DNA from: an uncultured bacterium
GTDB taxonomy: Bacteria > Hydrothermota > Tepidihabitantia > Tepidihabitantales > Tepidihabitantaceae
Direction of reading: 5' to 3'
DNA: 46,344 nucleotides
Assembly (NCBI GenBank): GCA_964485845.1
Contig: CAZAKP010000002.1
Location: forward strand, 1-46,344
Made by a program: the position numbers and the translations under genes
The notes under the pieces: model-generated
What the model was told of the DNA's origin: nothing
The model's input: the letters and a program-made list of their open reading frames with translations, nothing else
Databases searched by the model: none
Shown here: positions 1-46,344 of the stretch, in pieces
Numbering within the stretch: the first letter of the stretch is position 1
How the letters are laid out: each line of letters opens with the position of its first letter

Positions 1-78
1 CTATTCAGACGCACCAGCCGTCAGAAGGATGTCAAGCCTTTTTCAACAGCCCCAGCGTCCCTATTTAAGGAGGCAAAC

Positions 79-2658
79 GTGAAGAGCAGTAAGCGAGTGA
101 TGAGAAAGAAAGCGCCGGCGAAGTCGTTCCCGATTGTCGGTATCGGCGCGTCGGCGGGCGGGCTGGAAGCGGTGACCGAGCTTTTGCAGGCGCTGCCCGC
201 CAACCCGGGTATGGCGTTTGTGGTCATGCAGCACCTCGACCCGACGCACGAGAGCGCGCTGCCGACGTTGCTCGGCCGCGTGACGAACCTGCCGGTCGCG
301 GAGGCCAAGCAGAACCTGCGCGTCGAAGTCAACCGCGTCTACGTGATTCCGCCCAACAAGGCCATCCGGGTGGCCGGACGCCGGCTGAAGGTGACGCCGC
401 GCCGGACCGAGAAGGACGTGCGGATGCCGATCGACGAGTTTCTCGTGTCGCTCGCCACCGAGGAGGGAAGCAACGCCATCGGCGTAGTTCTCTCGGGCAA
501 CGGCTCGGACGGCACGGCCGGGCTCATGGCGATCAAGACCGCCGGGGGCATCACGTTCGCGCAGGACGAGAAGACGGCCAAGTACACCTCCATGCCGGCG
601 AGCGCGGTCGCGGCCGGCTGCGTGGATTTCGTTCTGTCGCCCGCCAAGATCGCGAAGGAGATGGTCGCACTTGCCGGCCGCCCGGCGGGCTCGGAAGTGC
701 CCATCCTGCCGACCACGTCGAAGGCGCGCGGTGAGGAACGGGCTTTCGAGGAGATTGTCGCGGTGATCCGCCAGCGGCTCGGCGTGGACTTCACCTACTA
801 CAAGCGCCCGACGCTTGACCGGAGAATCCACCGGCGGATGGCGCTGCGGCGTTTCGACAAGCTGCACGAGTACTCCGACTACCTGCGCCGCCACCCGGCC
901 GAGGTACAGGAGTTGTTCAATGATATCCTCATCCACGTGACCGGCTTCTTCCGGGACAAAAGCGTTTTCACCACGCTGAAGAAGAAGATACTGCCGAGAC
1001 TGGTCAAGGGCCGCGGGCCGGAGGATGCAGTCCGCGTCTGGGTGCCGGGCTGTTCGAGCGGGGAAGAGGTCTATTCCATCACCATTGCGCTGGTGGAATT
1101 TCTCTCGGAAAAGGGGATGCACAACCCGATCCAGGTGTTCGGTACGGACATCAACCTGAAGGCGCTCGACCGCGCCCGGCAGGGCTTCTATCCGGCCGGC
1201 ATCGCCGCCGAGGTGTCGGCGGAACGGCTGCACCGTTTCTTCGCCAAATCCGACAGTGGCTACCGCATCAACAAGACCATCCGCGAGCTGTGCGTGTTCG
1301 CCCGCCAGAACGTGGCCGTGGACCCGCCGTTCTCCAACCTCGACCTGATCAGTTGCCGCAACGTGCTCATCTACCTGGGCGCGCCGCTGCAGCGCAAGGT
1401 GTTTCCGATATTCCACTACGCCCTCCGCCCGGGCGGCTACCTCTTGCTCGGCGCGTCGGAAACCACCGGCGCCGCAGTGGACCTGTTCGAGCTGGCGGAC
1501 AAGAAAGACAAGTTCTACGTGAAGCGGACGACGCTGGTGCGGCCGCCGATTGCGTTCGGGCGCGCCCTGCCCGAGGCGAAGGCCGAAACGCCGGGAGCGG
1601 AGGCGGCAACCGCTCCGGCCCAGCTCGTCCCATCCGCGGCCGAGGTCCAGAAGCAGGCCGACCGGCTGGTACTCACGCACTACAGCCCGATTGGCGTCGT
1701 GGTCAACCGGCAGATGGAGGTGCTCCAGTTCCGGGGCCGCACCGCGGCTTACCTGGAACACGCGCAGGGTGATGCGAGCCTCAACCTCCTGAAGCTGGCG
1801 CGCGAAGGACTGGACCTCGACCTGCGCACTGCGCTCAACAAGGCCATCAGGCAGAACGTCCGGGCCCGGCTGGAGAATGTCCGAGTTCGGCTCAACGGCG
1901 ACTACGGCTTCGTCAACGTCGAGGTGCTGCCCTTCACCGTGCCGCCGTCGCACGAACGTTTCTTCCTCGTCTCGTTCGAACCGGTACCGGAGGTCGAGAC
2001 TCCGGGGGGACGCAGGCCGCGCGGGCGCGGCGCGCGTGGGCCTTCCGAAGGAAAGGAGCTGACCAAGCTGCGTGAGGAGCTGGCGTCGACGCGCGAGTCG
2101 CTGCAGGCGATTATCGAGGAGCAGGAGGCGACCAACGAGGAACTGCGCTCGGCCAACGAAGAGATAACCTCCTCCAACGAAGAGCTGCAGTCGACCAACG
2201 AGGAGCTTGAGACCGCCAAGGAGGAACTGCAGTCTACTAACGAAGAGCTTTCGACGCTCAACGACGAGCTGGAGAGCCGCAACTCCGAACTGGAGAACGT
2301 CAACAACGACCTCCACAACCTCATGGCCAGCGTCAACATCCCGATTGTCATCGTCGGCAGCGACCTGCACATCCGGCGGTTCACCAACGTCGCCGAGAAG
2401 CTGCTCAACCTCATACCCGGCGACGTGGGCCGGCCGATCACCGACATCAAGATGCGCTTGGAGGTGCCGAAGCTCGACAAGCACATCCGCGAGGTAATTG
2501 ACACGCTCCAGACTAAAGACCTCGAAGTGCAGGACGAGAACAGCCACTGGTGGAGCGTGCGGGTTCGCCCCTACAAGACCACCGACCACAAGATCGACGG
2601 CGCGGTAATCGCGTTCGTGGACGTCGACCAACTGAAGAACCCGGTGACAGCGAAGTGA
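79..2658 (+). CDS. Two-component-system CheB/CheR fusion protein: CheB-type methylesterase, CheR-type SAM methyltransferase, heptad coiled coil and C-terminal PAS
   Basis: The N-terminus carries the CheB methylesterase signature (GIGASAGGLEA ... VLSGNGSDGT ... ITFAQDE). The middle region carries a CheR methyltransferase signature (GFFRD ... VWVPGCSSGEEVYS ... NVLIYL). Nine tandem 21-nt/7-aa repeats (xTNEELx) form a coiled coil at nt ~2125..2313, followed by a PAS fold. RBS AGGAGG lies 6 nt upstream of GTG 79; ATG 100 is an alternative start. Confidence 0.85.
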   Translation: MKSSKRVMRKKAPAKSFPIVGIGASAGGLEAVTELLQALPANPGMAFVVMQHLDPTHESALPTLLGRVTNLPVAEAKQNLRVEVNRVYVIPPNKAIRVAGRRLKVTPRRTEKDVRMPIDEFLVSLATEEGSNAIGVVLSGNGSDGTAGLMAIKTAGGITFAQDEKTAKYTSMPASAVAAGCVDFVLSPAKIAKEMVALAGRPAGSEVPILPTTSKARGEERAFEEIVAVIRQRLGVDFTYYKRPTLDRRIHRRMALRRFDKLHEYSDYLRRHPAEVQELFNDILIHVTGFFRDKSVFTTLKKKILPRLVKGRGPEDAVRVWVPGCSSGEEVYSITIALVEFLSEKGMHNPIQVFGTDINLKALDRARQGFYPAGIAAEVSAERLHRFFAKSDSGYRINKTIRELCVFARQNVAVDPPFSNLDLISCRNVLIYLGAPLQRKVFPIFHYALRPGGYLLLGASETTGAAVDLFELADKKDKFYVKRTTLVRPPIAFGRALPEAKAETPGAEAATAPAQLVPSAAEVQKQADRLVLTHYSPIGVVVNRQMEVLQFRGRTAAYLEHAQGDASLNLLKLAREGLDLDLRTALNKAIRQNVRARLENVRVRLNGDYGFVNVEVLPFTVPPSHERFFLVSFEPVPEVETPGGRRPRGRGARGPSEGKELTKLREELASTRESLQAIIEEQEATNEELRSANEEITSSNEELQSTNEELETAKEELQSTNEELSTLNDELESRNSELENVNNDLHNLMASVNIPIVIVGSDLHIRRFTNVAEKLLNLIPGDVGRPITDIKMRLEVPKLDKHIREVIDTLQTKDLEVQDENSHWWSVRVRPYKTTDHKIDGAVIAFVDVDQLKNPVTAK
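2125..2313 (+). repeat. In-frame 21-nt tandem repeats (about 9 units) encoding the xTNEELx heptad coiled coil of the CheB/CheR fusion
   Basis: Direct reading shows aacgaagagctgcagtcgacc / aacgaggagcttgagaccgcc / aaggaggaactgcagtctact and further units. The translation has periodic STNEELQ repeats. Confidence 0.8.
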
Positions 2659-2945
2659 AGCTCAGGCGCTCCGCCAAAACGGGGACTGTCCCTTCCGAAG
2701 TGGGGACAGATCCGCGCCGAGTCCGACGCAGGCGCTCCGCGGACCTGTCCCCGCTTCGCAAGACAGCCTCGCGTCGCTCCGTAGACGTGGAAATAGGGAC
2801 TGTCACTTCGCAGGGCCCTCGTGCGACTGGGGACACATCCGCGCCGCGTTCGTCGCGCCGCTCCGTGGACGTGTCCCCTCCGAAGACTGTCCCCATTTTG
2901 AGGCAGGGGAAGAAGAAGAAAATGGGTAGCGTCCCCATTTTACGG
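2659..2945. repeat. Intergenic block of nested GGGAC/GTCCC palindromes spanning the histidine-kinase start codon
   Basis: GGGGACTGTCCC lies at 2681-2692. Two ~50-nt hairpins of the form GGGGACAN-(tccgcgcc...ctccg.ggac)-NTGTCCCC lie at 2702-2751 and 2829-2878. GGAAATAGGGACTGTC lies at 2783-2798, GTCCCCATTTT at 2890-2900, and AAAATGGG tagc GTCCCCATTTT at 2918-2941 overlaps ATG 2922. Confidence 0.7.
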
Positions 2946-5084
2946 GAACTTCATGACCTGCGGGAGCAGCTTGCTGTCGAGCGGCTGGACTTCGAGTCGG
3001 CCAATGAGGCGGCGATCGAGGCCCTGCGCGAGCTGGAGCTTTCCCGCGAACGCTACGCGGACCTTTTCAATAATGCCCCGCTCGGCTATCTCCTGCTCGA
3101 CCGCAACGGTTTCATCCGCGAAGCCAACCGGACTGCCGCGCTGATGCTGGGTGAGCCTGCCGACCGGCTGTGTAACGTCCTGCTCGCGCACTTCGTCGCC
3201 AAAGAAGACAGGCGGAGCCTGCTAAGGCACCTGAACCGGTGCCGGCACAGCGCGAGTGACGAAGAGGTAACCACCGGGCTGAGGATGGCCGGCGCCGAAG
3301 GCCGGCTGCTTGACGTCGCGCTCACCAGCCGGACGCAGCCGGGAATGCCCAAATCGCTCGCGCAGGTCCGCTATCGCACCGCGATGGTGGACGTTACCGA
3401 CCGCAAACGGGCCGAGGCCCAGGTGCGGGCGGACGTCGCCGCCCTGACCCGAATGCACGATTTGAGCGTTGCTTCCCTGGGCGGGCTGGGCCTCGGGCCG
3501 CTGCTTCAGGAGGTCATGAACACGGCGGTGGCTATCGTCGGTGCAGGTCGGGGCACTCTGCAGTTGCTGGAGGGCGGCTCCCTGAGTATGGCTGCCCAAT
3601 CCGGGCACGAGCAGCCGTTTCTGGAGTTCTTCGGCCGGGCCGAGAACCGGGCCTCGTCGTGCGGCGAGGCGCTCAGGTGCCGGGAACGGGTGATGGTTCC
3701 CGATGTCGAGGCGAGCCCGCTATTCGCCGGCACGCCCTCGCTCGACGTTCTGCGCAAGGCCGGAGTCCGGGCCGTGCAATCAACTCCGATGGTCAGCGCC
3801 TCGGGCAATCTGCTGGGCATCCTGACCACTCACTGGAGCGAACCCCATTCGGTGAACGAGCACGACCTCTGGCGACTTGACCTTTTGGCGCGGCAGGCTG
3901 CCGACCTGATTGAATCCGGCCGCGCGAGACAGGCCCTGCGCGAAAGCGAGGAGAAGTACCGCAGCGTGGTCGAACGGGCGAGTGACGGAATCTGCGTCAT
4001 CCAGCAGGGCCGGCTCAGCTATGTGAACCAGCGGCTGGCAGAGATGGTGCAGCACAAGCCGGAAGAACTGGTCGGCCGGGAGTTCATCGATTACGTATGC
4101 CCGGATGACCGGACGATGGCTCTCGACCAGTACCGCCGCCGCCTCGCCGGCGAGACGTCTTCGTACGAAGTCAGGCTCATCGGCCACGACGGCGACGAGG
4201 TGCTGGTCGAGGTCAACGCCGCGCTGGCGATGTATGGCGGCGAACAGGCCGACATCGTCCTCGTCCGTGACGTCACCGAGCGCCGGCAGGCTGAGCGCAG
4301 ACTGCTGGAGACGCTGGCCGAGCTGAAGCGTTCCAACGAGGAGCTGGAGCAGTTTGCCTACGTCGCGTCGCACGACCTGCAGGAGCCGCTGCGGATGGTT
4401 TCGAACTACGTCGACCTGCTGCGGCGGCGTTACCGGACGAAGCTGGATGGACAGGCCGACAAGTACATCGACTACGCGGCGGGCGGAGCTAAGCGGATGC
4501 AGGCGCTCATCACCGACCTCTTGACGTTCTCCCGAGCCGGCCGGCGCGAGTGGCAGACGACCCGGGTCGACCTCAATCAAGTATTCCAGCGGGCGCTGTG
4601 CAACCTGGAGGCGGCCATCGGTGAAGCCGGCGCGGAAGTCACGTCGAGCACGTTGCCAACCGTCGCCGGCGACGAGCTGGCCCTCGTGCAGTTGTTCCAG
4701 AACCTGATTGACAACGGCATCAAGTTCCGCAGCAAGGAACCGCCGGCGGTGAGAGTGGAAGCGGAGACGCGGGGACGCGGGGACGCGGAGACACGGGGAC
4801 ACGGAGACGCGGAGACGGGGTTCGTCACTATCCGCGTTTCCGACAACGGCATCGGGATCGAGCCGCGCCACGCCGAACGGGTCTTCCGGCTGTTCCAGCG
4901 CCTGCACACGGCCGAGGAGTATCCCGGCACGGGTATCGGCCTCGCGGTGTGTAAGCGCATCGTCGAGCGCCACGGCGGACGCATCTGGGTGGAACCCGGG
5001 TCGGGTAAGGGCACAACTTTCTCATTTACGCTCCCCGGAGGCGAACTGAATGCGGGTCAGCATCCGCCCTCCCGCGAATCATGA
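2922..5084 (+). CDS. Multi-sensor histidine kinase (PAS-GAF-PAS-HisKA-HATPase_c)
   Basis: The phosphoacceptor H-box reads FAYVASHDLQEPLRMV. The N, G1 and G2 boxes read [18 protein letters not shown] and [18 protein letters not shown]. The ORF track extends to 2550, but the upstream in-frame region is low-complexity and Arg-rich, so ATG 2922 (MGSVPIL) was chosen. The 8-nt tandem repeat at 4761-4817 encodes ETRGRGDAETRGHGDAETG. Confidence 0.8.
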   Translation: MGSVPILRELHDLREQLAVERLDFESANEAAIEALRELELSRERYADLFNNAPLGYLLLDRNGFIREANRTAALMLGEPADRLCNVLLAHFVAKEDRRSLLRHLNRCRHSASDEEVTTGLRMAGAEGRLLDVALTSRTQPGMPKSLAQVRYRTAMVDVTDRKRAEAQVRADVAALTRMHDLSVASLGGLGLGPLLQEVMNTAVAIVGAGRGTLQLLEGGSLSMAAQSGHEQPFLEFFGRAENRASSCGEALRCRERVMVPDVEASPLFAGTPSLDVLRKAGVRAVQSTPMVSASGNLLGILTTHWSEPHSVNEHDLWRLDLLARQAADLIESGRARQALRESEEKYRSVVERASDGICVIQQGRLSYVNQRLAEMVQHKPEELVGREFIDYVCPDDRTMALDQYRRRLAGETSSYEVRLIGHDGDEVLVEVNAALAMYGGEQADIVLVRDVTERRQAERRLLETLAELKRSNEELEQFAYVASHDLQEPLRMVSNYVDLLRRRYRTKLDGQADKYIDYAAGGAKRMQALITDLLTFSRAGRREWQTTRVDLNQVFQRALCNLEAAIGEAGAEVTSSTLPTVAGDELALVQLFQNLIDNGIKFRSKEPPAVRVEAETRGRGDAETRGHGDAETGFVTIRVSDNGIGIEPRHAERVFRLFQRLHTAEEYPGTGIGLAVCKRIVERHGGRIWVEPGSGKGTTFSFTLPGGELNAGQHPPSRES
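4761..4817 (+). repeat. 8-nt coding microsatellite (G[GA]GACRCG)x7 inside the histidine-kinase ATP-binding domain
   Basis: Direct reading gives gagacgcg gggacgcg gggacgcg gagacacg gggacacg gagacgcg gagacggg. The unit length is not a multiple of 3. The paralogous gene carries only 2 units (8771-8789) and loses frame. Confidence 0.75.
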
Positions 5085-5150
5085 GTAGACAGTGTCGCGT
5101 GCATCCCACCAGTCGTATTCGGGATTACCGCCATTTAAGGAGGTCTTGAG

Positions 5151-6503
5151 ATGAAAAACAGCAGCACGCCGCCCCGGACAGCCGGCGGGCGGAACCGACT
5201 CGATGCGCACTTTGCCCCGGGCGAGGCGGTGGACCGAATCAATCTCCTTGCGTCGATTGTGGAGTCATCGGACGATGCCATCATCACCAAAACGTCGAAG
5301 GGCGTCATAACGTCGTGGAACAACGGCGCCGAGAGGATTTACGGTTTTACGGCCGACGAAGTAGTGGGTCGTCCCATCTCGATTCTGCTTCCGCCCGGCC
5401 AGGTTGACGACGTTCCGGCCATCCTCGAGCGGATTACGCGCGGGGAGAGCATCCACCACTACGAGACCCGGCGCCGGCGCAAGGATGATTCGCTGCTCGA
5501 CGTGTCGGTGAGCATATCGCCGGTCAAGGACCGCACCGGCCGCATCGTCGGTGCCTCGACCATCGCCCGCGATATCTCGGCCGAGGTCGCCGCCCGCCGC
5601 CAGTCCGAGGAGAAGCTCGCGGCCGCCTCGCAGTACGCGCGCAGCCTGGTTGAGTCGTCGCTCGACCCGCTCGTGACCATCTCGGCCGACGGCAAGATTA
5701 CCGACGTGAACGAAGCTACCGTCAAGGTCACCGGCGTGCCGCGCGAGCAGCTTATCGGGACCGACTTCTCCAACTATTTCACCGAGCCGGACAAGGCCCG
5801 GGAAGGCTACCAGCAGGTGTTCGCCGAGGGCTTCGTGACCGACTACCCGCTGACCATCCGCCACGGCGACGGCCGGCTGACCGACGTGCTCTACAACGCC
5901 AGCGTCTATCGCGATAACCGGGGCAACGTCACCGGCGTGTTTGCCGCCGCGCGGGACGTAACGCTTCAGAAGCAGAGCTCGCTCTACGCCCGCAGCCTCA
6001 TCGAATCGTCGCTCGACCCGTTCGTGACGATCTCGGCCGACGGCAAGATTACCGACGTCAACGAGGCCACCGTCGCGGTAACCGGCGTCCCGCGCGAACA
6101 GCTCATCGGGACCGACTTCTCCAACTACTTCACCGAGCCGGATAAGGCCCGGCAGGGTTACCAGCAGGTGTTCGCCAAAGGCTACGTCACCGACTACCCG
6201 CTGACTATCCGCCACCGCGACGGCCGGCTGACCAGCGTGCTCTACAACGCGAGCGTTTTCCGCGATACGCGCGGCAATATCATGGGCGTCTTTGCCGCCG
6301 CCCGCGACGTCACGGCCACGAAGCGGGCCGAGGCGGAGCTGGCCGAACAGCGCCGGCGGGAACAGGAGCGGCTGGCCGAGCTCGAGAAGTTCCAGAAGCT
6401 CACCGTGGGCCGCGAACTGCGGATGGTCGAGCTCAAGAAGGAGATCGAGGAATTGAAGCGGGCGGCGGGCAGTCGTGCCGCCGGTGCGCAGGGAGCAGAC
6501 TGA
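5151..6503 (+). CDS. Triple-PAS sensor protein with no recognisable output domain and a C-terminal coiled coil (ELRMVELKKEIEELK)
   Basis: There are three PAS/PAC folds. The second and third are a ~345-nt tandem duplication (5638-5982 versus 5983-6327, ~90% identical at the aa level). RBS AAGGAGG precedes ATG 5151. The C-terminus overlaps the next ORF by 29 nt in another frame. Confidence 0.75.
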   Translation: MKNSSTPPRTAGGRNRLDAHFAPGEAVDRINLLASIVESSDDAIITKTSKGVITSWNNGAERIYGFTADEVVGRPISILLPPGQVDDVPAILERITRGESIHHYETRRRRKDDSLLDVSVSISPVKDRTGRIVGASTIARDISAEVAARRQSEEKLAAASQYARSLVESSLDPLVTISADGKITDVNEATVKVTGVPREQLIGTDFSNYFTEPDKAREGYQQVFAEGFVTDYPLTIRHGDGRLTDVLYNASVYRDNRGNVTGVFAAARDVTLQKQSSLYARSLIESSLDPFVTISADGKITDVNEATVAVTGVPREQLIGTDFSNYFTEPDKARQGYQQVFAKGYVTDYPLTIRHRDGRLTSVLYNASVFRDTRGNIMGVFAAARDVTATKRAEAELAEQRRREQERLAELEKFQKLTVGRELRMVELKKEIEELKRAAGSRAAGAQGAD

Positions 6504-7458
6504 CTTGACGACAGACCAGCCGGCCACCCGAGAGCTCGAGACCGGTGAGCGGCTGCTGGAACTGGAGCAGGCCTATCGGGCCACCCTCAACGTCCTTGAG
6601 GACTTCGACGCCGAGCGCGGCCGGCTCGCGCAGACCCAGCAGGCCCTGATAAACATCCTCGATGACTTTGACGCGGAAAGGGCCCGGCTCAGCCAGACCC
6701 AGCGCGCGCTGATGAACATCCTCGAGGACGTTGAAGCGGAACGGGTCGAGGTGGAGCGGGCCAAAGGCCTGCTGGAAGCGGCAAACCGGGAGCTGGAGGC
6801 GTTCTCCTATTCGGTTTCACACGACCTGAAAGCCCCGCTGCGGGCCATCGGCGGATTCTCCCGGGCGGTGGTCGAGGACTACGCCCCGCGACTGGACGAT
6901 GAGGGGAAGAAGTACCTGGGTCTTATCGCGAGCAGCGCCGACCACATGGGCCGGCTCATCGACGACCTTCTGGCCTTTTCGCGGCTCGGCCGTCAGGAGA
7001 TGGTCAGGACCGACGTGGACCTCGGGGCGATGGCCGAGGCAGTCTTCGACGAGCTCGCGGCCACGGTGCCCGAACGTGCGCTCCGGCTTGAGGTGGGACC
7101 GGTGCCGCACCTTGAGGGCGACAGCGGGATGTTCCGGCAGGTGCTCGTCAATCTGCTGGCAAACGCGATAAAGTTCACGCGGGCGCGCAAAGCGGCCCGG
7201 GTCGAATTCGGCTGGGCGCCGGCATCCTCGGCCTGGTACGTGAAAGATAACGGTGTCGGGTTCGACGTGCGCTACGTCGACAAGCTCTTCGGGGTGTTCC
7301 AGCGGCTGCACTCTTCAAGCGAGTACGAAGGTACCGGCGTGGGCCTGGCGCTGGTGCAGCGAATTGTCGCGCGGCACGGCGGCAGGGTCTGGGCCGAGTC
7401 CGAGCTCGACCGCGGCGCGACTTTTTACTTCAGCCTGCCGAGAGGAGGACGGAAGTGA
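6475..7458 (+). CDS. Histidine-kinase core (HisKA + HATPase_c) preceded by LNxLEDxDAER coiled-coil repeats; no N-terminal sensor domain of its own
   Basis: The H-box reads FSYSVSHDLKAPLRAI and the ATP-lid reads GTGVGLALVQRIVARHGGRVWAES. The GTG start has no obvious RBS. It may be the C-terminal half of the preceding PAS ORF, separated by a frameshift. Confidence 0.65.
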   Translation: MPPVRREQTDLTTDQPATRELETGERLLELEQAYRATLNVLEDFDAERGRLAQTQQALINILDDFDAERARLSQTQRALMNILEDVEAERVEVERAKGLLEAANRELEAFSYSVSHDLKAPLRAIGGFSRAVVEDYAPRLDDEGKKYLGLIASSADHMGRLIDDLLAFSRLGRQEMVRTDVDLGAMAEAVFDELAATVPERALRLEVGPVPHLEGDSGMFRQVLVNLLANAIKFTRARKAARVEFGWAPASSAWYVKDNGVGFDVRYVDKLFGVFQRLHSSSEYEGTGVGLALVQRIVARHGGRVWAESELDRGATFYFSLPRGGRK

Positions 7459-7913
7459 ACGGCCGGCCGGGTCTTGAGATCGTCGTCGTCGAGGATGACC
7501 CCAGCGATGTGCTGCTGCTGATGCGCGAGTTCCGCAAGCACAACGTCGCAAACAACGTGGTGCTGCTTGAGGACGGCGCCCGCGCGCTCGACTACCTCCT
7601 GCCGGAAGGAGCGCGGCCGATTCCGAGCCCCTCCCGGGTCGTCATCCTGGACTTGAAGCTGCCCAAGGTCAATGGCGTTGAGGTCCTGCGCCGCATGAAG
7701 ACCGACGAGCGGACCCGCGACGTACCGGTGGTGGTACTGACGTCGTCGCAGGAGGAGCGCGACGTCAGGGACGCGCGCGAGGCCGGCGCCGACGGTTACC
7801 TGGTCAAGCCGCTCAAGTTTGATGTCTTTGCCCGGTCCATTCCCAATCCGCACCGGGGCTGGCTGCTCGCGAATGGTGTCGCCCTTGGCGGCGAGGTGAA
7901 GGACACGGTATGA
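7455..7913 (+). CDS. Single-domain response regulator (CheY-like receiver)
   Basis: The N-terminus reads VVVEDDPSDVLLL. The likely phospho-Asp context is VVILDLKLPKVNG, and LTSS ... GADGYLVKP follows. RBS AGAGGAGGA precedes GTG 7455. The start overlaps the stop of the upstream histidine kinase. Confidence 0.8.
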   Translation: MNGRPGLEIVVVEDDPSDVLLLMREFRKHNVANNVVLLEDGARALDYLLPEGARPIPSPSRVVILDLKLPKVNGVEVLRRMKTDERTRDVPVVVLTSSQEERDVRDAREAGADGYLVKPLKFDVFARSIPNPHRGWLLANGVALGGEVKDTV

Positions 7914-9027
7914 ACCACCCGGTTCGGTTGCTTTTGATTGAGGATAACCCGGCGGATGCCGAGCTGGTAAAGCGCGAACTCCGCAAGTCCGGCATCGACG
8001 CCGACATGGAATGGGTTCAGAACCGGGACGGATTTGTCCGGGCGCTCGCGAACCCGCCCGATGTGGTACTCGCCGACTATTCCGTTCCCGGGATGGACGG
8101 GCTGGCGGCCATGCGACTGGCGCGCGAGCGGACGCCCGATGTCCCGGTCGTCATGGTCTCGGGCGCCATCGGCGAGGAATTCGCGATTGAGACGCTGAAG
8201 AGCGGGGCCACCGACTACGTCCTGAAACAGCGGCTGAGCCGGCTGGGCCCGGTGGTCAGGAGGGCGCTGCAGGACTATGCGGCGGCAGTTGAACGCCGAC
8301 AGGCCGAGGACAGGCTGCGGAAGACGATGGAGGAACTAAAGCGCTCGAACGAGGAGCTGGAGCAGTTCGCCTACGTCGCGTCGCACGACCTGCAGGAGCC
8401 GCTCCGAATGGTAAGCAACTATGTTGAGCTCCTGGGCCAGCGCTATCGGGGCCGGCTCGACGAGAAAGCCGACAAGTACATCGACTACGCCGCCGGCGGA
8501 GCGAAGCGAATGCAGGAGCTTATCATCGACCTGCTGACGTTTTCGCGGGTGGGCCGGCGCGAAATGAAGGCGGTGGCGGTGGACCTGGACCACGTGTTCC
8601 GTCTGGCGCTCGATAACCTTGAGGCCACCGTCGATGAAGCCGGTGCTGAAGTCACGTCGAGCACGCTGCCGACCGTCGTCGGGGACGAGCTGGCCCTCGT
8701 GCAGTTGTTCCAGAACCTGATTGACAACGGCATCAAGTTCCGCAGCAAAGAACCGCCGGCGGTGAGAGTGGAAGCGGAGACGCGGGGACGGGGTTCGTCA
8801 CTATCCGCGTTTCCGACAACGGCATCGGCATCGAGCCGCGCCACGCCGAACGGGTCTTTCGGGTGTTCCAGCGCCTGCATACGACCGAGGAGTATCCCGG
8901 TACGGGCATCGGTCTCGCGGTCTGTAAGCGCGTCGTCGAGCGCCACGGCGGGCGCATCTGGGTGGAGTCCGGGCCGGGCAAGGGCGCCACGTTTCTGTTC
9001 ACGCTGCCGGAGGCGGAGCACGCATGA
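7910..9027 (+). pseudogene. Receiver/histidine-kinase hybrid, frameshifted within the 8-nt repeat at ~8771-8789
   Basis: The N-terminal receiver reads LLLIEDNPADAEL ... VVLADYSVPGMDG, followed by the H-box FAYVASHDLQEPLRMV. After [11 protein letters not shown] the ORF-track frame (7910..9106) reads nonsense (SSLSAFPTT). The -1 frame instead encodes [22 protein letters not shown] ... [42 protein letters not shown] and stops at 9027. It has 2 repeat units against 7 in the paralog, a 40-nt difference. Confidence 0.6.
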
Positions 9028-9105
9028 GCGGGCGGCCCAGGTTACAGTGGCAGGCATCTACCGGTGCCCGAGCCCGGTCGAAAGAATAGAGAGTGAGGTG
9101 AATTG

Positions 9106-9570
9106 ATGGAAGACAGGCAGAAAGGTGCCCCGATTGAGATATTGCTGGTTGAGGACAATCCCGGCGACAGCGACCTGATCCTTGAGTTCCTCGAGAGCGC
9201 GCGGGTAACGAATCACGTCACCGTGGTCCGCGACGGCGAGGAGGCGATGGATTTCCTGCGCTGCCGGGGCCGCTTCGCCGGCGCCGTTCGCCCCGACCTG
9301 ATTCTGCTCGACCTGAACCTGCCGCGGAAGGACGGCCGCGAGGTGCTGGCCGACGTGAAGGCCGACCCATCGCTTGAGAGCATTCCCGTGGTCATCCTGA
9401 CGAGTTCGAGCGCCGAGACCGACATCGCCAAATCCTACAGCCTGAAAGCCAACTGCTACATCATCAAGCCGGTCGACCTCAGCCAATTCATGAACGTAGT
9501 CAAGTCGATAGAGGACTTCTGGCTTACGGTGGTCCGGCTGCCGACGCGGGGAGGAGCAAGCTGTGGCTGA
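9106..9570 (+). CDS. Single-domain response regulator (receiver)
   Basis: The N-terminus reads [13 protein letters not shown], with [17 protein letters not shown] and VVILTSS ... CYIIKP following. ATG 9106 is chosen; the ORF track begins at TTG 9103. Confidence 0.8.
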
Positions 9571-11023
9571 AGAACGAATCCAGCTTCTTTTGGTCGAGGA
9601 CAACTCCGGCGACGCGGACCTGGTTCGGGAGATGCTCGGCATGGCCGACGGCACGCGGTTCGACCTGTCGCGCGCGAGCCGGCTTTCCGAAGGGCTGACG
9701 CTCCTGGGTGCGGGCAAATACGATGCCGTGTTGCTCGACCTCGGGCTCCCGGACAGCTCCGGGCTCGATACCTTCTACGCGCTGCACGCGGCCGTGCCCT
9801 GGATTCCGGTGGTCGTCCTCACCGGCATGTCCGACTGGGAGACCGGCATCCACGCGGTGGCCGCCGGCGCCCAGGACTACCTCGTCAAGGGCTCGGTCGA
9901 CGGCGAAACGCTCGTCCGCCGCATCCGGTATTCGGTCGAGCGCAAGCGTGCCGAGCGCACCATCGCCGACGTGCGCGAACGCGGCCGGGAGATGGCCGAA
10001 CTCGTCATCTCCGCCAGCCGCGAGCGGGCGCTGCCCGGCCTGGTTTACGACGGCATGATAAGCTGCAATCCCCAGATGCTCGCGAACCTGGGTGTGGTGA
10101 GAAAGGTGGCCGACACCAACGTCCCGGTTCTCATCCGCGGCGAGAGCGGCACCGGCAAAGAGCTGGTGGCGCGGGCGCTTCATCAGTCCGGCCGGCGGAA
10201 GGAGATGCCGTTCATCGTCGTCAACTGCGCCGCGGTACCCGAGACTCTGCTGGAGGCCGAGCTCTTCGGCATCCACAAAGGGGTCGCCACCGGCGTCTCC
10301 GAACGCCGGGGCAAATTCGAAATCGCGAACGGTGGCACCCTGTTCCTCGACGAAATCGGCGACATGAGCCCGGCGCTGCAGGCCAAGCTGCTCAGGGTGC
10401 TGCAGGACAGCCTGGTTGAACGGGTCGGCGGCCACATCCCGGTGAAAGTGGACGTCCGGGTGATTGCGGCCACCAACCAGGACCTGCATCAGCGGATAGT
10501 TGCCGGCGCGTTCCGTAAGGACCTGTACTACCGGCTTAACGCCGTTGAGCTGGCCCTGCCGCCGCTGCGCGGCCGTACCGACGACATCCGGGAGCTGATT
10601 ACCTACTTCATCCGGAAGTTCAACGCCGAGTTCAACCGGGAGATTGGCGGAGCGGACCCGGAAGTCGTCCGGCACCTGGTCGCCCACGACTGGCCGGGCA
10701 ACATCCGCCAGCTCGAGCATGTTGTCAAGCGGGCGGTGGTCATGGCCGAGGGAAGCGCCATCCGGCTTCAGGACCTGCCCGAAGAATTCAAGACCGGAGT
10801 TGCGACGGCCAACGGCCAGGAACCCACCGGCCAGTTGCGGCACGTCCGGTCGTCAATCGAGGCCGAAGTGGGAGCCGACGTGGAGAAGCGGCTGCTGCTG
10901 GACTACATGGAGAAAGCGAACTGGAACGCTACCCAGGCAGCCAAGCTGGCCGGATACAGCCGCATGCACATTTACCGCCTGTTGCGCAGGCACGGCATTA
11001 CCCGGCCCAAACGTCAGAAGTAG
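9563..11023 (+). CDS. Sigma54-dependent Fis-family transcriptional activator (receiver + AAA+ sigma54-interaction domain + C-terminal HTH)
   Basis: Walker A reads [15 protein letters not shown], and the [16 protein letters not shown] motif is present. The receiver N-terminus reads [13 protein letters not shown]. The C-terminal HTH reads [32 protein letters not shown] precedes GTG 9563. Confidence 0.85.
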
Positions 11024-11203
11024 CTCCCGCCGTCGAGGTTCCGGGGTGACCATTGCGCGCGCATGGCCGCACCGCCGTCGCCGTCCGGGTTACGAACAGT
11101 AGGCCGTAGCCCGGTCTGTTACGCTTCAATCGAGCCCGTGTCAATTTGAGATGCCGCCGGCGCGGCCAGGGCTGATGGGTCACGGAATGAACATTGCACC
11201 GGG

Positions 11204-11803
11204 ATGGCCATGAAGAAAACCATCTTGTCCGCTCTGCTCGCGGCGACGGCCGCGTTCTTTTTGGCCCGGTGCAACCAGGACCTGGCCGAATTCACGGGCG
11301 ACGGGGCGAGGATTGCGTCCAACCCGAACTACGGCCACTGGGGAGCGCTGGACAGCAACGGCTACAGTGTCCAGCAGGCGCTCGTCTACGCCATTCAAGA
11401 CGAGCACCATGCCCAGGCCGAGTACCAGTACGTGAACGATAAGTTCAACGACCCTGCGCCTTTCCGCGGCATCGTCCGCTCGGAGGGAATGCACATTTCG
11501 GCGCTGGAGAACCTCTTCAAGCAGCAGGGTTGGCCGGTCCCGGCGAATGAGGGCAAAAGATACATCATCGAAGTCAACACTCTGCGCGAGGCATACCAGG
11601 TAGGCGTAACCGCCGAAATCGACAACATCGCGATGTACGACAAGTTCCTCGCTCGCACTGACCTCCCGTCGAGTTTCCGGAGCGTCTTTACTAATCTTAG
11701 AGACGCGTCGGTCATGCACCAGAGTGCGTTTCAGCGGCACCTGGACGGCGGCGGTGGCGGTGGCGGCGGACGGGGCGGACGCGGCGGAAGAGGCAGACCC
11801 TAG
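11204..11803 (+). CDS. Ferritin-like DUF2202-family lipoprotein with a C-terminal Gly/Arg-rich tail
   Basis: The signal peptide has a lipobox-like LARC. Two DUF2202-like half motifs are present (LVYAIQDEHHAQAEYQY and NLRDASVMHQSAFQRH). The tail reads GGGGGGGRGGRGGRGRP. Confidence 0.5.
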   Translation: MAMKKTILSALLAATAAFFLARCNQDLAEFTGDGARIASNPNYGHWGALDSNGYSVQQALVYAIQDEHHAQAEYQYVNDKFNDPAPFRGIVRSEGMHISALENLFKQQGWPVPANEGKRYIIEVNTLREAYQVGVTAEIDNIAMYDKFLARTDLPSSFRSVFTNLRDASVMHQSAFQRHLDGGGGGGGGRGGRGGRGRP

Positions 11804-11843
11804 CGACTGCTTTTCGCTCACGATCTTGCCTAAGTGAAACAAA

Positions 11844-11872
11844 GGGGCAGGTTCACACCTGCCCCTTTACTT
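11844..11872 (+). terminator. Rho-independent terminator
   Basis: GGGGCAGGT tcac ACCTGCCCC is followed by TTTACTT. Confidence 0.6.
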
Positions 11873-12159
11873 CCGCAGCTCAGGGCGGACGATTCCGGAG
11901 TCTTGGGTCACATGTACGCCGCAGCCTCGCCCGGGGTGACTGTCACGCCGGGAGTTACATAGCCACTGTCAACGCTGTATTGTCTTCCTGTGGCAGGGGC
12001 AGCCCTTTGAGCGCCGGCAGGGCACGGGAACATTTCGTGCATACCGTCGACGTGGCAGATAGTACAGACTGTGTATTATCCTGCCGGCTGGTTACAGCCA
12101 GCGCGCCGAAGAGCCACAAATGACCCCGCGGGCCGCAATGGGCCGCAGGGAAGGGAGGA

Positions 12160-14115
12160 ATGATGCGGAAGCTCTGTTTGCCGGCGCTCGTGCTTGTCGC
12201 GTGCGTCTTCAGTCTGAGATTGGCTGCGGCCCAGGGTATGCTCGACCCGACGCAGCTCACGAAGTTCATTGACCCGCTGCCGATTCCGGCCGTGGTCCAG
12301 CCGACCGGGGTCTTTTCCGGCACGCCGTATTATGACGTGACGCTTGACCAGATGAACCAGCAGCTTCACAGCCAGCTCGCTCCGACCCCGGTCTGGGGCT
12401 ATAACCAGAGCTACCCGGGTCCGTCGTTCGTAGTCAGGAGCGGGCAGCCGGTGACCGTCAAGTTCACGAGCAACCTGCCGACCGAGCATCTGCTCGTGGT
12501 GGATACGAGCATCATGGGCGCGGAGCCGCCTAACCCGGAGGTGCGGACGGTGATACACCTGCACGGTGGCTCGGTCCCGCCCGAGTACGATGGCTGGCCG
12601 GAGGATTGGTTCGTGCCGGGCGGTTCGCAGACCTGCGAGTATCCGAACGGCCAGGACGCGGCCACGCTCTGGTACCATGACCACGCCATGGGCATCACGC
12701 GACTGAACACGATTGCCGGGTTCGCCGGTTTCTACATCGTCACGGACCCGGTCGACAGTGCCCTGAATCTGCCTTCGGGTCCGTACGATATCGGGCTCGC
12801 GCTGCAGGACCGCAAGTTTTACGACGACGGCTCGCTCTACTATCCGGCCCAGTGGACGATGACGTTCTACGGGGACGTCGCGCTGGTCAACGGCAAAATC
12901 TGGCCGCGGCTTGAGGTGGAACCGCGCAAGTATCGTTTCCGTTTCCTCGAAGGTTCAACCTGCCGTTATTACGACCTGAAGCTGCTTGAGTCCGATTCGC
13001 TCGGCCACGTGCAGGGCGACTCAGTTGGCGGCCCGGCGTTCAACGTCATCGCCTCGGACCAGGGCCTGCTCGAGCACCCGGTGAAACTGAACGACCCGCT
13101 CGACCCGGCGTCGCGGCGCCTGTCGATGGCTCCGGGCGAGCGCTACGATGTGGTGATAGACTTTGCCGGCCTCGAGGGCAGGGATTACCTGCTCCATAAC
13201 GACGCCCCGGCCGGCGGGTGCTGCGGTGGCCGCCGCGGCGGCGGGATGCGCGATTCGAGCGACCTGCCCGAAATCATGCTCTTCCACGTCAAGGATACGA
13301 CGGTGACCGACCCGAGCTCGCTGCCGGGCTTCCTGCGCTCGGTGCCGCGAACGCCCGAGTCGCTCGCGGTCCAAACCCGCGATATCACGCTTGGCATGCA
13401 GATGATGGGCCACGGCCGGATGATGATGTTACTCAACGACATGATGTGGGATGACCCGGTGATGGAGATGCCGATGCTGGGCTCGACCGAGATTTGGCGG
13501 ATGATAAACCTCACCTCCAGTTATCACCCGATGCACCTCCACCTCGTCAAGTTCCAGGTGCTCGACCGCCGGCCGTTTGACATGATGGAGTATCGCCGCA
13601 GCGGCCAGATCGTCTACACCGGCCCGGCCGAGGACCCGAGTCCGGAGGAGATGGGCTGGAAGGACACCTACATCTGCCCGCCCGGCTACGTCTCGCGGCT
13701 CATCACGACGTTTGAGCCATACTCCGGCATGTACGTCTATCACTGTCACATGCTGGAGCACGAGGACAATGCCATGATGCGGCCCTATGAGGTGATGGAC
13801 GACGCCGGTCTCGCGCGCGACGGCTTGCGACCGGTCGCCGAACCATTGCTTGGCCGGATTACACCGAGCCCGGCGCGCCGGCAGATGACGGTCGAGTTCG
13901 CGCTGCCCGGCTGCGGGCAGGCCCGGCTGGCCGTGTACAACTCGCTGGGTGCGCAAGTCAGGACCCTGGCCGCGGGTGAATTCGCGGCCGGGTCGCACCG
14001 CGCCGACTGGGACGCCACCGACGACGCCGGTGTTCGGGTCGCGGCCGGCACCTACTTCTGCAGGTTGACGACGACTGATGCCGTCAGGATACGTAAAGTG
14101 ACCCTCCTTCGTTAG
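12160..14115 (+). CDS. Multicopper oxidase (CotA/CueO-like, three cupredoxin domains) with Met-rich inserts and a T9SS-type C-terminal sorting domain
   Basis: A signal peptide is present. The copper ligand motifs are HLHGG, WYHDHAMGITR, HPMHLHLVKF and HCHMLEHEDNAMM. Met-rich segments read GMQMMGHGRMMMLLNDMMWDDPVMEMPMLG, and GGCCGGRRGGGM is also present. The C-terminal beta-sandwich tail reads GTYFCRLTT ... VRIRKVTLLR. RBS GGGAGGA precedes ATG 12160. Confidence 0.85.
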   Translation: MMRKLCLPALVLVACVFSLRLAAAQGMLDPTQLTKFIDPLPIPAVVQPTGVFSGTPYYDVTLDQMNQQLHSQLAPTPVWGYNQSYPGPSFVVRSGQPVTVKFTSNLPTEHLLVVDTSIMGAEPPNPEVRTVIHLHGGSVPPEYDGWPEDWFVPGGSQTCEYPNGQDAATLWYHDHAMGITRLNTIAGFAGFYIVTDPVDSALNLPSGPYDIGLALQDRKFYDDGSLYYPAQWTMTFYGDVALVNGKIWPRLEVEPRKYRFRFLEGSTCRYYDLKLLESDSLGHVQGDSVGGPAFNVIASDQGLLEHPVKLNDPLDPASRRLSMAPGERYDVVIDFAGLEGRDYLLHNDAPAGGCCGGRRGGGMRDSSDLPEIMLFHVKDTTVTDPSSLPGFLRSVPRTPESLAVQTRDITLGMQMMGHGRMMMLLNDMMWDDPVMEMPMLGSTEIWRMINLTSSYHPMHLHLVKFQVLDRRPFDMMEYRRSGQIVYTGPAEDPSPEEMGWKDTYICPPGYVSRLITTFEPYSGMYVYHCHMLEHEDNAMMRPYEVMDDAGLARDGLRPVAEPLLGRITPSPARRQMTVEFALPGCGQARLAVYNSLGAQVRTLAAGEFAAGSHRADWDATDDAGVRVAAGTYFCRLTTTDAVRIRKVTLLR

Positions 14116-14134
14116 TCGCGCATGACCCCCAAAA

Positions 14135-14160
14135 GGGACGGGCTTCGGCCCGTCCCTTTG
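14135..14160 (+). terminator. Rho-independent terminator
   Basis: GGGACGGGC ttcg GCCCGTCCC is followed by TTTG. The same stem sequence recurs downstream of the paralogous oxidase at 28631-28652. Confidence 0.6.
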
Positions 14161-14241
14161 CCATTCGGACGCGCGCACGGCCGGCGGCCCCAGCGGGGCG
14201 TGCGACCTGCGGCCTGGCATGAAGGATGCAGCTCCTGCAGT

Positions 14242-14886
14242 ATGGAACTTCGTATGACCATGAGCAGGCTCGCGCTGGCATTCGTCCTGGTCGGCTTACT
14301 GGGGCCGGGCGCAAGGGCCCAGAACGAGCAATGGCTGAGGTCGGACGCGACCCTGGAGGCGCGGATGCGGGAATTCTGGGATGCGCAGGTTACCTGGACG
14401 CGGCTCTATGTGGTAAGCGCGCTCGGCGACCTGCCCGACACGAATAACGTCAGGGCGCGCCTGTTTCGCTGCCCGACTGACTTCCAGAACGCGGTCGGTC
14501 CTTACTACGGAAAGCAGGTGGCCCAGGACTTCTCGACTGAATTGGGCCGTCACCTGAACACGCTGGTGGACGTCGTTCGCGCTACCAAGCAGGGCGACGC
14601 GCCGGCCCTGGCCGGACTCCAGTTGCGCTGGCGGGCCGATGCCGAGTCGACGGCTGAGGGCCTTGGCCGCATCAACCCGGCCTGGGCGTCGCCGGCCTTT
14701 CGCGAGCTATTGGACGTGTACTTCCAGTTGACCAACCGGGAGGTCGCCCTGCGCGCCCGGCGCGACTTCGGCGCGGACATCGCCAACTTCGGCGAGGCGC
14801 ACGAGCTCGCCCTGCAATTGGGCGATGTGATGGCCCGGGGCATTCTCAGCCAGTTCCCGCCGCGGCCGGCTCCGGGCGGCAACTGA
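14242..14886 (+). CDS. Secreted ~200-aa protein of an uncharacterised family (paralog 1 of 3)
   Basis: A signal peptide is present. Motifs shared with 41892..42545 and 44082..44738 are R.FWDAQVTWTRLYVV, PYYG, W.A.AES and GILSQFP. Amphipathic periodicity suggests a helical bundle. Confidence 0.6.
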   Translation: MELRMTMSRLALAFVLVGLLGPGARAQNEQWLRSDATLEARMREFWDAQVTWTRLYVVSALGDLPDTNNVRARLFRCPTDFQNAVGPYYGKQVAQDFSTELGRHLNTLVDVVRATKQGDAPALAGLQLRWRADAESTAEGLGRINPAWASPAFRELLDVYFQLTNREVALRARRDFGADIANFGEAHELALQLGDVMARGILSQFPPRPAPGGN

Positions 14887-14985
14887 AAACCCATTGGGCC
14901 GGAGAGAACCGTACTCAGTTCCCTGCCCCGAACCGAGTCGCGGAACGTGACGAGGTCTGATACGACCTATTGACAGGAGGCGAAG

Positions 14986-15543
14986 ATGCCCCAAGACAAG
15001 AAGCGTGATGTAACCGAGTCGCCGACGAGCTGGTTGCCGCTCAAACGTATCCTGTGCCCGGTTGACCAGACACCGGTGAGCACGTCGGCCCCGGCCGGCG
15101 CGCAGCCGGACTGCGCCCATGGTCACGGCCCGACCGAGGCCGCGTGCCGCGCGCTGTCGGCGGCCGAGGAACTGGCCAACACCTTCTGCGGCGAGCTGCT
15201 GCTCGTCCACGTATTGCCGCCTACGCCGCTCCCGGTGCCGCCGCTGGACGGTTCGTGGACTCCGCCGTTCGACGTCGTAGCTTACGAGGCGCAGTTGCGC
15301 GAAGACTACCGGCTTTCGCTCGAGCGCCTGCGCAAAGAGCGACTCGGCGCAAAGGCCAGAGTCCGCGTGCGGGTCCTGACCGGCGACCCGGCGACCGAGA
15401 TCGTCCGCATCGCCAAAGAGGAGAAGGCCGACTTGATCGTCCTGCCGACGCATGGCCGGACCGGGCTGTCGCACGTCTTCTTCGGCTCGGTCGCGGAAAA
15501 GGTGGTTCGCCACGCCGAGTGCCCGGTGCTGACCCTGCACTAG
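14986..15543 (+). CDS. Universal stress protein (UspA family)
   Basis: The sequence reads ILCPVD ... LLLVHVL ... ADLIVLPTHGRTGLSHVFFGSVAEKVVRHAECPVLTL. RBS AGGAGG precedes ATG 14986. Confidence 0.75.
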   Translation: MPQDKKRDVTESPTSWLPLKRILCPVDQTPVSTSAPAGAQPDCAHGHGPTEAACRALSAAEELANTFCGELLLVHVLPPTPLPVPPLDGSWTPPFDVVAYEAQLREDYRLSLERLRKERLGAKARVRVRVLTGDPATEIVRIAKEEKADLIVLPTHGRTGLSHVFFGSVAEKVVRHAECPVLTLH

Positions 15544-15838
15544 GGCGACCGCGCCGCTGGCTTCTTCCGCTGCCGTCTAGCCTCAACAGTTCTGGTCGAG
15601 CACCAGGTGACTGCTGCCTTGCCGTTGCAGAACGGCCCCTGGTTCGCTCGACAGCGTCGTGAGGAGTGGCTCCGGCGAAGTGTAGCGCCGAACGTTACAC
15701 TGCCCAGGCATTTGTCAAAGCAGGTGACAGCCTGGACGGATTCCGATTCTCCGGCTGGCACTGCTGAGCGCAGCCGCGTGCATCTGCGCGGGCTGGCACG
15801 GGCTTTGCAGGATTGTCGTCTTCACGCCGGGAAGTAAC

Positions 15839-17467
15839 GTGAAATCAACGAGGTCTATCCGTAGGCTGCTGCCTGACACTGAGGGTCAGGTCCTGCTGTT
15901 CGGCGCAGCGCTGGTGGTTGTCATTCTGGCCTTCCTGCTCGTAATTCCGAATGGAACTCAGGTTGTGACTCAGAAGGTCCGCGCCCAGACCGCGGCTGAC
16001 GTTGGCGCCTTCAGCGGGGCCGTGTGGCTCGCCCGGGCGCTCAACCTGAACGCGAGCATGAACGTTGGCATCAAGAGCATATACACATGGGCGACCGTGC
16101 TCACTGTGGGGTCGGCGTTGGCGCAGGCGCTCTACGCCGACACCGCCAAGAGCGACACCGGCGCACAAGAGATGGGGCAGGCTCTGGTTACGGCGCTGTT
16201 CAATACCGCCAACCCGCCGCCGGTGGTCACCAATGTCGAGTACCCGGCTGCGATTGGCGCACTCAACACTACCATGCACTGGCTGCATGACCTGCAGGAC
16301 GACATTACCGAGAGCTTCCACGATATGGCGGCCCAGCTTGGCACGAATGAGGCCTGCGCCAACATGGGCGTCAGTTCTCCGTCTCAGACCGCCGGCGGCT
16401 GGGTACTAGTGAGGAGCGACGACACGACCGACACGACACCGCTGCTCGGAGGCGAGTCCGCGGGCGTTAGTCTGACTTACCTCGAACTGGGTCAGGTCGC
16501 TGATAGCCTGGAGAGCCTGCCCACCGGCAGTAACACCATCGGTCCCGCGGTCGGGATCATCAGGGTCGACCCGGACAGCCTCGATATCTGGGCGTACTAC
16601 GGTTTCTGGAGCCAGTACGCCTGGGTCAGGCAGGTCGTCGCCCACTACTACAAGAAGCCCGTCATCCAGGCCTTCCAGAACAAAACAACCGGGGCGATTG
16701 ACACTGCAATCGAGTACTTCGACAAGCCGGGCGGCACCAGGTACATAGCTTATCTTCAAGGCGATAGCTGGGCGACCTGGCTTAGCACCTGTGGCGAAAG
16801 CGACACTCACACACCCATCATCTGGCCGAACGGCGAATCCACCCCGCCGTACAAGAACGAGGTGTCATGGACACTGCTCAACTGCCATCCCGGGGACAAC
16901 CGGTACAAGATAGATACGGTGTGGGTAGACCGGCTCCACGTTCCCAAGGGCACCCCGGCATACGACAGTTGGAGCTTCCAGTGGCCTGATTCCGGCTATC
17001 TTCTGGACAGCCTGAAGGACGGACAATTCGTAGATACGTCGTCCATCTGGACCGAGTTCTACACGGGCGCCGATTCTACCGTAACCCACAGCTTCGACCG
17101 GGTTCCGCCCCGCCGGCCCAATCCGGACCGCGAGTTCCATGCGGTTTCGTATGTCTGGCGGCAGGGAGCTTCCACTTCACCCTACGGCCTGGGCGCACCG
17201 ATGGGTGGTAGGCTGTTTCCGCGGACGAGCGTCGCCCCGCCAAGTCCGTTGTTCACGGTGGCTCGATCGGTGCCTCATGTGGTCAAGGCCGGCGCCACCG
17301 ACTACGATTTCTACTTCACATCGGCCTGGGATGCCAGGCTCACTCCGTTCGACTCGGTCGGGGTGCTGGAGATAGCCAGCGATACGGCGAACGGCGGGTA
17401 CTACGTTCATACCCGCAGCTCCTTTGGCAACCTCGAGGACCTGCGAAAATATGTGCTGCTACCCTAG
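15839..17467 (+). CDS. TadG-like (Tad_N / TadE-G-like) putative pilus-assembly or surface protein
   Basis: The N-terminal TM helix is followed by the AQTAADVGAFSGAVWLARAL motif typical of Flp-pilus TadE/G-like N-domains. The remainder is Trp/Tyr-rich with no recognisable domain. GTG start. Confidence 0.5.
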   Translation: MKSTRSIRRLLPDTEGQVLLFGAALVVVILAFLLVIPNGTQVVTQKVRAQTAADVGAFSGAVWLARALNLNASMNVGIKSIYTWATVLTVGSALAQALYADTAKSDTGAQEMGQALVTALFNTANPPPVVTNVEYPAAIGALNTTMHWLHDLQDDITESFHDMAAQLGTNEACANMGVSSPSQTAGGWVLVRSDDTTDTTPLLGGESAGVSLTYLELGQVADSLESLPTGSNTIGPAVGIIRVDPDSLDIWAYYGFWSQYAWVRQVVAHYYKKPVIQAFQNKTTGAIDTAIEYFDKPGGTRYIAYLQGDSWATWLSTCGESDTHTPIIWPNGESTPPYKNEVSWTLLNCHPGDNRYKIDTVWVDRLHVPKGTPAYDSWSFQWPDSGYLLDSLKDGQFVDTSSIWTEFYTGADSTVTHSFDRVPPRRPNPDREFHAVSYVWRQGASTSPYGLGAPMGGRLFPRTSVAPPSPLFTVARSVPHVVKAGATDYDFYFTSAWDARLTPFDSVGVLEIASDTANGGYYVHTRSSFGNLEDLRKYVLLP

Positions 17468-17534
17468 CCGGCGACCGAAGCCGCGGTCCTCCGGCTTTCG
17501 CCTTCCGTCCTTTCGTGATGACCGGGGAGTGGCG

Positions 17535-18107
17535 ATGCTCGAGGGGCTACTTGTGTTCGCGTTGCTCGCCGGAGTGTTGCTCGGTTGCGTGCTCCTCGGG
17601 CAGTGGGGCGTGCATCTGCAGTACGCGCAGATGGGTGCCCGGCTGCTCGCATTCGATGCCGGCGACGTCTTTCTGGCGAAGTTCGGGAGAACCGGAGATG
17701 AGGCCGTCCAGACTTTCACGAGGGACAGCGTGAGTTGGAGCGCGTATTCCAGCACGCTGCCTGCGGCCTGGCTCGGCCTGCTGCTGGACAGCCTGCCCAA
17801 TGACCGCTACGCGGGCAGCGTCCGAGGGACGCAGCGGGGGCGGTTGCCGAGTAAGGGACGTTCCCTGTTCGATTTCTCGTCCGCGGCCCTGGGCTACCAC
17901 TCCGGCTCTTCGGTGGCAACAAACGCCTGGGCCGACACGACGGCTGACGTCAAATCCAAATTCCTGAGCATCGCCTGGTGGGTGGGGTACAACGAGCAGC
18001 CCGGTGGGTCAGTGACGTCCATTCCCGAAGTGCCGCCTCCGCCCGCGACTGTCGCCATACTGCTTGGAACCATTTACGAACGAGTGGGAATCGGATCGGG
18101 CCCATGA
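17535..18107 (+). CDS. TadE-like small membrane protein
   Basis: The hydrophobic N-terminus reads MLEGLLVFALLAGVLLGCVLLGQWG, as in TadE/TadF pseudopilin-like proteins. The start is taken at ATG 17535 within ORF 17424..18107. Confidence 0.45.
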   Translation: MLEGLLVFALLAGVLLGCVLLGQWGVHLQYAQMGARLLAFDAGDVFLAKFGRTGDEAVQTFTRDSVSWSAYSSTLPAAWLGLLLDSLPNDRYAGSVRGTQRGRLPSKGRSLFDFSSAALGYHSGSSVATNAWADTTADVKSKFLSIAWWVGYNEQPGGSVTSIPEVPPPPATVAILLGTIYERVGIGSGP

Positions 18108-18225
18108 TGGTGCTGCTGCCTGTAGTCGTGAGTCAGTCGCCGGTCCGCGTAGCGTCGCTGCGAGCAACCAGGATTCGAACAGCCCGGCCCGGCCTTGAGC
18201 CGGACAGAAGGAAAGGAACCGTCAC

Positions 18226-19662
18226 ATGATGGAAACTGAGAACAGCGCGCTGATACCGGCCTCCTCGTTTGCCGCGACGGCAGAGCTGCTGGATACATCG
18301 GACCGCGCGCTGCCATCGTTCGCCGGGCCGGGCCAGGTAACGGTCGCGGAGTCGGGACCGGACCGTACTGGCGCGAGACCAGGCTCACCCAGCGACGACT
18401 TGTCCGACCTCAAACAGCGGGTTCAGAGCGAGTTGCTGCGGCGCATTGATAGGCAGAAGTCGAGTTTCGACGGCATTGGTGACGGTGAGTTCCGGTCAAG
18501 GGTGCGAGAGATAGTCGTGGCCATACTCTCGGCCCCTTCGACCGTCATTCCGGCCGGGTGGACGCCGGATTCGCTGCTGACTGAGCTGCTGCAGGATTTT
18601 CTCGGTCTCGGCCCGCTCGAGCAGTTCCTGTCCGACGACACGATTACCGAGGTGATGGTCAACCGGCCCGACCAGATCTACGTTGAGCGCGGCGGCCGGC
18701 TGGAGCTCACCAAGGCGAGGTTCCTGAACGAGAATCAGGTCCGGGCCGTGATCCAGCGGATAGTCCAGCCGCTGGGCCGTCATGTGGACGAGAGTGTTCC
18801 CTATGTCGATGCCCGACTCGCGGACGGCTCACGCGTGCACGCGATAATCCCGCCGCTCGCGATCGACGGCTCGAAGCTGACAATCCGCAAGTTCTTTAAG
18901 AACAGGCTGACTACCGACGACCTGCTCCGGCTGGGTTCGATCAATCGGCAGATGGCAAGGTTCCTTGAGATGATGGTCAGGTATCGGGCCAACATTATGA
19001 TTTCGGGCGGAACCGGTACCGGCAAGACGACGCTGCTCAACGTGCTGTCCAACTACATCCCGGACGAACAACGGATCATCACTGTTGAAGACGCAGCGGA
19101 GTTGAAGATCAACAAACGGCACGTCATCTCGCTTGAGTCCCGGAGCGCAAACACCGAGGGTACCGGTGCGGTCGCCATTCGCGAACTGGTCAGGAACACG
19201 CTCAGGATGCGGCCAGACCGGATTGTGGTAGGCGAAGTAAGAGGCGGTGAGGCCCTGGACATGCTGCAGGCGATGAACACCGGGCACGACGGGTCTCTGA
19301 CCACGATTCACGCCAACTCGCCCCGCGATGCGCTCGCACGACTGGAGACGCTGGTGCTGATGGCCGGCGTGGAGCTGCCGTCGCGGGCAATCCGGGAGCA
19401 GGTTGCGTCGGCAATCCACTTCGTGGTTCACCTGACTCGACTATCCGACGGCGTGCGCAAGGTCACTGATATCACTGAGATCACGGGGCTTGGCGAGAAT
19501 AGCGTTTTCATGACGCAGGAGGTATTCGTCTTCAGGCAAATGGGGTATGACAATGCCGGTCGCGTCACCGGCCGTTTCCAGCCGACCGGCACGATCCCCA
19601 GGGTGGTAGAGCACCTGCGTCAGCGCGGCGTCAACTTCCCGATGGAGGTATTCGCGGTCTAG
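18226..19662 (+). CDS. cpaF: CpaF/TadA-family secretion ATPase
   Basis: Walker A reads GGTGTGKTTLLN. Walker B region reads IITVEDAAEL. GEVRGGEALDMLQAMNTGHDGSLTTIHANS is present. Confidence 0.85.
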   Translation: MMETENSALIPASSFAATAELLDTSDRALPSFAGPGQVTVAESGPDRTGARPGSPSDDLSDLKQRVQSELLRRIDRQKSSFDGIGDGEFRSRVREIVVAILSAPSTVIPAGWTPDSLLTELLQDFLGLGPLEQFLSDDTITEVMVNRPDQIYVERGGRLELTKARFLNENQVRAVIQRIVQPLGRHVDESVPYVDARLADGSRVHAIIPPLAIDGSKLTIRKFFKNRLTTDDLLRLGSINRQMARFLEMMVRYRANIMISGGTGTGKTTLLNVLSNYIPDEQRIITVEDAAELKINKRHVISLESRSANTEGTGAVAIRELVRNTLRMRPDRIVVGEVRGGEALDMLQAMNTGHDGSLTTIHANSPRDALARLETLVLMAGVELPSRAIREQVASAIHFVVHLTRLSDGVRKVTDITEITGLGENSVFMTQEVFVFRQMGYDNAGRVTGRFQPTGTIPRVVEHLRQRGVNFPMEVFAV

Positions 19663-19751
19663 ACCGATCCCGCCGCCGCTGGCCGTTCTTCTCCCTGCGT
19701 CCCGACGCGCGCAAGACTACGCTGACGCACGCCTGCAATCTGTGAGAGCCA

Positions 19752-20414
19752 TCAAGGCATATTCGCGATGATACCTTGCTTGGCGAGTTTGCTGACGACC
19801 TGTGCGGCGACGCTCGTCCGGACCTCCTCCATCGTCGCCGGGTCGGTCTGGTCGCTCGTCCCGCTCCAGACCATGGTCTCGCCGCCCTTATGGGTCAGGT
19901 ACACGTCGATTTCGTTCCTCGTCAACGAGTAGGTCTCGATGTATCCCGGTTGCTGGGAGTACCACCACCAGCGATAGTAGCGGTCCCAGTAGGGACTGAA
20001 CCAGTAGTCGGGTTCGGTCGTCCAGTAACCGGGAACGTAGCGCTGCTCCATTGTGGGCGAAAGCGGCGCGACTGTCAGCACGCCGTCGAAATCGCCCTTC
20101 AGCAGGCATTCGCCCATCTGTGCCGTATCCGGTGCCCCTTGCGGGCAGAGGCGATATGACTGGGTGGCATTTACCCCGTATTTCGCCAACTCGCCGGCGA
20201 AAGCATCCTCCCACATCCGGCGTCGAGTTGCGTCCTTGCGCAGCGAGATGACCATCAACTTGTTCAACTGGGGCCGGGCGATTGACGGGTCGTGCCAGAC
20301 GTTCACCAAAGCGGTCGGCGCACACCCCGTCATCATCACTGTTGTCAGCAGGACCATCGCCGCCATGGATGCTGTCAATCCGGGTCGGCGGGCCCTCCGT
20401 CTTTCCTGAATCAT
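19752..20414 (-). CDS. Hypothetical lipoprotein (Trp/Tyr-rich)
   Basis: The signal peptide with lipobox reads MAAMVLLTTVMMTGC. RBS GGAGGA lies 6 nt upstream of ATG 20414. The YWDRYYRWWWYSQQPGY segment is notable. The ORF track runs further upstream to 20618 without support. Confidence 0.5.
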   Translation of the reverse strand: MIQERRRARRPGLTASMAAMVLLTTVMMTGCAPTALVNVWHDPSIARPQLNKLMVISLRKDATRRRMWEDAFAGELAKYGVNATQSYRLCPQGAPDTAQMGECLLKGDFDGVLTVAPLSPTMEQRYVPGYWTTEPDYWFSPYWDRYYRWWWYSQQPGYIETYSLTRNEIDVYLTHKGGETMVWSGTSDQTDPATMEEVRTSVAAQVVSKLAKQGIIANMP

Positions 20415-20554
20415 CGGTCCTCCTTCTGTCCTTTGCCGGGCTGGACGCCGAACGAGCCGAACCGGACCGCCGGCGCGTCCGGTTGCCTCGCAGGCCTCCG
20501 TTTGTTCACTTGTGCACGTCACATGCCAGCCGGACACGGGCGTTCCGGCGGGCG

Positions 20555-21187
20555 CTAGAAGCCAAGCCGTTCCTTGACCAGAATCACTCGCAGTCTGCCC
20601 GGATTGACCTCGCGACATATGGTCAAGACCTTGTTGATGCTGCTTCCGGTGTTGTAGAGTCCCCGCATTCGCTGGTCCTCCAGCGGCAGAACGTATTCAC
20701 GAATGCGGCGCATGGCCTCATCCGCGTCGGCAACGACCTTCTGAGCTCCAACCGTCCAGATGACATGAGCGGCCCCATAGGCGTAAGCGGGTAGCTGGCT
20801 GCCGGTCATCGAGGCGATGAAGAGCCTGCCGTCGAGCGTGACCGCGTGGACGCTGCCCAATGCCCAGTCCGGCGCTGCGCCCATCCGGCGCTTTTCTTTC
20901 TCGGTTATGCTGCCGGCCGGATCGCTTAGCTGTTTGCGCACCGAGAAGTAGCGCCCTGATTCGTCAATCTCGGCTTTCAGGCCCAGCGACTCAAGCGTGC
21001 GCGACGTCATTGTGAAAACCTCGGCGGCGGGCGGAATGAAGCTCAGAACCCGGTCACGGGCCCGGTCGCTGTCGTGGGCTATCTCGGCCTCGATGCCGTT
21101 AGCGGTCAGTGCCGCCGCGGTTTTCGTCAATGCCACGTCATCGGCCAGCTCATCCCACCCGGCTATCGTTCCCTTCTTTCGACTCAA
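20555..21187 (-). CDS. LUD-domain-like protein (LutC/YkgG-like), tentative
   Basis: Length and sequence flow (WALGSVHAVTLDGRLFIASMTGSQL ... VGAQKVVADADEAMRRI) resemble lactate-utilisation LUD-domain proteins. The start is TTG with RBS AAGGAG. Confidence 0.4.
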   Translation of the reverse strand: MSRKKGTIAGWDELADDVALTKTAAALTANGIEAEIAHDSDRARDRVLSFIPPAAEVFTMTSRTLESLGLKAEIDESGRYFSVRKQLSDPAGSITEKEKRRMGAAPDWALGSVHAVTLDGRLFIASMTGSQLPAYAYGAAHVIWTVGAQKVVADADEAMRRIREYVLPLEDQRMRGLYNTGSSINKVLTICREVNPGRLRVILVKERLGF

Positions 21188-21661
21188 GCGACTCCTTTCG
21201 ACTTTGCTCTGCCCCCGGAAGGCTCATCGCCCTGCTCGCCAAACCGATACCGCCCGGGACGGGTCGAACCTTGACCACACGTCCATGGGTCCCGCCAGCT
21301 TGACGCCGAGCTCCGGGTAGGCGTCGGCCGAGCCCGCAATTGACTTCCTGAGCAGACCCCGAGTCTTGGCGGGTGCAACATGTATGCCTACCTGGCCTTG
21401 ACCGGCTGCGAGCATGGCCGGAGTGGGCGGCTGGTCGTATGAAGCAGGCTTATCCACATCATTCGGGAGTTATCCACCGGTTGATAACTTCAAGGGTGCC
21501 GCCCTGCCTCGACAGCCGCGTTCAGCCAGTAAGCACTTCCGCCAAACTGTAGTAAAGCGAACGGGGGTATGATGGGCAAGTCAAGGAAGGGCTGTAACCA
21601 TTGTTGATACTCATGATGGACGTAACCTGGCGGGTGACAGAGGGCTAGCGCCGGGTTCTGA

Positions 21662-22903
21662 CTAGCGCGTCCTCACCTGCCTGCGGATAAGCCGGTACGC
21701 CATCCCGAGGACGAGGCTCGCGATACCGGCCGCCAGTGCCTGACGCGGCACCACCACGAGCATCAGGAGGCACGCGGCAAGGCCCAGGCTCGGGTACCAG
21801 GCGTCGCTTTCTTTGAGACGGAGCGCGGCGGCGTTGGTCAGGGCATAGTAGAACAAAGATGCGAACGTACTGACCGCGATAACCTGGGCGAGACCGCCGG
21901 TCAGTACGAGGATGGTGGTCAGAAGCCCGACGATGACGATGGCGACGTGAGGAGTGCCGTAGCGCGGATGCAGCCGGCTCAGAGCAACGGGAAGATCGCC
22001 GTCGCGGGCCATGGCATAGGCCATCCGCGATACGCCGAGGATGGCAGTCAGCAGCACCCCGGCAGTGGCGAACAGCGCACCGATGGACACAATGTACGCG
22101 AACGCGGGGTTGCCGACCGAGGCAATCGCGCGGGCAAGGGGCGATGAAGTTCCGGCCAGCGCCCGGGCCGGTACGAGTCCCAGGGCGGCGAGCCCGACCA
22201 TGACATAGAGCGCCGCGGAGATGACCACGGCGAGCCCGACGGCGCGCGGGACCACGCGCCGCGGGTGGCGTATCTCCTCGGCCACGACTGCGACCCGCGC
22301 GAACCCGGTGAAAGCGAAGAAGATGTAGTTGGCGCCGACGAGTATCCCGGTCCACGAGACGACGAAGGGACGGAGGTGGGCGGGATTGAAGTGGACGGCG
22401 CCGACAACGGTAAAGAAGAGCAGCACGAGGATTGTGACCGAGACGAGGATGGCGTTCAGCCTCACCGAACGGCGGATGCCGATGTAGTTGAGGGCGGTGA
22501 AGGCGGCGCAGAGCAGGACGGCGACGAGCCTCTCGCTGACGCGGGGCAGAAGCTGGGCGACATAGCCGGCAAAACTCAGCGCGACGGCCGCCCCGCCAAA
22601 CAAGTTGGATATCATCCAGATCCATCCGGCAAGGAACCCGGCGACGGGCGCTATCAGGCGCCTGGCGTATTCATACGACCCGCCCTCGGCAGGTTGCCAT
22701 TCGGTCAGCCGCACGAAGCTCTGCGCGGTCAGGAGTGCGACTGCGGCCGCGAGGATAATCGAGAGGATCAGAGCCGGCCCGGCGAGGCCGGCCAGTATGC
22801 CGATGACCACGAATATCCCTGCCCCGATGATTGCGCCGAGGTCGAGGACCAGGGCATCCAGCAGCCCGAGTGTGGGCTTCAGCGTTTCGGGGCTGCGACG
22901 CAT
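21662..22903 (-). CDS. APC-superfamily amino-acid permease
   Basis: About 12 TM segments are predicted. The N-terminal motif reads LGLLDALVLDLGAIIGAGIFVVIG. Confidence 0.8.
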   Translation of the reverse strand: MRRSPETLKPTLGLLDALVLDLGAIIGAGIFVVIGILAGLAGPALILSIILAAAVALLTAQSFVRLTEWQPAEGGSYEYARRLIAPVAGFLAGWIWMISNLFGGAAVALSFAGYVAQLLPRVSERLVAVLLCAAFTALNYIGIRRSVRLNAILVSVTILVLLFFTVVGAVHFNPAHLRPFVVSWTGILVGANYIFFAFTGFARVAVVAEEIRHPRRVVPRAVGLAVVISAALYVMVGLAALGLVPARALAGTSSPLARAIASVGNPAFAYIVSIGALFATAGVLLTAILGVSRMAYAMARDGDLPVALSRLHPRYGTPHVAIVIVGLLTTILVLTGGLAQVIAVSTFASLFYYALTNAAALRLKESDAWYPSLGLAACLLMLVVVPRQALAAGIASLVLGMAYRLIRRQVRTR

Positions 22904-23017
22904 CCCCTATTAGACCGCCGTGCAGCAGTTTCGGGTGACCGCGGGTTCGGTCCGGCCCATGGTTCAGTCTGCTGGCCCGAAAAGCACGTTTCCAGGCCTT
23001 ACGAGACAGGAGGTCCG

Positions 23018-23584
23018 ATGAAAACTAATACACTGACGGTCAGGACGCTGCTGGCGCTGGTCGCAAGTGTGGCGCTCGCCTGGTCACAGGCCGGCTACGG
23101 CCGCGGGCCGGGTATGATGGGCGCTACGAAAGGGATGATGGCCGGCACCCCGGCACCGCGAAGCTCAAGCCTCAGCAACGCCACACGGATTAAGATGCTC
23201 GACCAGCAGATCGCGTTCGTGCGGAACACGGCGGAACTTCGCACCGACCTCGCGGTCCGGCGGCTGGAGCTGCAAGAGCTGCTTTTGGCCCCAAAGCCCG
23301 ACAGCATCGCCATTGATTCCAAGTACGCGGAGATAGGCAGGATTCAGAGCGAACTGAACCAGGCCGCAGTACTCAGCACCACCGCCATGGCCAAGTTGAT
23401 TCCCGACAACGAACGTGGTCGCTACAGCCAGGACATGATGAACTACGGGATGATGGGCGGATATGGACCCGGCTACGGCATGATGAGCGGCTATGGTGTG
23501 GGCTACGGAGTGCCGAATGGCTCCTGTCCCTACTGTGTCATGATGGGGACCGACCCGGGCAACGGCGGTTTCAACTGGTGGTAA
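23018..23584 (+). CDS. Spy/CpxP/ZraP-like periplasmic stress protein with a Met/Gly/Tyr-rich C-terminal tail
   Basis: A signal peptide is present. The helical core reads IKMLDQQIAFVRNTAELRTDLAVRRLELQELLLAPKPD. The tail reads MMNYGMMGGYGPGYGMMSGYGVGYG. RBS AGGAGG precedes ATG 23018. Confidence 0.5.
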   Translation: MKTNTLTVRTLLALVASVALAWSQAGYGRGPGMMGATKGMMAGTPAPRSSSLSNATRIKMLDQQIAFVRNTAELRTDLAVRRLELQELLLAPKPDSIAIDSKYAEIGRIQSELNQAAVLSTTAMAKLIPDNERGRYSQDMMNYGMMGGYGPGYGMMSGYGVGYGVPNGSCPYCVMMGTDPGNGGFNWW

Positions 23585-23638
23585 GCAGGGAGACAAGACC
23601 GGTTCGGGGAGACCTGACGACAAAGGACGGGGAACATC

Positions 23639-24277
23639 ATGAGTGGACCGTTTGATGCGATACTGGGGTTTCACAATGCCTTCAGAAGTGACATCAGTCT
23701 GATTGACGCGGCGGCGCTGGACCTGGCGCGCGGGAATCCGGACCGCAAGTCGCAACTCGAGCGCTACCGCTTCTTCAACGAGATACTGGCGTGGCACGCG
23801 CACGGCGAGGAACAGGCCGTGTTCCCGGCGCTCGACCGGGTCGCGCCATTGCTCTCCGAGCCGTACATCACCGACCACGGCGGACTCGACACGCTGTCGG
23901 ATGCCCTGAACGCCGCCGTGTCGGCCGGCGACAGCATCGCAACTGCCCGCGCGGCCGCCGCGTTCAAATTCCATCTCGACATCCATCTGCGTAAGGAAGA
24001 TGCCCAGGTGTACCGGCTGCTGCGGGAGCGTCTGGACGATGCCGAACAGGCCAGGGTCGTCGGTACCGTGGCCACGGCCGTGCCGCAAGCTCGATTCGCA
24101 GAGACGATCGGCTGGCTGTTTCCGCTGTTAGGCGACGCCGACCGCGAAAACGTGACCAGAGTAATGCAGACGCTGCTGCCCGCTCCAGCCTTCGCCGGAA
24201 CGGCGCAACTCATCCGCAAGGCGATTGGCGACGATTGGGACGAACTGGCCCGTCGCATTCCGTCGCTCGGACAATAA
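23639..24277 (+). CDS. Hemerythrin-like (HHE cation-binding) domain protein
   Basis: His/Glu ligand-type motifs are present: HNAFRSD, WHAHGEEQAVFPAL and HLDIHLRKEDAQVY. Confidence 0.7.
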   Translation: MSGPFDAILGFHNAFRSDISLIDAAALDLARGNPDRKSQLERYRFFNEILAWHAHGEEQAVFPALDRVAPLLSEPYITDHGGLDTLSDALNAAVSAGDSIATARAAAAFKFHLDIHLRKEDAQVYRLLRERLDDAEQARVVGTVATAVPQARFAETIGWLFPLLGDADRENVTRVMQTLLPAPAFAGTAQLIRKAIGDDWDELARRIPSLGQ

Positions 24278-24290
24278 CGGAGGTATCAAA

Positions 24291-24722
24291 ATGACATCAG
24301 CGCATTTCGAGGAAACGATAGAAATCTACCACCGGGCGCTGGGCGAGCTCCTGCACGGTGACCCTGAGCCCGCGAAGGCCCTCTTTTCCACGCGCACCGA
24401 CGTGACCCTTGCCAACCCGTTCGGGCCCGCAGTCCGCGGCAAGGTCCAGGTAGACGCAGTCATCGACCGCGCTGCCCGGGGTTTCCGGGACGGTGAGGTC
24501 GAAAGCTTCGAACGGATTTCCGGCGAGGTCAGGCCCGACCTTGCCTACATCCTCGAAGTGGAACATCTCAAGGCCAGGTTGGACGGAAGCGATGACGTCA
24601 ACCCGTTCACCCTGCGCGCCACGACCGTGCTGCGTCACGAGGATGGCGAGTGGAAGATCGTCCATCGGCACGCCGACCCGATCATGGCGGCCCGGCCCAT
24701 GGAATCGGTCGTTCAGAAGTAG
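24291..24722 (+). CDS. NTF2-like (SnoaL/DUF4440-like) small protein
   Basis: The ~143-aa alpha+beta cone pattern is present. RBS GGAGG precedes ATG 24291. Confidence 0.5.
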   Translation: MTSAHFEETIEIYHRALGELLHGDPEPAKALFSTRTDVTLANPFGPAVRGKVQVDAVIDRAARGFRDGEVESFERISGEVRPDLAYILEVEHLKARLDGSDDVNPFTLRATTVLRHEDGEWKIVHRHADPIMAARPMESVVQK

Positions 24723-24743
24723 TTCTTTTCGGCCGGCACTACA

Positions 24744-24780
24744 AAAGGAGGAACGGGCACTGCCTGTTCCTCCCTTCTAC
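24744..24780. terminator. Bidirectional hairpin terminator between convergent genes
   Basis: AGGAGGAACGGGCA ct GCCTGTTCCTCCC. Confidence 0.5.
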
Positions 24781-24871
24781 TATCCCCGAGAACCAAGAGC
24801 CCGTTGCAGCTTCACCGGCGCGTTCCGGTGCGGCCGGCGAACAGCGGCATGGCTGAGCACTCAGCCGGTGG

Positions 24872-25183
24872 CTATTTGCGTCGGCCGATAATGAGCCCGG
24901 TCAGGAAACCGGCGGCCGCCGCGCCGCCGACATAGTGCCAGGGATGGCTGCGGACGTGCTTGTCGACCGCGGTTGCGGTCGCCTTGGCGGTGTCGGTTAC
25001 CTCTTTCCCCTGCTCCGACATCCAGCCGGCCGAGGCGCGGGCGGCGCCACCGAACGCATTCCGCAAGTGGCCGTACTCCTCGTCGACCAGCTTGCGGATC
25101 TCCTCGCGGCGCTCGCGCGCGGCTTCGTTCAGATGGGCCAGCGCCTGGTGCAGATTCTCATCTGCGGCTCTTGTGGTACTCAT
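24872..25183 (-). CDS. ElaB/YqjD/DUF883-family membrane-anchored stress protein
   Basis: The C-terminal signature reads HPWHYVGGAAAAGFLTGLIIGRRK. RBS AAGGAG precedes ATG 25183. Confidence 0.75.
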   Translation of the reverse strand: MSTTRAADENLHQALAHLNEAARERREEIRKLVDEEYGHLRNAFGGAARASAGWMSEQGKEVTDTAKATATAVDKHVRSHPWHYVGGAAAAGFLTGLIIGRRK

Positions 25184-26121
25184 GGTTTGCTCCTTGTTTT
25201 GTCATGTCGTATCGGCAGAAGTTCCTTCGCCACGCATCGCGCTCCCGCGCTCCGTGGACGCCGGCGCGACCCGCGCCCAGGTTCCGGCGTAGCGGCCTAG
25301 TCAATCTCGCCAAAGCAGCACCGAAATCTGACCGCGCTGTTGTGGAGAGACGGGAAGCCATCCGCCTTACCGACCACACGGCGGGTAGGCCAGAGCACGT
25401 CGGCGTGAATGGCCAGAGCTGCACCGTCCCGAAGATACGGGTACCCCGGTCGAGCGATTGCCGCTGCGGTCATAATCCTCCGTCTCATCCTGCGTCCCGA
25501 TATGTCACGTCAACGCCCGGGAGGACACATGCGATTCCGTCAGTGGGCCGTCTCGCGGCCAGTATCGGACGCAGGTCCTCCCGAGCAAACTGCGCTCCTA
25601 CATCCTGCAACAAACGTGCCGATTCCTTTCCTTTTCTCAACGATGCTGAGTACTTGTGGCAGCCCGCGTCAGTGTCCGGAGCCCGCCGGTCAGCGCACCG
25701 GCAGCGTCAGCAGAACCTGGATGCGGTAGACCACACTGGCCACGGCGACCGAGATTTCCCGGAACGCGGCGAGGCCGATGAGCGCGAGCGCGAGGCTCGC
25801 GGTTACAATCTCCAGGGTAGCGAATGCCGTTTCGTCGTGGAATAGCCCGGTTGCCAACTCGGCAGTTCCAGCCGGGTGTCCGCGCTGAACCACTGCCATA
25901 TAGCTGAGGTTAGATTTTGCCCACATAAACGGAACATGATGCAGTTTCTGTTCCCTGGTGCAGCGCAACGTAGATGGACGAGTCAGAGGATGCGCCGTCG
26001 GGGCGCCGCCCCTGAAAGACAGCGGGACAGGCCGGATGGCCTGTCCCTCTGCAGGGGGTCACTTATGCTAACAGGCAGTGTTACGTTGTGCGTCGCATGG
26101 CGACCGCAGCTCCCCGACTTT

Positions 26122-27198
26122 TTACGGTTCGGCGTCGAGATAGCCGAACAGCCCGTCGCTCTCCTCGTTCGGTCCGGCCGTGAAGTATACCTTGGTCGAG
26201 CTGCGTCCCGGCACTGACATGATTGACCAGAGTCCGTCTATCACCAGCGGGCTCTCGTCGGGCATCATCAGGTTGCCGATGAACATGCCCGAGTTGTCGA
26301 AGGCGTTGATCATGCCGTCGCCGAAGTTGCCGATGAGGAACACCTTCTTCATCGGGCCGTTGCCCGCCGGGGCCATGGTCATGCCCCAGGGCGAGTTCAG
26401 CACTCCGTGCGAGTAGAAGCGGCGGACGAAGGTGCCATTGGGGTTATAGATGTCGATGATGCCGTGGCCCGGACCGGCGAGGTCATCGCCGAAATCCGGG
26501 GGCTTGGGAATCGCGTACGACACCCAGAGCTTGTTATCGATGTTGGCGATGCCGAACGGACTGTAGTCGGCCGGAATTCCCGTGTCGACGAACGGGAAGG
26601 ACTGAACCAGGTTCCACTTGCCGTCAAAGACATCAATCCGGTGGTCGCCGAAGTTGGTCGCGTACAGGTATGTATTGCGACCGAGCGTAGCCATGGCCAG
26701 GCCCTTGTAGATGGAGCCGTCATCAACCGGGTTCACGACGATAGTTGCGTTCGGCCCGGATGCCCACGCGCAGATGATACCGTCCTCAGTCGAGATGATG
26801 AACTTCGCCCTGTCACCGGTCCCGGGAATCCAGAATTCGCTCGAGGGGTTGTAGACCTGACCAGCCGGCGCGCCGGGGTAAGTACCGTCGGCCGCGGGAA
26901 TCTGGATTGCGGGCAGTGTCGTGTTGCCCGCGCCGTCATAGAAGAAGTCCATGCCGCTGTGGTTCGCAACCACGGCGATGTTGCCCGCTCGGTCGACGTC
27001 CATGCCCCAGGCATTCAGTAGATTGGGGTCGATATTCAGCGGCGTCGGAGTGAAACCAGACATGTCGGCCACGAGGTTCGTCTGGTTGTAGATGAGGCCC
27101 GCGCGCGGCGTTGCAGGTTCGGCGTGGAGATAGCCGACGGCCATCAGGCCGAACGCTATCATGCCCGCCAGGATGAGAACCGATCGCCCGTGTTTCAT
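26122..27198 (-). CDS. Secreted beta-propeller protein, TIGR03118-like (paralog 1 of 2)
   Basis: A signal peptide is present. The sequence reads YNQTNLVADMSGFTP ... LLNAWGMDVD ... NFGDHRIDVFDG ... LNSPWGM ... GNFGDGMINAFD ... DGLWSI ... DGLFGYL. It is ~45% identical to 42599..43663. RBS GGGAGG precedes ATG 27198. Confidence 0.6.
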   Translation of the reverse strand: MKHGRSVLILAGMIAFGLMAVGYLHAEPATPRAGLIYNQTNLVADMSGFTPTPLNIDPNLLNAWGMDVDRAGNIAVVANHSGMDFFYDGAGNTTLPAIQIPAADGTYPGAPAGQVYNPSSEFWIPGTGDRAKFIISTEDGIICAWASGPNATIVVNPVDDGSIYKGLAMATLGRNTYLYATNFGDHRIDVFDGKWNLVQSFPFVDTGIPADYSPFGIANIDNKLWVSYAIPKPPDFGDDLAGPGHGIIDIYNPNGTFVRRFYSHGVLNSPWGMTMAPAGNGPMKKVFLIGNFGDGMINAFDNSGMFIGNLMMPDESPLVIDGLWSIMSVPGRSSTKVYFTAGPNEESDGLFGYLDAEP

Positions 27199-27853
27199 GC
27201 CCACCTCCCTGGATGGTTCTTACAGGAGACGCAGCGGGCGTTCGCCACGTTCCCCGTGCTACGTTATCTTCGCCTCGCAACGTCCAGCCGATGCAACTAC
27301 TGTGCCCGACACGGGGGCTTCTCTTCGCTGTGGCCTCACGGAGTTCGGCTCGGTTTGATTGGCCGAGCTCGCGACAGCCGGACCGGCCGCGACCGCTTAT
27401 GGGGTATACTACATTCCCCCGCGCCCGCCAGTTCTTCTCCTAACTCCTCTATCCTCAATCCGCTATCTTCTCTCCTCGCCCGAACCCCTCCTATGCCTCC
27501 CCCACAGCTATCCTCGTTATTTCCGAACTCACGACCCGAGGAGTCTCTCGATGAACGACGGGAGCTACTTCGTCAGCTATTTCCGCCGCCATTTCGTTCG
27601 TTACCTCGCGAGCAACGACGACTGCTCCTTCTCCTGTTCCTTAGCGAGTAACACAGACGGATACAGACCGAGGTCCCTCGCGAGTTCCGGTCTAGTATCC
27701 TGATCGGGTTCCCATCCAGGATGCTCTGCGAGTAACTTCGTGACGAACGGCCAGAGCCATCATGGGGAATCCGCAGAGCGCTGCCTTTCCGGACCTCCCA
27801 CCCCTGGCAGGTTCGACGCAGTGCCAGTCCCGGGCGAGTTTAGAGAATTGGAG

Positions 27854-28189
27854 CTAAGTGTGGCGGGCGCGTGCTGCAATCGCGAAGGCGTCGAAGTAGC
27901 TGCGCCACAGGTCCGGCGACGAGCCGAAGTTGTTGTCGCCACAGAAGTAGTCGGCAAGGGCCTCACGCACGCGGGCAATTTCCTTGCGCCTGCCGCGACT
28001 GCGAGAATCCGCCAGGGTGAGGTCAAGTAACTCCAGCGCTCGTTCGAACGCTCTCAGGCAGTAGCCGGTATCGCCACGTCGCTGCCAGTTCAAAGCCCGT
28101 GACACTTCACTGCCGACATTGCCCATTTGCTCGGCGAGGCTGAGTGTGAACCACCGGCCGGCAGCAAGTTCCTTGTGGTGGTAGCTCAT
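27854..28189 (-). CDS. Hypothetical 111-aa protein, translationally coupled to the upstream 145-aa gene
   Basis: The protein begins MSYHHKELAAGRWFTLSLAEQMGNVGSEVSRAL. Its start overlaps the upstream gene's stop in an ATGA quartet. Confidence 0.4.
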   Translation of the reverse strand: MSYHHKELAAGRWFTLSLAEQMGNVGSEVSRALNWQRRGDTGYCLRAFERALELLDLTLADSRSRGRRKEIARVREALADYFCGDNNFGSSPDLWRSYFDAFAIAARARHT

Positions 28190-28623
28190 CGCTTCACCAG
28201 CCGTTCGACGGTCTCGACAATCTGCATGCGGACTGAAGCATCGTCTACGCCGCGGCTCCGGTTGCCCTGAGAGGGCCGGATATTTATCATGGAGTCGAAC
28301 TCGATCCAATTGTCGCCGCTCTGTTCGGGGTAGAGGTTAATGCCCCACAGGTACTGCTGGTTTGACCCGTCGTCCAGCAGCAGCGCTTCCTCGTCGGAGT
28401 GCAGTTCGCCGCCGACGGCCATGACTCCGCGCTCGATATCCACCACTGCTTTCACCAGGTCGCCAAACCCCGCCTTGGCGAGGGCGTCAAGGTCGGCCAA
28501 AGGCATCCGCTCTCGAATTATGGTCAACGCGGTGAGTCTAGCCTCGGTGCCGTACCGTTCAAGTCGGACGGAATGAGGGGTACAGGCACGGTTTTCGTCG
28601 GCCGAAAGCAGTGCCACTCCCAA
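28186..28623 (-). CDS. Hypothetical 145-aa protein (upstream member of the two-gene cassette)
   Basis: The protein reads MPLADLDALAKAGFGDLVKAVVDIERGVMAVGGELHSDEEALLLDDGSNQQYLWGINLYPEQ. The ORF-track start (TTG 28623) lies inside the oxidase terminator, so an internal start is likely. Confidence 0.4.
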   Translation of the reverse strand: MGVALLSADENRACTPHSVRLERYGTEARLTALTIIRERMPLADLDALAKAGFGDLVKAVVDIERGVMAVGGELHSDEEALLLDDGSNQQYLWGINLYPEQSGDNWIEFDSMINIRPSQGNRSRGVDDASVRMQIVETVERLVKR

Positions 28624-28658
28624 ATGAAAAGGGACGGGCCGAGGCCCGTCCCTGTTTT
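28621..28658 (-). terminator. Rho-independent terminator of the second oxidase, same stem as at 14135
   Basis: GGGACGGGC cgag GCCCGTCCC has T-rich flanks on both strands. Confidence 0.6.
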
Positions 28659-28672
28659 AGGAGGCGCGAACG

Positions 28673-30652
28673 CTAGCGAACCAGCGTAGCTCTAACCGTC
28701 TGTGAGTTCCTGGGCGTCTCCAGCTTGTAGAAGTACGTACCGGAGGCGACCTGAGAGCCGGTGTTGTCGGTCCCGTCCCAGACCGTTGAATGGAGGCCAC
28801 GATTGACAGCTCCATGGACCAGCGACTTGACTTCCTGGCCGAGCGAGTTGTAGACGCTCAGTTTGACGTGCTGCTCGATACCTGCGCTGTAGGCGATGCT
28901 GGCGCGGCCCCGGAAGGGCTCTGGCCCGCTCACGCTCAAGGCCGGCTCGACCGGCTCAAGCCCGGCAGCCATCATGCCGCCGCCTGGAGTCTGGTTGGGC
29001 AGGACGACCTGGTACGGCCGCATCATGTCGTTCTCTTCATGGGCGAGGATGTGGCAGTGGTAGACGTACTTGCCAAGCATGTTGAACTTGCTGGTTATGA
29101 TGCTCGTAACCATCCCGGGCGGACAGTTATACATGTCGTGGTTTCCTTCTTCCCAGGGGTCGGGCGGAACGGGCTGGTCCAGTAACACGAGCGTGTGGTC
29201 CAGCAGGAAGCGGTCGACGTCGAACTTCTGGCGGTTGATAATCTGGGCGTTCACCAGGTGCGTGTGCATCGGGTGCTCGTCCACCGTCGTGTTGATGAAC
29301 CGCCAGACCTCGGTGCAGTTGTAGGTCGGGAAGTCGGTGATGGGGGCCATGAAGTGCATGTCGTTGAGCATCACCATCATCGGGTTGCCCATCATGTCCT
29401 CCATCTCGTGCAGGAAGATGTCGCGGGTAAAGCAGGACTGCGCCGGGTTGTAGGTCGGCACATTGCCCGGGTGCATCGGAATCGTCGAATTGTCGACAAC
29501 CTGCGTATCCTTGACGCAGAACATGAAGAGCTCGGGAAGCGGGGTGTCGTCGGGGCCGCCGAAGCCATCGTAGGTACCGTCGAACGGTGCCGGCGCGTTG
29601 TTGGTCACGATGAAGCACTTACCCTGCTGGCCGGTGAAGTCGATGATGAGGTCGCGGCGGTCGCCCGGGCCGACGAGCAGTCGCGGCGAGTTGGTGACGT
29701 TCGGGTCGTTGAACTTGTAGGTGTTGTTCACGAGGCCCTGTTCGGTGCCGATCATGTAGATGGCCGGGCCGGGCGCGGAGTCGGGCGCTATGTAGCCTTC
29801 GTGGGTGGACTCGATGAGCTTCATCGACAGGAAGCGGTCATCGCACCCATTAAGGAACCGAATTCGGTACTTCCGCGGTTCGACGTCCTGCATCGGCCAT
29901 ATCTTGCCGTTGACGAGTGATACGTCGCCGAAGAACTCCGGTACCCACTCCGACGGGTAGTAGAGCTGACCATCCTCGGTAAACACCCGGTCCTGTGCGG
30001 CGATGCCGAGTTCGTACGGTCCCGCCGGCAGGTTCAGCCTCTTCTCGCGCGGGTCGGTGATGAGATAGAACCCCGCGAGCCCGGCATACGCGTTCAGCCG
30101 CGTGATGCCACAGGAGTGGTCGTGATACCAGAGTGTCGCTCCGGGCTGGGTGTTAGGATATTTGAAGACGGTCTCCTGTCCGGGGTAAATGAAGTCCATG
30201 CACCAGCCATCCGACGAGGCCTCGATGTCGGCAGCGCCGTGCAGGTGCGACACGAACCGCGATGACTGATTCCAGCCCGTGCCCATCATGACGTCAATCA
30301 TCGTATCGACATGGAACATGTGGCTGTCCGGCAGCTCGTTGATGTATCTCACAGCGATGGGCTGTGAATATGTCGCCACGAAAGTCGGCCCGGGGGTGAT
30401 GCCGTCGAACGTGAACACGTTGGTCGGGCCGAGGTCGCGGTGCATCTGCTGCGTGGCCGCCTTTATATGGACTTCGTACAACGGTCGCCCGTTGTAGCGG
30501 CCCACCGGCTGGCGAACCGGTGGCTGCGGCAGGGGGTCAACGTACTTGGTCAGCGTGGTCGGGTCCAGCAGCGGCTGAGCGACTGCCGGCGTCACGCTGA
30601 AGAGGACGATGGGCAGGAGCACTACCCATGCGAGTACTGCGGTCTTTTTCAC
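28673..30652 (-). CDS. Multicopper oxidase paralog (CotA/CueO-like) with a T9SS-type C-terminal domain
   Basis: The copper ligand motifs are HLHGAADIEASSDGW, WYHDHSCGITRLN, HPMHTHLVNAQI and HCHILAHEENDMM. A Met-rich segment reads HEMEDMMGNPMMVMLNDMHFM. The tail reads GTYFYKLETP ... VRATLVR. The start is GTG 30652 with RBS AAGGAGAG. Confidence 0.85.
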   Translation of the reverse strand: MKKTAVLAWVVLLPIVLFSVTPAVAQPLLDPTTLTKYVDPLPQPPVRQPVGRYNGRPLYEVHIKAATQQMHRDLGPTNVFTFDGITPGPTFVATYSQPIAVRYINELPDSHMFHVDTMIDVMMGTGWNQSSRFVSHLHGAADIEASSDGWCMDFIYPGQETVFKYPNTQPGATLWYHDHSCGITRLNAYAGLAGFYLITDPREKRLNLPAGPYELGIAAQDRVFTEDGQLYYPSEWVPEFFGDVSLVNGKIWPMQDVEPRKYRIRFLNGCDDRFLSMKLIESTHEGYIAPDSAPGPAIYMIGTEQGLVNNTYKFNDPNVTNSPRLLVGPGDRRDLIIDFTGQQGKCFIVTNNAPAPFDGTYDGFGGPDDTPLPELFMFCVKDTQVVDNSTIPMHPGNVPTYNPAQSCFTRDIFLHEMEDMMGNPMMVMLNDMHFMAPITDFPTYNCTEVWRFINTTVDEHPMHTHLVNAQIINRQKFDVDRFLLDHTLVLLDQPVPPDPWEEGNHDMYNCPPGMVTSIITSKFNMLGKYVYHCHILAHEENDMMRPYQVVLPNQTPGGGMMAAGLEPVEPALSVSGPEPFRGRASIAYSAGIEQHVKLSVYNSLGQEVKSLVHGAVNRGLHSTVWDGTDNTGSQVASGTYFYKLETPRNSQTVRATLVR

Positions 30653-30950
30653 TGTTTCTCTCCTTGTTGTGCGGTCTTGGTTGCGGCTGCATTCTCCGTC
30701 CCTCCCCGTGACCGTACTCTGGGACCGCCTCTTTTCGTCCCACGCGTCAACAGCCGGCCAGCGCCCCGGTGCAGCATCCGGTCCGCGCTTCGGTTCCTCG
30801 GGCGTACGCGAAGACTTCTGCAGGTCTCGTGCCCACCGACTAGCACTAAGCCTGCGCCCACCGGGCGCCGGGACAAGCAGCCACCTTGGCCGTTACAATG
30901 CACGCACGTGTAACCCCGCGTGTTCCGCGAACTGAACCCAACCGGGCGCG

Positions 30951-31853
30951 ATGAAGGTCTACCTAACCGTGAAGATTGATGCCAAGCCCTCGGCCGCGAA
31001 AGCGCATCGAGCGCCACAGGAAGTAGCGACCGCTCCCCACGCAATCTGGACCGGCACCGTCAGTTTCGGCTCCATCGCGTTTCCGGTAAGGCTGCGTCCG
31101 GCGGTGCGCGAACGGCGGGTTCAGTTCAACCTGCTCCATAAGTCCGACCTTGTCAGGCTGAAACGACAAATGGTCTGTTCGCTCGAAGGCGCGCCCGTTC
31201 CGCCCGAAGACCAGGCCCGTGGCTTCGAATTGGAGGGAGGCAGGTACATCCTGGTCGACCCGGCCGAATTGGAGAAGGCGGAGCCGGAAGCAAGCCGGGC
31301 GATAGCGGTACACGAGTTCGTGGGCGTTGCCGAAATCGACCCGGTGTATTTTGAACGGGGATACTATCTTGAGCCGGCGGAGGATGCAGGGAAAACGGGC
31401 GACAGTCCCCCGGCGCGCCTGCTCCGGACTCAGCGCGGGTCAGTCTCCGTTTTCCCGGAACTGGCGGCGGTGCTGGAAGAGGAGCGCCTCGCGGGCATCT
31501 GCACGTGGGTGATGCGCAAGCGGGCTTACGTCGGCGCGATTCTGTCGGCCGGCGGCGTGCTGCGGCTGAACGTCATTCGCCATCCGGGCGAGGTCATCAA
31601 GGTAGCAAGGCCGGCGGCCGGTTCGGCGCTGTCGGACCGCGAGCTTGCGGTCGGCAGCGAACTCATCAACCAGATGACCGGGAAATTCCAGCCGGAGAAG
31701 TTCACGAACAGCCACCAGCAACGGCTGCGGCAGCTCATCGAGCGCAAGGCGCACGGGCAGAAGATTCGCCTCGTCACGCCGAAGCGCCGCGCTGCCACCG
31801 AGCCGGATAAGCTGCTTTCCGTCCTCGAAGCCAGTCTGAGGAAAGTGGCATGA
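30951..31853 (+). CDS. ku: Ku protein (NHEJ DNA-end-binding), copy 1
   Basis: IWTGTVSFGSIAFPVRL ... ERGYYLEP ... is present. There is a ~30-aa N-terminal extension before the conserved IW.G.ISFG motif. Confidence 0.8.
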   Translation: MKVYLTVKIDAKPSAAKAHRAPQEVATAPHAIWTGTVSFGSIAFPVRLRPAVRERRVQFNLLHKSDLVRLKRQMVCSLEGAPVPPEDQARGFELEGGRYILVDPAELEKAEPEASRAIAVHEFVGVAEIDPVYFERGYYLEPAEDAGKTGDSPPARLLRTQRGSVSVFPELAAVLEEERLAGICTWVMRKRAYVGAILSAGGVLRLNVIRHPGEVIKVARPAAGSALSDRELAVGSELINQMTGKFQPEKFTNSHQQRLRQLIERKAHGQKIRLVTPKRRAATEPDKLLSVLEASLRKVA

Positions 31854-32731
31854 GGAAAGTAAAAAGGACGAAGGACAAAGGACGAAGTCCGGACCGGCGG
31901 ACGGCTCTACCGGCGAAGGTCACGGGCGCGTTTCGACCGACCAGCGACACGAGCCCGGAAGTCTGGCGCGGGACAATCAGCTTCAGTCTTGTCGCCATCC
32001 CGGTCCGGCTGGTTGAGGCAATATCGCCCGACCGGGTTTCCTTCCGGCTGCTGCATCGGAAAGACTACGCGCCGCTCGTGAGCCGGATGCTCTGCCCGAA
32101 CGAAGGGAAGATAGTTCCGAGCGAGGAGATTGTCCGGGGATTTGAGTATAAGCCGGGAAGCTACATCCCGATGACCGCGGCCGAGCTGGAGTCGGTCACC
32201 CCGGAGCGCAGCCGCACCATCGAGGTCACCGACTTCGTTCCCGCCGCGGATGTCGATACGGTCTACTTCGACTACCAGTATTACCTCCAGCCGATGAAGG
32301 GCGGAGAGAAGCCGTATCGCCTGCTGGTCGAGGTGCTGAAGCGCGCCGGGAAAGCCGGCGTCGCGAGCCTCGTGCTGGCCGAACGCGAATACCCGGCGCT
32401 CATCCGGAGCGTGAACGGGCTCCTGGCCGTGAATACGCTGCACTACCCGGACGAAATAGCACCCGTAACAGGGGTAAACACGGAGACGCGGGGACACGCA
32501 GACGCGGAGAAGGAGCGCATCAGGCGGGCGGTGCGGAAGATGGCTGCGAAGTTCGAACCCGATAAGTACGCGGACGAGCGGCGGGCGAAGATCGTGGCGC
32601 TCTTGAAGCGGAAGCTGGCGGGCGAATCGCTGGTGCAGGCGCCCGAGACCGAGGAGACACAAGGCCGGGCGGGTTCGGACCTTGAGGAGCTGCTCGAGGC
32701 CAGCATCGCCAAGGGCGGGAAGAAGGCGTGA
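31850..32731 (+). CDS. ku: Ku protein, copy 2 (tandem paralog) with a Lys/Arg-rich N-terminal extension
   Basis: VWRGTISFSLVAIPVRL ... DYQYYLQP is present. The N-terminus reads MRKVKRTKDKGRSPDRR. An 8-nt repeat (gagacgcg gggacacg cagacgcg) lies at ~32470-32500. The ATGA overlaps the copy 1 stop. Confidence 0.8.
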   Translation: MRKVKRTKDKGRSPDRRTALPAKVTGAFRPTSDTSPEVWRGTISFSLVAIPVRLVEAISPDRVSFRLLHRKDYAPLVSRMLCPNEGKIVPSEEIVRGFEYKPGSYIPMTAAELESVTPERSRTIEVTDFVPAADVDTVYFDYQYYLQPMKGGEKPYRLLVEVLKRAGKAGVASLVLAEREYPALIRSVNGLLAVNTLHYPDEIAPVTGVNTETRGHADAEKERIRRAVRKMAAKFEPDKYADERRAKIVALLKRKLAGESLVQAPETEETQGRAGSDLEELLEASIAKGGKKA

Positions 32732-33675
32732 GCGCAAGGCCGAGGACCGCGGCGCGCCGGACGGCCAGGCGGCCGCAGCGCGAGACGTTTGCCCGGGTCG
32801 GCGGAATCGAGCTGCCGCTTACCAATCTCGAGAAGGACCTCTATCCTGCCTACGGTTTCACCAAAGCCCGGGTGCTCGACTACTATCGGCGGATTTCCAG
32901 GTTCATCCTTCCGCACCTGCGCGACCGGGCGCTGACCCTTAAGCGCTATCCCGACGGCACCGGCGGGCCTTTTTTCTTCGAGAAGCGCTGCCCCTCGTCC
33001 CGGCCGGGCTGGGTTCACCTCGCGAGCGTTCCCGCGCTCGACGGCCAGAGCATTACAGCCTGCGTCGTCAACGACCTCCGCACCCTGATGTGGGTGGAGA
33101 ATCTTGCCTCGATTGAACTCCACGTGCCGCTGGCGCGGGTCGACTCGCCGCACGCGCCGGACTCGCTCGTCTTCGACCTTGATCCCGGCCCGGGCGCGGG
33201 TATGGCCGAATGCTGCCGGGTCGCGCTCATCATCCGCCACATGCTCGAACGGCTGCGCGTGTCGTGCCTCGTCAAGACCTCCGGGATGAAAGGGCTTCAC
33301 GTCCTCGTTCCGCTGAACCGCCAGGAGGTGACGTTCGAGCGGACGCGCGACTTCTCGAAGGCGCTCGCCGCGCTGATACAGCGCGCCAATCCCGAACTCG
33401 TGACAACCCTCGTCGGGAAGGCGGAAAGGGAACGCAGGGTATTCATCAACTGGGCCCAGAACAGCTCGGCCAAGACAATGGTGGCCGTGTATTCGCTTCG
33501 CGCGCGCGAGGCGCCGGCCGTGTCCTGTCCGGTCACGTGGCCCGAGGTCGAAGGCGGAGCGGCGGGCCGCGCCAAACTCACCATCCTTCACACCGACGCC
33601 GTGCGCCGAGCGGAGAAGCTGGGCGACCTTTTCCAGGACGTACTGACGCGGCGCCAGGCCCTTCCCCACCTGTAG
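32728..33675 (+). CDS. Stand-alone LigD polymerase/primase (PolDom) domain protein
   Basis: LTNLEKDLYPAYGFTKARVLDYY ... LKRYPDG ... FFFEK ... FDLDPGPG ... KTSGMKGLHVLVPL ... VFINWAQNSSAKTMVAVYSLRAR is present. No ATP-ligase domain lies in the window. Confidence 0.8.
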   Translation: MSARPRTAARRTARRPQRETFARVGGIELPLTNLEKDLYPAYGFTKARVLDYYRRISRFILPHLRDRALTLKRYPDGTGGPFFFEKRCPSSRPGWVHLASVPALDGQSITACVVNDLRTLMWVENLASIELHVPLARVDSPHAPDSLVFDLDPGPGAGMAECCRVALIIRHMLERLRVSCLVKTSGMKGLHVLVPLNRQEVTFERTRDFSKALAALIQRANPELVTTLVGKAERERRVFINWAQNSSAKTMVAVYSLRAREAPAVSCPVTWPEVEGGAAGRAKLTILHTDAVRRAEKLGDLFQDVLTRRQALPHL

Positions 33676-33719
33676 CCGGCGCGGCCCCACGACCCGGGGC
33701 GATGGCCGTGGAAACCGAA

Positions 33720-33746
33720 GGGGCGGAGCCGGCGGCTCCGCCCCCT
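33720..33746. terminator. GC hairpin between convergent genes
   Basis: GGGGCGGAGCC ggc GGCTCCGCCCC. Confidence 0.45.
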
Positions 33747-33758
33747 GCCTTGCGCAGG

Positions 33759-36278
33759 CTACTGGATCTTTACTAGCTTCTGGTCGGCGGTGAACTCTTT
33801 TGATTCAAACCGCACAAAGTATGTACCGGCGGCAAGAGTCCTCCCGGTTGCGCTCCGGCCGTCCCAGCCAACGGTGTAGTGGCCGGGTTCGGCATCGTGC
33901 GCGACAAGCGTCCGGACCGCCCGGCCCTCGGCATCGTACACCCGTATTGCCAGTGATGTCTTCTTCGGGATGTCGTAGCTGACGCTTGTTACATCACTCA
34001 TTACCCCGGACCCCCCGACTTCCAGATGGAAGGCGTCGGGGTGGGCAATGGGATTGGGCTGGAGGTTGACCTGGCAGGCGGTCGAGAGGGCATACTGGCC
34101 GGTCGCTTTGTTATCGGCCCAGGTTACGATGGCGTAGTAGTCGTCAACCAGCGCGTGGAAGTGGATGTACTCGCCCTCGCCCGGGCCGTTCACGTCCGCA
34201 ACGGCCACCGCCTGGGAGCGGTCGACGTAGTACGGGGCGTCGGGTGACCGGAATATTGCCATTCCCAGATTGACGTTGCCGCCCGCGACCGACAGCGTAA
34301 AGCAGGTATCGGTGGCCGGGGTCGCGTGGTATTCACATACTCGAATGACGTCGTTGTCGTTCCATTGGTACGGCCCGTTGACCCGCTCGGCGTCGAGGGT
34401 GGTACCGCTCGTTGCCTGGGTGAACTCGACGGTGGCGGTGGTGGAATCGAAGTCGCGGAGCTTTACGCCCATCGTATCGAGCGGGCTGTGGTTTCCGTCG
34501 GAGACGCAGAAATCGGTCTGCGGGCCAGGCCGGTCATCGGCCGACCGGGCGCGCAGCGTCAGGAAGTTCGCGTCCCACAGGTCGAGCTGCCAGTTGCCGC
34601 CTGAGCGGATGCCAACGGCGTTCCAGTGCGGCCGGGTCTGGCCGAACTTGAGGAGCGTGTCCGATTTGACCTCGGCCGGGACGTCGTCGGCAAGGACCGT
34701 GGCCCGGTAGCGCAGCGGGTCGAACGAAAGGATGCCCATCGCCGTGCCCCAGTTCTGAACCTCGCGGCAGTACTCGCCGGCTATCCACGAAACGTTGTCC
34801 GCGTTGGGGTCGAGCGCGATGGATGTGACGCGGCCGAACGGGGCCGGGTCGCTCGTCCCGTACGACGCGAGGCCGGGTCTGAGAATGGCCGGGGCGGAAA
34901 GCGTCTCGCCTTCGTGCCAGCCGGCATAGCCCATGCCCGGGTAAATGTTCGGGCTTGAGACGTTGAACGCGAAGTAGGCATTGCCGCGTCCGTCAACGGC
35001 GACCGACGGGTTGAAGTAGCTCACGAGCCCGTTGCCAAGTGTCTTGTCCAGCCGGGTCGCGAAACCGGGTTGCGGCATACTGCCCGCGGTGTTTTCCAGC
35101 ACGAGATACCGGATGGCGGCCACGCCATCGCCGGTCCACCGGTAGGCTTCGTTGAAAGTGCAGTACAGCCTGCCGTTCGCGTACTCAAGCGACTGGAGCC
35201 GTGCCGGCCCGGTCGCAAGCCGGATGTCGGTGCCGGGCTGCGCCGCGTCCGGCGGTGCCTGGAAGTAGCGGATTTTAGCCGCGGGCAGCCGCTCCAGCGC
35301 CGGGGTGGTCGCGGTAGCGTGTACCTGCCATACCGTCACGTGTGAGCCGGAATCCGGCGCCACATCGGCCAGGTAGAAATCCGCGGCCCCGGCGGGTGCC
35401 CGCATGGGGCGAACGCTCGACGCGGGCCGGCCGTTCTCGTCCTTCAGTCCCCAGAAGTCGGCAAAGGACCGCAGCCTGCCCTCGTAGAGTTCGTGCTTGT
35501 CGAGCACCCGGACCCGGGCGTACTGATAGGCAGGGTCGTTCGGGGAGTAGAGGTTGGCGGTGAGGACGACGAATACGCTGTTATAGCCCAGCGCCTGGTC
35601 AGCGGCAATGCCGGCGGCGGACATGACACCGCCGCTGCTCGCATCCGTCTTCCATACGTACCATGAGCCCATGGCCGACGGCGCAAGCGATGCGGCAATC
35701 AGCCAGTACGATTCCACCGTCTGGTGGCCGGTGACTGCCGGGTTCAGGGCGAGGGCGGTGATTACCCAGCGTTGCTCCTTCATGTCAAAGAAGACCTGGG
35801 GCTGGTAGATGGCCGCCGGCGGGTTCACCGGGCGAAACAGGTCCCGCAGGGAACCGGCGGCGAGTTTGGCCCCGGACTTGTCGAAGACCGCCCAGGTCGA
35901 ATTGATGACTTCCACCACTTCGGAAAGGCCGGCGGCGATTGCCGGGTCGGGCGTGCCGAACTCGGTCTGGTCCAGGCCTTCGAGCCGTGATAGAACCGGC
36001 ACTCCGCCGGCATTGCTCGGCGGCGGCAGCTGGATGAGCGCGTTCGCGGTCGGGGCCACGGCCGGCGCTTGGGCCTTCAGTGCCCGAACAAGCGTCTGGT
36101 CCGGCATCGGCACCGGCGGCGGCATCGCCGTCACTCCAACGCCGCCGGTGGCCTGACTAAGCGAAACCACCGCGGGGCCCGCGACCACGGTGCCCTGAAC
36201 CGGTCCTTCGAAATCCGCGCCCAGTAGCGGCATGATCGCCGCGGCGACCGCAAGCGCGAGGGTGACTGCCCTGGTCAT
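33759..36278 (-). CDS. Large secreted protein with a T9SS-type C-terminal sorting domain, function unknown
   Basis: A signal peptide follows ATG 36278 (MTRAVTLALAVAAA), with RBS GGAGGT upstream. The C-terminal tail reads GTYFVRFESKEFTADQKLVKIQ. No catalytic motif was recognised. Confidence 0.6.
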   Translation of the reverse strand: MTRAVTLALAVAAAIMPLLGADFEGPVQGTVVAGPAVVSLSQATGGVGVTAMPPPVPMPDQTLVRALKAQAPAVAPTANALIQLPPPSNAGGVPVLSRLEGLDQTEFGTPDPAIAAGLSEVVEVINSTWAVFDKSGAKLAAGSLRDLFRPVNPPAAIYQPQVFFDMKEQRWVITALALNPAVTGHQTVESYWLIAASLAPSAMGSWYVWKTDASSGGVMSAAGIAADQALGYNSVFVVLTANLYSPNDPAYQYARVRVLDKHELYEGRLRSFADFWGLKDENGRPASSVRPMRAPAGAADFYLADVAPDSGSHVTVWQVHATATTPALERLPAAKIRYFQAPPDAAQPGTDIRLATGPARLQSLEYANGRLYCTFNEAYRWTGDGVAAIRYLVLENTAGSMPQPGFATRLDKTLGNGLVSYFNPSVAVDGRGNAYFAFNVSSPNIYPGMGYAGWHEGETLSAPAILRPGLASYGTSDPAPFGRVTSIALDPNADNVSWIAGEYCREVQNWGTAMGILSFDPLRYRATVLADDVPAEVKSDTLLKFGQTRPHWNAVGIRSGGNWQLDLWDANFLTLRARSADDRPGPQTDFCVSDGNHSPLDTMGVKLRDFDSTTATVEFTQATSGTTLDAERVNGPYQWNDNDVIRVCEYHATPATDTCFTLSVAGGNVNLGMAIFRSPDAPYYVDRSQAVAVADVNGPGEGEYIHFHALVDDYYAIVTWADNKATGQYALSTACQVNLQPNPIAHPDAFHLEVGGSGVMSDVTSVSYDIPKKTSLAIRVYDAEGRAVRTLVAHDAEPGHYTVGWDGRSATGRTLAAGTYFVRFESKEFTADQKLVKIQ

Positions 36279-36794
36279 AGTTACCTCCATCAGGCGACTC
36301 GGGCGTCAACCTGACGGCCGGCCGCCTCATTCAAAGCTCAACTCTCTCTCGACCGCGCCTTCGTGAACACGACCAACGGCGCCGAAAACGTCCGGCGCCG
36401 CGCTCACACGGTGGCTATGTGCATTATGCGTGCCGCTCAGTTCGCCGTGGTGGGAGGGAACTCAGTTCCAGTCTTGGCAATGAGCCGGTCAAGGCCCGAT
36501 GCTCGGCGCGTAACTCCCGAGGTTACATATTGCCCGGATTATACTTCGCCCGTTGCACACTTCAGCGGCAAGATTCCGGATTCCTGCCTCTGCCGTCCAT
36601 CTCTCCGACTTCCAACGCCTGCTTATGCCGTGCCTTGGTGCCTTGCATACCGGGCATGTTTCCTGCAAGCATTCGGCCATGCGTCCGCGCGCAGGCGCGG
36701 TTTGATTAAGGCACGGCCAGGTGGCGTACGGGGTATCCGACCAGGTTACGCGACATCGGGCCGACGTCCGGCAGTATTGGAGAAAGGAACTGCA

Positions 36795-37190
36795 ATGGAG
36801 AATTTGAGCAGCCACATTCAGCGGGCAGACTGGCAGAAGGAAAAGCACGTCCCGGTAATCGAGTGCCCGGAAAAGGTCGCGGCCGACACCGAGTTCGCGG
36901 TCAAGGTGAGCCTTGGCAAACAGATCGCCCACCCCAACACAACCGAGCACCACATCCGCTGGATAGACCTTTACTTCTGCGCGGAAGGGGCGAAGAACAC
37001 GTCCCAGGTGGGCCACTTTGAGTTCACGCTGCACGGCGAGTCGGTCGAGGGTCCCAACCAGGGGCCGGCCTACTCAAGTCACGCCGTCACCGCGTACATG
37101 AAGACCAAAAAGCCGGGATGCCTGCATGCGCTGGCCTACTGCAACATCCACGGACTTTGGGAGAGTACAAAAGAGCTGAAACTGACCTAG
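36795..37190 (+). CDS. Superoxide reductase (1Fe neelaredoxin / desulfoferrodoxin centre-II type)
   Basis: The EKHVPVIE and YCNIHGLWES motifs are the SOR iron ligands. The ORF track places it within 36363..37190; the start is taken at ATG 36795. Confidence 0.75.
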   Translation: MENLSSHIQRADWQKEKHVPVIECPEKVAADTEFAVKVSLGKQIAHPNTTEHHIRWIDLYFCAEGAKNTSQVGHFEFTLHGESVEGPNQGPAYSSHAVTAYMKTKKPGCLHALAYCNIHGLWESTKELKLT

Positions 37191-37199
37191 GAGGCGCAA

Positions 37200-37550
37200 A
37201 TGCCCGAATTCCTGAACCCTTTCCCCGGCCGCGTGCCGGACCGCAAGCTTGGCAAGGAAGAGCTGGTGCGGGCGCTCCGGCTTGACCTCGCGGCCGAGCA
37301 CGAGGCGGTACATCTCTACCTCGCTCACGCCGACGCCTGTGAAGACCCGCTGGCCGAGGCAGTGCTGCGCGACATTGCCGACGAGGAGCGGAAGCACATC
37401 GGCGAATTCATGCGCCTGATACTGCTCCTGACCGGCAACGAGCAACAGCTCACCGACTCAGGCGCGCAGGAGGTGGAGCAGATGCGGTCGACACTGGCGG
37501 GTAATAAGAAAACGACGGTCGGTTCGCTGATCGAGACGAAGGAGGCGTGA
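37200..37550 (+). CDS. Encapsulin cargo: ferritin-like protein (EncFtn/Flp type) with a C-terminal targeting peptide
   Basis: The ferritin-like ExxH motifs are AAEHEAVH and DEERKHIGE. The C-terminus TVGSLIETKEA matches the encapsulin cargo-loading peptide consensus. RBS AGGAGG is present. It lies immediately upstream of the shell gene. Confidence 0.7.
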   Translation: MPEFLNPFPGRVPDRKLGKEELVRALRLDLAAEHEAVHLYLAHADACEDPLAEAVLRDIADEERKHIGEFMRLILLLTGNEQQLTDSGAQEVEQMRSTLAGNKKTTVGSLIETKEA

Positions 37551-38341
37551 TGGGCAGCGACTTCGAGAACCGGGCTCTCTCGGGCATTGGTGACAAGACG
37601 TGGGAAGTGCTGGAGCGGGCCGCGGTCGGGGCGGCCAAAAGCCAGCTCTCGGCGCGGCGGTTCATTTCGATTGAGGGGCCGTACGGCCTTGGGGTCCAGG
37701 CAGTGCCCCTGGCCGACGAACATTCGCCGGATGGCCACGCGGTCGCCCGGCTCCTCTCGCTCCACTATCTCTTTCGTACCTTCGGCATGAGCCTGCGCGA
37801 CATCGCCGTCTACGAGCGGGAGTCGCTCACGCTCGATGTCGGGCCGGCGGCGAGCGCCGCCATCGAGTGTGCCCGGGCCGAAGAGGAACTCATCTTTTCG
37901 GGCAGCAAAAAGGCCCCCGGGCTCATATCCTCCGCCGGCGTCGAACGGCACAAACTCGCCTCGTGGCAGCCTTTGGGCAAGGCGGCGGCCGACGCGGTGG
38001 AAGCGGTGAACAAGCTCGACGCCGCCGGGTTCCACGGGCCCTACGCGCTCGCGCTCGCGCCTGCCCGCCACAACCTTTTGTACCGGCTCTATCCCGACGG
38101 CAACGGCACCGAGCTCGGGCACATCGAGAAGATTGTCGGCGGCGGCGTGTTCAAGAGCCCGGCCCTGAAGACGGGCGGTGTGCTGCTTGCCACCGGCGAG
38201 CAGTTCTCGGCCATCGTCATCGGCCAGGACCTCTCCGTCGGCTACGTCGGCCGGGTCGGACCGGACGTCCAGTTGTCGGTTTCAGAGAGCATCGCTCTCT
38301 ACCTGCGCGAACCCAAGGCCGTCTGTGCTTTGGAAGATTGA
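37550..38341 (+). CDS. Family-1 encapsulin nanocompartment shell protein (Linocin M18 / HK97 fold)
   Basis: It is 263 aa. RRFISIEGPYGLG and GQDLSVGYVGR correspond to the T. maritima encapsulin motifs RKFVDVEGPYGWE and GQDLSIGYEDR. The start ATG overlaps the cargo stop (gTGATGg). Confidence 0.8.
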   Translation: MGSDFENRALSGIGDKTWEVLERAAVGAAKSQLSARRFISIEGPYGLGVQAVPLADEHSPDGHAVARLLSLHYLFRTFGMSLRDIAVYERESLTLDVGPAASAAIECARAEEELIFSGSKKAPGLISSAGVERHKLASWQPLGKAAADAVEAVNKLDAAGFHGPYALALAPARHNLLYRLYPDGNGTELGHIEKIVGGGVFKSPALKTGGVLLATGEQFSAIVIGQDLSVGYVGRVGPDVQLSVSESIALYLREPKAVCALED

Positions 38342-38446
38342 TTACGACCCTGCGTCTACCACCCAGCGTGGGGTCGTTCCCCAAAAGGGAGGGAGAGCGC
38401 CAACCGGCGCTCTTCTCTTGGCAGTTGGGCTGAAAGTGAGGTAACT

Positions 38447-38568
38447 ATGAACCCGATATTGAACCACAGAGCACACAGAGAACACCGAGGCTCGCGTGCG
38501 GAGTCCAGACTCCGGACCTTTGCCCGCTCTGTGAACTCTGTGCCCTCCGTGGTTGATCCTGTCCCCAT
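38447..38568. repeat. MITE-like palindromic repeat element, copy A
   Basis: The left arm is CCCGATATTGAACCACAGAGCACACAGAGAACAC. The right arm gctctgtgaactctgtgccctccgtggttgatcc is its imperfect reverse complement. It is followed by TGTCCCCATC. It produces the spurious NPILNHR ORF. Confidence 0.6.
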
Positions 38569-38738
38569 CCGGACACCGGTTTCGGCCGATCTGCGTTCTC
38601 ATCTGGCTCTGTGGTCGGCCGACCGTGGGCTCGGGGAGGAACGCCCGGACGCTACCGAAGGCTCGGTGCAGACCCGCGCCTTCAGTCGACTCTGGCGAGC
38701 TGCCTGGTCGGGCCCGACCTCGAATCAGCGGAGAAGAC

Positions 38739-40523
38739 GTGGCGGATGAAATCTTCACGCTGATTGCCGGCGGCAAGGCCGGCTACGGCATCCGCAAAGC
38801 CGGCACCTCGGCCGCGCGGCTCTTCGCGCGCATGGGAAGGCGAGTCTTCCAGATGGACGACTATCCGAGCCTGATCCGCGGCGGCCACAACTTCTTCTCC
38901 GTATCGACGTCCCGCAGTCAGATAACCAGCCACTACCTGAAGGCCGACCTCGTGGTCTGCCTCGACCAGCGCTCGGTCGACGCTCACCGCGACCATCTCA
39001 AGCCGGGCGGCTTCATGGTGTTCGACGACAAAGCCCGCCTGCCCGACTCGTCGCCAATCGCCAATCACGCATCGCTCCCCATCTCCACCGAGGCAAAGAA
39101 GTACCCGGACCCCGACCTGGTAACCGGCGTCGCGGTCGCGGCGGTACTTGCTTCCGCTATCGGCATGTCGCACGACGAGCTGATGCGCTTCATCGAGCAG
39201 GAGTACCCGCGCGGCACCGAGAATAACAAAGCCTATGCGAGCGCCATCTATAGCGCGGCCGAGCCCGCGCTTGCCGGCCGGTTCAAGCTGGAACGCGGCG
39301 ACAGGCAGCGGCCGATGCTCTCGGGCAACGATGCCATCGCTCTCGGCGCGGTCGCCTCCGGGCTCGACGCCTTCTTCGCCTACCCAATGACCCCGGCGTC
39401 CTCCATTCTCACGTTCCTCGCCGCCAGGGCCGGCGAACTTGGCACCGTCGTGGTCCATCCCGAGAACGAAATCGGGGTCATGAACATGGCCATCGGCGCG
39501 GCCGCGGCCGGCGCCCGGACCATGGTCGCGTCAAGCGGCGGTGGCTTCGCGCTGATGCAGGAAGCGTTCTCGCTCGCGGGCATGGCCGAGGTGCCGCTTC
39601 TCTGCGTGCTGTCCTCGCGCCCCGGGCCGTCGACCGGCCTGCCTACCTACACGTCCCAGGGCGACCTCGACTTTGCCTTAAACCAGGGGCACGGCGAGTT
39701 CCCGCGGGTCGTGGCGTCGCCGGGCAGCATCGAGGAAGCCTACCTGCTCGCGGCAGAACTCATGAGCCTGGCCTGGGAATTCCAGACGCCGGCTATACTC
39801 CTGACCGAAAAGCACCTCTCCGAAAGCCGGATGACCGTTGAACTGGACCTCGAAAAGGCTGCCTGGGCCGAGGAATTTGGGAAAACGGGGGAAATGGGGA
39901 CTGGAATGGGGGAAATAGGGACAGTCCCTGAAGGTACAGTCCCTATTTCCCCGTACCAGCGCTACCTCGACACCCCGACCGGAATCTCGCCGCTCGCCTT
40001 CCCGCCATCCAAAGAGCTCATCAAATGGAACAGCTACGAACACGACGAAGCCGGACTCACAACCGAAGACGCGGGGATGTCGGCGCGGATGGCCGACAAA
40101 CGCCGCCGCAAAGGCGAGTGCCTTGCCGCCCACATCCGGGTCCTGAATACAGTGAACGTGTATCCTGCGCCTCATTCGGGCGGGGACATGACCCAATCGT
40201 CCTCGATTGGGATCGTGTCCCAGGCCGGCGCGGATTCACCCGTCATCATCACCTATGGCTCAACCACGCTCAGCGTGCTCGAGGCCCTGCGCTACGGCGG
40301 CATCCGGGCCACCGTTGTCCAGCCGCGGTTCCTCCGGCCGCTGCCCGAGTGGGAGCTTGCCCGCTACGGGGGAAAGCACGTAACCGTGGTCGAAGAGAGT
40401 GTAACCGGCCAGTTCGCAACGCTGCTCAAAGAGAAGGCGGGCATTACCGCCGAACGGGTTATAAAACGCTACGACGGCCGCCCCTTCTCCCCGGACGACC
40501 TCGCCGAGCAACTCAGGAGTTAA
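38739..40523 (+). CDS. korA: 2-oxoacid:ferredoxin oxidoreductase alpha subunit (gamma-alpha fused, KorA-type)
   Basis: The N-terminal gamma-like domain reads IAGGKAGYGIRKAG ... LIRGGHNFFSVS. The alpha-domain motif reads SGNDAIALGAVASGLDAFFAYPMTPASSI. The start is GTG 38739 with GGAG upstream. A 75-nt palindromic insertion lies at 39878-39952. Confidence 0.8.
   Translation: MADEIFTLIAGGKAGYGIRKAGTSAARLFARMGRRVFQMDDYPSLIRGGHNFFSVSTSRSQITSHYLKADLVVCLDQRSVDAHRDHLKPGGFMVFDDKARLPDSSPIANHASLPISTEAKKYPDPDLVTGVAVAAVLASAIGMSHDELMRFIEQEYPRGTENNKAYASAIYSAAEPALAGRFKLERGDRQRPMLSGNDAIALGAVASGLDAFFAYPMTPASSILTFLAARAGELGTVVVHPENEIGVMNMAIGAAAAGARTMVASSGGGFALMQEAFSLAGMAEVPLLCVLSSRPGPSTGLPTYTSQGDLDFALNQGHGEFPRVVASPGSIEEAYLLAAELMSLAWEFQTPAILLTEKHLSESRMTVELDLEKAAWAEEFGKTGEMGTGMGEIGTVPEGTVPISPYQRYLDTPTGISPLAFPPSKELIKWNSYEHDEAGLTTEDAGMSARMADKRRRKGECLAAHIRVLNTVNVYPAPHSGGDMTQSSSIGIVSQAGADSPVIITYGSTTLSVLEALRYGGIRATVVQPRFLRPLPEWELARYGGKHVTVVEESVTGQFATLLKEKAGITAERVIKRYDGRPFSPDDLAEQLRS
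39878..39952 (+). repeat. In-frame GGGAC-family palindromic insertion inside korA (encodes GKTGEMGTGMGEIGTVPEGTVPIS)
   Basis: GGGGAAATAGGGACAGTCCCT gaaggt ACAGTCCCTATTTCCCC forms a 14-bp perfect inverted repeat. The same AAATAGGGAC / GTCCCYATTT motif occurs at 55-68, 2783-2798, 2890-2941 and 38559-38568. Confidence 0.65.
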
Positions 40524-40574
40524 GAATGGGTACCAGGATTCTCAGGTTCGGGGTTCTGCCTCGTCTTCCTGCCC

Positions 40575-40665
40575 TTCGTGCCTTTGTGTCTTTGTGGTTG
40601 AATCCGCCTCCTGCCCGCCGGGCATTTTGCATTTTGATATTTGCATTCTGCAATTTGACTTGCCC
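40575..40665. repeat. Partial copy B of the repeat element in the 170-nt korA-korB spacer
   Basis: ctttgtgtctttgtggttgaatcc is the reverse complement of GGATTCAACCACAAAGACACAAAG, matching the CACAGAG terminus. The internal motif GCATTCTGCAATTTGACTTGCC lies at 40643-40664. Confidence 0.55.
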
Positions 40666-40692
40666 TCGTTCTTGGTCAGCTCCGGAGGTCGC

Positions 40693-41535
40693 ATGACCCC
40701 GCTCTCGACTCCTGCCGAAGTTACCTGGTGCCCGGGTTGCGGAAACTTCGGCATCATGAGCGCCTTTAAGCGGGCAGTCACCCGGCTCGAATCGGAGGGA
40801 ATCGACCGCAGTCACCTCTTCATCTCCTCCGGTATCGGCTGCCACGGCAAAATTGCCGACTACCTGGCCCTGTCCGGTTTCTACTCGATTCACGGCCGGG
40901 AGATCGCCACTGTCCAGGGCGTCAAGCTCGCCAATCCCGACCTCTACGTCATCGCCTTCGGCGGCGACGGCGACGCGCTCGGCGAAGGCATCTCGCACCT
41001 GATATTCGCGGCCAAACGCAACGCCGACATGACGATGATAATTCACGACAACGGCGTCTACGCGCTAACCACCGGCCAGTATTCGCCCTTAAGCACCCGC
41101 GGCTACAAAGGACCCTCCACGCCTTCGGGCTCGGTCGAAGACCCGCTCAACCCGCTCAGCCTGATGCTCGCCGCCGGCGCCACCTTTGTGGCCCGTGGCT
41201 ACGCGGGCCGGGTCCCCGAGCTCGCCGACCTCATGTACCGCGCGGTGCGCCACCGCGGGTTCGCCTTCCTCGACGTGCTCCAGCCCAGCGTCGTCTTTAA
41301 CGACACCTACAAGAAGTACAACGCCGAGACCGAACCGGTGACCCACGACCCGAAGAACTTCGGTGAGGCCCTGGCCGCGGCGCAGAAGCTCGACAAGCTT
41401 CAGCTTGGTGTCTTCTACGAAACCGACAAGCCCGCCTTTCACCGCGAACTCCTGGGCGAACGGAACCCGGTGAAAGACCGCCTGTCCCAGGCGGAACGGC
41501 TGGAACGCATCAAGCGCGTTCTCGCCGGAGGCTAG
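40693..41535 (+). CDS. korB: 2-oxoacid:ferredoxin oxidoreductase beta subunit (TPP-binding, KorB-type)
   Basis: TWCPGCGNFGI and GGDGDALGEG (the TPP GDG motif) are present. RBS GGAGG precedes ATG 40693. Confidence 0.8.
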   Translation: MTPLSTPAEVTWCPGCGNFGIMSAFKRAVTRLESEGIDRSHLFISSGIGCHGKIADYLALSGFYSIHGREIATVQGVKLANPDLYVIAFGGDGDALGEGISHLIFAAKRNADMTMIIHDNGVYALTTGQYSPLSTRGYKGPSTPSGSVEDPLNPLSLMLAAGATFVARGYAGRVPELADLMYRAVRHRGFAFLDVLQPSVVFNDTYKKYNAETEPVTHDPKNFGEALAAAQKLDKLQLGVFYETDKPAFHRELLGERNPVKDRLSQAERLERIKRVLAGG

Positions 41536-41544
41536 TGAACTTTC

Positions 41545-41880
41545 ACCTTCACCCTACTCTCCCCCTCAAGGGAGAGGGTAGGGAAGACCCTGAATCCGAC
41601 AATGGAGCAACGAAAGCACGCACTGTCCGACAGGGGCCGCTGCGGCCAAAGACACGAAACAAATGGGTGCGGAATGCCACCTGCCCATTTCACTTCGATT
41701 TCGTGTTTTCGTGGCCATCAATCTCGGTTCCGGGGAAGAGCACACCCTTCCCTCCCCCTCGAGTGCGAGGGAACCAAAGAGCGACCTTCCCTCCTCCACA
41801 AGGCGAGGGAAAACAAGCCTCATCCCTCCCTCCCCCTTCAAGGGAGAGGGAATCGAAGGGAGGGGGTAACACGAACGAGA
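41545..41880. repeat. Cluster of four CCCTC/GAGGG stem-loops in a 340-nt intergenic region
   Basis: The stem-loops are CCCTACTCTCCC cctcaag GGAGAGGGTAGGG (41563-41585), CCCTCG agtg CGAGGG (41752-41767), TTCCCTC ctccacaaggc GAGGGAA (~41787-41811) and CCTCCCTCCCCC ttcaa GGGAGAGGGA (~41826-41850). They generate spurious LKGEG-containing ORFs on both strands. Confidence 0.55.
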
Positions 41881-41891
41881 AGGAGAGACAC

Positions 41892-42545
41892 ATGAAACAG
41901 TGGAAACTGGTCGGACTTGTGCCGGCCATACTCGCCGCCGCCGTCCTATTGGCCGGCTGCGGCGCAAAGACAACGCCGGTGGACCCGATGTCCACTCAGG
42001 CCGGTATCGGCCTGCAAATGGGTATGCGCGACCTCTGGGATGCCCACGTCACCTGGACGCGGATGTACATCGTCTCGGCCGTCGCCAAGCTGCCGGATGC
42101 GTCCACCGCCGCGGCCCGGCTGATGCAGAACCAGGAAGACATCGGTAACGCCATCAAGCCCTACTACGGCGACGACGCCGGCATGCAGCTCACCACCCTG
42201 CTCAAGAACCACATCAGCACGGCGGGCGCGGTCGTAGCAGCGGCGATGGGGAAAGACACGGCGAAGCTTGCCGCGGCCCAGGTCCAGTGGACCGCCAACG
42301 CCGACTCGCTTGCCGATTTCCTCGCCACGGCCAACCCCAACTGGCCCAAGCAGACGCTCGCGGACATGCTCCACGAACACCTGCGGCTCACCACGAACGA
42401 GGCGGTTGCGCGCATCAAAATGGACTGGGCCGGCGACGTGAAGGCTTTCGACGCGATCCACCAGCAGGCGATGATGATGGCCGATGCGCTCAGCTCCGGC
42501 ATCATCAAGCAGTTCCCGGACAAGTTCAAGCCGGCGCAGATGTAG
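41892..42545 (+). CDS. Secreted lipoprotein of the same uncharacterised ~200-aa family (paralog 2 of 3)
   Basis: The lipobox is LLAGC. Family motifs are MRDLWDAHVTWTRMYIVSAV, PYYGDD, WTANADSLADFLATANPNW and GIIKQFP. An RBS precedes ATG 41892. Confidence 0.6.
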   Translation: MKQWKLVGLVPAILAAAVLLAGCGAKTTPVDPMSTQAGIGLQMGMRDLWDAHVTWTRMYIVSAVAKLPDASTAAARLMQNQEDIGNAIKPYYGDDAGMQLTTLLKNHISTAGAVVAAAMGKDTAKLAAAQVQWTANADSLADFLATANPNWPKQTLADMLHEHLRLTTNEAVARIKMDWAGDVKAFDAIHQQAMMMADALSSGIIKQFPDKFKPAQM

Positions 42546-42598
42546 GGCCGGCGGGACCAGACTTAGGCGACCATACGAAGGGATAGGGAGGTACACTA

Positions 42599-43663
42599 AT
42601 GCAGTGGCAGAGAGTAATCAAAACAGCAACACTGGTCGGGGTCGGGCTCATATTTGCCGGGCTCGCGCTCACCGCGTGCAAGACCAAAGAGGCAGTCTCG
42701 AACTACGTTCGCTATGACCTGGTGGCCGACACGGCCGGGTTCACCGGCGCGCGGCTCGACGCCCGCCTGCTCAACGCCTGGGGAATCGCCGTCGACGCCA
42801 GCGGCAACTTCCTCGTCGGCTCGAACCACAACGGCGACGCGCTCTGGTACGACGGCACCGGTGCCGACGTCGGCACGCCAATCGCAATCCCGGCCGCCGA
42901 TACGCCCGCGCTCGGCGCGCCGGCAGGCATCGTGCGTAATACAACCTCGGACTTCAAACTGCCCGGCACCGCCGAAGCGGCCAAGATGATCTTCGTCACC
43001 GAAGACGGGCTTGTCGTCGGCTGGTCGTCCGGGCTCAACGCGGTAAAAGTCGCGGACCAGTCGGGAACGGGCGCGGTATACAAAGGCGTCACCATCGCCT
43101 CGGACAACGGTGACAACTTCATCTACGCCACCAACTTCAAAGGCCACGCGGTCGACGTATTCGACAAGAACTTCAACCGCATCACCTCCAAGCCCTTCAG
43201 CGACCCGGATATCCCGGCCAACTACTCGCCCTTCAACATCGCCTACATCAGCGGCAAACTCTACGTCACCTACGCCGTACCCATGTCGCCCGACTTCGTC
43301 GACGACTCCTCGGGAGCCGGCGTCGGGTACATCGACATCTACGAAACGAACGGGATACTCAACAAGCGCTTTGTCACCCAGGGCTATCTCAACTCGCCCT
43401 GGGGCCTTGCCCTGGCCCGGGCCGAGTTCGGCGAGTACGCCAGCGCCATCCTCGTGGGTAACTTCGGCGACGGCACCATCAACGGCTACAAAACCGACGG
43501 CACCTGGCTCGGCCAGCTCAAAGACGCAACCGGGACCGTAGTGACAATCGACGGCCTCTGGGGCATCACCTTCAAACCGGCGGCCGACCCGGACCGGCTC
43601 TACTACACGGCCGGGCCGAACCACGAAAACCACGGCCTCTTCGGCTACCTGAGAATGGAATAG
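42599..43663 (+). CDS. Secreted beta-propeller protein, TIGR03118-like (paralog 2 of 2)
   Basis: A signal peptide is present. The sequence reads LVADTAGFTG ... LLNAWGIAVD ... NFKGHAVDVFD ... LNSPWGL ... GNFGDGTINGY ... DGLWGI ... HGLFGYL. RBS GGGAGG is present. Confidence 0.6.
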   Translation: MQWQRVIKTATLVGVGLIFAGLALTACKTKEAVSNYVRYDLVADTAGFTGARLDARLLNAWGIAVDASGNFLVGSNHNGDALWYDGTGADVGTPIAIPAADTPALGAPAGIVRNTTSDFKLPGTAEAAKMIFVTEDGLVVGWSSGLNAVKVADQSGTGAVYKGVTIASDNGDNFIYATNFKGHAVDVFDKNFNRITSKPFSDPDIPANYSPFNIAYISGKLYVTYAVPMSPDFVDDSSGAGVGYIDIYETNGILNKRFVTQGYLNSPWGLALARAEFGEYASAILVGNFGDGTINGYKTDGTWLGQLKDATGTVVTIDGLWGITFKPAADPDRLYYTAGPNHENHGLFGYLRME

Positions 43664-43768
43664 CTGCCGCTGGCCTCCGCACAAAAGAGCAAAGCGCATG
43701 CGGACACGCGAACCAACATCGCAAGGGCGGGGGCTCTCCCCGCCCCTGCCTCAAAGCCGACATTGGGC

Positions 43769-44017
43769 AAACCACAGAGCCCACAGAAAGCACAGAATAG
43801 GTGAAGCCAGGGTCTGGTCTCGCCCTTCGGAGTCGCTGTGCTACAAGCGTGCGGGGTCATCGTCTTCGCGGAGGTCTTTCGCTCCGCCGCCTCTGCCCAG
43901 AGGTCGTCCGGTTCGTGCAGTTAGCGGCCTTCGGGACAATTCGACTTTTGATAGCTGCATTTTGCAGTTTGACTTGCGCGTCCGACGCGCGCTGTGAACT
44001 CGGTGGTTCAATATCGG
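43769..44017. repeat. Repeat element copy C (full length, ~250 nt) with imperfect terminal inverted repeats
   Basis: The left terminus is AACCACAGAGCCCACAGAAAGCACAG. The right terminus gctgtgaactcggtggttcaatatcgg is the reverse complement of CCGATATTGAACCACCGAGTTCACAGC. The internal motif GCATTTTGCAGTTTGACTTGCGC lies at 43956-43979. Confidence 0.6.
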
Positions 44018-44081
44018 ATTCAGGGCCCTGGGCGGCCGGCCGCAACCCGGACGAAGAAAGAAATCGGGAGAGGAGAAGAAC

Positions 44082-44738
44082 ATGAAACACACGAAACCCG
44101 CCGGCCTGGCGCTTGCCGTGCTGCTCGGCCTGGCCCTCCTGGCCAATTGCGACGTTAACCAATTGCCCGACCCGGCCTACACCCCCACCGGGGTGGACCT
44201 CCGGCTTGCCATGCGTGAACTATGGAGCGGAGACGCCACCTGGACTCAAATCTACGTCGCCGACGCCTACGGCGGGGAGCCGGACGCGGCCGGCGTCGTA
44301 TTGAACCGGCTGATGCGGAACATGGACCAAATCGCCGACCGATTCAAAACCTACTACGGCGACGACACCGCCGAACGGCTTGGCACGCTGCTGCGCAACC
44401 GGGTCAGCGAAATGTCCGGGCTCGTCGCCGCCGCGCCGCTCGACGACAGCACCCAGTCGGCGCTCGCGCTCGACCAATGGAACGCCAACAGCGACTCGCT
44501 CGCCGGGTTCCTCGCCGGCGTCAACCCCCACTGGAAAAAAGAGACGCTCGTGGAGCTCTTCAACAAACAGGTGGACCTCACCGGCGACGAAGTTATCGCC
44601 CGCCGGGACAAGAAATTCGAGGCCGACATCCGGGGCGGCGACGAAATGCACCTCCAGGTCCTCAGGATAGCCGACGAACTCAGCCGCGGCATCATCCAGC
44701 AGTTCCCGACCAACTTCCAGTACGTGAAACCCCACTAG
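44082..44738 (+). CDS. Secreted lipoprotein of the same uncharacterised family (paralog 3 of 3)
   Basis: The lipobox is LLANC. Family motifs are MRELWSGDATWTQIYVADA, TYYGDD, WNANSDSLAGFLAGVNPHW and GIIQQFP. Confidence 0.6.
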   Translation: MKHTKPAGLALAVLLGLALLANCDVNQLPDPAYTPTGVDLRLAMRELWSGDATWTQIYVADAYGGEPDAAGVVLNRLMRNMDQIADRFKTYYGDDTAERLGTLLRNRVSEMSGLVAAAPLDDSTQSALALDQWNANSDSLAGFLAGVNPHWKKETLVELFNKQVDLTGDEVIARRDKKFEADIRGGDEMHLQVLRIADELSRGIIQQFPTNFQYVKPH

Positions 44739-44823
44739 CCGCCACCTCGCGGGTCTTTGGGGCGGGCTCTCGCCCGCCCCGCCGCTATTCCCCCGACAAC
44801 ATCTCCGCGGCACGCGACGACGT

Positions 44824-45204
44824 TTATCCGGTGACAAGCCGGCAGGCACGAGCCGCCGGCTTTCCTTCCCGTCCCTTGCGGTTCACTGTCACTGCCTGCA
44901 TGGCGAGCACGAGCCAGCCGATGGACTGCAACAACTGCCCTGCGCTGTAGTGGAGCAGCAAAAGGCCGACGAGCACACAGATGACGAGCGACGTGCCCCA
45001 CGATGCCACGAACTTGAGCCACCCCGGCAGCTTGCCCAGGATGGCGCCGTAGAACCACGGGAGCAACGCTCCGAGCACGGCCCACAACACGGGCGGGAAG
45101 CCGCCCGGCGGGTCACTCAGCCTGGTGGAGTCCGTGGCCGCAAGGGTCACGGTTACACAGGCGAGGGCGACGAACAGGACGAGAGCCGCGAGTCTTTTCG
45201 ACAC
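44824..45204 (-). CDS. Small integral membrane protein (3-4 TM), hypothetical
   Basis: RBS GGAGG lies 6 nt upstream of GTG 45204 (VSKRLAALVLFVALA). The ORF track extends to 45273. Confidence 0.4.
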   Translation of the reverse strand: MSKRLAALVLFVALACVTVTLAATDSTRLSDPPGGFPPVLWAVLGALLPWFYGAILGKLPGWLKFVASWGTSLVICVLVGLLLLHYSAGQLLQSIGWLVLAMQAVTVNRKGREGKPAARACRLVTG

Positions 45205-45205
45205 G

Positions 45206-45442
45206 CTATTCCTCCTTTTCCGAGTTTCGATGTATGCGAACGCCGCCGACAAGCACGCCGCACACTGCCGCACTCATCGCGCCGCAGCATGCCCCGGTGA
45301 TGACCCCATCCTTGCCCCGGCTGATCGCCATCAGGGCCACACCCGACATGGCGACGATGACGAGCGCCACGAGCGCTGCCAGTACGTAAAAACGCCGGCC
45401 GGAAGCATACGGGCACATCGCCGGGCCGGGGCAGCGTCTCAC
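45206..45442 (-). CDS. Small hydrophobic ORF (GACCGAMSAAVCG motif), weakly supported
   Basis: An ORF with one or two TM segments lies directly upstream of 44824..45204 on the same strand. No clear RBS is present. Confidence 0.2.
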   Translation of the reverse strand: MRRCPGPAMCPYASGRRFYVLAALVALVIVAMSGVALMAISRGKDGVITGACCGAMSAAVCGVLVGGVRIHRNSEKEE

Positions 45443-45568
45443 GAGGGCAGACCCCGGGGCCTACCCCGGACGATTCGGGGTATAGTCCGGTGCGTCACTA
45501 GGCGTACCTTTCGGTCACAAACCTATGGTGCCACCCGGAAAGTCGATGTCAAGGCAAATCTACTTGTA

Positions 45569-45790
45569 AGTGGATAAGCCTGTTGATAGTCCAGTGGAAC
45601 AGCCAAAAAGGGCGGTTTTTGGGTATATCCCGGGGGCAAGAATGGGGATAGAATGTGGACAACTCGCCCATCTCGGCATGGTTGTGCATGTCGCGCGTAC
45701 TATGCGGGTGGGGGTATCGCATTACTTATCCCCATGTATCCACATCCCAACAACAACAGCAATCTTATAGATATCATTTGTTGTTGTTCC
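45569..45790. promoter_or_regulatory. Low-GC non-coding region with four DnaA-box-like 9-mers and an AT-rich hairpin
   Basis: The 9-mers are the reverse complement of AGTGGATAAG giving TTATCCACT (45569-45578), the reverse complement of TGTGGACAA giving TTGTCCACA (45654-45662), TTATCCCCA (45726-45734) and GTATCCACA (45736-45744, spaced 10 nt from the previous). The hairpin is AACAACAACA-(20 nt AT-rich)-TGTTGTTGTT (45749-45788). Confidence 0.4.
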
Positions 45791-45956
45791 GGAAGGGAGC
45801 GTCCCGCGAGCCGAAAACCGGGCGCAAGACCATGGGCAGTCCCACGCGGGGGCCGGTCCCGGAACCCCCGCCAAATGCCCTTCCGCACGACAGAGCCGGC
45901 CCGCTGTTGCGTCCGGACTACCTGGACGGGGAAAGGAAGCTGCCATTCGGGATCTG

Positions 45957-46040
45957 AGCCCGATATTGAGCCCCGGATTTCACGGCGCGCGGCGGGGGGC
46001 AAGTCAGACTGCAGAATGCGGAGAGCAAAACGCAGAACGC
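45957..46040. repeat. Repeat element copy D (partial, inverted orientation)
   Basis: CCCGATATTGAGCCCCGGATTTCACGGCGCGCGGCGG ... GCAAGTCAGACTGCAGAATGC aligns base-for-base with the reverse complement of copy C's right end (CCGATATTGAACCACCGAGTTCACAGCGCGCGTCGG ... GCAAGTCAAACTGCAAAATGC). Confidence 0.6.
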
Positions 46041-46105
46041 CGCACACTCTCCGCGACCTCGGCGGTTGACAGGCCGGAGAAGCGGGCTAGGATGGAGGAG
46101 TGAAG

Positions 46106-46276
46106 ATGGCCTGGTTGATTTATTGGCCGCTATTGCTCGTGGTGGCGGCGGCGGTTGCGGCGGGGGTAGCCGTCATTGTGCGAAGGCTGCGGCACCAGGG
46201 GGATAATCCGTTCATCGTGCCGCCGCCGGAGGGTGAGGACCGAGGGGATGGTTCAACCACGGATGAACGCAGATGA
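46106..46276 (+). CDS. Small single-TM protein (56 aa), absent from the ORF track
   Basis: RBS GGAGGAG lies 5 nt upstream of ATG. The protein reads MAWLIYWPLLLVVAAAVAAGVAVIVRRLRHQGDNPF ... . Its 3' end overlaps repeat-like sequence (GGTTCAACCACGG ... TTCAGAG x3). Confidence 0.35.
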   Translation: MAWLIYWPLLLVVAAAVAAGVAVIVRRLRHQGDNPFIVPPPEGEDRGDGSTTDERR

Positions 46277-46344
46277 GGCGGAGAGGGACAGTTCAGAGTT
46301 CAGAATTCAGAGACCAGAATGCAGAGTGGCGGACACGGAGCGGA

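Follow-up and report, generated by a model that had tools for sequence, protein, structure and literature searches.

The window, a 46,344-nt stretch of DNA (64% GC) from an uncultured bacterium, matches metagenome contigs from several anoxic-lake samples without a difference in the region that was examined, and its KorA protein is 71% identical to the KorA of MAG GCA_016935295.1, which is labeled candidate division WOR-3. A CheB/CheR (CheBR) fusion gene and a histidine kinase gene are separated by a 263-nt spacer (2659-2921) that an earlier note on this DNA had described as packed with related inverted repeats. The description is apt: the spacer contains 24 inverted-repeat pairs, folds as one strand at -142.8 kcal/mol (z = -4.6), and is repeat derived over 226 of its 263 nt. 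Further pieces lie at the start of the CheBR gene and inside korA. All of these pieces are three related modules with the common stem GGGGACA…TGTCCCC, namely, A (a hairpin of about 40 nt), B (GGGACWGTCCC doublets with outer arms AAAAYG/CRTTTT), and C (a 50-nt hairpin). No Y1 or other transposase gene is encoded in the 46-kb window. The features are as follows.

57..66, plus strand: solitary half-site GTCCCTATTT, an exact copy of the motif, which forms the outer arm on the right of a B-type unit
79/100..2658: CheB/CheR-PAS fusion gene, the 5' neighbor of the spacer
2675..2692, plus strand: left terminal arm of a composite, CAAAAC followed by GGGGACTGTCCC (a B-type unit), pairing with 2885-2900
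2702..2752, plus strand: family-C hairpin, copy 1, GGGGACAGATCCGCG…CCGCGGACCTGTCCCC (-24.1 kcal/mol, z = -4.7)
2768..2789, plus strand: truncated 3' half of a C hairpin, CTCGCGTCGCTCCGTAGACGTG, 90% identical to 2853-2873 within copy 2
2789..2806, plus strand: left arm of a second composite unit, GGAAATAGGGACTGTCAC, recognized by motif match and direct-repeat evidence
2829..2878, plus strand: family-C hairpin, copy 2, GGGGACACATCCGCGCCGCGTTCGTCGCGCCGCTCCGTGGACGTGTCCCC, with few differences from the near-invariant 50-nt consensus
2885..2900, plus strand: right terminal arm of the composite, GACTGTCCCCATTTTG, pairing with the left arm
2919..2941, plus strand: degenerate solitary B-type palindrome AAAATGGGTAGCGTCCCCATTTT, a weak hairpin where a gene start is called
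2922: start ATG of the PAS/GAF histidine kinase gene, the 3' neighbor of the spacer; gene callers on the identical contigs choose that ATG
39879..39908, plus strand: partial B-type units in korA, GGGAAAACGGGGGAAATGGGGACTGGAATG
39909..39952, minus strand: complete B-type element in korA (-18.4 kcal/mol, z = -5.4), with an architecture common to contigs L013 and L131
40182..40221, plus strand: canonical family-A hairpin in korA, GGGGACATGACCCAATCG tcc TCGATTGGGATCGTGTCCC (-22.9 kcal/mol, z = -5.8)

A motif count, proposed earlier as a check on whether the palindromes exceed expectation from composition, was run on the window. The motif GTCCCYATTT has seven exact matches on both strands (57, 2791 on the minus strand, 2889, 2931, 39892 and 39913 on the minus strand, and 39939), far above the 0.03 expected from dinucleotide shuffles, and none of 100 shuffles reached seven. 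The bare palindrome GGGACNGTCCC is enriched weakly (nine matches versus 3.5 expected), indicating that the signal resides in the longer units. One site previously listed as a motif copy, 38559-38568, reads GTCCCCATCC and has two mismatches, so it is not a copy.

The spacer segment at 2675-2900 is at least two B–C–B composites, joined or nested, together with a truncated C half. Its left arm begins 17 nt past the CheBR stop codon, and the consensus GGAAAAYGGGGACTGTMCC is found at the left end of 30 composite copies. The arm at 2789..2806 is followed by the spacer TTCGCAGGGCCCTGTGCGACT, an arrangement also seen in four other loci (L214, L254, L271, and L252). The first C hairpin matches the family-A model weakly on its minus strand (14 bits).

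Two of the pieces touch translation starts, and the earlier note had offered, as one of two readings, a regulator acting on translation initiation. In this reading, a dimeric regulator that binds DNA or RNA would use the palindromes as operators to control the start of translation of cheBR and of the kinase gene. The unit GGGAC-N-GTCCC is indeed a dyad. An exact motif copy does abut the CheBR Shine-Dalgarno sequence (AAGGAGG, 67-73), as had been noted, but it is a solitary half-site, and no GGGAC partner occurs within about 140 nt upstream in locus L001. The hairpin reported to contain the kinase ATG is likewise present at 2919-2941 (AAAATGGG-tagcgtc-CCCATTTT) and provides both the ATG and the codons MGSVPIL, but its fold is weak (-5.9 kcal/mol, z = -1.6) and no stabler than that of shuffled sequence. 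Also in favor, a low-GC viral contig carries tandem dyads in an early-looking region, but the same contig encodes a Y1 transposase flanked by those dyads. Most copies, in the window and in other genomes, lie far from start codons, in open reading frames (ORFs), at gene 3' ends, or nested in one another. Such a regulator is thus very improbable, and the overlap with two start sites is incidental. An incidental effect of the elements on expression is possible; REPs are known to affect mRNA stability or the translation of upstream genes.

The insertions in korA are better resolved. The window KorA has 594 aa, compared with typically 551 aa in its 120 closest homologs, and the alignment of these proteins has three length-variable sites. 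The first insert is the palindromic segment at 39879-39952. It had been described as a 75-nt insertion of 24 aa containing a perfect 14-bp inverted repeat. The inverted repeat is there (GGGGAAATAGGGAC/GTCCCTATTTCCCC at 39909-39922 and 39939-39952) and the insert is in-frame, but the palindromic segment is 74 nt long and the net gain is 57 nt (19 codons). On the minus strand, 39909..39952 reads GGGGAAATA GGGACTGTaCC TTCA GGGACTGTCCC TATTTCCCC, and the peptide encoded at this B element is …EIGTVPEGTVPIS…. Alignment of korA orthologs, a check suggested beforehand, showed that the B insert is missing from orthologs of 549 to 551 aa. A second in-frame palindromic insert (core, 40182-40221) had been overlooked. 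This is the one canonical copy that the family-A covariance model detects in the window (40173-40231, 59.1 bits, E = 1.5e-14); it encodes the peptide …GGDMTQSSSIGIVSQ… and is missing from three related loci (L186, L187, and L188).

Codon comparison with orthologs revealed gains of 57 and 63 nt in the window and of 36, 36, and 69 nt in L007, whose korA is 73% identical to that of the window. Palindromic inserts occupy the same three korA sites in the window, L007, and L186, and two other genes (L187 and L188) are "empty" at the three variable sites (48, 54, and 45 nt). The inserts differ in frame and in their upper stems, and the ORF is open in all of them. They face gaps in the solved 2-oxoacid:ferredoxin oxidoreductase 5B48. 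Two length-variable loops of korA house a B element and an A element, with predicted peptide inserts of 19 to 21 residues; read-through of the gene would yield KorA insert peptides GEIGTVPEGTVPISPY and GGDMTQSSSIGIVSQ. The two empty loci, L187 and L188, too small a sample for a firm statement, hint that new copies may prefer preexisting GGGAC/GTCCC targets. A metagenome scan yielded no empty allele of the korA insert that would point to recent mobility. For an empty-site comparison of the spacer, no kinase ortholog closer than 48% partial identity was found.

Outside the window, all three modules recur as dispersed repeats. A scan that took one genome from each species found module A in at least 118 stretches, all in MAGs, with more than 10 phylum-level labels among the matches listed (i.e., Armatimonadetes, Aminicenantes, Acidobacteriota, Desulfobacterota, Planctomycetota, WOR-3, Chloroflexota, Actinomycetes/Acidimicrobiia, Bipolaricaulota, Alphaproteobacteria, Myxococcota, and Clostridia). 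Several copies reside on contigs of 0.2 to 3.3 Mb, and the GC content of the loci ranges from 0.44 to 0.73. The core, shared by the window and L007 inserts as GGGACATGACC…GGATCGTGTCCC, is constant, and the upper stem and loop vary between copies with complementarity kept. In the stem, 97.6% of cells are paired and 130 cells carry double changes, versus 34 in shuffles (0 of 500 shuffles reached the observed value); pairing collapses once the partner column is slid. Most copies have the same asymmetry, consisting of a G·T pair and a bulged A, and a few are perfect palindromes. Folding of each half as its own short hairpin was ruled out, given that only the long-hairpin pairing holds in the Planctomycetota and WOR-3 copies. 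The hairpin is lengthened in many lineages, including Armatimonadetes and Planctomycetota, by outer arms GGAAAnnG/CnnTTTCC, which account for the "AAATGGGGAC/GTCCCCATTT" motif of the earlier note. The family-A model, which was built from 76 copies, detects the copies in the spacer and the B copy in korA weakly (E = 0.05 to 0.3); the case for relating them to A comes from common termini and from co-occurrence within composites.

In module B, two GGGACTGTCCC units flank a spacer, and the outer arms are of the same type. The module is present in the WOR-3-like contigs L013 and L131 and in 53 IMG/VR viral stretches of 33 to 72% GC, many of them Mu-like phages, where copies are found both within ORFs and in intergenic DNA. 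Its in-frame signature is "GTVP." Module C, the near-invariant 50-mer GGGGACACATCCGCGACGCGTTCCTCGCGTCGCTCCGTGGACGTGTCCCC, was detected in 97 metagenome stretches, one of which (L205) is the window's own locus. Two B units usually enclose it in a B–C–B composite of about 115 nt that has unique flanks and consensus outer arms GGAAAAYG…CRTTTTCC. Among 62 evaluable C copies, 11 (about 18%) are inside coding-like ORFs and 51 are not spanned by one. Element copies in low-GC genomes are almost all intergenic. Other genes, as well as phage genes, also contain the modules in-frame, although frame counts over spanning ORFs say nothing about translation of the inserts, the criterion itself leaving out stops. 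Copies are found in both orientations, including in phage structural genes. Searches with Rfam 15 at gathering and permissive thresholds, covering the window and seven element-rich loci, returned noise and tRNAs and no family. BLAST searches of PLSDB plasmids and GenBank phages with the canonical element gave no match, and searches of the literature for the literal element sequences returned unrelated primers alone.

In 14 haplotypes of one orthologous locus at a gene 3' end, module C is 98.5% identical and its flanks are 86% and 82% identical; the 98.5% refers to the part of the element not fixed by the search pattern, and the estimate is biased by a retrieval that returned only copies matching 27 fixed positions. 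With flanks at 82 to 86%, such conservation is unexpected for neutral junk. It is what would be expected if the palindromes were host-selected cis-acting RNA or DNA structures whose mobility is secondary or extinct; they could then stabilize mRNA 3' ends, terminate or attenuate transcription, mark sites of RNase processing, or partner with a domesticated RAYT. Compensatory changes that keep the stem fit this explanation, as does the start of the first hairpin 17 nt past the CheBR stop codon, and the case has been made that REPINs are beneficial and long-lived (PMC5581495; bioRxiv 10.1101/2021.07.10.451892). Genuine terminators in the window likewise contain AAAAGGGAC…GTCCCTGTTTT. However, the C hairpins have no T-run (a U-tract in RNA), the true terminator at 28627-28658 differs from them, and a terminator scan of the plus (sense) strand from 2500 to 3100 found no intrinsic terminator. 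Copies in both orientations, within ORFs and in phage structural genes, and the lack of an Rfam match also speak against selected cis-acting structures, and concerted evolution or repeated reinsertion would likewise keep copies alike. We consider this explanation unlikely.

The neighboring genes of the elements cluster as T9SS-tailed proteins, ABC-F proteins, and Mu-like phage genes, with no transposase link. The link to a transposase emerged from a search aimed at IS200/RAYT-like proteins in all the DNA retrieved, which matched two loci. The Y1_Tnp genes found match PF01797 above the cutoff (E = 1e-10 to 4e-13), and their best and sole NCBIfam match is NF047646, "REP-associated tyrosine transposase," at 63 to 68 bits versus a cutoff of 80 bits. 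The HUH (NHVHLI) and Tyr (RYVELNP) motifs are invariant. In the Magnetovibrio MAG (L118), the Y1_Tnp gene (1622-2257; PF01797 E = 1e-10; NF047646, 68 bits) is bracketed by inverted module-A hairpins at 1522-1562 (minus strand) and 2251-2291 (plus strand). In L040, a module-A hairpin and a GGGGACACAATAC end precede the Y1 gene, and nothing was seen downstream. The flanks of the Y1 gene are GGGGACACCATAC…GTATGGTGTCCCC in L286/287 and GGGGACAGTATAC…GTATACTGTCCCC in L289/290 and L291, and the 33%-GC viral contig rich in module B (L149) has a Y1_Tnp gene with GGGACTGTCCC on both sides. The genes flanked by the motif include those of Magnetovibrio, an alphaproteobacterium, Bipolaricaulota, Smithella, and a 33%-GC viral contig. 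The Y1 proteins are 63 to 77% identical across phyla (Rhodospirillales, Magnetococcales, Bipolaricaulota, and Smithella), and a more distant viral clade (46% identical) has the related ends GGTGACAGTGCAC. Related GC-rich contigs with module C, about 0.55 Mb in total, yielded no Y1 transposase gene. The lower stem conserved in all three modules matches the inverted termini of this Y1 transposase unit of other genomes. A match of this kind is the relation that defines REP/REPIN–RAYT systems (PMC3116915, PMC3733652, PMC5581495).

Target-site duplications bear on a third explanation, in which the palindromes are MITEs moved by a DDE transposase that makes such duplications, with GGGGACA…TGTCCCC as the terminal inverted repeats. 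In the spacer, the direct repeat TCCGAAG flanks the inner block (2694-2700 and 2879-2885), but this sequence belongs to the element's own spacer consensus, TCCGNG. A Desulfocapsa contig (CAZIDU01) has an A hairpin within a 190-bp element with terminal inverted repeats GTAACTATTCACC/GGTGAATAGTTAC and 8-bp target-site duplications (CGGTATTG and TCATACTG); these terminal repeats are, however, unrelated to the hairpin, which is a central passenger. The full Armatimonadetes, Planctomycetota, and B–C–B copies have unique flanks, and no target-site duplication was found around them. Moreover, the motif-bracketed transposase genes found are Y1/HUH only. MITEs of this type are accordingly improbable, and the A hairpin riding in a duplication-flanked MITE indicates that other routes of mobilization exist.

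The GGGAC/GTCCC palindromes are probably a family of short, non-autonomous REP/REPIN-type repeats that are tolerated in-frame, as RPEs are. The mobile REP-like element that the earlier note had placed beside the regulator fits the dispersed modules, the covarying stems, the in-frame copies, and the RAYT-like Y1 genes bracketed by these repeats in other genomes. In such a system, a trans-acting RAYT of the Y1 clade would recognize an imperfect hairpin on single-stranded DNA. The imperfections recognized may be the G·T wobble and bulged A in module A, the central T·T mismatch in module B, and the asymmetric internal loop in module C. The transposase would move or copy the elements without target-site duplication, and new copies would often land in or beside older ones, producing nested palindromes. 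Contacts with the CheBR ribosome-binding site and the kinase ATG would be by-products of insertion into intergenic DNA, one remnant having perhaps been co-opted as the source of the kinase start codon. We infer that a RAYT mobilizes the elements in the organism of the window and that the elements are mainly selfish.

The characteristics of known REP/REPIN–RAYT systems are largely shared. The elements are short (20 to 60 nt) imperfect palindromes in many dispersed copies, form inverted doublets and composites that fold into a longer hairpin (z = -4.6 to -5.8), lack target-site duplications, and are associated with a single Y1/HUH IS200-like gene bracketed by inverted repeats (L118, L286, L289, L291, and L149). 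Like REPs, they are mostly extragenic, with about 18% of the module C copies being intragenic here. We know of no reconstitution of RAYT recognition and movement of REPINs for most families. REPs occur in eight phyla, as dimers and also inside ORFs, and two superfamilies, marked by an unpaired GTAG or CGTC tag at one end, have been described (PMC3733652); REPINs have also been described (PMC3116915), and RAYT groups occur in many bacterial classes (PMC5581495). The present family differs in that its ends are GGGGACA…TGTCCCC, with no terminal GTAG or CGTC in the A alignment or the C consensus, in its three-module architecture, and in a transposase that scores below the NCBIfam RAYT cutoff. Classic REPIN–RAYT pairs are lineage specific and mostly vertical, whereas here the core and a transposase of 63 to 77% identity cross phyla and phage contigs.

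Other classes of repeats share some of these properties. Ogata et al. reportedly described, in 2000, Rickettsia palindromic elements (RPEs) that lie in-frame in conserved protein genes and are translated as extra segments. To our knowledge, RPEs have no dedicated transposase. The in-frame inserts at length-tolerant sites, here with predicted read-through in korA, resemble them, and the korA pattern matches descriptions of RPEs and intragenic REPs (PMC3733652). RPEs are themselves REP-type elements, RPE-4 and RPE-6 being CGTC-type REPs (PMC3733652). RPEs, however, are 100 to 150 bp long and restricted to Rickettsia; the inserts here are 40 to 75 nt long, occur in WOR-3-related bacteria and many phyla, and are unrelated in sequence to RPE-1 through RPE-10. 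In palindrome-associated elements derived from IS200/IS605 (PATEs) and at the LE/RE hairpins of IS608, a Y1 HUH enzyme recognizes imperfect subterminal hairpins in single-stranded DNA, as would occur here, and mismatched or extrahelical bases mark the active strand; the hairpins of the present family are imperfect as well. The ends of IS200/IS605 elements, by contrast, are not mutual inverted repeats, and a specific tetra- or pentanucleotide lies 5' of their insertion point. MITEs of the Correia/NEMIS, ERIC, and Nezha kind are likewise small and non-autonomous, have terminal inverted repeats, and are at times cotranscribed or located in ORFs, but they have target-site duplications and DDE partners, for which the only counterpart here is the unrelated Desulfocapsa carrier MITE.

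The strong conservation of module C and the identity of the core across phyla are unlike classic, vertically inherited REPINs and form the basis of a more far-reaching reading. A single REPIN-like hairpin and Y1 system might have spread horizontally across more than 10 phyla, partly via Mu-like and other phages, with module C having become near-invariant through host co-option (e.g., at gene 3' ends). We regard this reading as conceivable but doubtful. If true, it would contradict the view of REPIN–RAYT pairs as vertically inherited and lineage specific.

The element family joins a known class of REP/REPIN- and RPE-like repeats and establishes no new principle. As REP/REPIN-type repeats, the palindromes account for the odd 263-nt spacer and for the two peptide inserts in KorA of an uncultured WOR-3-related bacterium. 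The segments "GTVP," "SDRVP," and "GDTSATRSSRRSVDVSP" in many metagenomic proteins are repeat derived, a point to heed when genes are called, protein families aligned, and structures predicted in candidate phyla. The family is REP-like, tolerates in-frame residence in genes, and shows unusual cross-phylum conservation of both its hairpin and the associated Y1 transposase. A defined pair of hairpin and enzyme, such as the Bipolaricaulota or Smithella gene with its 13-nt ends, is usable for tests of RAYT–REPIN function.

A second inverted-repeat family, AACCACAAAGACACCAAGA / TCTTGGTGTCTTGGTGGTT and variants, which is unrelated to the GGGAC/GTCCC repeats, and a short leader, AAAGTGAGGTAACTATGAACC, are found around korA and korB in the window and at L007, the locus of a korA relative (KorA 73% identical):

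Window 38463-38615 and 40560-40600, and L007 2827-3104: repeats of the second family, upstream of korA and in the korA-korB gap
Window 38434-38455 and L007 807-830: the leader, upstream of korA

Because korB overlaps the korA stop in two other relatives (L186 and L188), the DNA of this second family looks like inserted repeat DNA, as do the GGGAC/GTCCC repeats. The leader is retained at both loci within spacers that differ around it and could either function in regulation or constitute a small ORF. Directly upstream of korAB lies a cluster of desulfoferrodoxin, ferritin-like, and encapsulin (Linocin_M18) genes (36363-38341), and relatives share the synteny of this cluster. In the window, the desulfoferrodoxin ORF has a length of 275 aa versus 131 aa in relatives, so that probably either its start is over-extended or its upstream portion is inserted DNA. 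The window also carries nonhomologous end-joining (NHEJ) genes at 30951-33675, namely, two Ku genes in tandem and, after them, a LigD primase-polymerase gene that stands alone; a relative has a gene for a LigD ligase in the next position.

The kinase reading frame (2517-5084) contains no stop across the entire repeat-filled spacer and overlaps the 3' end of the CheB/CheR fusion gene. Since the chance of the frame remaining open through the spacer is approximately 5%, judging from composition, the kinase may start further upstream or may once have been fused to CheB/CheR. A GGGAC/GTCCC base, as in the palindromic repeats, is also present in a terminator-like hairpin (-12.9 kcal/mol; z = -3.9):

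Window 28627-28658: bidirectional terminator-like hairpin AAAAGGGACGGGCC-ga-GGCCCGTCCCTGTTTT, between convergent genes

Outside the window, the module-A hairpin (ca. 40 nt) forms the center of a ~190-bp MITE in the Desulfocapsa MAG CAZIDU01 (loci L019, L039, L059, L072, L078, L108, and L120). The termini of this MITE are the inverted repeats GTAACTATTCACC/GGTGAATAGTTAC, and its target-site duplications are 8 bp long. Module-B elements (GGGACWGTCCC doublets) occur in-frame within Mu-like phage genes, including large structural genes and a GemA/gp16-like protein gene (C-terminal end …GTVPEFSAEKPGTVPGE):

L136 4197-4815, L145 724-3781, and L165 4911-7022: Mu-like phage genes with in-frame module B

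At L291 (1889-2000), seven tandem 17-nt units (GGAATTCCGGGGACAGG), each containing GGGGACA, lie ~1 kb upstream of a gene resembling REP-associated tyrosine transposases. Module C (a 50-nt hairpin) is found at the end of a conserved gene (…AQVLLEKWQxRG) represented by 14 haplotypes (L194-L283):

L229 3501-3550 (example): module-C copy, 3' end of the gene

Among these haplotypes, the module-C copy, retrieved by matches at 27 fixed positions, shows 98.5% identity in the part outside the search pattern versus just 82-86% in the flanks. This greater similarity of module C suggests that the copy is under selection, undergoes concerted evolution, or has been inserted site-specifically more than once.

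What the first reader, a model, noticed from the sequence alone, without database searches (positions are those of the whole stretch)
4757..8795. 8-nt coding microsatellite varies between paralogous histidine kinases and frameshifts the hybrid kinase
The 8-nt unit G(G/A)GAC(G/A)CG occurs 7 times in the first kinase (4761-4817, in frame, encoding ETRGRGDAETRGHGDAETG). It occurs only twice in the hybrid kinase (8771-8789). The 40-nt difference puts the hybrid kinase's ATP-lid (DNGIGI ... GTGIGLAV ... ) out of frame. An 8-nt unit is not divisible by 3, so copy-number change toggles the frame. This is either a genuine slipped-strand phase-variable or decaying sensor kinase, or a repeat-collapse assembly error. 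Three units of the same repeat also occur in frame inside the second Ku gene (~32470-32500).
Basis: seen in the sequence. Interest (0 to 1): 0.6.

Follow-up and report, generated by a model that had tools for sequence, protein, structure and literature searches.

The report
Frame-toggling 8-base repeat in sensor kinases
An unstable 8-base repeat sits in a surface loop of at least four related sensor kinases of one uncultivated bacterium; one kinase lost its catalytic domain for good when the repeat shrank by five units, and a second carries both working and broken repeat lengths in nature.

Summary
HK1 (2922-5084) carries 54 nt of GGRGACRC units at 4763-4816, in frame. HK2 (7910-) carries 14 nt at 8776-8789, so its ATP-binding domain (8790-9027) is out of frame. 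Ku2 carries 27 nt at 32482-32508.

An assembly collapse is excluded. The identical 398-aa frameshifted HK2 product occurs on 12 contigs from at least 9 samples, and the 14-nt tract never varies. One 40-nt (5-unit) deletion of an HK1-type tract reproduces HK2 exactly. The displaced domain still shows purifying selection (omega 0.14), so the frameshift is recent. It is fixed, and too little repeat remains for slippage to revert it.

The long tract in HK1 is the unstable one. Alleles of 54 nt (in frame), 110 nt and 118 nt (both out of frame) occur in populations whose flanking sequence is nearly identical.

Two more paralogous kinases just upstream of the window carry in-frame tracts of 54 and 102 nt in the same loop. 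The loop is a poorly ordered hairpin turn in the ATP-binding domain.

The unit contains no T, so it is stop-free in all six frames. Similar arrays lie in frame in genes of many phyla.

Verdict: a slipped-strand coding microsatellite. Adaptive phase variation is plausible for HK1 but unproven.

The parts
2922..5084 (+). HK1: PAS-GAF-PAS-HisKA-HATPase_c sensor kinase, 720 aa, intact in this window
   Evidence: Gene call and Pfam domains on identical contigs. Translation. The exact 720-aa product is on 5 contigs.
4763..4816 (+). HK1 octamer tract, 54 nt (6.75 units of GGRGACRC). It has no T, is in frame, and encodes the loop ETRGRGDAETRGHGDAET between two beta strands of the ATP-binding domain. 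It is polymorphic: 54, 110 and 118 nt in other assemblies.
   Evidence: AF2 model: loop residues 163-179 lie between strands 155-162 and 180-187, in 10-residue blocks of mean pLDDT 63 and 55, with residues 171-177 below 50.
7910..9106 (+). HK2 open reading frame as it stands: REC and HisKA, then 109 out-of-frame residues. The stop TGA at 9104-9106 overlaps the ATG of the next response-regulator gene (TGATG).
   Evidence: Only Response_reg and HisKA are called on this product in every assembly.
8776..8789 (+). HK2 tract remnant, 14 nt (GGAGACGC GGGGAC). It equals the HK1-type tract minus one 40-nt (5-unit) deletion. It is invariant in all assemblies.
8790..9027 (+). Displaced HATPase_c coding sequence of HK2 (G1 box DNGIGI, G2 box GTGIGLAV). 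It is open and shifted by -1 relative to the upstream frame. No start codon would allow it to be translated on its own.
   Evidence: omega is 0.14 in this frame against 0.92 in the frame actually read.
4619..4879 (+). Patch of 93-100% identity between HK1 and HK2 (HK2 counterpart about 8632-8852) around the tract. The rest of the HisKA-HATPase region is 60-90% identical. This is the inferred gene-conversion patch.
   Evidence: Alignment A1. Sliding identity and lower dS next to the tract (0.31 against 0.92). Four-paralog comparison.
32482..32508 (+). Octamer tract in the linker of Ku2, 27 nt, in frame (ETRGHADAE). It is invariant in all 10 loci read, and the exact 293-aa protein is on 16 contigs. 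Orthologs carry related arrays or a palindromic element at the same place.
2676..2941 (+). Intergenic hairpin-rich repeats with a GGGGAC(A/T)G...C(A/T)GTCCCC core, upstream of HK1. They may be relatives of the octamer unit.
   Evidence: The fold of 2672-2766 has z = -3.7.
31386..31455 (+). Imperfect palindrome lying in frame inside Ku1 (GGGAAAACGGGCGAC...GTCTCCGTTTTCCC), encoding KTGDSPPARLLRTQRGSVSVF.
   Evidence: Fold z = -2.07. Comparison with Ku2 and with the Ku1 ortholog in L152.

Best explanation
The feature is a hypermutable coding microsatellite with the 8-nt unit GGRGACRC. The unit has no T, so it is stop-free in all six frames. It lies in the turn of a beta hairpin of the ATP-binding (HATPase_c) domain in a subfamily of HisKA sensor kinases. 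At least four paralogs in this genome carry it at the same codon position. The array changes length in 8-nt steps by slipped-strand mispairing (the mechanism is inferred). The protein tolerates any loop length, but only tracts of 6+24n nt (54 or 102) keep the G1/G2 ATP-binding motifs in frame. In HK2, a single 5-unit (40-nt) contraction of an HK1-like 54-nt tract shifted the catalytic domain out of frame. The same event removed the repeat that could have slipped back. HK2 is therefore a fixed, recent, non-reverting truncation: either a young pseudogene or a kinase-dead REC-DHp protein. In HK1 the tract is still long (7-15 units) and unstable. Natural populations carry an in-frame 54-nt allele and out-of-frame 110- and 118-nt alleles, so kinase activity of HK1 is switched on or off by tract length. 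Whether that switching is selected for, or is only tolerated because several paralogs are redundant, is not shown.
For: Shown:
- The tract lengths, and the frames for HK1-54, HK1-110, HK1-118, HK2, HK0 and HK-1, were read directly.
- HK2's 14-nt state and exact 398-aa product occur on 12 contigs from at least 9 samples.
- The 110-nt HK1 allele is identical in two samples (L005, L008). The 118-nt allele (L006) differs in the run of GGGGACGC/GGAGACGC units (net one unit longer). Both carry private unit variants absent from the paralogs, so they are not assembly chimeras.
- HK1 coding sequence outside the tract is 0/1841 nt different upstream and differs at 2 adjacent positions in 268 nt downstream between the 54- and 110-nt strains.
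- One 40-nt deletion of the HK1 sequence reproduces HK2 exactly.
- For HK1 against HK2 downstream of the tract, omega is 0.14 in the HATPase frame, with 15 of 23 differences at third codon positions. It is 0.92 in the frame actually read. There are no stops in the HATPase frame.
- The tract maps to a loop between two strands in the AF2 model (blocks of mean pLDDT 63 and 55; residues 171-177 below 50). Solved homologs 8f71 and 9ys3 have extended sequence at this position. Most homologs have a 3-4 residue turn there, while P0001 and P0005 carry the same octamer units in the same loop.
- In-frame paralogs have 54- and 102-nt tracts, that is 6+24n.

Inferred:
- Slipped-strand mispairing as the mutational mechanism.
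- Gene conversion between HK1 and HK2.
- Loss of kinase activity in the out-of-frame alleles.
Against: No reads were available, so heterogeneity within a sample, which is the hallmark of phase variation, is untested. The 110- and 118-nt alleles come from three sister samples and one haplotype background, so only two independent lineages were sampled. The 110-118-nt arrays are close to the k-mer sizes of assemblers, so a one-unit miscount in the 118 allele cannot be excluded. Part of the apparent purifying selection on HK2's displaced domain could reflect sequence copied in from HK1 by gene conversion. No expression or activity data exist.
Confidence: 0.75

Rival explanations
1. Adaptive contingency locus. 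The octamer tract is kept by selection as a reversible on/off switch of kinase activity, giving phase variation of signalling in HK1 and its paralogs. HK2 is a switch that got stuck.
For: The unit length is not divisible by 3. The tract is long. Three length alleles occupy all three frames in near-identical backgrounds. The array is retained in four paralogs and in diverged homologs. In-frame paralogs keep long, and therefore still mutable, tracts.
Against: No evidence of switching within a population. The tract lies near the 3' end, in a loop that tolerates insertions, which fits a tolerated passenger equally well. Similar arrays sit in housekeeping genes elsewhere, where switching would be lethal. 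The off alleles may simply be loss of a redundant paralog.
Confidence: 0.25
2. Assembly artefact. The HK2 tract was collapsed by the assembler, or is a chimera of the near-identical HK1 and HK2 flanks, and the real gene is in frame.
For: The flanks of HK1 and HK2 are 98-100% identical over about 250 nt, a situation in which de Bruijn assemblers can err.
Against: The same 14-nt tract and 398-aa product appear on 12 contigs from at least 9 samples held under JGI and ENA accessions. The 54-nt HK1 tract on the same contigs is assembled intact. A 54-nt array is shorter than a read.
Confidence: 0.03
3. Recoding. HK2 is expressed full-length through a programmed -1 ribosomal frameshift or through transcriptional slippage at the tract.
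For: The displaced domain is intact and looks selected (omega 0.14). The frameshift is conserved in all samples.
Against: There is no X XXY YYZ slippery heptamer at CGG GGA CGG GGT TCG. There is no homopolymer longer than 4. The region has no strong local structure (fold of the HK1 tract z = -1.4). The intact look is explained by recency and gene conversion.
Confidence: 0.03
4. Mobile or templated origin. The arrays are not microsatellites born in place. They are insertions, or decayed derivatives, of a dispersed GGGGAC-core palindromic element (REP/MITE-like) that settles in permissive protein loops. Length change then follows secondarily.
For: The same unit occurs in unrelated genes (the kinases and Ku2) and in intergenic DNA of this organism. 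Ku2 orthologs carry either octamer arrays or a GGGGACAGTCCCC palindrome at the same linker. P0005 carries both in the kinase loop. Ku1 holds an in-frame palindrome. In cyanobacteria the arrays sit inside units with terminal inverted repeats.
Against: No target-site duplications or transposase were found. In Ku2 the array occupies the same length as the repeat-free linker of other orthologs, so no net insertion is visible. This concerns origin and is compatible with the best explanation for present behaviour.
Confidence: 0.35

Closest known systems
Contingency loci of Haemophilus, Neisseria and Campylobacter: phase variation mediated by simple sequence repeats in coding regions (named from my own knowledge: Moxon and colleagues)
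   Same: A tandem repeat inside an ORF whose unit is not a multiple of 3. Copy-number change by slippage shifts the frame. Length alleles differ between near-identical strains.
   Different: Known units are mostly 1-7 nt. They sit near the 5' end of surface-structure or restriction-modification genes of host-adapted pathogens. Here the unit is 8 nt, the tract is in the C-terminal catalytic domain of cytoplasmic sensor kinases of a free-living uncultivated bacterium, and reversibility is untested.
Frameshift phase variation of sensor kinases: Bordetella bvgS poly-C tract and Campylobacter jejuni flgS/flgR tracts (from my own knowledge: Stibitz 1989; Hendrixson 2006-2008)
   Same: A two-component sensor kinase is switched off and on by indels in a repeat tract within its coding sequence.
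   Different: Those tracts are homopolymers or short heteropolymers with demonstrated reversion. Here the repeat is an octamer array shared by several paralogs, and one paralog is locked off.
STRR (short tandemly repeated repetitive) heptamers of heterocystous cyanobacteria, e.g. CCCCAGT = GGGGACT on the other strand (from my own knowledge: Mazel 1990)
   Same: A G-rich tandem unit with the same GGGGAC core. In the cyanobacterial loci fetched here the octamer arrays lie next to GGGGACT and ATGACAA heptamer arrays.
   Different: The unit here is 8 nt, not 7. It is found well outside cyanobacteria. STRR are described as mainly intergenic.
Rickettsia palindromic elements (RPE), selfish DNA inserted in frame in protein-coding genes (from my own knowledge: Ogata 2000)
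   Same: Repeated DNA tolerated in frame in surface loops of otherwise conserved proteins, including housekeeping enzymes. The in-frame palindrome in Ku1 resembles this directly.
   Different: The octamer arrays are tandem rather than palindromic, and they vary in length in frame-breaking steps.

Membership tests
SSR contingency locus (phase-variable gene) | Tandem repeat tract inside the coding sequence or promoter | tested here: met
SSR contingency locus (phase-variable gene) | Unit length not divisible by 3, so copy-number change shifts the frame | tested here: met
   The unit is 8 nt. Tracts of 54 and 102 nt are in frame; 14, 110 and 118 nt are out of frame.
SSR contingency locus (phase-variable gene) | Tract-length polymorphism among otherwise near-identical strains | tested here: met
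   Met for HK1: 54, 110 and 118 nt, with 0/1841 flanking differences upstream. Not met for HK2 or Ku2, which are invariant.
SSR contingency locus (phase-variable gene) | High-frequency, reversible on/off switching within a clonal population | not testable with these tools
   Needs raw reads or culture. Only consensus assemblies were available.
HisKA-type (class I) sensor histidine kinase | HisKA dimerisation/phosphoacceptor domain with the H box, and an HATPase_c domain with N, G1 and G2 boxes in one reading frame | tested here: met
   Met for HK1: Pfam domains on the product, PDB homolog 8f71 at E = 2.7e-51, motifs in the translation. Not met for HK2: HATPase_c is in another frame and absent from the product.
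Pseudogene by fixed frameshift (HK2) | The frame-disrupting lesion is present in all sampled genomes | tested here: met
   12 contigs from at least 9 samples.
Pseudogene by fixed frameshift (HK2) | Relaxed constraint or decay downstream of the lesion | tested here: not met
   omega is 0.14 in the displaced frame and it holds no stops. Either the lesion is very recent or the sequence is refreshed by gene conversion.
STRR repeats of cyanobacteria | Heptanucleotide unit, in cyanobacterial genomes | tested here: not met
   The unit is 8 nt. No source organism could be assigned to the window, and matching arrays occur in genomes of many non-cyanobacterial phyla. The unit shares only the GGGGAC core and co-occurs with such heptamers in cyanobacteria.
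RPE-like in-frame palindromic elements | The element folds as a hairpin and is inserted in frame in a conserved protein | tested here: inconclusive
   The octamer arrays do not fold (z = -1.4). The Ku1 element folds weakly (z = -2.07) and is in frame.

The most novel reading that the evidence does not exclude
GGRGACRC arrays may form a widespread class of T-free tandem repeats that are stop-free in all six frames. They settle in permissive loops of proteins in many bacterial phyla. Because 8 is not divisible by 3, they turn those loops into built-in frame toggles. In this organism a whole cluster of paralogous sensor kinases would then use them as contingency switches, which would extend SSR phase variation from host-adapted pathogens to signalling in free-living environmental bacteria.
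Probability: 0.15. Interest if true: 0.75.

Novelty: new variant of a known kind. Interest (0 to 1): 0.5.

Why it matters
Frameshifting by simple sequence repeats is textbook for surface genes of pathogens, but it is hardly documented in uncultivated environmental bacteria or in the catalytic domain of sensor kinases. This locus shows the whole life cycle of such a repeat side by side in one gene cluster: in-frame long tracts (HK-1, HK0, HK1-54), out-of-frame long tracts in wild populations (HK1-110 and HK1-118), and a collapsed, locked-off remnant (HK2). There is a practical lesson for annotation as well. A truncated REC-HisKA protein and a variable-length kinase in metagenome bins can be real alleles rather than assembly errors. 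If the wider family of T-free octamer arrays proves to be a general coloniser of protein loops, it would be a new source of rapid, reversible gene inactivation across phyla.

Tried and rejected
- Assembly collapse or chimera: rejected on the evidence from independent assemblies and the private unit variants.
- Programmed frameshift or transcriptional slippage: no slippery site, homopolymer or structure.
- Separate translation of the HK2 catalytic domain: no usable start codon (no ORF of 60 aa or more).
- Known RNA families: an Rfam scan of 17 array-bearing loci found only two tRNAs.
- Literature: searches for the repeat as DNA or peptide, and for octanucleotide repeats in cyanobacteria, found nothing relevant. 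Searches on STRR and on phase variation with histidine kinases returned only general background.
- General over-representation of the octamer word in the window: rejected, because single units occur at chance level.
- Specificity of the unit: in viral contigs the real unit repeated three times gives 38 stretches, against 7, 15 and 11 for three composition-matched permuted units. That is an enrichment of only about 2.5-5 fold. A fourth control (43 stretches) was invalid because it overlaps a rotation of the real unit.
- The flank scan of metagenome contigs found only one relevant extra contig, L008.
- The first protein search missed the long paralogs: every one of the 120 listed hits was 459 aa or shorter.
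- Taxonomy of the source could not be established. The nearest syntenic genome is NCBI GCA_040961665.1.
Full report
**1. The observation**

The window (63.8% G+C) holds a cluster of two-component genes. HK1 is called at 2922-5084 (720 aa; PAS, GAF, PAS, HisKA, HATPase_c). HK2 starts at 7910 and has REC and HisKA domains.

Between identical flanks (GAGAGTGGAAGC ... GGGGTTCGTCAC), HK1 has 54 nt of GGRGACRC units at 4763-4816 and HK2 has 14 nt at 8776-8789. TRF reports 7.1 copies of period 8 at 4761-4817, with a 24-nt super-period.

HK1 reads through in frame (ETRGRGDAETRGHGDAET, then [14 protein letters not shown]). HK2 reads REC and HisKA, then 109 nonsense residues to 9106. Its HATPase_c sequence is open in the -1 frame from 8790 to 9027.

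Ku2 (31850-32731) has 27 nt of the same repeat at 32482-32508, in frame.

A two-unit pattern finds 9 hits, all at these three places, against 0.28 expected. Single units are not over-represented.

**2. HK2 is not an assembly error, and it is not variable**

Exact-protein look-ups found the same locus in many independent metagenome assemblies that are at least 99.4% identical to the window.

- The 398-aa frameshifted HK2 product is present, residue for residue, on 12 contigs from at least 9 sample accessions.
- Every locus read has the 14-nt tract.
- The 54-nt HK1 tract on the same contigs assembled intact.
- The Ku2 tract is likewise invariant in all 10 loci read, and the exact 293-aa Ku2 product is on 16 contigs.

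**3. How HK2 broke**

Deleting 40 nt (five units; start anywhere in 4774-4778 because of microhomology) from the HK1 sequence gives the HK2 sequence exactly over the 60 nt compared. One slippage event therefore explains both the frameshift and the loss of the repeat.

Downstream of the tract, HK1 and HK2 differ at 23 of 215 positions, 15 of them at third codon positions of the HATPase frame.

| Region compared (HK1 vs HK2) | omega |
|---|---|
| Downstream, HATPase frame | 0.14 |
| Downstream, frame HK2 now reads | 0.92 |
| Upstream of the tract | 0.19 |

The catalytic domain of HK2 was therefore under purifying selection for nearly all of the time since the paralogs diverged, and the lesion is young.

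About 250 nt around the tract is 93-100% identical between the two genes, against 60-90% elsewhere. Synonymous divergence is also lower next to the tract (0.31 against 0.92). I read this as a gene-conversion patch (inferred).

Nothing suggests rescue. There is no slippery heptamer, no homopolymer and no strong structure. No start codon would allow the catalytic domain to be made separately.

**4. The unstable tract is in HK1**

| Loci | Samples | HK1 tract | Frame |
|---|---|---|---|
| Window, L001, L002, L003 | ENA ERZ27245614, JGI 3300022556, JGI 3300025145 | 54 nt | in frame |
| L005, L008 | JGI 3300013137, 3300013138 | 110 nt (identical in both) | out of frame |
| L006 | JGI 3300013136 | 118 nt | out of frame, in the other shifted frame |

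- The 110- and 118-nt alleles share private unit variants (GGGGAAGC, GGAGAGGC) that occur in no paralog. They differ from each other in the run of GGGGACGC/GGAGACGC units, a net difference of one unit. They are therefore not paralog chimeras, and they look like slippage products.
- Outside the tract, the 54- and 110-nt strains differ at 0 of 1841 nt of HK1 coding sequence upstream and at two adjacent positions in 268 nt downstream. The tract evolves far faster than its surroundings.
- The protein collection holds only these products: 720, 720 and 727 aa in one cluster.

**5. A paralog family with the array in one loop**

L008 extends 9 kb upstream of the window and carries two further kinases. 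Both have the array at the same position.

| Paralog | Location | Tract | Loop sequence |
|---|---|---|---|
| HK-1 | L008 76-3126 | 102 nt, in frame | ETRGHGDAETRRRGDAETRGRGDTETRGHGDAET |
| HK0 | L008 6236-9082 | 54 nt, in frame; one base different from HK1 | ETRGHGDAETRGHGDAET |

In-frame tracts are 6+24n nt. Out-of-frame tracts are 14, 110 and 118 nt.

More distant homologs usually have a 3-4 residue turn at this position. P0001 (63-66% identical by the two measures) and P0005 carry recognisable octamer units in the same loop.

In an AlphaFold2 model (mean pLDDT 77.6), the tract residues 163-179 form a loop between strands 155-162 and 180-187. The 10-residue blocks covering them have mean pLDDT 63 and 55, and residues 171-177 are below 50. 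Solved homologs 8f71 and 9ys3 also have extended sequence there. The loop therefore tolerates insertions, and only the reading frame matters.

**6. Wider context**

The unit has no T. It follows from the genetic code that neither strand can encode a stop in any frame.

These were mostly Cyanobacteria, Acidobacteriota, Planctomycetota and Chloroflexota, with some Binatia, Verrucomicrobia and Streptomyces.

- Arrays occur both between genes and inside genes.
- Many form inverted pairs.
- In cyanobacteria they sit beside GGGGACT/ATGACAA heptamer arrays and inside units with terminal inverted repeats.
- Several lie in frame inside real genes: an AMP-binding enzyme, a pyridine-nucleotide disulfide oxidoreductase, a class I tRNA synthetase, CobN, and a PAS-GAF kinase.

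A control tempers this. In viral contigs the real unit gives 38 stretches against 7, 15 and 11 for permuted units, so it is enriched only a few fold.

In this lineage the arrays coexist with GGGGAC-core palindromes. These occur upstream of HK1, in frame in Ku1, and in the Ku2 linker of orthologs, where other orthologs have octamer arrays. This points to a common origin, but I could not establish one.

**7. Verdict**

The finding is real and is a slipped-strand coding microsatellite. HK2 is a fixed, recent frameshift that can no longer revert. HK1 carries working and broken alleles in nature. Adaptive phase variation is plausible but unproven.

The kind of mechanism is known from contingency loci and from bvgS and flgS (my own knowledge). 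The 8-nt T-free unit, its position in a catalytic-domain loop, its presence in four paralogs, and its link to a broadly distributed repeat family make it a new variant. I found no paper describing the repeat.

Noticed in passing
L008 76-3126 and 6236-9082 (same organism, upstream of the window): Two further paralogous sensor kinases carry the octamer array in the same ATP-domain loop, with in-frame tracts of 102 and 54 nt.
   Followed up: yes
L008 6050-6200, minus strand (intergenic, upstream of HK0): A higher-order 33-nt tandem repeat built of octamers (GGGGAAGGA GTRGACGC GGGGACGC GGGGACGC), about five copies, lies in the region upstream of a kinase gene. It is also present in L148.
   Followed up: partly
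window 2676-2941: The intergenic region upstream of HK1 holds two copies, about 126 nt apart, of a hairpin element with a GGGGAC(A/T)G...C(A/T)GTCCCC core (fold z = -3.7). The same AAAACGGGGACTGT motif occurs inside the kinase-loop insert of homolog P0005 (L147).
   Followed up: partly
window 31386-31455 (inside Ku1, 30951-31853): An imperfect palindrome (GGGAAAACGGGCGAC...GTCTCCGTTTTCCC) lies in frame in Ku1. It adds about 20 residues (KTGDSPPARLLRTQRGSVSVF) relative to Ku2, reminiscent of Rickettsia palindromic elements.
   Followed up: partly
Ku2 orthologs P0121-P0148 (alignment A3); loci L152-L154: The linker between the Ku core and the C-terminal helix is a hot spot. Some orthologs have octamer-type peptides (DAETRGQGEAE, DAGIRGRGEAATRGDGDAE). 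Others have one to three copies of a GGGGACAGTCCCC palindrome, giving GTVP, GQSL or GDSP peptides. Others have a repeat-free linker of the same length as in the window.
   Followed up: partly
window 544-548 against L008 about 9596: A G5 run inside the CheB/CheR fusion gene (100-2658) is G4 in the contig from sample 3300013138, which would frameshift that gene. It could be a real homopolymer variant or an assembly error.
   Followed up: no
window 9104-9108: The frameshifted HK2 ORF ends in TGATG, so its stop overlaps the start codon of the next response-regulator gene. The original stop lay 79 nt upstream (9025-9027). The frameshift may have created translational coupling.
   Followed up: no
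window 4994-4995: The only two differences in HK1 downstream of the tract between the 54- and 110-nt strains (AC to GT, Pro to Ser) make HK1 identical to HK2 at that spot. This suggests a further exchange between the paralogs.
   Followed up: no
window 5627-6314, 6589-6745 and 2132-2323: Other tandem repeats in coding sequence: a 351-nt duplication (two PAS domains, 86% identical) in the 450-aa PAS protein, 2.5 copies of a 63-nt (21-aa) repeat at the N terminus of the third kinase, and 21/42-nt repeats in the CheB/CheR fusion.
   Followed up: no
L021, L038, L073, L080, L092, L106, L119 (cyanobacterial genomes): Octamer arrays are embedded in a MITE-like unit with terminal inverted repeats (ATCATGTCCGGTT...GACGC[array]GGAGAATTTTTAT...GGGACATGATAT). 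They often lie beside GGGGACT and ATGACAA heptamer arrays.
   Followed up: no
L009 about 1372-1520 on the plus strand (read on the minus strand): An unrelated metagenome contig, hit by chance with the flank pattern, carries an array of a related octamer, GTGRGAAC.
   Followed up: no
window 1-53 against L008; ends of the contigs behind L001 and L002: Two independent contigs (those behind L001 and L002) end 73-86 nt upstream of the window start, and the first 53 nt of the window do not match L008. This probably marks an assembly break caused by the near-identical 3' ends of the kinase paralogs.
   Followed up: no

Follow-up and report, generated by a model that had tools for sequence, protein, structure and literature searches.

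A superoxide reductase gene heads a ferritin-like cargo and encapsulin gene pair in a recurrent operon-like arrangement

Introduction

Encapsulated ferritins are usually framed as iron stores, and their part in oxidative stress is only loosely defined; for the known pairs of a ferritin-like cargo gene (Flp or EncFtn) and an encapsulin shell gene, functions both in storing iron and in oxidative stress have been proposed (PMC8346489). On a stretch of 46,344 nucleotides from an uncultured bacterium (GCA_964485845.1, CAZAKP010000002.1:1-46344; hereafter the window), such a pair is directly preceded by a gene for a superoxide reductase (SOR), which raises the question of whether the enzyme and the compartment are functionally linked and, if so, how. 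An earlier reading made from the sequence alone had announced the SOR gene as "fused" into a nanocompartment operon and had proposed a module for superoxide detoxification and iron sequestration.

Results

Three tightly coupled genes of known families

The three genes follow each other on one strand (Table 1), with a spacer of 9 nt between the SOR and the cargo gene and with one nucleotide shared by the TGA of the cargo gene and the ATG of the shell gene. A Shine-Dalgarno sequence is located 5' of all three starts (AAAGGA for the SOR, GGAGG for the cargo and AAGGAGG for the shell). The reading frames and both junctions bear out the earlier description of three abutting genes; the SOR gene indeed adjoins the cargo-shell pair, but there is no gene fusion. 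The longest open reading frame containing the SOR opens at GTG 36363. Solved SORs are homologous to the 131-aa form from residue 4 onwards, and public gene calls place the start at ATG 36795, which is used here. All motifs that had been named for the three proteins, i.e. EKHVPVIE, YCNIHGLWES, TVGSLIETKEA, RRFISIEGPYGLG and GQDLSVGYVGR, were found in the sequence, and the curated HMM thresholds passed by all three proteins agree with the proposed gene identities. Taken individually, the proteins are ordinary members of known families. The same contig with the same genes recurs in several metagenome samples.

Table 1 Coordinates of the SOR-cargo-shell locus and its putative regulatory elements in the window.
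Feature	Start	End	Strand	Remarks
Palindrome GTAAC-N7-GTTAC	36510	36526		candidate upstream activator site for an enhancer-binding protein
Sigma-54-type -24/-12 element GGCATGTTTCCTGCA	36653	36667	+	128 nt before the SOR ATG
SOR gene	36795	37190	+	ATG 36795 to stop 37190, 131 aa
Ferritin-like cargo gene	37200	37550	+	ATG 37200 to stop 37550, 116 aa
Encapsulin shell gene	37550	38341	+	ATG 37550, 263 aa
Double RNA hairpin	38344	38429	+	directly 3' of the shell stop codon

The SOR exceeded the cut-offs of PF01880 (113 bits, 1e-32; cut-off 22.2) and TIGR00332 (114.4 bits, 2.9e-33; cut-off 61.9) and stayed under that of TIGR00320 dfx_rbo, the 2Fe-SOR model (43.8 bits; cut-off 146.9), and solved 2Fe-SORs match it over the catalytic domain only. 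Judged by these comparisons, the 131-aa protein belongs to the 1Fe (neelaredoxin) class, which is devoid of the N-terminal desulforedoxin domain. Its closest solved relatives are the 1Fe-SORs of Thermotoga maritima (2amu, 4e-43) and Pyrococcus furiosus (1do6, 5e-39), with which it shares the ligand motifs EKHVP, HPNTTEHHIRW and CNIHG and aligns in the His4-Cys ligands as well as in the Glu-Lys pair. The residues E16, K17, H18, H46, H52, C116 and H119 are invariant across 12 encapsulin-linked SORs. A rubredoxin motif search of the window gave no match, and no other electron donor of SOR is encoded there.

None of 21 encapsulin-linked SORs contains a [VIL]G[SD]L targeting motif and none carries an N- or C-terminal extension, their ends agreeing at every position with those of free solved SORs. 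Because a targeting peptide is absent, as had been noted from the sequence before, the SOR is probably located outside the shell; it is most likely not packaged and predicted to be cytosolic. An encapsulated SOR was accordingly rejected as a candidate, both the targeting motif and a terminal extension being absent, and so was a specialised SOR subfamily, since most equally similar SORs are found without an encapsulin link.

The cargo protein scored above the cut-off of NF058679 EncB_fam (103.7 bits; cut-off 90), but below those of TIGR04535 (68.7 bits; cut-off 125) and Pfam PF22277 EncFtn-like (21.4 bits; cut-off 27). By NCBIfam it thus belongs to the EncB family, but the models of the Rhodospirillum rubrum-type EncFtn do not include it. 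With 22.7 bits it fell just short of the cut-off of PF02915. The nearest solved structures are Myxococcus xanthus EncC (7s8t, 8e-14) and P. furiosus EncFtn (5n5e, 9e-12), and the cargo residues E33, Y40, E63 and H66 align with the ferroxidase-centre residues of both, in keeping with a two-helix half-ferritin that displays the pattern of Glu, Glu-x-x-His and a conserved Tyr. The C-terminus TTVGSLIETKEA holds the targeting peptide TTVGSLIE, and the T[VI]GSL tail is kept in 73 of 84 cargo homologues, in line with the loading peptide that had been recognised at this end. The cargo would act as a ferroxidase and mineralise iron.

The shell protein lies well above the encapsulin cut-offs, both for PF04454 (202.7 bits, 7.5e-60; cut-off 24.3) and for NF041155 encap_f1 (209.8 bits; cut-off 100). 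Its AlphaFold model (pLDDT 87.5, pTM 0.83) matched solved encapsulins in Foldseek with TM values of 0.85-0.87 and E values of about 5e-27, and the protein is accordingly predicted to adopt the HK97-type fold of a family 1 encapsulin; the gene directly upstream encodes the cargo with its C-terminal targeting peptide. The size of the particle is less clear. The sequence-only reading had expected particles of about 24 nm, and its length of 263 aa does place the protein in the usual range of T=1 shells (258-273 aa in solved chains, compared with 278-301 aa in those of T=3 and T=4 shells). However, the T=4/T=3-class shells of Bacillus methanolicus, Quasibacillus thermotolerans and M. xanthus (EncA) outrank T=1 shells both by sequence (6nj8 133 bits, EncA 111 bits, T. 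maritima 74 bits) and by predicted fold, with T=4/T=3-class shells first and T=1 shells lower in the Foldseek ranking. Since sequence and predicted fold are nearer to T=3 and T=4, a diameter of about 24 nm is not secure.

SOR genes recur beside cargo-shell pairs

The shell-side survey comprised 80 species-representative genomes chosen by shell similarity, and a locus was considered judgeable if its sequence extended for 500 nt or more on the upstream side of the cargo gene. In 17 of the 30 judgeable bacterial species-level loci the cargo gene is immediately preceded by a SOR gene, nearly all of these 17 being labelled Chloroflexota (Anaerolineae or Dehalococcoidia); in one of the 30, from the Bipolaricaulaceae, the SOR gene lies downstream of the shell gene, and no SOR gene was present in the 38 judgeable archaeal loci. 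Taking SOR and superoxide dismutase (SOD) together, a superoxide scavenger accompanies the pair in 23 of the 68 judgeable species loci, and about 40% of the bacterial and most of the archaeal relatives have no superoxide enzyme beside it. The host lineage itself is not among the matches of this species-representative scan, the best of which is 52% identical. Host-lineage relatives with shell identities of 86% and 74% have kept the order SOR-cargo-shell within the same layout, i.e. a divergent gene for an 843-aa secreted protein, SOR, cargo, shell and 2-oxoacid:ferredoxin oxidoreductase. The trio was thus found in all host-lineage members examined, and the earlier statement that this is not a standard arrangement holds for the searchable literature, but not for nature, where the trio recurs in many uncultured anaerobes.

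For the survey from the SOR side, we used the best 80 metagenome relatives of the SOR, 66 of which offered at least 450 nt of downstream sequence. All five SORs with an identity of at least 73% are followed by cargo and shell, and a cargo gene lies downstream of the SOR gene in 11 of the judgeable metagenome loci overall. Three SOR genes (L099, L105 and L119) adjoin another encapsulin system, the cargo of which is of the double-ferritin type, and about 52 of the 66 judgeable loci show no encapsulin link. Because most equally similar SORs are unlinked, we regard the SOR as a generic enzyme and not as a specialised partner. Neighbour-joining trees of SOR, cargo and shell gave similar groupings, with the host lineage as a separate deep branch. 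We conclude that the linkage of SOR to the cargo-shell pair is not due to chance; the numerous Chloroflexota examples may go back to a single ancestral event or to a few.

The SOR position can be occupied by an unrelated enzyme. In four Methanoregula-type loci (L028, L049, L058 and L089) the order is SOD-cargo-shell, with an Fe/Mn-SOD, and two planctomycete-like loci (L078 and L172) show the order cargo-shell-SOD, the shell of L078 grouping with the clade of the window's shell in the tree. An Fe/Mn-SOD, which is non-homologous to SOR, hence occupies equivalent positions beside cargo and shell. Two unrelated superoxide enzymes beside the same pair are the strongest argument for a functional link.

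The wider neighbourhood differs between lineages. SOR-linked Chloroflexota loci often contain genes for rubrerythrin, peroxiredoxin (AhpC), NROR-like (rubredoxin-reductase-type) and flavodiiron-type proteins, VIT1 and DJ-1, and locus L012 shows the order Rbr-SOR-cargo-shell-VIT1, with VIT1 as an iron transporter. Such genes make up the standard oxygen defence of anaerobes. The host-lineage trio has no adjoining rubrerythrin or peroxiredoxin gene. As to the host, the best named match of the neighbouring oxidoreductase is from candidate division WOR-3 (71%), followed by Zixibacteria (about 57%), and many T9SS/FlgD_ig tails are encoded in the window; because of these matches and tails, the host is suggested to belong to a lineage of the Fibrobacteres-Chlorobi-Bacteroidetes (FCB) group, possibly a WOR-3-like one, rather than to the Chloroflexota.

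Conserved elements at both ends of the operon

The divergent intergenic region 5' of the SOR gene comprises 504 nt and is poorly conserved in the clade (about 62% identity). Within it, two patterns stand out. The palindrome GTAAC-N7-GTTAC occurs only once in the window (0 expected in shuffled sequences). Exact copies, all differing in the spacer sequence, lie 5' of the SOR gene in the window and in L007, L008, L092 and L094; L091 and L093 have variants with one mismatch. Five clade members have the -24/-12 motif GGCA[CT]G-N4-5-[CT]TGC[AT], the background of which is 0.0104 per kb per strand in 2.2 Mb of fetched loci, at a distance of 69-145 nt 5' of the SOR ATG, and two further members have variants with one mismatch. 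Each strict pattern therefore matches five of the seven clade members, the rest being one-mismatch variants, and where both strict patterns are matched (window, L007, L008 and L094), the palindrome is located 113-143 nt upstream of the -24/-12 element.

A loose sigma-54 consensus with three mismatches yielded 43 matches versus 44.7 expected, which is not above chance; for this reason, the tighter motif combined with conservation served as sole evidence for the promoter. The canonically spaced dinucleotides GG (-24) and GC (-12), conserved in orthologous upstream regions and preceded by an inverted repeat, gain their weight from being conserved inside intergenic DNA that is otherwise only about 62% identical. 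The conserved promoter elements stand 5' of the SOR gene, and none is located between the SOR and the cargo gene. The operon thus appears to be driven by a putative sigma-54 promoter that would be activated from the GTAAC-N7-GTTAC site. No sigma-70 promoter was found between 36200 and 38800 in a promoter scan. There is no rpoN gene in the window and no activator gene adjacent to the operon. Elsewhere in the window, a similar sigma-54-type element at 36420-36435 of the minus strand is directed towards the divergent gene for the 843-aa protein, a perfect sigma-54 consensus is present at 15794-15809 and an NtrC-type activator gene at 9563-11023.

The operon is followed by a double hairpin with a minimum free energy of -47.1 kcal/mol (z = -4.7), and none of 200 shuffled sequences folds as well. 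The second hairpin stem is followed by UCUUCUCUU, and the block GGGAGGGAGAGCGCC-loop-GGCGCUCU of the hairpin is kept in L007, L008, L092 and L094. A simple terminator scan, in which matches were not above those in shuffled sequences, missed this structure, and searches with Rfam (gathering thresholds) and for tRNAs gave no hit across the whole window. The double hairpin is probably the 3' end or a stabiliser of the operon transcript; transcription may read through it into a small open reading frame and the 2-oxoacid:ferredoxin oxidoreductase genes.

Discussion

Relation to known systems

One of the closest known relatives of the cargo-shell pair is the family 1 iron-storage system of M. xanthus, in which EncA accompanies EncB, EncC and EncD (7s8t, 7s5k, 7s20, 4pt2). 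The cargo lies above the EncB-family threshold, has EncC as its nearest solved relative and, like EncB, EncC and EncD, carries a TVGSL-type C-terminal targeting peptide, and in sequence and predicted fold the shell is nearer to T=3 and T=4 shells of the EncA type than to shells with T=1. Unlike EncA with its 287 aa, however, the 263-aa shell is shorter and only about 30% identical, and a single cargo gene directly upstream and a SOR gene at the head of the operon distinguish the locus from M. xanthus. With the T=1 Flp/EncFtn pairs of T. maritima, R. rubrum and Haliangium ochraceum, the locus shares the two-gene core, with the cargo directly 5' of the shell, and the C-terminal loading peptide. 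In contrast to these pairs, its cargo is below the Pfam EncFtn-like and TIGR04535 cut-offs, and their T=1 shells are more distant matches. Moreover, the Flp/EncFtn-encapsulin operons of T. maritima, R. rubrum and H. ochraceum have not been described with a SOR gene, and the T. maritima SOR (2amu) is presumably encoded away from the encapsulin of this bacterium.

From the SOR side, the locus resembles the SOR-rubredoxin-rubrerythrin clusters of P. furiosus and Desulfovibrio, as a canonical 1Fe-SOR stands beside a di-iron ferritin-like protein. It differs from them in that the partner is a predicted shell-targeted ferroxidase and not a peroxidase, and in that the window contains no rubredoxin; the Chloroflexota trios are in addition surrounded by rubrerythrin, NROR-like, peroxiredoxin and flavodiiron-type genes. 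In P. furiosus under oxygen stress, rubrerythrin tubules physically enclose encapsulin particles (bioRxiv 10.1101/2025.03.19.643997).

A supplementary table of Andreas and Giessen 2021 (PMC8346489) lists a locus of Lentisphaerae bacterium GWF2_45_14 (A0A1G0XXJ5) with a neelaredoxin, a ferredoxin, a rubrerythrin-type cargo and an encapsulin, and with a SOD and an NtrC-type sigma-54 activator just downstream, so that both superoxide enzymes are present. This locus differs from ours by the intercalated ferredoxin gene and belongs to another phylum. It is tabulated without comment; the words superoxide and desulfoferrodoxin are absent from the main text. For further operon types of family 1 the survey does record accessory genes, but its main text does not mention the SOR type (PMC8346489). 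We found no description of SOR- or SOD-encapsulin synteny in the searchable literature, which covered few subscription papers, so that a prior depiction is possible. The locus is hence a known system in a new operon variant, undescribed as far as we could find, and biologically sensible rather than surprising; new here are the conserved sigma-54-type promoter elements, the GTAAC-N7-GTTAC site and the closing double hairpin, as well as the greater resemblance of the shell to T=3/T=4 than to T=1 shells.

A probable defence against oxygen intrusion and its alternatives

We consider it likely that the three genes form one transcription unit by which an oxygen-sensitive bacterium is defended against oxygen intrusion, a free cytosolic SOR and an encapsulated ferroxidase being produced, in the host lineage, from an apparently sigma-54-driven transcript that would end at the double hairpin. 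The genes would be transcribed together and induced under oxidative stress. The cytosolic 1Fe-SOR would turn superoxide into hydrogen peroxide, and the C-terminal TVGSL peptide of the cargo would carry this protein into the family 1 shell, where it would oxidise Fe2+ and Fe3+ would be laid down as mineral. The encapsulated ferroxidase would in this way withdraw the Fenton partner of the peroxide made by SOR, and Fenton chemistry would be prevented as a result of the removal of Fe2+. The shell system could also take up iron that superoxide strips from Fe-S enzymes, for instance from the neighbouring oxidoreductase. The gene identities and motifs fit the module of superoxide detoxification and iron sequestration that had been proposed before.

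The adjacency would mean nothing if an independent SOR gene simply came to stand upstream of a standard cargo-shell pair, which is compatible with the generic nature of the SOR and with the many cargo-shell pairs lacking one. Nonetheless, we regard this as very unlikely, since the order recurs in the host lineage and in the Chloroflexota, with variant orders elsewhere, and since the association extends to another type of encapsulin and to loci where SOD replaces SOR; operon-like spacings and the position of the conserved promoter elements, which stand 5' of the SOR gene and not between it and the cargo gene, likewise argue against it. At the other extreme, the SOR could be a physical part of the compartment, either inside the shell or docked on it via a non-canonical signal, and such a location would agree with how closely the translation of SOR and cargo is coupled and with the secondary cargos known in other family 1 systems (PMC11202242). 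It is, however, highly improbable, given that none of the 21 linked SORs has a T[VI]GSL-like motif or a terminal extension, that SOR termini equal those of free solved SORs and that closely similar SORs mostly occur without any encapsulin.

The defence by a free SOR and an encapsulated ferroxidase could also be coupled more closely, through a shared substrate: the peroxide produced by SOR (or SOD) would be the physiological oxidant of the encapsulated ferroxidase, and the shell would serve as a Fenton-safe peroxide sink. Both non-homologous enzymes found beside cargo-shell pairs produce H2O2, the host-lineage trio lacks the rubrerythrin and peroxiredoxin genes that several Chloroflexota versions have beside it, and the cargo is a di-iron ferritin-like protein with a fold related to that of rubrerythrin (just under the PF02915 cut-off, see above). 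Yet several SOR-linked loci encode rubrerythrin or AhpC, so that there is no obvious gap for a dedicated peroxide sink to fill, and co-regulation of two stress defences accounts for the synteny equally well. We therefore think it rather unlikely that peroxide serves as the oxidant, and also doubtful that superoxide would be converted fully to water at the cost of Fe2+, with rubrerythrin functionally replaced. It is likewise only tentatively that we put forward a general, convergently assembled module of a scavenger (SOR; SOD in Methanoregula and planctomycete-like lineages) and an encapsulated ferritin, in which H2O2 from the scavenger would be consumed in the shell as oxidant of Fe2+ and the scavenger would shield the mineral core from superoxide-driven reductive iron release. 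If true, the compartment would be a Fenton-safe sink for peroxide and iron, combined with SOR in anaerobic bacteria and with SOD in the Methanoregula and planctomycete-like lineages.

The putative sigma-54 promoter together with its candidate activator site offers a route to the inducing signal, and SOR or SOD provides encapsulated ferritins with a testable partner enzyme. The recurrence of a SOR or SOD neighbour in several phyla and with two cargo types constitutes genomic evidence for a role of these compartments in the defence of anaerobes against oxygen intrusion.

Further candidate promoter elements and the upstream region of the operon

The sigma-54-type element preceding the operon of superoxide reductase (SOR), ferritin-like cargo and encapsulin shell genes is accompanied in the window by further sigma-54 matches and by an NtrC-type activator, all of which are listed in the table. 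The two-component cluster harbouring this activator starts with a gene encoding a CheB-CheR-PAS fusion. The gene for the divergent secreted protein, in which no Pfam domain was found besides the FlgD_ig/T9SS tail, is kept beside the operon across the clade, and the GTAAC-N7-GTTAC palindrome (36510-36526), a candidate activator site, may be common to this gene and the SOR operon. The GC hairpin in the predicted SOR leader, which is partially conserved in L008, a locus of the window's own clade, is a possible attenuator or leader stem-loop.

The window also encodes two multicopper oxidases, both with T9SS-type C-terminal domains, and a hemerythrin-domain protein; two Ku genes and a LigD primase-polymerase gene are located just upstream of the operon neighbourhood.

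Features of the window and of comparison loci (L numbers)
Feature	Position	Strand	Remark
Perfect sigma-54 consensus TGGCACGGGCTTTGCA	15794-15809	+	30 nt upstream of Tad-like pilus gene (15839)
Second good sigma-54 match	30819-30833	-	about 170 nt upstream of multicopper oxidase gene (28673-30652, -)
NtrC-type activator	9563-11023		within large two-component cluster (79-11023)
Sigma-54-like element CGGCACGCATAATGCA	36420-36435	-	directed at divergent secreted protein gene
Divergent 843-aa secreted protein	33759-36290	-	FlgD_ig/T9SS tail
GC hairpin, then TTTGATT	36685-36700	+	predicted 5' leader of SOR transcript, just past putative start site
Small ORF	38447-38749	+	after double RNA hairpin; own Shine-Dalgarno sequence
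Multicopper oxidases, hemerythrin-domain protein, Ku/LigD (jointly)	12160-14115, 28673-30652, 23639-24277, 30951-33675	+, -, +, +
Oxidoreductase alpha-beta spacer, window	40524-40692
Same, L001	8975-9377
Same, L002	8784-9285
Same, L003	6158-6326
Second encapsulin type, L119	557-3573		DJ-1, SOR, double ferritin, shell, rubrerythrin-like gene
Second encapsulin type, L105	204-3390		double ferritin, shell, molybdopterin oxidoreductase, SOR
Second encapsulin type, L099	1-2049		visible order: shell, molybdopterin oxidoreductase, SOR (as in L105)
Superoxide dismutase, L028, L049, L058, L089	about 3993-4577
Superoxide dismutase, L078	5960-6679
Superoxide dismutase, L172	4964-5686

Small ORF and possible insertions downstream of the shell gene

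The small ORF extends into the beginning of the oxidoreductase alpha gene (at 38739). Its product gave no match in Pfam and is conserved in the clade loci L007, L008, L092 and L094 with the motif EG[AS][IV]QTR..R[LF]W..[AS]W. The window version carries about 115 extra nt, associated with inverted repeats (38463-38488 and 38590-38615), and this stretch looks like a small inserted element. Within the alpha coding sequence (38739-40523), which encodes 594 aa compared to about 551 aa in most homologues, a palindrome (39909-39952; 21-nt arms, 90% complementary) may represent an in-frame inserted element. The alpha-beta spacer varies (about 170, 400 and 500 nt) among contigs with an identical encapsulin gene, a difference that indicates strain-level insertions.

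Superoxide-detoxifying genes beside other encapsulins

SOR also adjoins a second encapsulin type (L099, L105, L119), with shells of 283-286 aa and double-ferritin cargos of 328-370 aa. Both size ranges come from L105 and L119, the L099 shell gene being truncated by the contig end. In Methanoregula-type archaea (L028, L049, L058, L089), an Fe/Mn superoxide dismutase gene immediately precedes the cargo gene; in planctomycete-like bacteria (L078, L172), it immediately follows the shell gene. The dismutase therefore occupies the slot that is held by SOR in other loci.

Follow-up and report, generated by a model that had tools for sequence, protein, structure and literature searches.

Probable non-autonomous mobile repeats clustered in a WOR-3 lineage bacterium, and the spacing of one element to promoter -35 boxes

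The intergenic repeats near the right end of the window (the whole 46,344-nt stretch of DNA analysed here) belong to a bacterium of the WOR-3 lineage and can with good confidence be described as clustered mobile and mosaic repeats of a non-autonomous kind. One of these repeats, E1, is very probably a transposon-type MITE, and the region a mosaic of such elements. At related loci, E1 lies at a fixed distance from the -35 box of promoters, a spacing that probably reflects the choice of target. The original prediction described four copies, A to D, of a single MITE-like family with a conserved internal 22-nt motif. The MITE assignment holds for A, C, and a further copy, E; however, the four are not copies of one element, since A is E1, C is E1 with a second element, E2, nested in it, D is degenerate, and B is something else, although the motifs they share occur far above chance. 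Copy E and cluster F, which extends to the end of the window, are additional to the four first listed (Table 1).

Table 1. Repeat elements, modules, and an associated promoter-like site in the window
Feature	Position	Strand	Description
Copy A	38445..38575	+	E1 MITE; left terminus, loop, and right arm present; last ~12 nt of right tip replaced
Extra E1-type right arm and tip	38590..38637	+	TCTGCGTTCTCATCTGGCTCTGTGGTCGGCCGACCGTGGGCTCGGGG; remnant of a second insertion
Module B1	40555..40603	+	Arm-like half element CTTCGTG CCTTTGTG TCTTTGTG GTTGAATCC in the korA-korB spacer
Module R	40618..40665	+	Six heptamers (NNTTYTG) arrayed over 48 nt, with TTGACTTGC at the end
Copy E	41588..41734	+	Divergent E1 subfamily with CACGAAA sub-repeats
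Copy C	43748..44025	-	E1 long form, 278 nt; E2 nested in E1 left arm
E2	43837..43994	+	Nested ~153-nt element with the 22-nt motif
Copy D	45952..46086	+	Degenerate long form: E1 left tip, right-hand ~45 nt of E2, decayed right arm
Promoter-like site	46066..46093	+	TTGACA-16-TAGGAT at right edge of D, upstream of a small ORF at 46107; consensus scan 10/12
Cluster F	46255..46344	+	Arm (AACCACGGATGAACGCAGATG) and heptamer array (TTCAGAG x5); runs off the window

Architecture and distribution of E1

E1 is non-coding and 122–124 nt long (112–124 nt over the copies measured), with a long form of 275–332 nt. ORFs that cross it are spurious, as had been noted for those with NPILNHR peptides (the ORF at 38447-38749 starts MNPILNHR), and the prediction that all copies are intergenic was likewise confirmed. 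In an alignment of 38 ends from 19 copies, the ends form an imperfect terminal inverted repeat (TIR) of ~36–40 nt with CACAGAG sub-repeats and the terminus consensus CCCnnrAnCCGAnATnG(nnnn)AACCACAGAGnnCACAGAG. The termini carry CCCnnAATCCGATATTGAACCAC, and at both tips the inward sequence begins 5'-CCC(C/T).... The arms consist of 8–9-nt tandem sub-repeats, of which a 4-mer varies by subfamily, and they fold as a hairpin (z -4.3 to -4.5). Most E1 loci were collected by an exact left-terminus pattern, which biases the apparent conservation of the left arm and leaves the flanks unbiased; a covariation test of the hairpin (alignment A1) was dropped, as its left arm is invariant only through this fetch pattern.

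E1 is flanked by 5-bp target-site duplications (TSDs) of varied sequence, perfect in 14 of 26 cases and in 17 of 26 if the HMM-predicted boundaries are allowed to shift by ±1, while control offsets gave four or more matching positions in 0 of 130. Two copies in the window have such duplications: CCCTG, perfect, at 43743-47 and 44026-30 around copy C, and GAAGA at 41583-87 and 41735-39 around copy E. The combination of TIR and 5-bp TSD points to a DDE-type transposase acting in trans, which would move E1 by cut or copy and paste. The search for further copies succeeded, but that for a cognate enzyme yielded no gene enclosed by E1 tips: in ~0.7 Mb of collected loci, pairs of tips 0.4–4 kb apart gave only weak or nested matches and no autonomous transposase. 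No empty site, meaning an E1-less locus with a single copy of the 5-mer, was recovered. The CC ends and the 4-5-bp duplication offer, as a lead, a possible IS1380-family parentage.

In the window, CCGATATTGAACCAC occurs at 38453 (+), 44003 (-), and 45960 (+, 2 mismatches), with four matches at up to three mismatches where 0.69 are expected. Copy A matches the E1 profile over 38448-38563 (profile positions 4-110, E 8e-20); it had been described as a near-perfect palindrome, whereas its hairpin is imperfect (DNA fold -26 kcal/mol, z -4.5). The extra right arm beside it is the partner of 38463-38488 in inverted repeat I13 and by eye resembles the right arms of the L052/L065/L071 subfamily. Both tips of copy E are weakly matched by the tip HMM, and a half copy, 96% identical, lies elsewhere, in L016.

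The exact 18-base pattern alone recovers 31 E1 loci in eight WOR-3-type or other MAGs, on up to 9 contigs within one MAG, and the HMM adds further copies, including some from metagenomes that contain the window's own population. E1 is multi-copy in at least eight WOR-3-type MAGs. A 15-mer scan of IMG/VR, which serves only as a negative control, gave 71 matches, none with E1 architecture. Copies exist in several genomes and the similarity is not confined to the window. The paralogous genes at 41893-42545 and 44082-44738 (D1/D3) do record a local duplication, but an account of the repeats by local duplication in the window, with no mobility, has next to no probability given that other species and unrelated contigs contain dozens of copies, every one with flanks and a TSD of its own.

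In being small, non-coding, dispersed between genes, hairpin-forming, often near promoters, and bounded by TIR and TSD, E1 is similar to other bacterial MITEs such as Correia/NEMIS of Neisseria and RUP of Streptococcus pneumoniae. It differs from them in its TSD (5 bp of any sequence, not TA), its termini, which are unrelated to the 26-bp Correia terminus, its arms of tandem sub-repeats, and its fixed placement 13 nt from a -35 box. Tn3-family ends are typically 5'-GGGG..., whereas those of E1 are 5'-CCC... inward, and a Tn3-type transposase was not seen. With the Tn3-family-derived TIMEs and integron mobilization units, E1 shares a 5-bp TSD, termini of ~38-40 nt, and a mosaic or composite, non-autonomous make-up (PMC4133298). 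Our literature search, covering WOR-3 MITEs, IS1380-type 5-bp MITEs, and the element sequences, found no prior description of these elements.

The window also contains palindromic repeats in frame within korA and a histidine-kinase gene (GGAAATAGGGACAGTCCC and GCGGAGAC x7). These belong to a family different from both E1 and E2, and it is only they that recall the Rickettsia palindromic elements (RPE).

Nested E2 and the strain-variable modules

Copy C had been placed at 43769-44017 (~250 nt) with both termini; the termini are present but the true span is longer (Table 1). The E1 HMM matches it in two minus-strand segments, 43752-43841 (positions 29-119) and 43990-44025 (positions 1-36), and the intervening sequence is E2. 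The profile is split at the same position in at least seven loci, with a different TSD in each, and the architecture of copy C recurs with its own TSD at L015, L041/L044, L010, L009, L014, and L077. The long form of E1 with nested E2 thus itself propagates. The point of entry of E2 lies in the CTGTG sub-repeats of E1, and the resulting ~277-nt composite now spreads as a unit.

About 25 distinct copies of E2 were found by nhmmer; they lie within E1, stand alone, or form head-to-tail tandems. Inverted termini are lacking in E2, and TGTR borders it at both junctions in all contexts; its overall fold is unexceptional (z +0.24), with short local hairpins only. It was compared in these features (no TIR, TGTR junctions, tandems, fold) with the IS200/IS605-derived PATE. 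The 22-nt motif belongs to E2 and also occurs in other contexts, so it does not define a single family as first proposed; in the window GCATTYTGCARTYTGACTTGC is found at 40643 (+), within module R, and at 43957 (+) and 45999 (-), with 0 expected. The TTGACT of this motif was considered as a promoter and rejected, as no -10 box lies 16-18 nt away in any context. Readings of the motifs as attC/integron sites, a CRISPR-like array, a tRNA T-arm mimic, or sigma-54/ECF promoters fit the sequence poorly.

Copy D is recognized by inverted repeats I1 and I2 and by motif matches; it has no TSD and no match to the E1 HMM at E<1e-3. It had been said to align nearly base for base with the reverse complement of the right end of C, but the identity is 79% over 47 nt; D matches B at 80% over 45 nt. 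The -35 box of the promoter-like site at its right edge may lie inside the decayed D arm, which was aligned by eye only.

B proved not to be a copy of the same element: it has no match to the E1 HMM and no exceptional fold (z -0.6). Tandem Repeats Finder (TRF) reports period 8 at 40573-40596 in module B1 and period 7 in both module R and cluster F. Judging from resemblance only, B and F may be decayed E1 arms. Contigs 99.8–99.98% identical to the window differ from it only by indels of repeat modules bounded by direct repeats. The direct repeat at the borders of the strain-variable inserts is module R, with R-[285]-R and R-[48]-R-[285]-R arrays in strains L001/L004 and L002, so that the korA-korB spacer measures 169, 502, or 598 nt among strains 99.9% identical. 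Strain L002 has an additional 156 nt at cluster F, and the korA-korB insert of L001 contains an inverted copy of F, ~85% similar. The expansion and contraction at B and F would most likely result from recombination or slippage between the 48-nt R repeats. This strain-level variation within the korA-korB operon means that the repeats are evolving now. In relatives with KorB 77–79% identical, korA and korB overlap or are separated by 14 or 154 nt, and korB is followed by the next gene after 16–100 nt, versus 358 nt in the window; the elements are absent from these orthologous spacers.

The setting of R, just upstream of the korB ribosome-binding site, raises the question of whether the elements, or at least the 22-nt motif and the R array, give rise to an RNA, structured or protein-binding, with a regulatory role for korB and its neighbours. 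More than 40 metagenome stretches, with several flanking contexts, contain R unchanged, and its UG(A/C) triplets, recurring every 7 nt, recall the triplet-repeat sites bound by ring-shaped RNA-binding proteins. We nevertheless consider this reading, including the structured regulatory RNA originally suggested, very unlikely. Rfam 15 gave no matches at gathering thresholds over the whole window, and in E-value mode only chance-level matches unrelated to the elements; the folds of E2 and B are unexceptional; the number of R copies varies from 1 to 3 among the 99.9%-identical strains; and the korA-korB spacer is absent in relatives.

The modules also bear on a second possibility, that E1 hairpins are of the REP/BIME or REPIN type, spread by RAYT (HUH/Y1) enzymes and retained because they serve the host, for example in mRNA stabilisation, termination, or gyrase binding, rather than MITEs mobilised by a DDE enzyme. 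As in REP/BIME and REPIN systems, the region consists of intergenic palindromic units in mosaic clusters with copy number varying among strains. B, F, and the 333-nt insert are BIME-like in being mosaic clusters of half-arms in one orientation, there are separate hairpins of a REP-like kind at 41550-41860, and related or similar hairpin elements are present in several other phyla. E2, without inverted termini, with its head-to-tail tandems and always abutting TGTR, fits HUH-type target-specific insertion. However, HUH/Y1 elements (IS200/IS605, RAYTs) are not known to make TSDs of the kind found at E1, with its varied 5-bp sequences, and E1 also differs in its long termini and in lacking a conserved GTAG-type head; no RAYT gene was noticed. 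Such an origin for E1 therefore appears quite unlikely, and we treat E1 as a transposon-type MITE in what follows.

Spacing between E1 tips and promoters

Outside the tip, TTGAC starts at 12–14 nt in 30 of 67 non-redundant E1 ends and at exactly 13 nt in 23, whereas every other offset is represented by 0–2 ends. A -10 box (YAnnnT at 16–18 nt) accompanies TTGAC in 29 of these 30 ends, and the flank logo on the promoter side reads gC-TTGAC(a/t)-N16/17-TAnAAT. An ORF follows downstream in the correct orientation in 24 of 29 promoter-adjacent flanks, and three more, described below, by eye lead into tRNA-like sequence. The 13-nt placement is seen in about four-fifths of the elements and in several species, and either E1 end may face the promoter. 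In the window, copies A, C, and E have no TTGAC at 13 nt, and the promoter rule rests on the related loci.

The 13-nt gap between tip and -35 hexamer comprises the 5-bp TSD and a further 8 bp. The TSD is located between the -35 box and the E1 tip, which makes the promoter the target of insertion and not its cargo. Correia elements carry promoter parts of their own. E1 had been proposed as a possible promoter carrier; this is not supported, as the internal TTGACT lacks a -10 box at 16–18 nt and the family adjoins pre-existing promoters.

The same exactness of spacing could be read as selection, with E1 a co-opted regulatory module (an UP-element, a factor site, or a read-through insulator) whose copies are retained only where a tip falls at about -49. 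Also in keeping with this are E1 tips that are relatively A+T-rich in a genome of 64% G+C and the promoters served, which are strong consensus promoters, many at apparently leaderless genes and three (L041, L049, and L063) with flanks that by eye open into tRNA-like sequence at the transcript start. The selection reading is weakened because near-identical and hence recent copies within one MAG (L056, L063, L079, and L082) already obey the spacing, which would require an implausible excess of lost insertions. Moreover, either terminus can face the promoter although the two are unlike in sequence, and in the window copies A, C, and E have been retained at sites not next to promoters. We thus regard selection as unlikely and target choice as the probable cause of the 13-nt spacing: the site would be chosen by reading the -35 box or bound RNA polymerase, as opposed to selection following random insertion.

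The termini themselves contain TTGAAC or TTGACG 14 nt inside the tip, a mirror of the TTGAC 13 nt outside it, which suggests that element end and target are recognised by one and the same DNA-binding domain. Tentatively, then, a putative E1 transposase might pick sigma-70 promoters, either recognising the -35 hexamer through its TTGAAC-reading domain or being tethered to promoter-bound RNA polymerase or sigma, and deliver E1 to -49 in either orientation. Like the promoter-directed retrotransposons Ty1/Ty3 of yeast and the elements IS30 and Tn7, whose targets are IR-like or protein-directed, E1 would insert at a set distance from a transcription signal or bound protein, a relatively safe landing place; Ty1/Ty3 differ in being eukaryotic and Pol III-directed, and IS30/Tn7-type elements in using known target proteins. 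We found no precedent in the literature for a bacterial MITE adjoining the sigma-70 -35 box and, as far as we could find, placement 13 nt upstream of -35 is a target specificity undescribed for bacterial transposons.

With these elements, a candidate phylum for which only metagenomes are available gains a well-defined family of mobile elements whose termini, duplication, and nested passenger are described, and E1-type repeats account for spurious NPILNHR ORFs and inflated intergenic spacers in its MAGs. If the spacing does reflect target choice, it points to a promoter-recognising transposase and bears on the ways in which mobile DNA reaches safe sites and rewires transcription; in this uncultured lineage, real promoters and apparently leaderless starts would then come ready marked by E1 copies. 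If the more specific mechanism is correct, E1 would represent in bacteria what Ty1/Ty3-style promoter-directed integration is in yeast, and would offer a natural means of positioning DNA at a constant distance from promoters.

Two nested elements among the repeats

The repeats in the window are not chance similarities, since both strings of the original prediction, CCGATATTGAACCAC and the 22-nt motif GCATTYTGCARTYTGACTTGC (the latter without a match in shuffled sequence), are present and a repeat finder recovers the A-C, C-D and B-D pairings at 79–87% identity. The single family with an internal motif proposed there resolves instead into two elements: a MITE, E1, and a second element nested in it, E2, in which the 22-nt motif sits. 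Two members, E and F, had been overlooked. The MITE label holds for A, C and E. A, described as a near-perfect palindrome, folds as an imperfect hairpin; C is a repeat copy but spans more than had been proposed; D is about 79% identical to C rather than matching it base for base; and B, taken for a copy like the others, is a different kind of object.

An alignment of WOR-3 matches defines E1 as 122–124 nt (CCCCAAATCCGATATTGAACCACAGAGCACACAGAG ... loop ... CTCTGTGCTCTCTGTGGCCTCTGTGGTTAATCCTATCTCGGTTCTTGGG), ending in imperfect inverted repeats of 36–40 nt and folding as a single long hairpin (z −4.3). Identical 5-mers lie directly outside the HMM-predicted tips in 14 of 26 non-redundant two-tip elements, or in 17 with a one-base boundary shift, and three further elements match at four of five positions; displaced-offset controls gave 0 of 130 with at least four matches. 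Duplications of this kind, 5 bp long and varied in sequence, are what staggered-cut transposition leaves behind, and E1 is very probably a transposon-type MITE. The duplication is perfect in C (CCCTG). It is GAAGA in E, whose tips match the tip profile weakly, whose arms have CACGAAA rather than CACAGAG, and of which a half copy, 96% identical, occurs on another contig. Three REP-like hairpins (CCCTCTCCCCCTCAAGGGAGAGGG) surround E. REP/RAYT-type mobilization of E1 is contradicted by its duplications. Neither the loci examined nor IMG/VR yielded an autonomous partner, and no Rfam family matches the repeats.

E2 (TGTR-CTACAAGCGTGC ... GCAGTTTGACTTGCGCGTCCGACGCGCGC-TGTG) is a discrete, recurring unit of about 150 nt that splits copy C. 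At no fewer than seven loci, which each have a separate 5-bp duplication, it occupies the same position inside E1, so the composite of about 277 nt (the long form) transposes as a unit. E2 also occurs solo in unrelated flanks and as head-to-tail tandems; it has no inverted termini and its fold is unexceptional (z +0.24). TGTR always borders it, consistent with its having inserted into E1's CTGTG sub-repeats. REP/RAYT-type mobilization is possible for E2 and the arm arrays. Copy D is a decayed long form that lacks a duplication: what survives is the left tip, the final ~45 nt of E2 and a right arm that has degenerated.

Coordinates of repeats and neighboring features (window unless a locus is named; L numbers are metagenome, MAG or plasmid loci)
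Feature	Position	Strand	Details
CCGATATTGAACCAC	38453; 44003; 45960	+; −; +	two mismatches at 45960
GCATTYTGCARTYTGACTTGC	40643; 43957; 45999	+; +; −	
Copy A	38448-38563		E1 profile positions 4-110, E 8e-20 (nhmmer)
Copy C	43748-44025		duplication 43743-47 and 44026-30
Copy C, piece 1	43752-43841	−	E1 profile positions 29-119 (nhmmer)
E2 in copy C	43842-43989		
Copy C, piece 2	43990-44025	−	E1 profile positions 1-36 (nhmmer)
Copy E	41588-41734		duplication 41583-87 and 41735-39
REP-like hairpins	41550-41587; 41743-41780; 41822-41859		
F	46255 to window end		
korA	38739-40523		inserts 39875-39952 and ~40160-40230
Palindrome-rich spacer	2659-2950		
Histidine-kinase-like ORF	2550-5084		GCGGAGAC x ~7 at 4757-4817
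ORF with tandem duplication	5151-6503		duplication 5627-6314
Encapsulin gene set	36363-38341		
korA-korB spacer, window and L003			169 nt; leader - R
korA-korB spacer, L001 and L004			502 nt; R-[285 nt]-R
korA-korB spacer, L002			598 nt; R-[48]-R-[285]-R
Tandem duplication at E1 tip, L065	~7670-7708		
Hairpin, Akkermansiaceae MAG, L053	5775-5893		
Hairpin, Akkermansiaceae MAG, L073	3702-3826		
Hairpin, Pseudoalteromonas megaplasmid, L167	1365-1540		
Hairpins, Gemmatirosa plasmid, L168	285-480		nested pair
Hairpin, Bacteroides ovatus plasmid, L169	375-440		

Promoters beside E1

Reading outward from 67 non-redundant E1 tips, TTGAC starts at offset 12–14 in 30 (exactly 13 in 23), against at most two at any offset outside that range, and near-misses at 13, such as TTGAAT and TTGAAC, add a few more. 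YAnnnT follows 16–18 nt after TTGAC in 29 of the 30, mostly as TATAAT, TAGAAT or TACAAT. The logo of the flanks has the form of a classic sigma-70 promoter; the 13 nt between tip and −35 box are unconserved. Downstream of 24 of the 29 promoters is a long ORF in the correct orientation, and in three more (L041, L049, L063) a tRNA-like sequence, recognized by eye only. In 14 flanks (L009, L010, L015, L054, L057, L060, L061, L064, L067, L077, L081, L086, L088, L090) the start codon of a long ORF lies 4–12 nt past the −10 box, a gap suggesting that leaderless mRNAs are common in this lineage. Both orientations of E1 occur: among complete elements, one terminus is on the promoter side in about 13 and the other in about 10, by our own count.

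The repeats had been put forward as possible promoter carriers, but the TTGACT of the 22-nt motif has a −10 box at usable spacing in no context, and the 5-bp duplication sits between E1 tip and −35 box, which makes the promoter part of the target and not something that E1 brings along. The spacing could arise by insertion preference or by later selection; recent near-identical copies in one MAG already stand at 13 nt, which favors the former, and the spacing probably reflects target choice. Fourteen nt inside the tip, the left terminus has TTGAAC and the right terminus of one subfamily has TTGACG, mirroring the target TTGAC 13 nt outside and hinting that one DNA-binding domain may read both terminus and target. 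That the promoter would be read by RNA polymerase or sigma, beyond DNA sequence alone, seems doubtful. In the window, copies A, C and E do not follow the 13-nt rule; D adjoins a TTGACA-16-TAGGAT site. At L065, a 14-nt tandem duplication (GTGGCAGCTCTTCC CTGTGGCAGCTCTT) separates the tip from a GTCAAG box; with one copy taken out, the spacing returns to the usual 12–13 nt, and the duplication may be a trace of a past insertion or excision event.

Strain-variable arrays and other repeats

The window's exact KorB protein occurs on eight metagenome contigs that are 99.8–99.98% identical to the window over 6–15 kb. The only large indels among strains are in the korA-korB spacer and in F, which is 156 nt longer in L002. 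Direct repeats bound each indel, making recombination or slippage between arrays of the type of R, a 48-nt heptamer array, their likely cause. R corresponds to the ~45 nt on the right-hand side of E2 and is found in further contexts. In the 285-nt spacer insert, arm-like halves follow one another in a single orientation; every half consists of an 8–10-nt unit repeated two to three times, then GTGG/GCGG and about 10 nt. The insert also contains an inverted copy of F (about 85% similar). In relatives with KorB 77–79% identical, korA and korB overlap or are separated by 14 nt, or by 154 nt with different modules, and the spacer from korB to the next gene is 16–100 nt versus 358 nt in the window; the repeats are thus lineage-specific additions, not conserved regulatory sequence.

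Two palindromic inserts, about 19 and 21 aa long (FGKTGEMGTGMGEIGTVPEGTVPIS and YPAPHSGGDMTQSSSIGIVSQA), lie in frame within korA; neither is present in a relative's 76%-identical KorA. They belong to a repeat family, GGGGAAATAGGGACAGTCCC, different from E1 and E2, and behave like Rickettsia palindromic elements. Palindromes of the same family (GGGGACAG.../GGAAATAGGGACTGTC) fill a spacer near the start of the window and also occur in metagenome locus L037. The histidine-kinase-like ORF stays open across its coding-region tandem repeat (AETRGRGDAETRGHGDAET), and the next ORF listed contains a 351-nt tandem duplication (two copies, 86% identical). Directly upstream of korAB are desulfoferrodoxin, ferritin-like and encapsulin (Linocin_M18) genes (with L001 gene calls), syntenic in the relatives with KorB 77–79% identical; further upstream are two Ku genes and a LigD primase-polymerase gene.

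Distribution beyond the window

Scanning species-representative genomes, a set from which the window's own species is absent, with CCGATATTGAACCACNNNNNNCAC gave 43 loci, 31 of them in candidate division WOR-3 MAGs (Zodletone, Alinen sediment, UBA2258, Lac Pavin) or other MAGs with the same element. Most of the other 12 look like chance matches; a rough estimate puts the chance hits expected at about 17. One window gene shares 79% DNA identity with a WOR-3 MAG, which suggests a WOR-3-type host. Elsewhere, E1-like hairpins have the same ATTGAACC(A/G)C box but different sub-repeats: an (A)TTGAACC(A/G)C box precedes two to three tandem 9-mers (CACGGATTA, CACAGAGGA, CCGCAGAGG). Their occurrence in an Akkermansiaceae MAG (nhmmer E 1e-9), a Bacteroides ovatus plasmid, Pseudoalteromonas megaplasmids and Gemmatirosa plasmids indicates a cosmopolitan hairpin architecture. 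Literature searches on WOR-3 MITEs, MITEs with 5-bp duplications, −35-directed insertion and four E1 sequence strings found no published description of E1 or of this hairpin architecture. The class of element is known; its arm architecture of sub-repeats is unusual, its fixed placement upstream of −35 boxes more unusual still, and both merit specialist attention.

Follow-up and report, generated by a model that had tools for sequence, protein, structure and literature searches.

The segment 45547-45794 of a 46,344-nt stretch of DNA from an uncultured, high-GC lineage (the whole stretch is hereafter called the window) carries six DnaA-box-like 9-mers in three tandem pairs, bordered by an AT-rich palindrome. 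Judging from its sequence, this segment is probably the upstream control region of a portable minus-strand operon and would represent a DnaA-box cluster of the non-oriC type. Since the cluster always travels with the operon in changing neighbourhoods, a control region bound by DnaA is its most likely role, rather than the chromosome's replication origin. An earlier, sequence-only reading of the window had offered three possibilities, namely a replication origin, a DnaA-regulated promoter, and a remnant of a plasmid- or phage-type origin. The promoter is the best supported of the three, because the array lies 16 bp upstream of an invariant TTGACA and is conserved together with the gene for a 78-aa protein in six lineages.

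Results

The array occupies a non-coding intergenic region of 657 nt (45443-46099) that parts two divergent small genes, which agrees with the earlier statement that no convincing coding sequence is present there. The four 8/9 matches to the DnaA box described by the sequence-only reading, two of them in tandem, were all recovered at their positions, and two further 7/9 boxes were found, which brings the array to four 8/9 and two 7/9 boxes in 176 bp. Pair A (45569-45589, minus strand) consists of TTATCCACT at 45569-45577 (8/9) and CTATCAACA at 45581-45589 (7/9), in tandem with a gap of 3 bp. Pair B (45643-45662) has the same orientation, with CTATCCCCA at 45643-45651 (7/9) and TTGTCCACA at 45654-45662 (8/9) in tandem across a 2-bp gap, and is followed by the conserved TTTTGCCCCC. 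Pair C (45726-45744) lies on the plus strand, opposite in orientation to pairs A and B, and its two boxes, TTATCCCCA at 45726-45734 and GTATCCACA at 45736-45744 (both 8/9), are in tandem with a gap of 1 bp and a start-to-start distance of 10 bp. Because each minus-strand 8/9 box has a 7/9 partner 11-12 bp away, the array resolves into three tandem pairs. Pairs A and B point to TTGACA and the genes, and pair C to a trinucleotide run and the palindrome. From pair to pair the distances are 82 and 73 bp, and the related locus L064 has the same values as the window.

The clustering is beyond chance, as had been proposed. Boxes with no more than one mismatch averaged 0.09 per dinucleotide shuffle of the 657-nt region, and none of 3000 shuffles reached the four observed; across the whole window there are 8 such boxes, compared with 2.9 in whole-window shuffles. 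No 250-nt window with at least three boxes of at most one mismatch was found in 764 kb of unrelated bacterial loci. An unbiased k-mer count returned TATCCACA/TTATCCAC as the top repeated word of the region, and the consensus derived from it agrees with the DnaA box TTATCCACA at 9/9 positions. The idea that AT-rich words simply built up in a low-GC spacer, where a GC content of 59% versus 64% does raise the background rate of AT-rich 9-mers, is excluded by these local shuffles and by the selective conservation of the boxes across six lineages with divergent spacers.

Immediately beyond pair C, positions 45745-45763 comprise a G/C spacer of 4 bp (TCCC) and then AAC AAC AAC AGC AAT on the plus strand, that is, (YTG)5 on the minus strand, which at pair C reads 5'-TTG CTG TTG TTG TTG-GGA-TGTGGATAC. 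This run sits where an origin would carry DnaA-trios, and on the box-reading strand it has no adenine. The inverted repeat noted earlier is exact, with 10-bp arms (AACAACAACA/TGTTGTTGTT; 45749-45758 and 45779-45788) and 20 nt between them, and it begins 4 bp past pair C. It forms the core of an AT-rich imperfect palindrome (45749-45794) that also contains an inner short palindrome and the conserved TTCCGGAA at 45787-45794. The predicted DNA fold has an energy of -9.7 kcal/mol (z = -5.3), and the segment 45749-45788 is both the 40-mer of lowest GC content (27.5%) and the thermodynamically least stable one in the 54.7 kb examined. An integron attC site was considered for the palindrome and rejected, as the R''/R' core sites RYYYAAC/GTTRRRY find no match.

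On the other side of the array, the minus-strand hexamer TTGACA (45547-45552), which is invariant in six lineages, is likely a -35 element and lies 16 bp from box A2, the start of which is 127 nt from the start codon. A sigma-70 scan of the minus strand returned no full promoter and no convincing -10 element. The leader between the hexamer and the start codon (45443-45546, minus strand) contains hairpins built of G/C runs (CCCCGG...GGGG...CCCC); its alignment has a mean column identity of 0.71 with 23 of 98 columns invariant, and a GGCA located 13 nt after TTGACA is also invariant. Rfam yielded nothing at gathering thresholds for the whole window, nor at E<=1 for 45300-46344. The first gene of the operon (45206-45442, minus strand) encodes a 78-aa predicted membrane protein with two helices, for which 19 homolog clusters were found and which is 77-87% identical across lineages in the protein alignment. 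Gene callers place its start at 45418 (70 aa), and we favour the GTG at 45442 because the N-terminal residues RRCPGPAMCPYASG are conserved. The second gene (44824-45204, minus strand) encodes a 126-aa predicted membrane protein, and its homologs P0010 and P0011 (81-83% identity) likewise follow the homolog of the 78-aa gene. Neither small protein has a credible family in Pfam, NCBIfam, PHROGs or PADLOC at curated thresholds.

Conservation was assessed in related loci, and contigs of the same population (L001-L009 and L063), which are 100% identical across the region, were left out of this analysis. Among GTDB representatives, the family of the 218-aa neighbour protein had nothing closer than 42% identity. 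One informative relative, more distant and otherwise syntenic, is L012, in which that protein is 63% identical and the order of the 354-aa, 218-aa and 58-aa genes is kept together with the promoter of the 58-aa gene. In the corresponding slot of L012, both small minus-strand genes and all DnaA boxes are absent, and an unrelated repeat-rich spacer is found instead; relative to L012, the module and its operon are an insert of about 1.3 kb. Five further lineages were reached through homologs of the 126-aa and 78-aa proteins (L064/L066, L071-74, L075, L076 and L077), and every lineage with upstream DNA has the same architecture of about 250 bp directly upstream of the 78-aa homolog. From distal to proximal, it consists of TTCCGGAA, the palindrome with arms of the (AAC)n/(GTT)n type, GGGA with pair C, pair B with TTTTGCCCCC, pair A, TTGACA and the leader. 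The boxes lie about 135-320 nt from the start codon in four lineages and slightly further upstream in L077.

The boxes of the relatives are often nearer to the consensus than those of the window. Boxes with at most one mismatch number 6 in L064/L066 (1 a perfect TTATCCACA), 3 in L071-73 (1 perfect), 5 in L075 (1 perfect), 4 in L076 (2 perfect) and 5 in L077, where 3 perfect boxes stand in a row at pair B. Box A2 is TTATCCACA or TTGTCCACA in the relatives, perfect copies of TTATCCACA occur in them at pair B, and pair C is 100% identical in L064 and L066. A phylogenetic footprint, taken as the mean column identity over five lineages, gave 0.87-0.93 for the boxes (A2, 0.91 with 7/9 columns invariant; pair B, 0.89 and 0.93; pair C, 0.87 and 0.88), with the exception of A1 (0.69), and 0.60-0.66 for the spacers between boxes. 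The boxes are therefore under purifying selection compared with the surrounding non-coding DNA. The sequence-only reading had named a lack of conservation in related genomes as one ground for refutation, and the boxes are conserved. The G/C spacer and repeat arm are as conserved as the boxes (0.91, 13/19 columns invariant), and the 3-nt periodicity of the repeats is kept in L071, where the palindrome is lost and no longer folds. The arms of the palindrome are conserved around a variable loop (0.62); the palindrome is the distal edge of the conserved module, with homology ending beyond 45797 (0.53). Two groups of matches were set aside as chance hits in coding DNA, namely L067 and L068 from a metagenome 19-mer scan and L078 from IMG/VR.

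Whereas the module is constant, its flanks vary. Distally, it adjoins the 58-aa gene in the window, a gene for a secreted protein in L064/L066, the HmaA SNF2 helicase of an Hma defence system in L071 (1566 bits), an IS630-type DDE transposase in L075, tRNA-Pro/tRNA-Arg in L077 and only a 30-aa ORF fragment in L076, so that the neighbour is different in each of the five lineages where one can be identified. The downstream side differs too: the window has the 218-aa gene there, in convergent orientation, and the other loci have further small genes. Constancy within varying flanks defines the conserved unit as the palindrome, the six boxes, the promoter and the small-protein operon, and the distribution of this unit across the aligned loci indicates that it is portable.

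The wider surroundings were surveyed over 54.7 kb. On the plus strand, the region is followed at 46100 by the gene for the 58-aa membrane protein, which is preceded by TTGACA-N16-TAGGAT. Chemotaxis and two-component proteins are encoded in the window, as are multicopper oxidases bearing T9SS-type tails, two Ku and a LigD domain, an encapsulin operon, pyruvate:ferredoxin oxidoreductase (POR) and a sigma-54 activator, and the window has no tRNA. CarboxypepD_reg proteins, an RND pump and PmbA/TldD are encoded in the 8.4 kb to the right of the window, and FlgD_ig/CHU_C tails of the T9SS type are a feature of proteins of this lineage. Pfam scans of the window ORFs bore out the earlier remark that dnaA and dnaN are missing from the window, and both are also missing from the 8.4 kb to the right; Pfam scans and gene calls detected none of dnaA, dnaN, gyrB, recF, rpmH, parAB and gidA in the 54.7 kb.

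A local minimum of the cumulative GC skew over the same 54.7 kb falls at 45-46 kb. It has an origin-like look, and the check proposed by the sequence-only reading would have scored it as support; left of 36 kb, positive skew returns. Third-position skew calculated per gene revealed that codons ending in C are generally preferred on the coding strand, so that GC skew tracks gene orientation, with the plus-strand POR and secreted-protein genes on the left and the large minus-strand RND gene on the right. The local minimum arises largely from gene orientation and this codon preference, and a skew over 54.7 kb cannot carry an origin reading.

A second DnaA-box cluster was found 24 kb away at 21450-21690, in a 474-nt spacer upstream of a LUD-domain gene. 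It contains one perfect, two 8/9 and two 7/9 boxes, and it is equally significant, with 0/3000 shuffles equalling its count. The presence of two clusters in so short a stretch means that at least one non-origin cluster exists there. The 13-mer CAGGCTTATCCAC is common to both clusters, in inverted orientation and 24 kb apart. We considered whether the clusters could be terminal inverted repeats of a large element and rejected this, as no mobility genes lie between them, they resemble each other only weakly over 27 nt, and chance alone would be expected to produce 13-mer repeats in a stretch of 46 kb.

Discussion

In six lineages a cluster of boxes recurs upstream of a gene and near a promoter element, and this arrangement suggests how the module may work. 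We infer that DnaA is the binder, and the direction of regulation and any titration effect belong to the same inference. DnaA would bind the box pairs cooperatively and form an oligomer across about 180 bp, which would determine how active the neighbouring promoter is. The membrane proteins could then be expressed according to the level of DnaA, its nucleotide state or the status of replication. As a side effect, the array may sequester DnaA, as the non-oriC clusters of Bacillus subtilis do. The control reading has to accommodate an awkward feature, in that six boxes in three oriented pairs beside the least stable duplex are heavier than most DnaA-regulated promoters. The array looks like the DnaA-oligomerisation region of an origin together with its unwinding element.

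Comparison with known systems places the array best among the non-oriC DnaA-box clusters and DnaA-regulated promoters; both its origin-like architecture and its linkage to a portable operon are unusual. In B. subtilis, six clusters of DnaA boxes outside oriC modulate initiation (PMC13220808). According to the work of Okumura et al. 2012 as it is cited in that source, these clusters (such as those upstream of sda, ywlC and yydA) are likewise intergenic, with several near-consensus boxes upstream of a gene. Like them, the module presumably regulates the adjacent gene and is expected to sequester DnaA, and like them it is not the only cluster in its neighbourhood, given the second one at 21.4 kb. 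In contrast to the B. subtilis clusters, the module occurs in a different phylum, has three tandem pairs, combines an origin-like repeat with a palindrome and belongs to a portable operon.

In PMC13438810, DnaA is described as regulating transcription from clusters of boxes that precede promoters, and Pseudomonas oriCII, upstream of gidA, is such a case. It is similar to the module as an oriC-like cluster before a promoter, from which DnaA regulates the downstream operon. However, oriCII lies in a conserved, origin-proximal gidAB-parAB neighbourhood, whereas the module is found in variable contexts with no origin-region genes nearby. Escherichia coli datA and DARS1/2 (PMC4585315, PMC5010248) are also non-coding box clusters outside oriC, and they act on DnaA and do not initiate replication. 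The E. coli clusters, for their part, have defined numbers and orientations of boxes, a dependence on IHF or Fis, a conserved position and no tie to a downstream operon.

The strongest competitor of a DnaA-bound control region is a set of operator sites for some other transcription factor, for instance a response regulator or enhancer-binding protein with a site that resembles the DnaA box by coincidence. We regard this as unlikely. Winged-helix response regulators typically have direct repeats arranged in tandem at 10-12 bp, and the 13-mer CAGGCTTATCCAC is present in the second cluster as well. The invariant GGCA after TTGACA resembles a sigma-54 -24 element, and the window encodes a sigma-54 activator. 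However, the recovered consensus is the DnaA box at all nine positions, and relatives carry up to three perfect copies of TTATCCACA. Where the boxes differ between lineages (TTGTCCACA to TTATCCACA, CTATCCCCA to CTATCCACA), the substitutions do not go beyond a single mismatch to TTATCCACA. The gaps within pairs vary (1, 2 and 3 bp), as they do in origins and unlike the fixed spacing of response-regulator sites. A sigma-54 promoter at TGGCAC was rejected, as GC at the -12 position is absent from every lineage.

The part of the module formed by pair C, the repeats and the palindrome deserves separate consideration, since it may be either an element melted with the assistance of DnaA or the site of a second factor. 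In the basal unwinding system (BUS), a DnaA box is followed, after no more than 3 bp, by a second box; next come roughly 4 bp of G/C, three or more DnaA-trios and finally AT-rich DNA (PMC8287927). The module shares with the BUS (PMC8287927, PMC6669920, PMC8235120) the tandem pair, the G/C spacer, five 3-nt repeats and, after these, its most AT-rich DNA. Under the rule of PMC8287927, which allows DnaA boxes with up to 2 mismatches in tandem at a gap of up to 3 bp, TTATCCCCA-T-GTATCCACA qualifies. The permitted spacer of 0-16 bp (about 13 bp including the second box, then about 4 bp rich in G/C) compares with 1 + 9 + 4 (TCCC) = 14 bp between the upstream box and the first repeat. The trios themselves are what the module lacks. 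At least three repeats of 3'-NAN-5' (consensus 3'-GAT-5') are called for on the strand of the box 5'-TGTGGATAA-3', and because (YTG)5 has no adenine it breaks the defining NAN rule. The only NAN repeats have reversed polarity or begin 32 nt away from the box, where the limit is 16.

We took the strand rule from the C. difficile trio sequence, H. pylori and E. coli oriC. In H. pylori, the top-strand consensus is 5'-YTR-3' and unwinding is lost when polarity is reversed (PMC8235120). In E. coli oriC, the DnaA-bound upper strand has TTGT/TTATT 5' of R1 read as TGTGGATAA (PMC10316083), and the oriC sequence is single-copy in 5421/5426 E. coli genomes. The orientation of the proximal box relative to the AT-rich DNA is that of E. 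coli R1. Unlike the BUS, the module has repeats that read 3'-GTY-5' on the strand where trios read 3'-NAN-5', and it is neither located at dnaA nor positionally conserved.

One may ask whether the module is a portable, origin-like unwinding module dependent on DnaA that uses 3'-GTY-5' instead of DnaA-trios and either serves a small mobile cassette as its replication origin or acts as a secondary origin. The module shifts between contexts, including positions beside a tRNA-Arg, an IS630 transposase and a defence gene. Both the strand of its (YTG)5 and the distance of this run from the tandem pair are canonical, and the run is as conserved as the boxes (0.91) and retains the 3-nt register even where the palindrome is lost. 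Furthermore, the authors of the BUS rule expect deviant trios without a central adenine (PMC8287927). On the other hand, the repeat arm without adenine fails the only sequence rule defined for trios, and the E. coli-type motif TT[G/A]T(T), which the window shares with L075 and L077, is missing from L064, L071 and L076. As a cassette, the unit would measure only about 1.3 kb by comparison with L012, and it has no recombinase, rep gene, relaxase or repeat-flanked boundary and no similarity to plasmid or phage records or IMG/VR contigs. A module of this kind is improbable.

A broader version, to which we likewise assign a low probability, would see in the module a self-contained and horizontally portable melting element operated by DnaA through the adenine-free 3'-GTY-5'. 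Such an element might be a cassette or secondary origin, or it might be a switch that releases small, possibly pore-forming membrane proteins when initiation is perturbed, for example by phage attack. We name phage attack as the example because the module adjoins the Hma defence gene in one lineage. As far as the palindrome arms are concerned, binding by another factor and a DnaA melting element with deviant trios are equally possible.

The proposal of a chromosomal oriC, in which DnaA on the three pairs would melt the AT-rich palindrome and the operon would be a conserved neighbour of the origin, was one of the suggestions of the sequence-only reading and has become improbable. It had much in its favour at the level of architecture. 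The intergenic region holds at least three boxes with at most one mismatch, and an AT-rich element, the least stable duplex of the 54.7 kb, stands at the edge of the cluster (45749-45788), 4 bp from pair C. The two opposed orientations among the six boxes recall the left and right DnaA-oligomerisation regions of E. coli, pair C has the R1 orientation relative to the AT-rich element (strand assignment from PMC10316083), and the tandem pair, the 4-bp G/C spacer and the 3-nt-periodic repeats fit the geometry of the BUS. Moreover, the spacing of the pairs is conserved, and the cumulative GC-skew minimum falls at 45-46 kb.

Position and context speak against oriC. Chromosomal position is not conserved among the relatives: the 1.3-kb module and operon are missing from the otherwise syntenic slot of L012, and the distal flank differs in each identifiable lineage, with a transposase, a defence gene and tRNAs among the neighbours. 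An essential single-copy origin is not expected to behave as an indel relative to a syntenic relative, nor to lie beside such genes. The cluster adjoins neither dnaA nor dnaN, and no other indicator gene was detected in the 54.7 kb. Plus-strand genes spanning about 8 kb, POR and the encapsulin operon among them, would be transcribed head-on into an origin at this site. Gene orientation together with C3 codon preference largely reproduces the switch in skew, with positive values returning left of 36 kb, and the second cluster, 24 kb away, is equally significant. Finally, the trios on the canonical strand have no central adenine, and polarity matters experimentally (PMC8235120).

The suggestion of a plasmid- or phage-type origin remnant has no support, since no rep gene and no iterons are present (direct-repeat families other than the boxes were not found), blastn against 72,556 plasmid (PLSDB) and 50,697 phage (INPHARED) records gave no match, and IMG/VR yielded no relative.

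A DnaA-bound control region would have consequences beyond this locus. Non-oriC DnaA-box clusters have been well studied only in a few model bacteria, and the module introduces a conserved and precisely organised case from uncultured, high-GC lineages. If DnaA binds it, a new function under the control of DnaA will have been identified. If, in addition, DnaA melts (YTG)5, the range of sequences that the initiator recognises in single strands would be wider than the rules now define. The locus is also a warning for origin prediction on metagenomic contigs, where a box cluster, an AT-rich element and a local skew minimum can together mislead.

An observation on the operon itself comes from L077, where the first gene is broken by a MITE with a stop codon and yet the array has the best boxes of all, which hints that the array may have a function independent of the first gene.

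A second DnaA-box cluster in the window

A further cluster of DnaA boxes, equal in significance to the main array upstream of the 78-aa gene (window 45569-45744), was found at window 21444-21690, where a 474-nt spacer separates an amino-acid permease gene from a LUD-domain gene. The cluster comprises a perfect box, TTATCCACA, at 21450, followed by TTATCCACC at 21470 and, on the minus strand, TTATCAACC at 21479, GTATCAACA at 21602 and TTATCCGCA at 21682. The exact 13-mer CAGGCTTATCCAC is common to this cluster and to box A2, a member of the first tandem pair of the main array, and the cluster also contains GTTATCCACCGGTTGATAAC, an 18/20 palindrome.

Leader of the 78-aa gene and insertions in it

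When the leader of the 78-aa gene (window 45443-45546, minus strand) was compared with its homologs in five relatives' contigs (L064, L071, L075, L076 and L077), conserved runs were seen in the order C5-6GG, N6-8, GGGG, N3-4 and CCCC, with an invariant GGCA 13 nt after TTGACA. Alternative hairpins could form from these G/C runs, and the region could function as a structured 5' leader or as an attenuator; it has no match in Rfam. In two lineages, L076 and L077, the 78-aa gene contains an inserted MITE-like element, approximately 110 nt long and bounded by terminal inverted repeats ATTTCGCCCCAA/TTGGGGCGAAAT, which occurs at L076 789-914 and at L077 2891-3010 and 2016-2105. The insertion is in frame in L076 and brings a stop codon in L077, whose two tRNA genes are also separated by a copy of the element. 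The 78-aa gene of L077 is thus broken, yet its upstream DnaA-box array is intact and the nearest to consensus.

Neighbouring genes and short repeats

The window (46066-46276) and the more distant relative L012 (3641-3835) have in common the gene for the 58-aa membrane protein together with its promoter, TTGACA-N16-TAGGAT, the proteins sharing approximately 85% amino acid identity across the first 40 residues; the DNA upstream of gene and promoter is unrelated between the two. In L071, the module of array and palindrome has as its divergent neighbour a full-length gene for HmaA, the SNF2 helicase of the Hma anti-phage system (L071 3-3242; PADLOC, 1566 bits), and the module therefore borders a defence locus in that lineage.

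Intergenic DNA at window 45989-46047 and 46278-46336 is occupied by tandem degenerate heptamers of the TNCAGAR type (for example, TTCAGAG TTCAGAA TTCAGAG ACCAGAA TGCAGAG). One of these arrays varies within the population, its contigs differing by a 156-nt indel (an insertion in L003/L005 after ~46320), and arrays of related type are also present in the L012 spacer, the L064/L066 spacers and the L071 leader. A dispersed short repeat, GTGGTTCAATATCGGAWTCAG, is found upstream of the convergent 218-aa gene (window 44004-44027) and in the repeat-rich L064/L066 spacer (L064 ~1217-1240 and ~1385-1410), pointing to a family of REP/MITE type that these lineages share.

Other genes of the window

An encapsulin operon (window 36363-38341) encodes a desulfoferrodoxin-domain protein, a ferritin-like (EncFtn-like) cargo and a Linocin_M18 shell protein, and is followed by POR alpha and beta genes with a strong C3 codon preference. 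An NHEJ module at 30951-33675 consists of two tandem Ku genes and then a stand-alone LigD primase-polymerase domain gene. Finally, a paralogous secreted/lipoprotein family with the motifs MRELW..TWT and NPxW..QFP (window 11204-11803, 41535-42545 and 44082-44738) has few homologs among 5.8 billion proteins, its distant relatives, at 32-42% identity, being scattered across Gemmatimonadota, Chloroflexota, Acidobacteriota and others.
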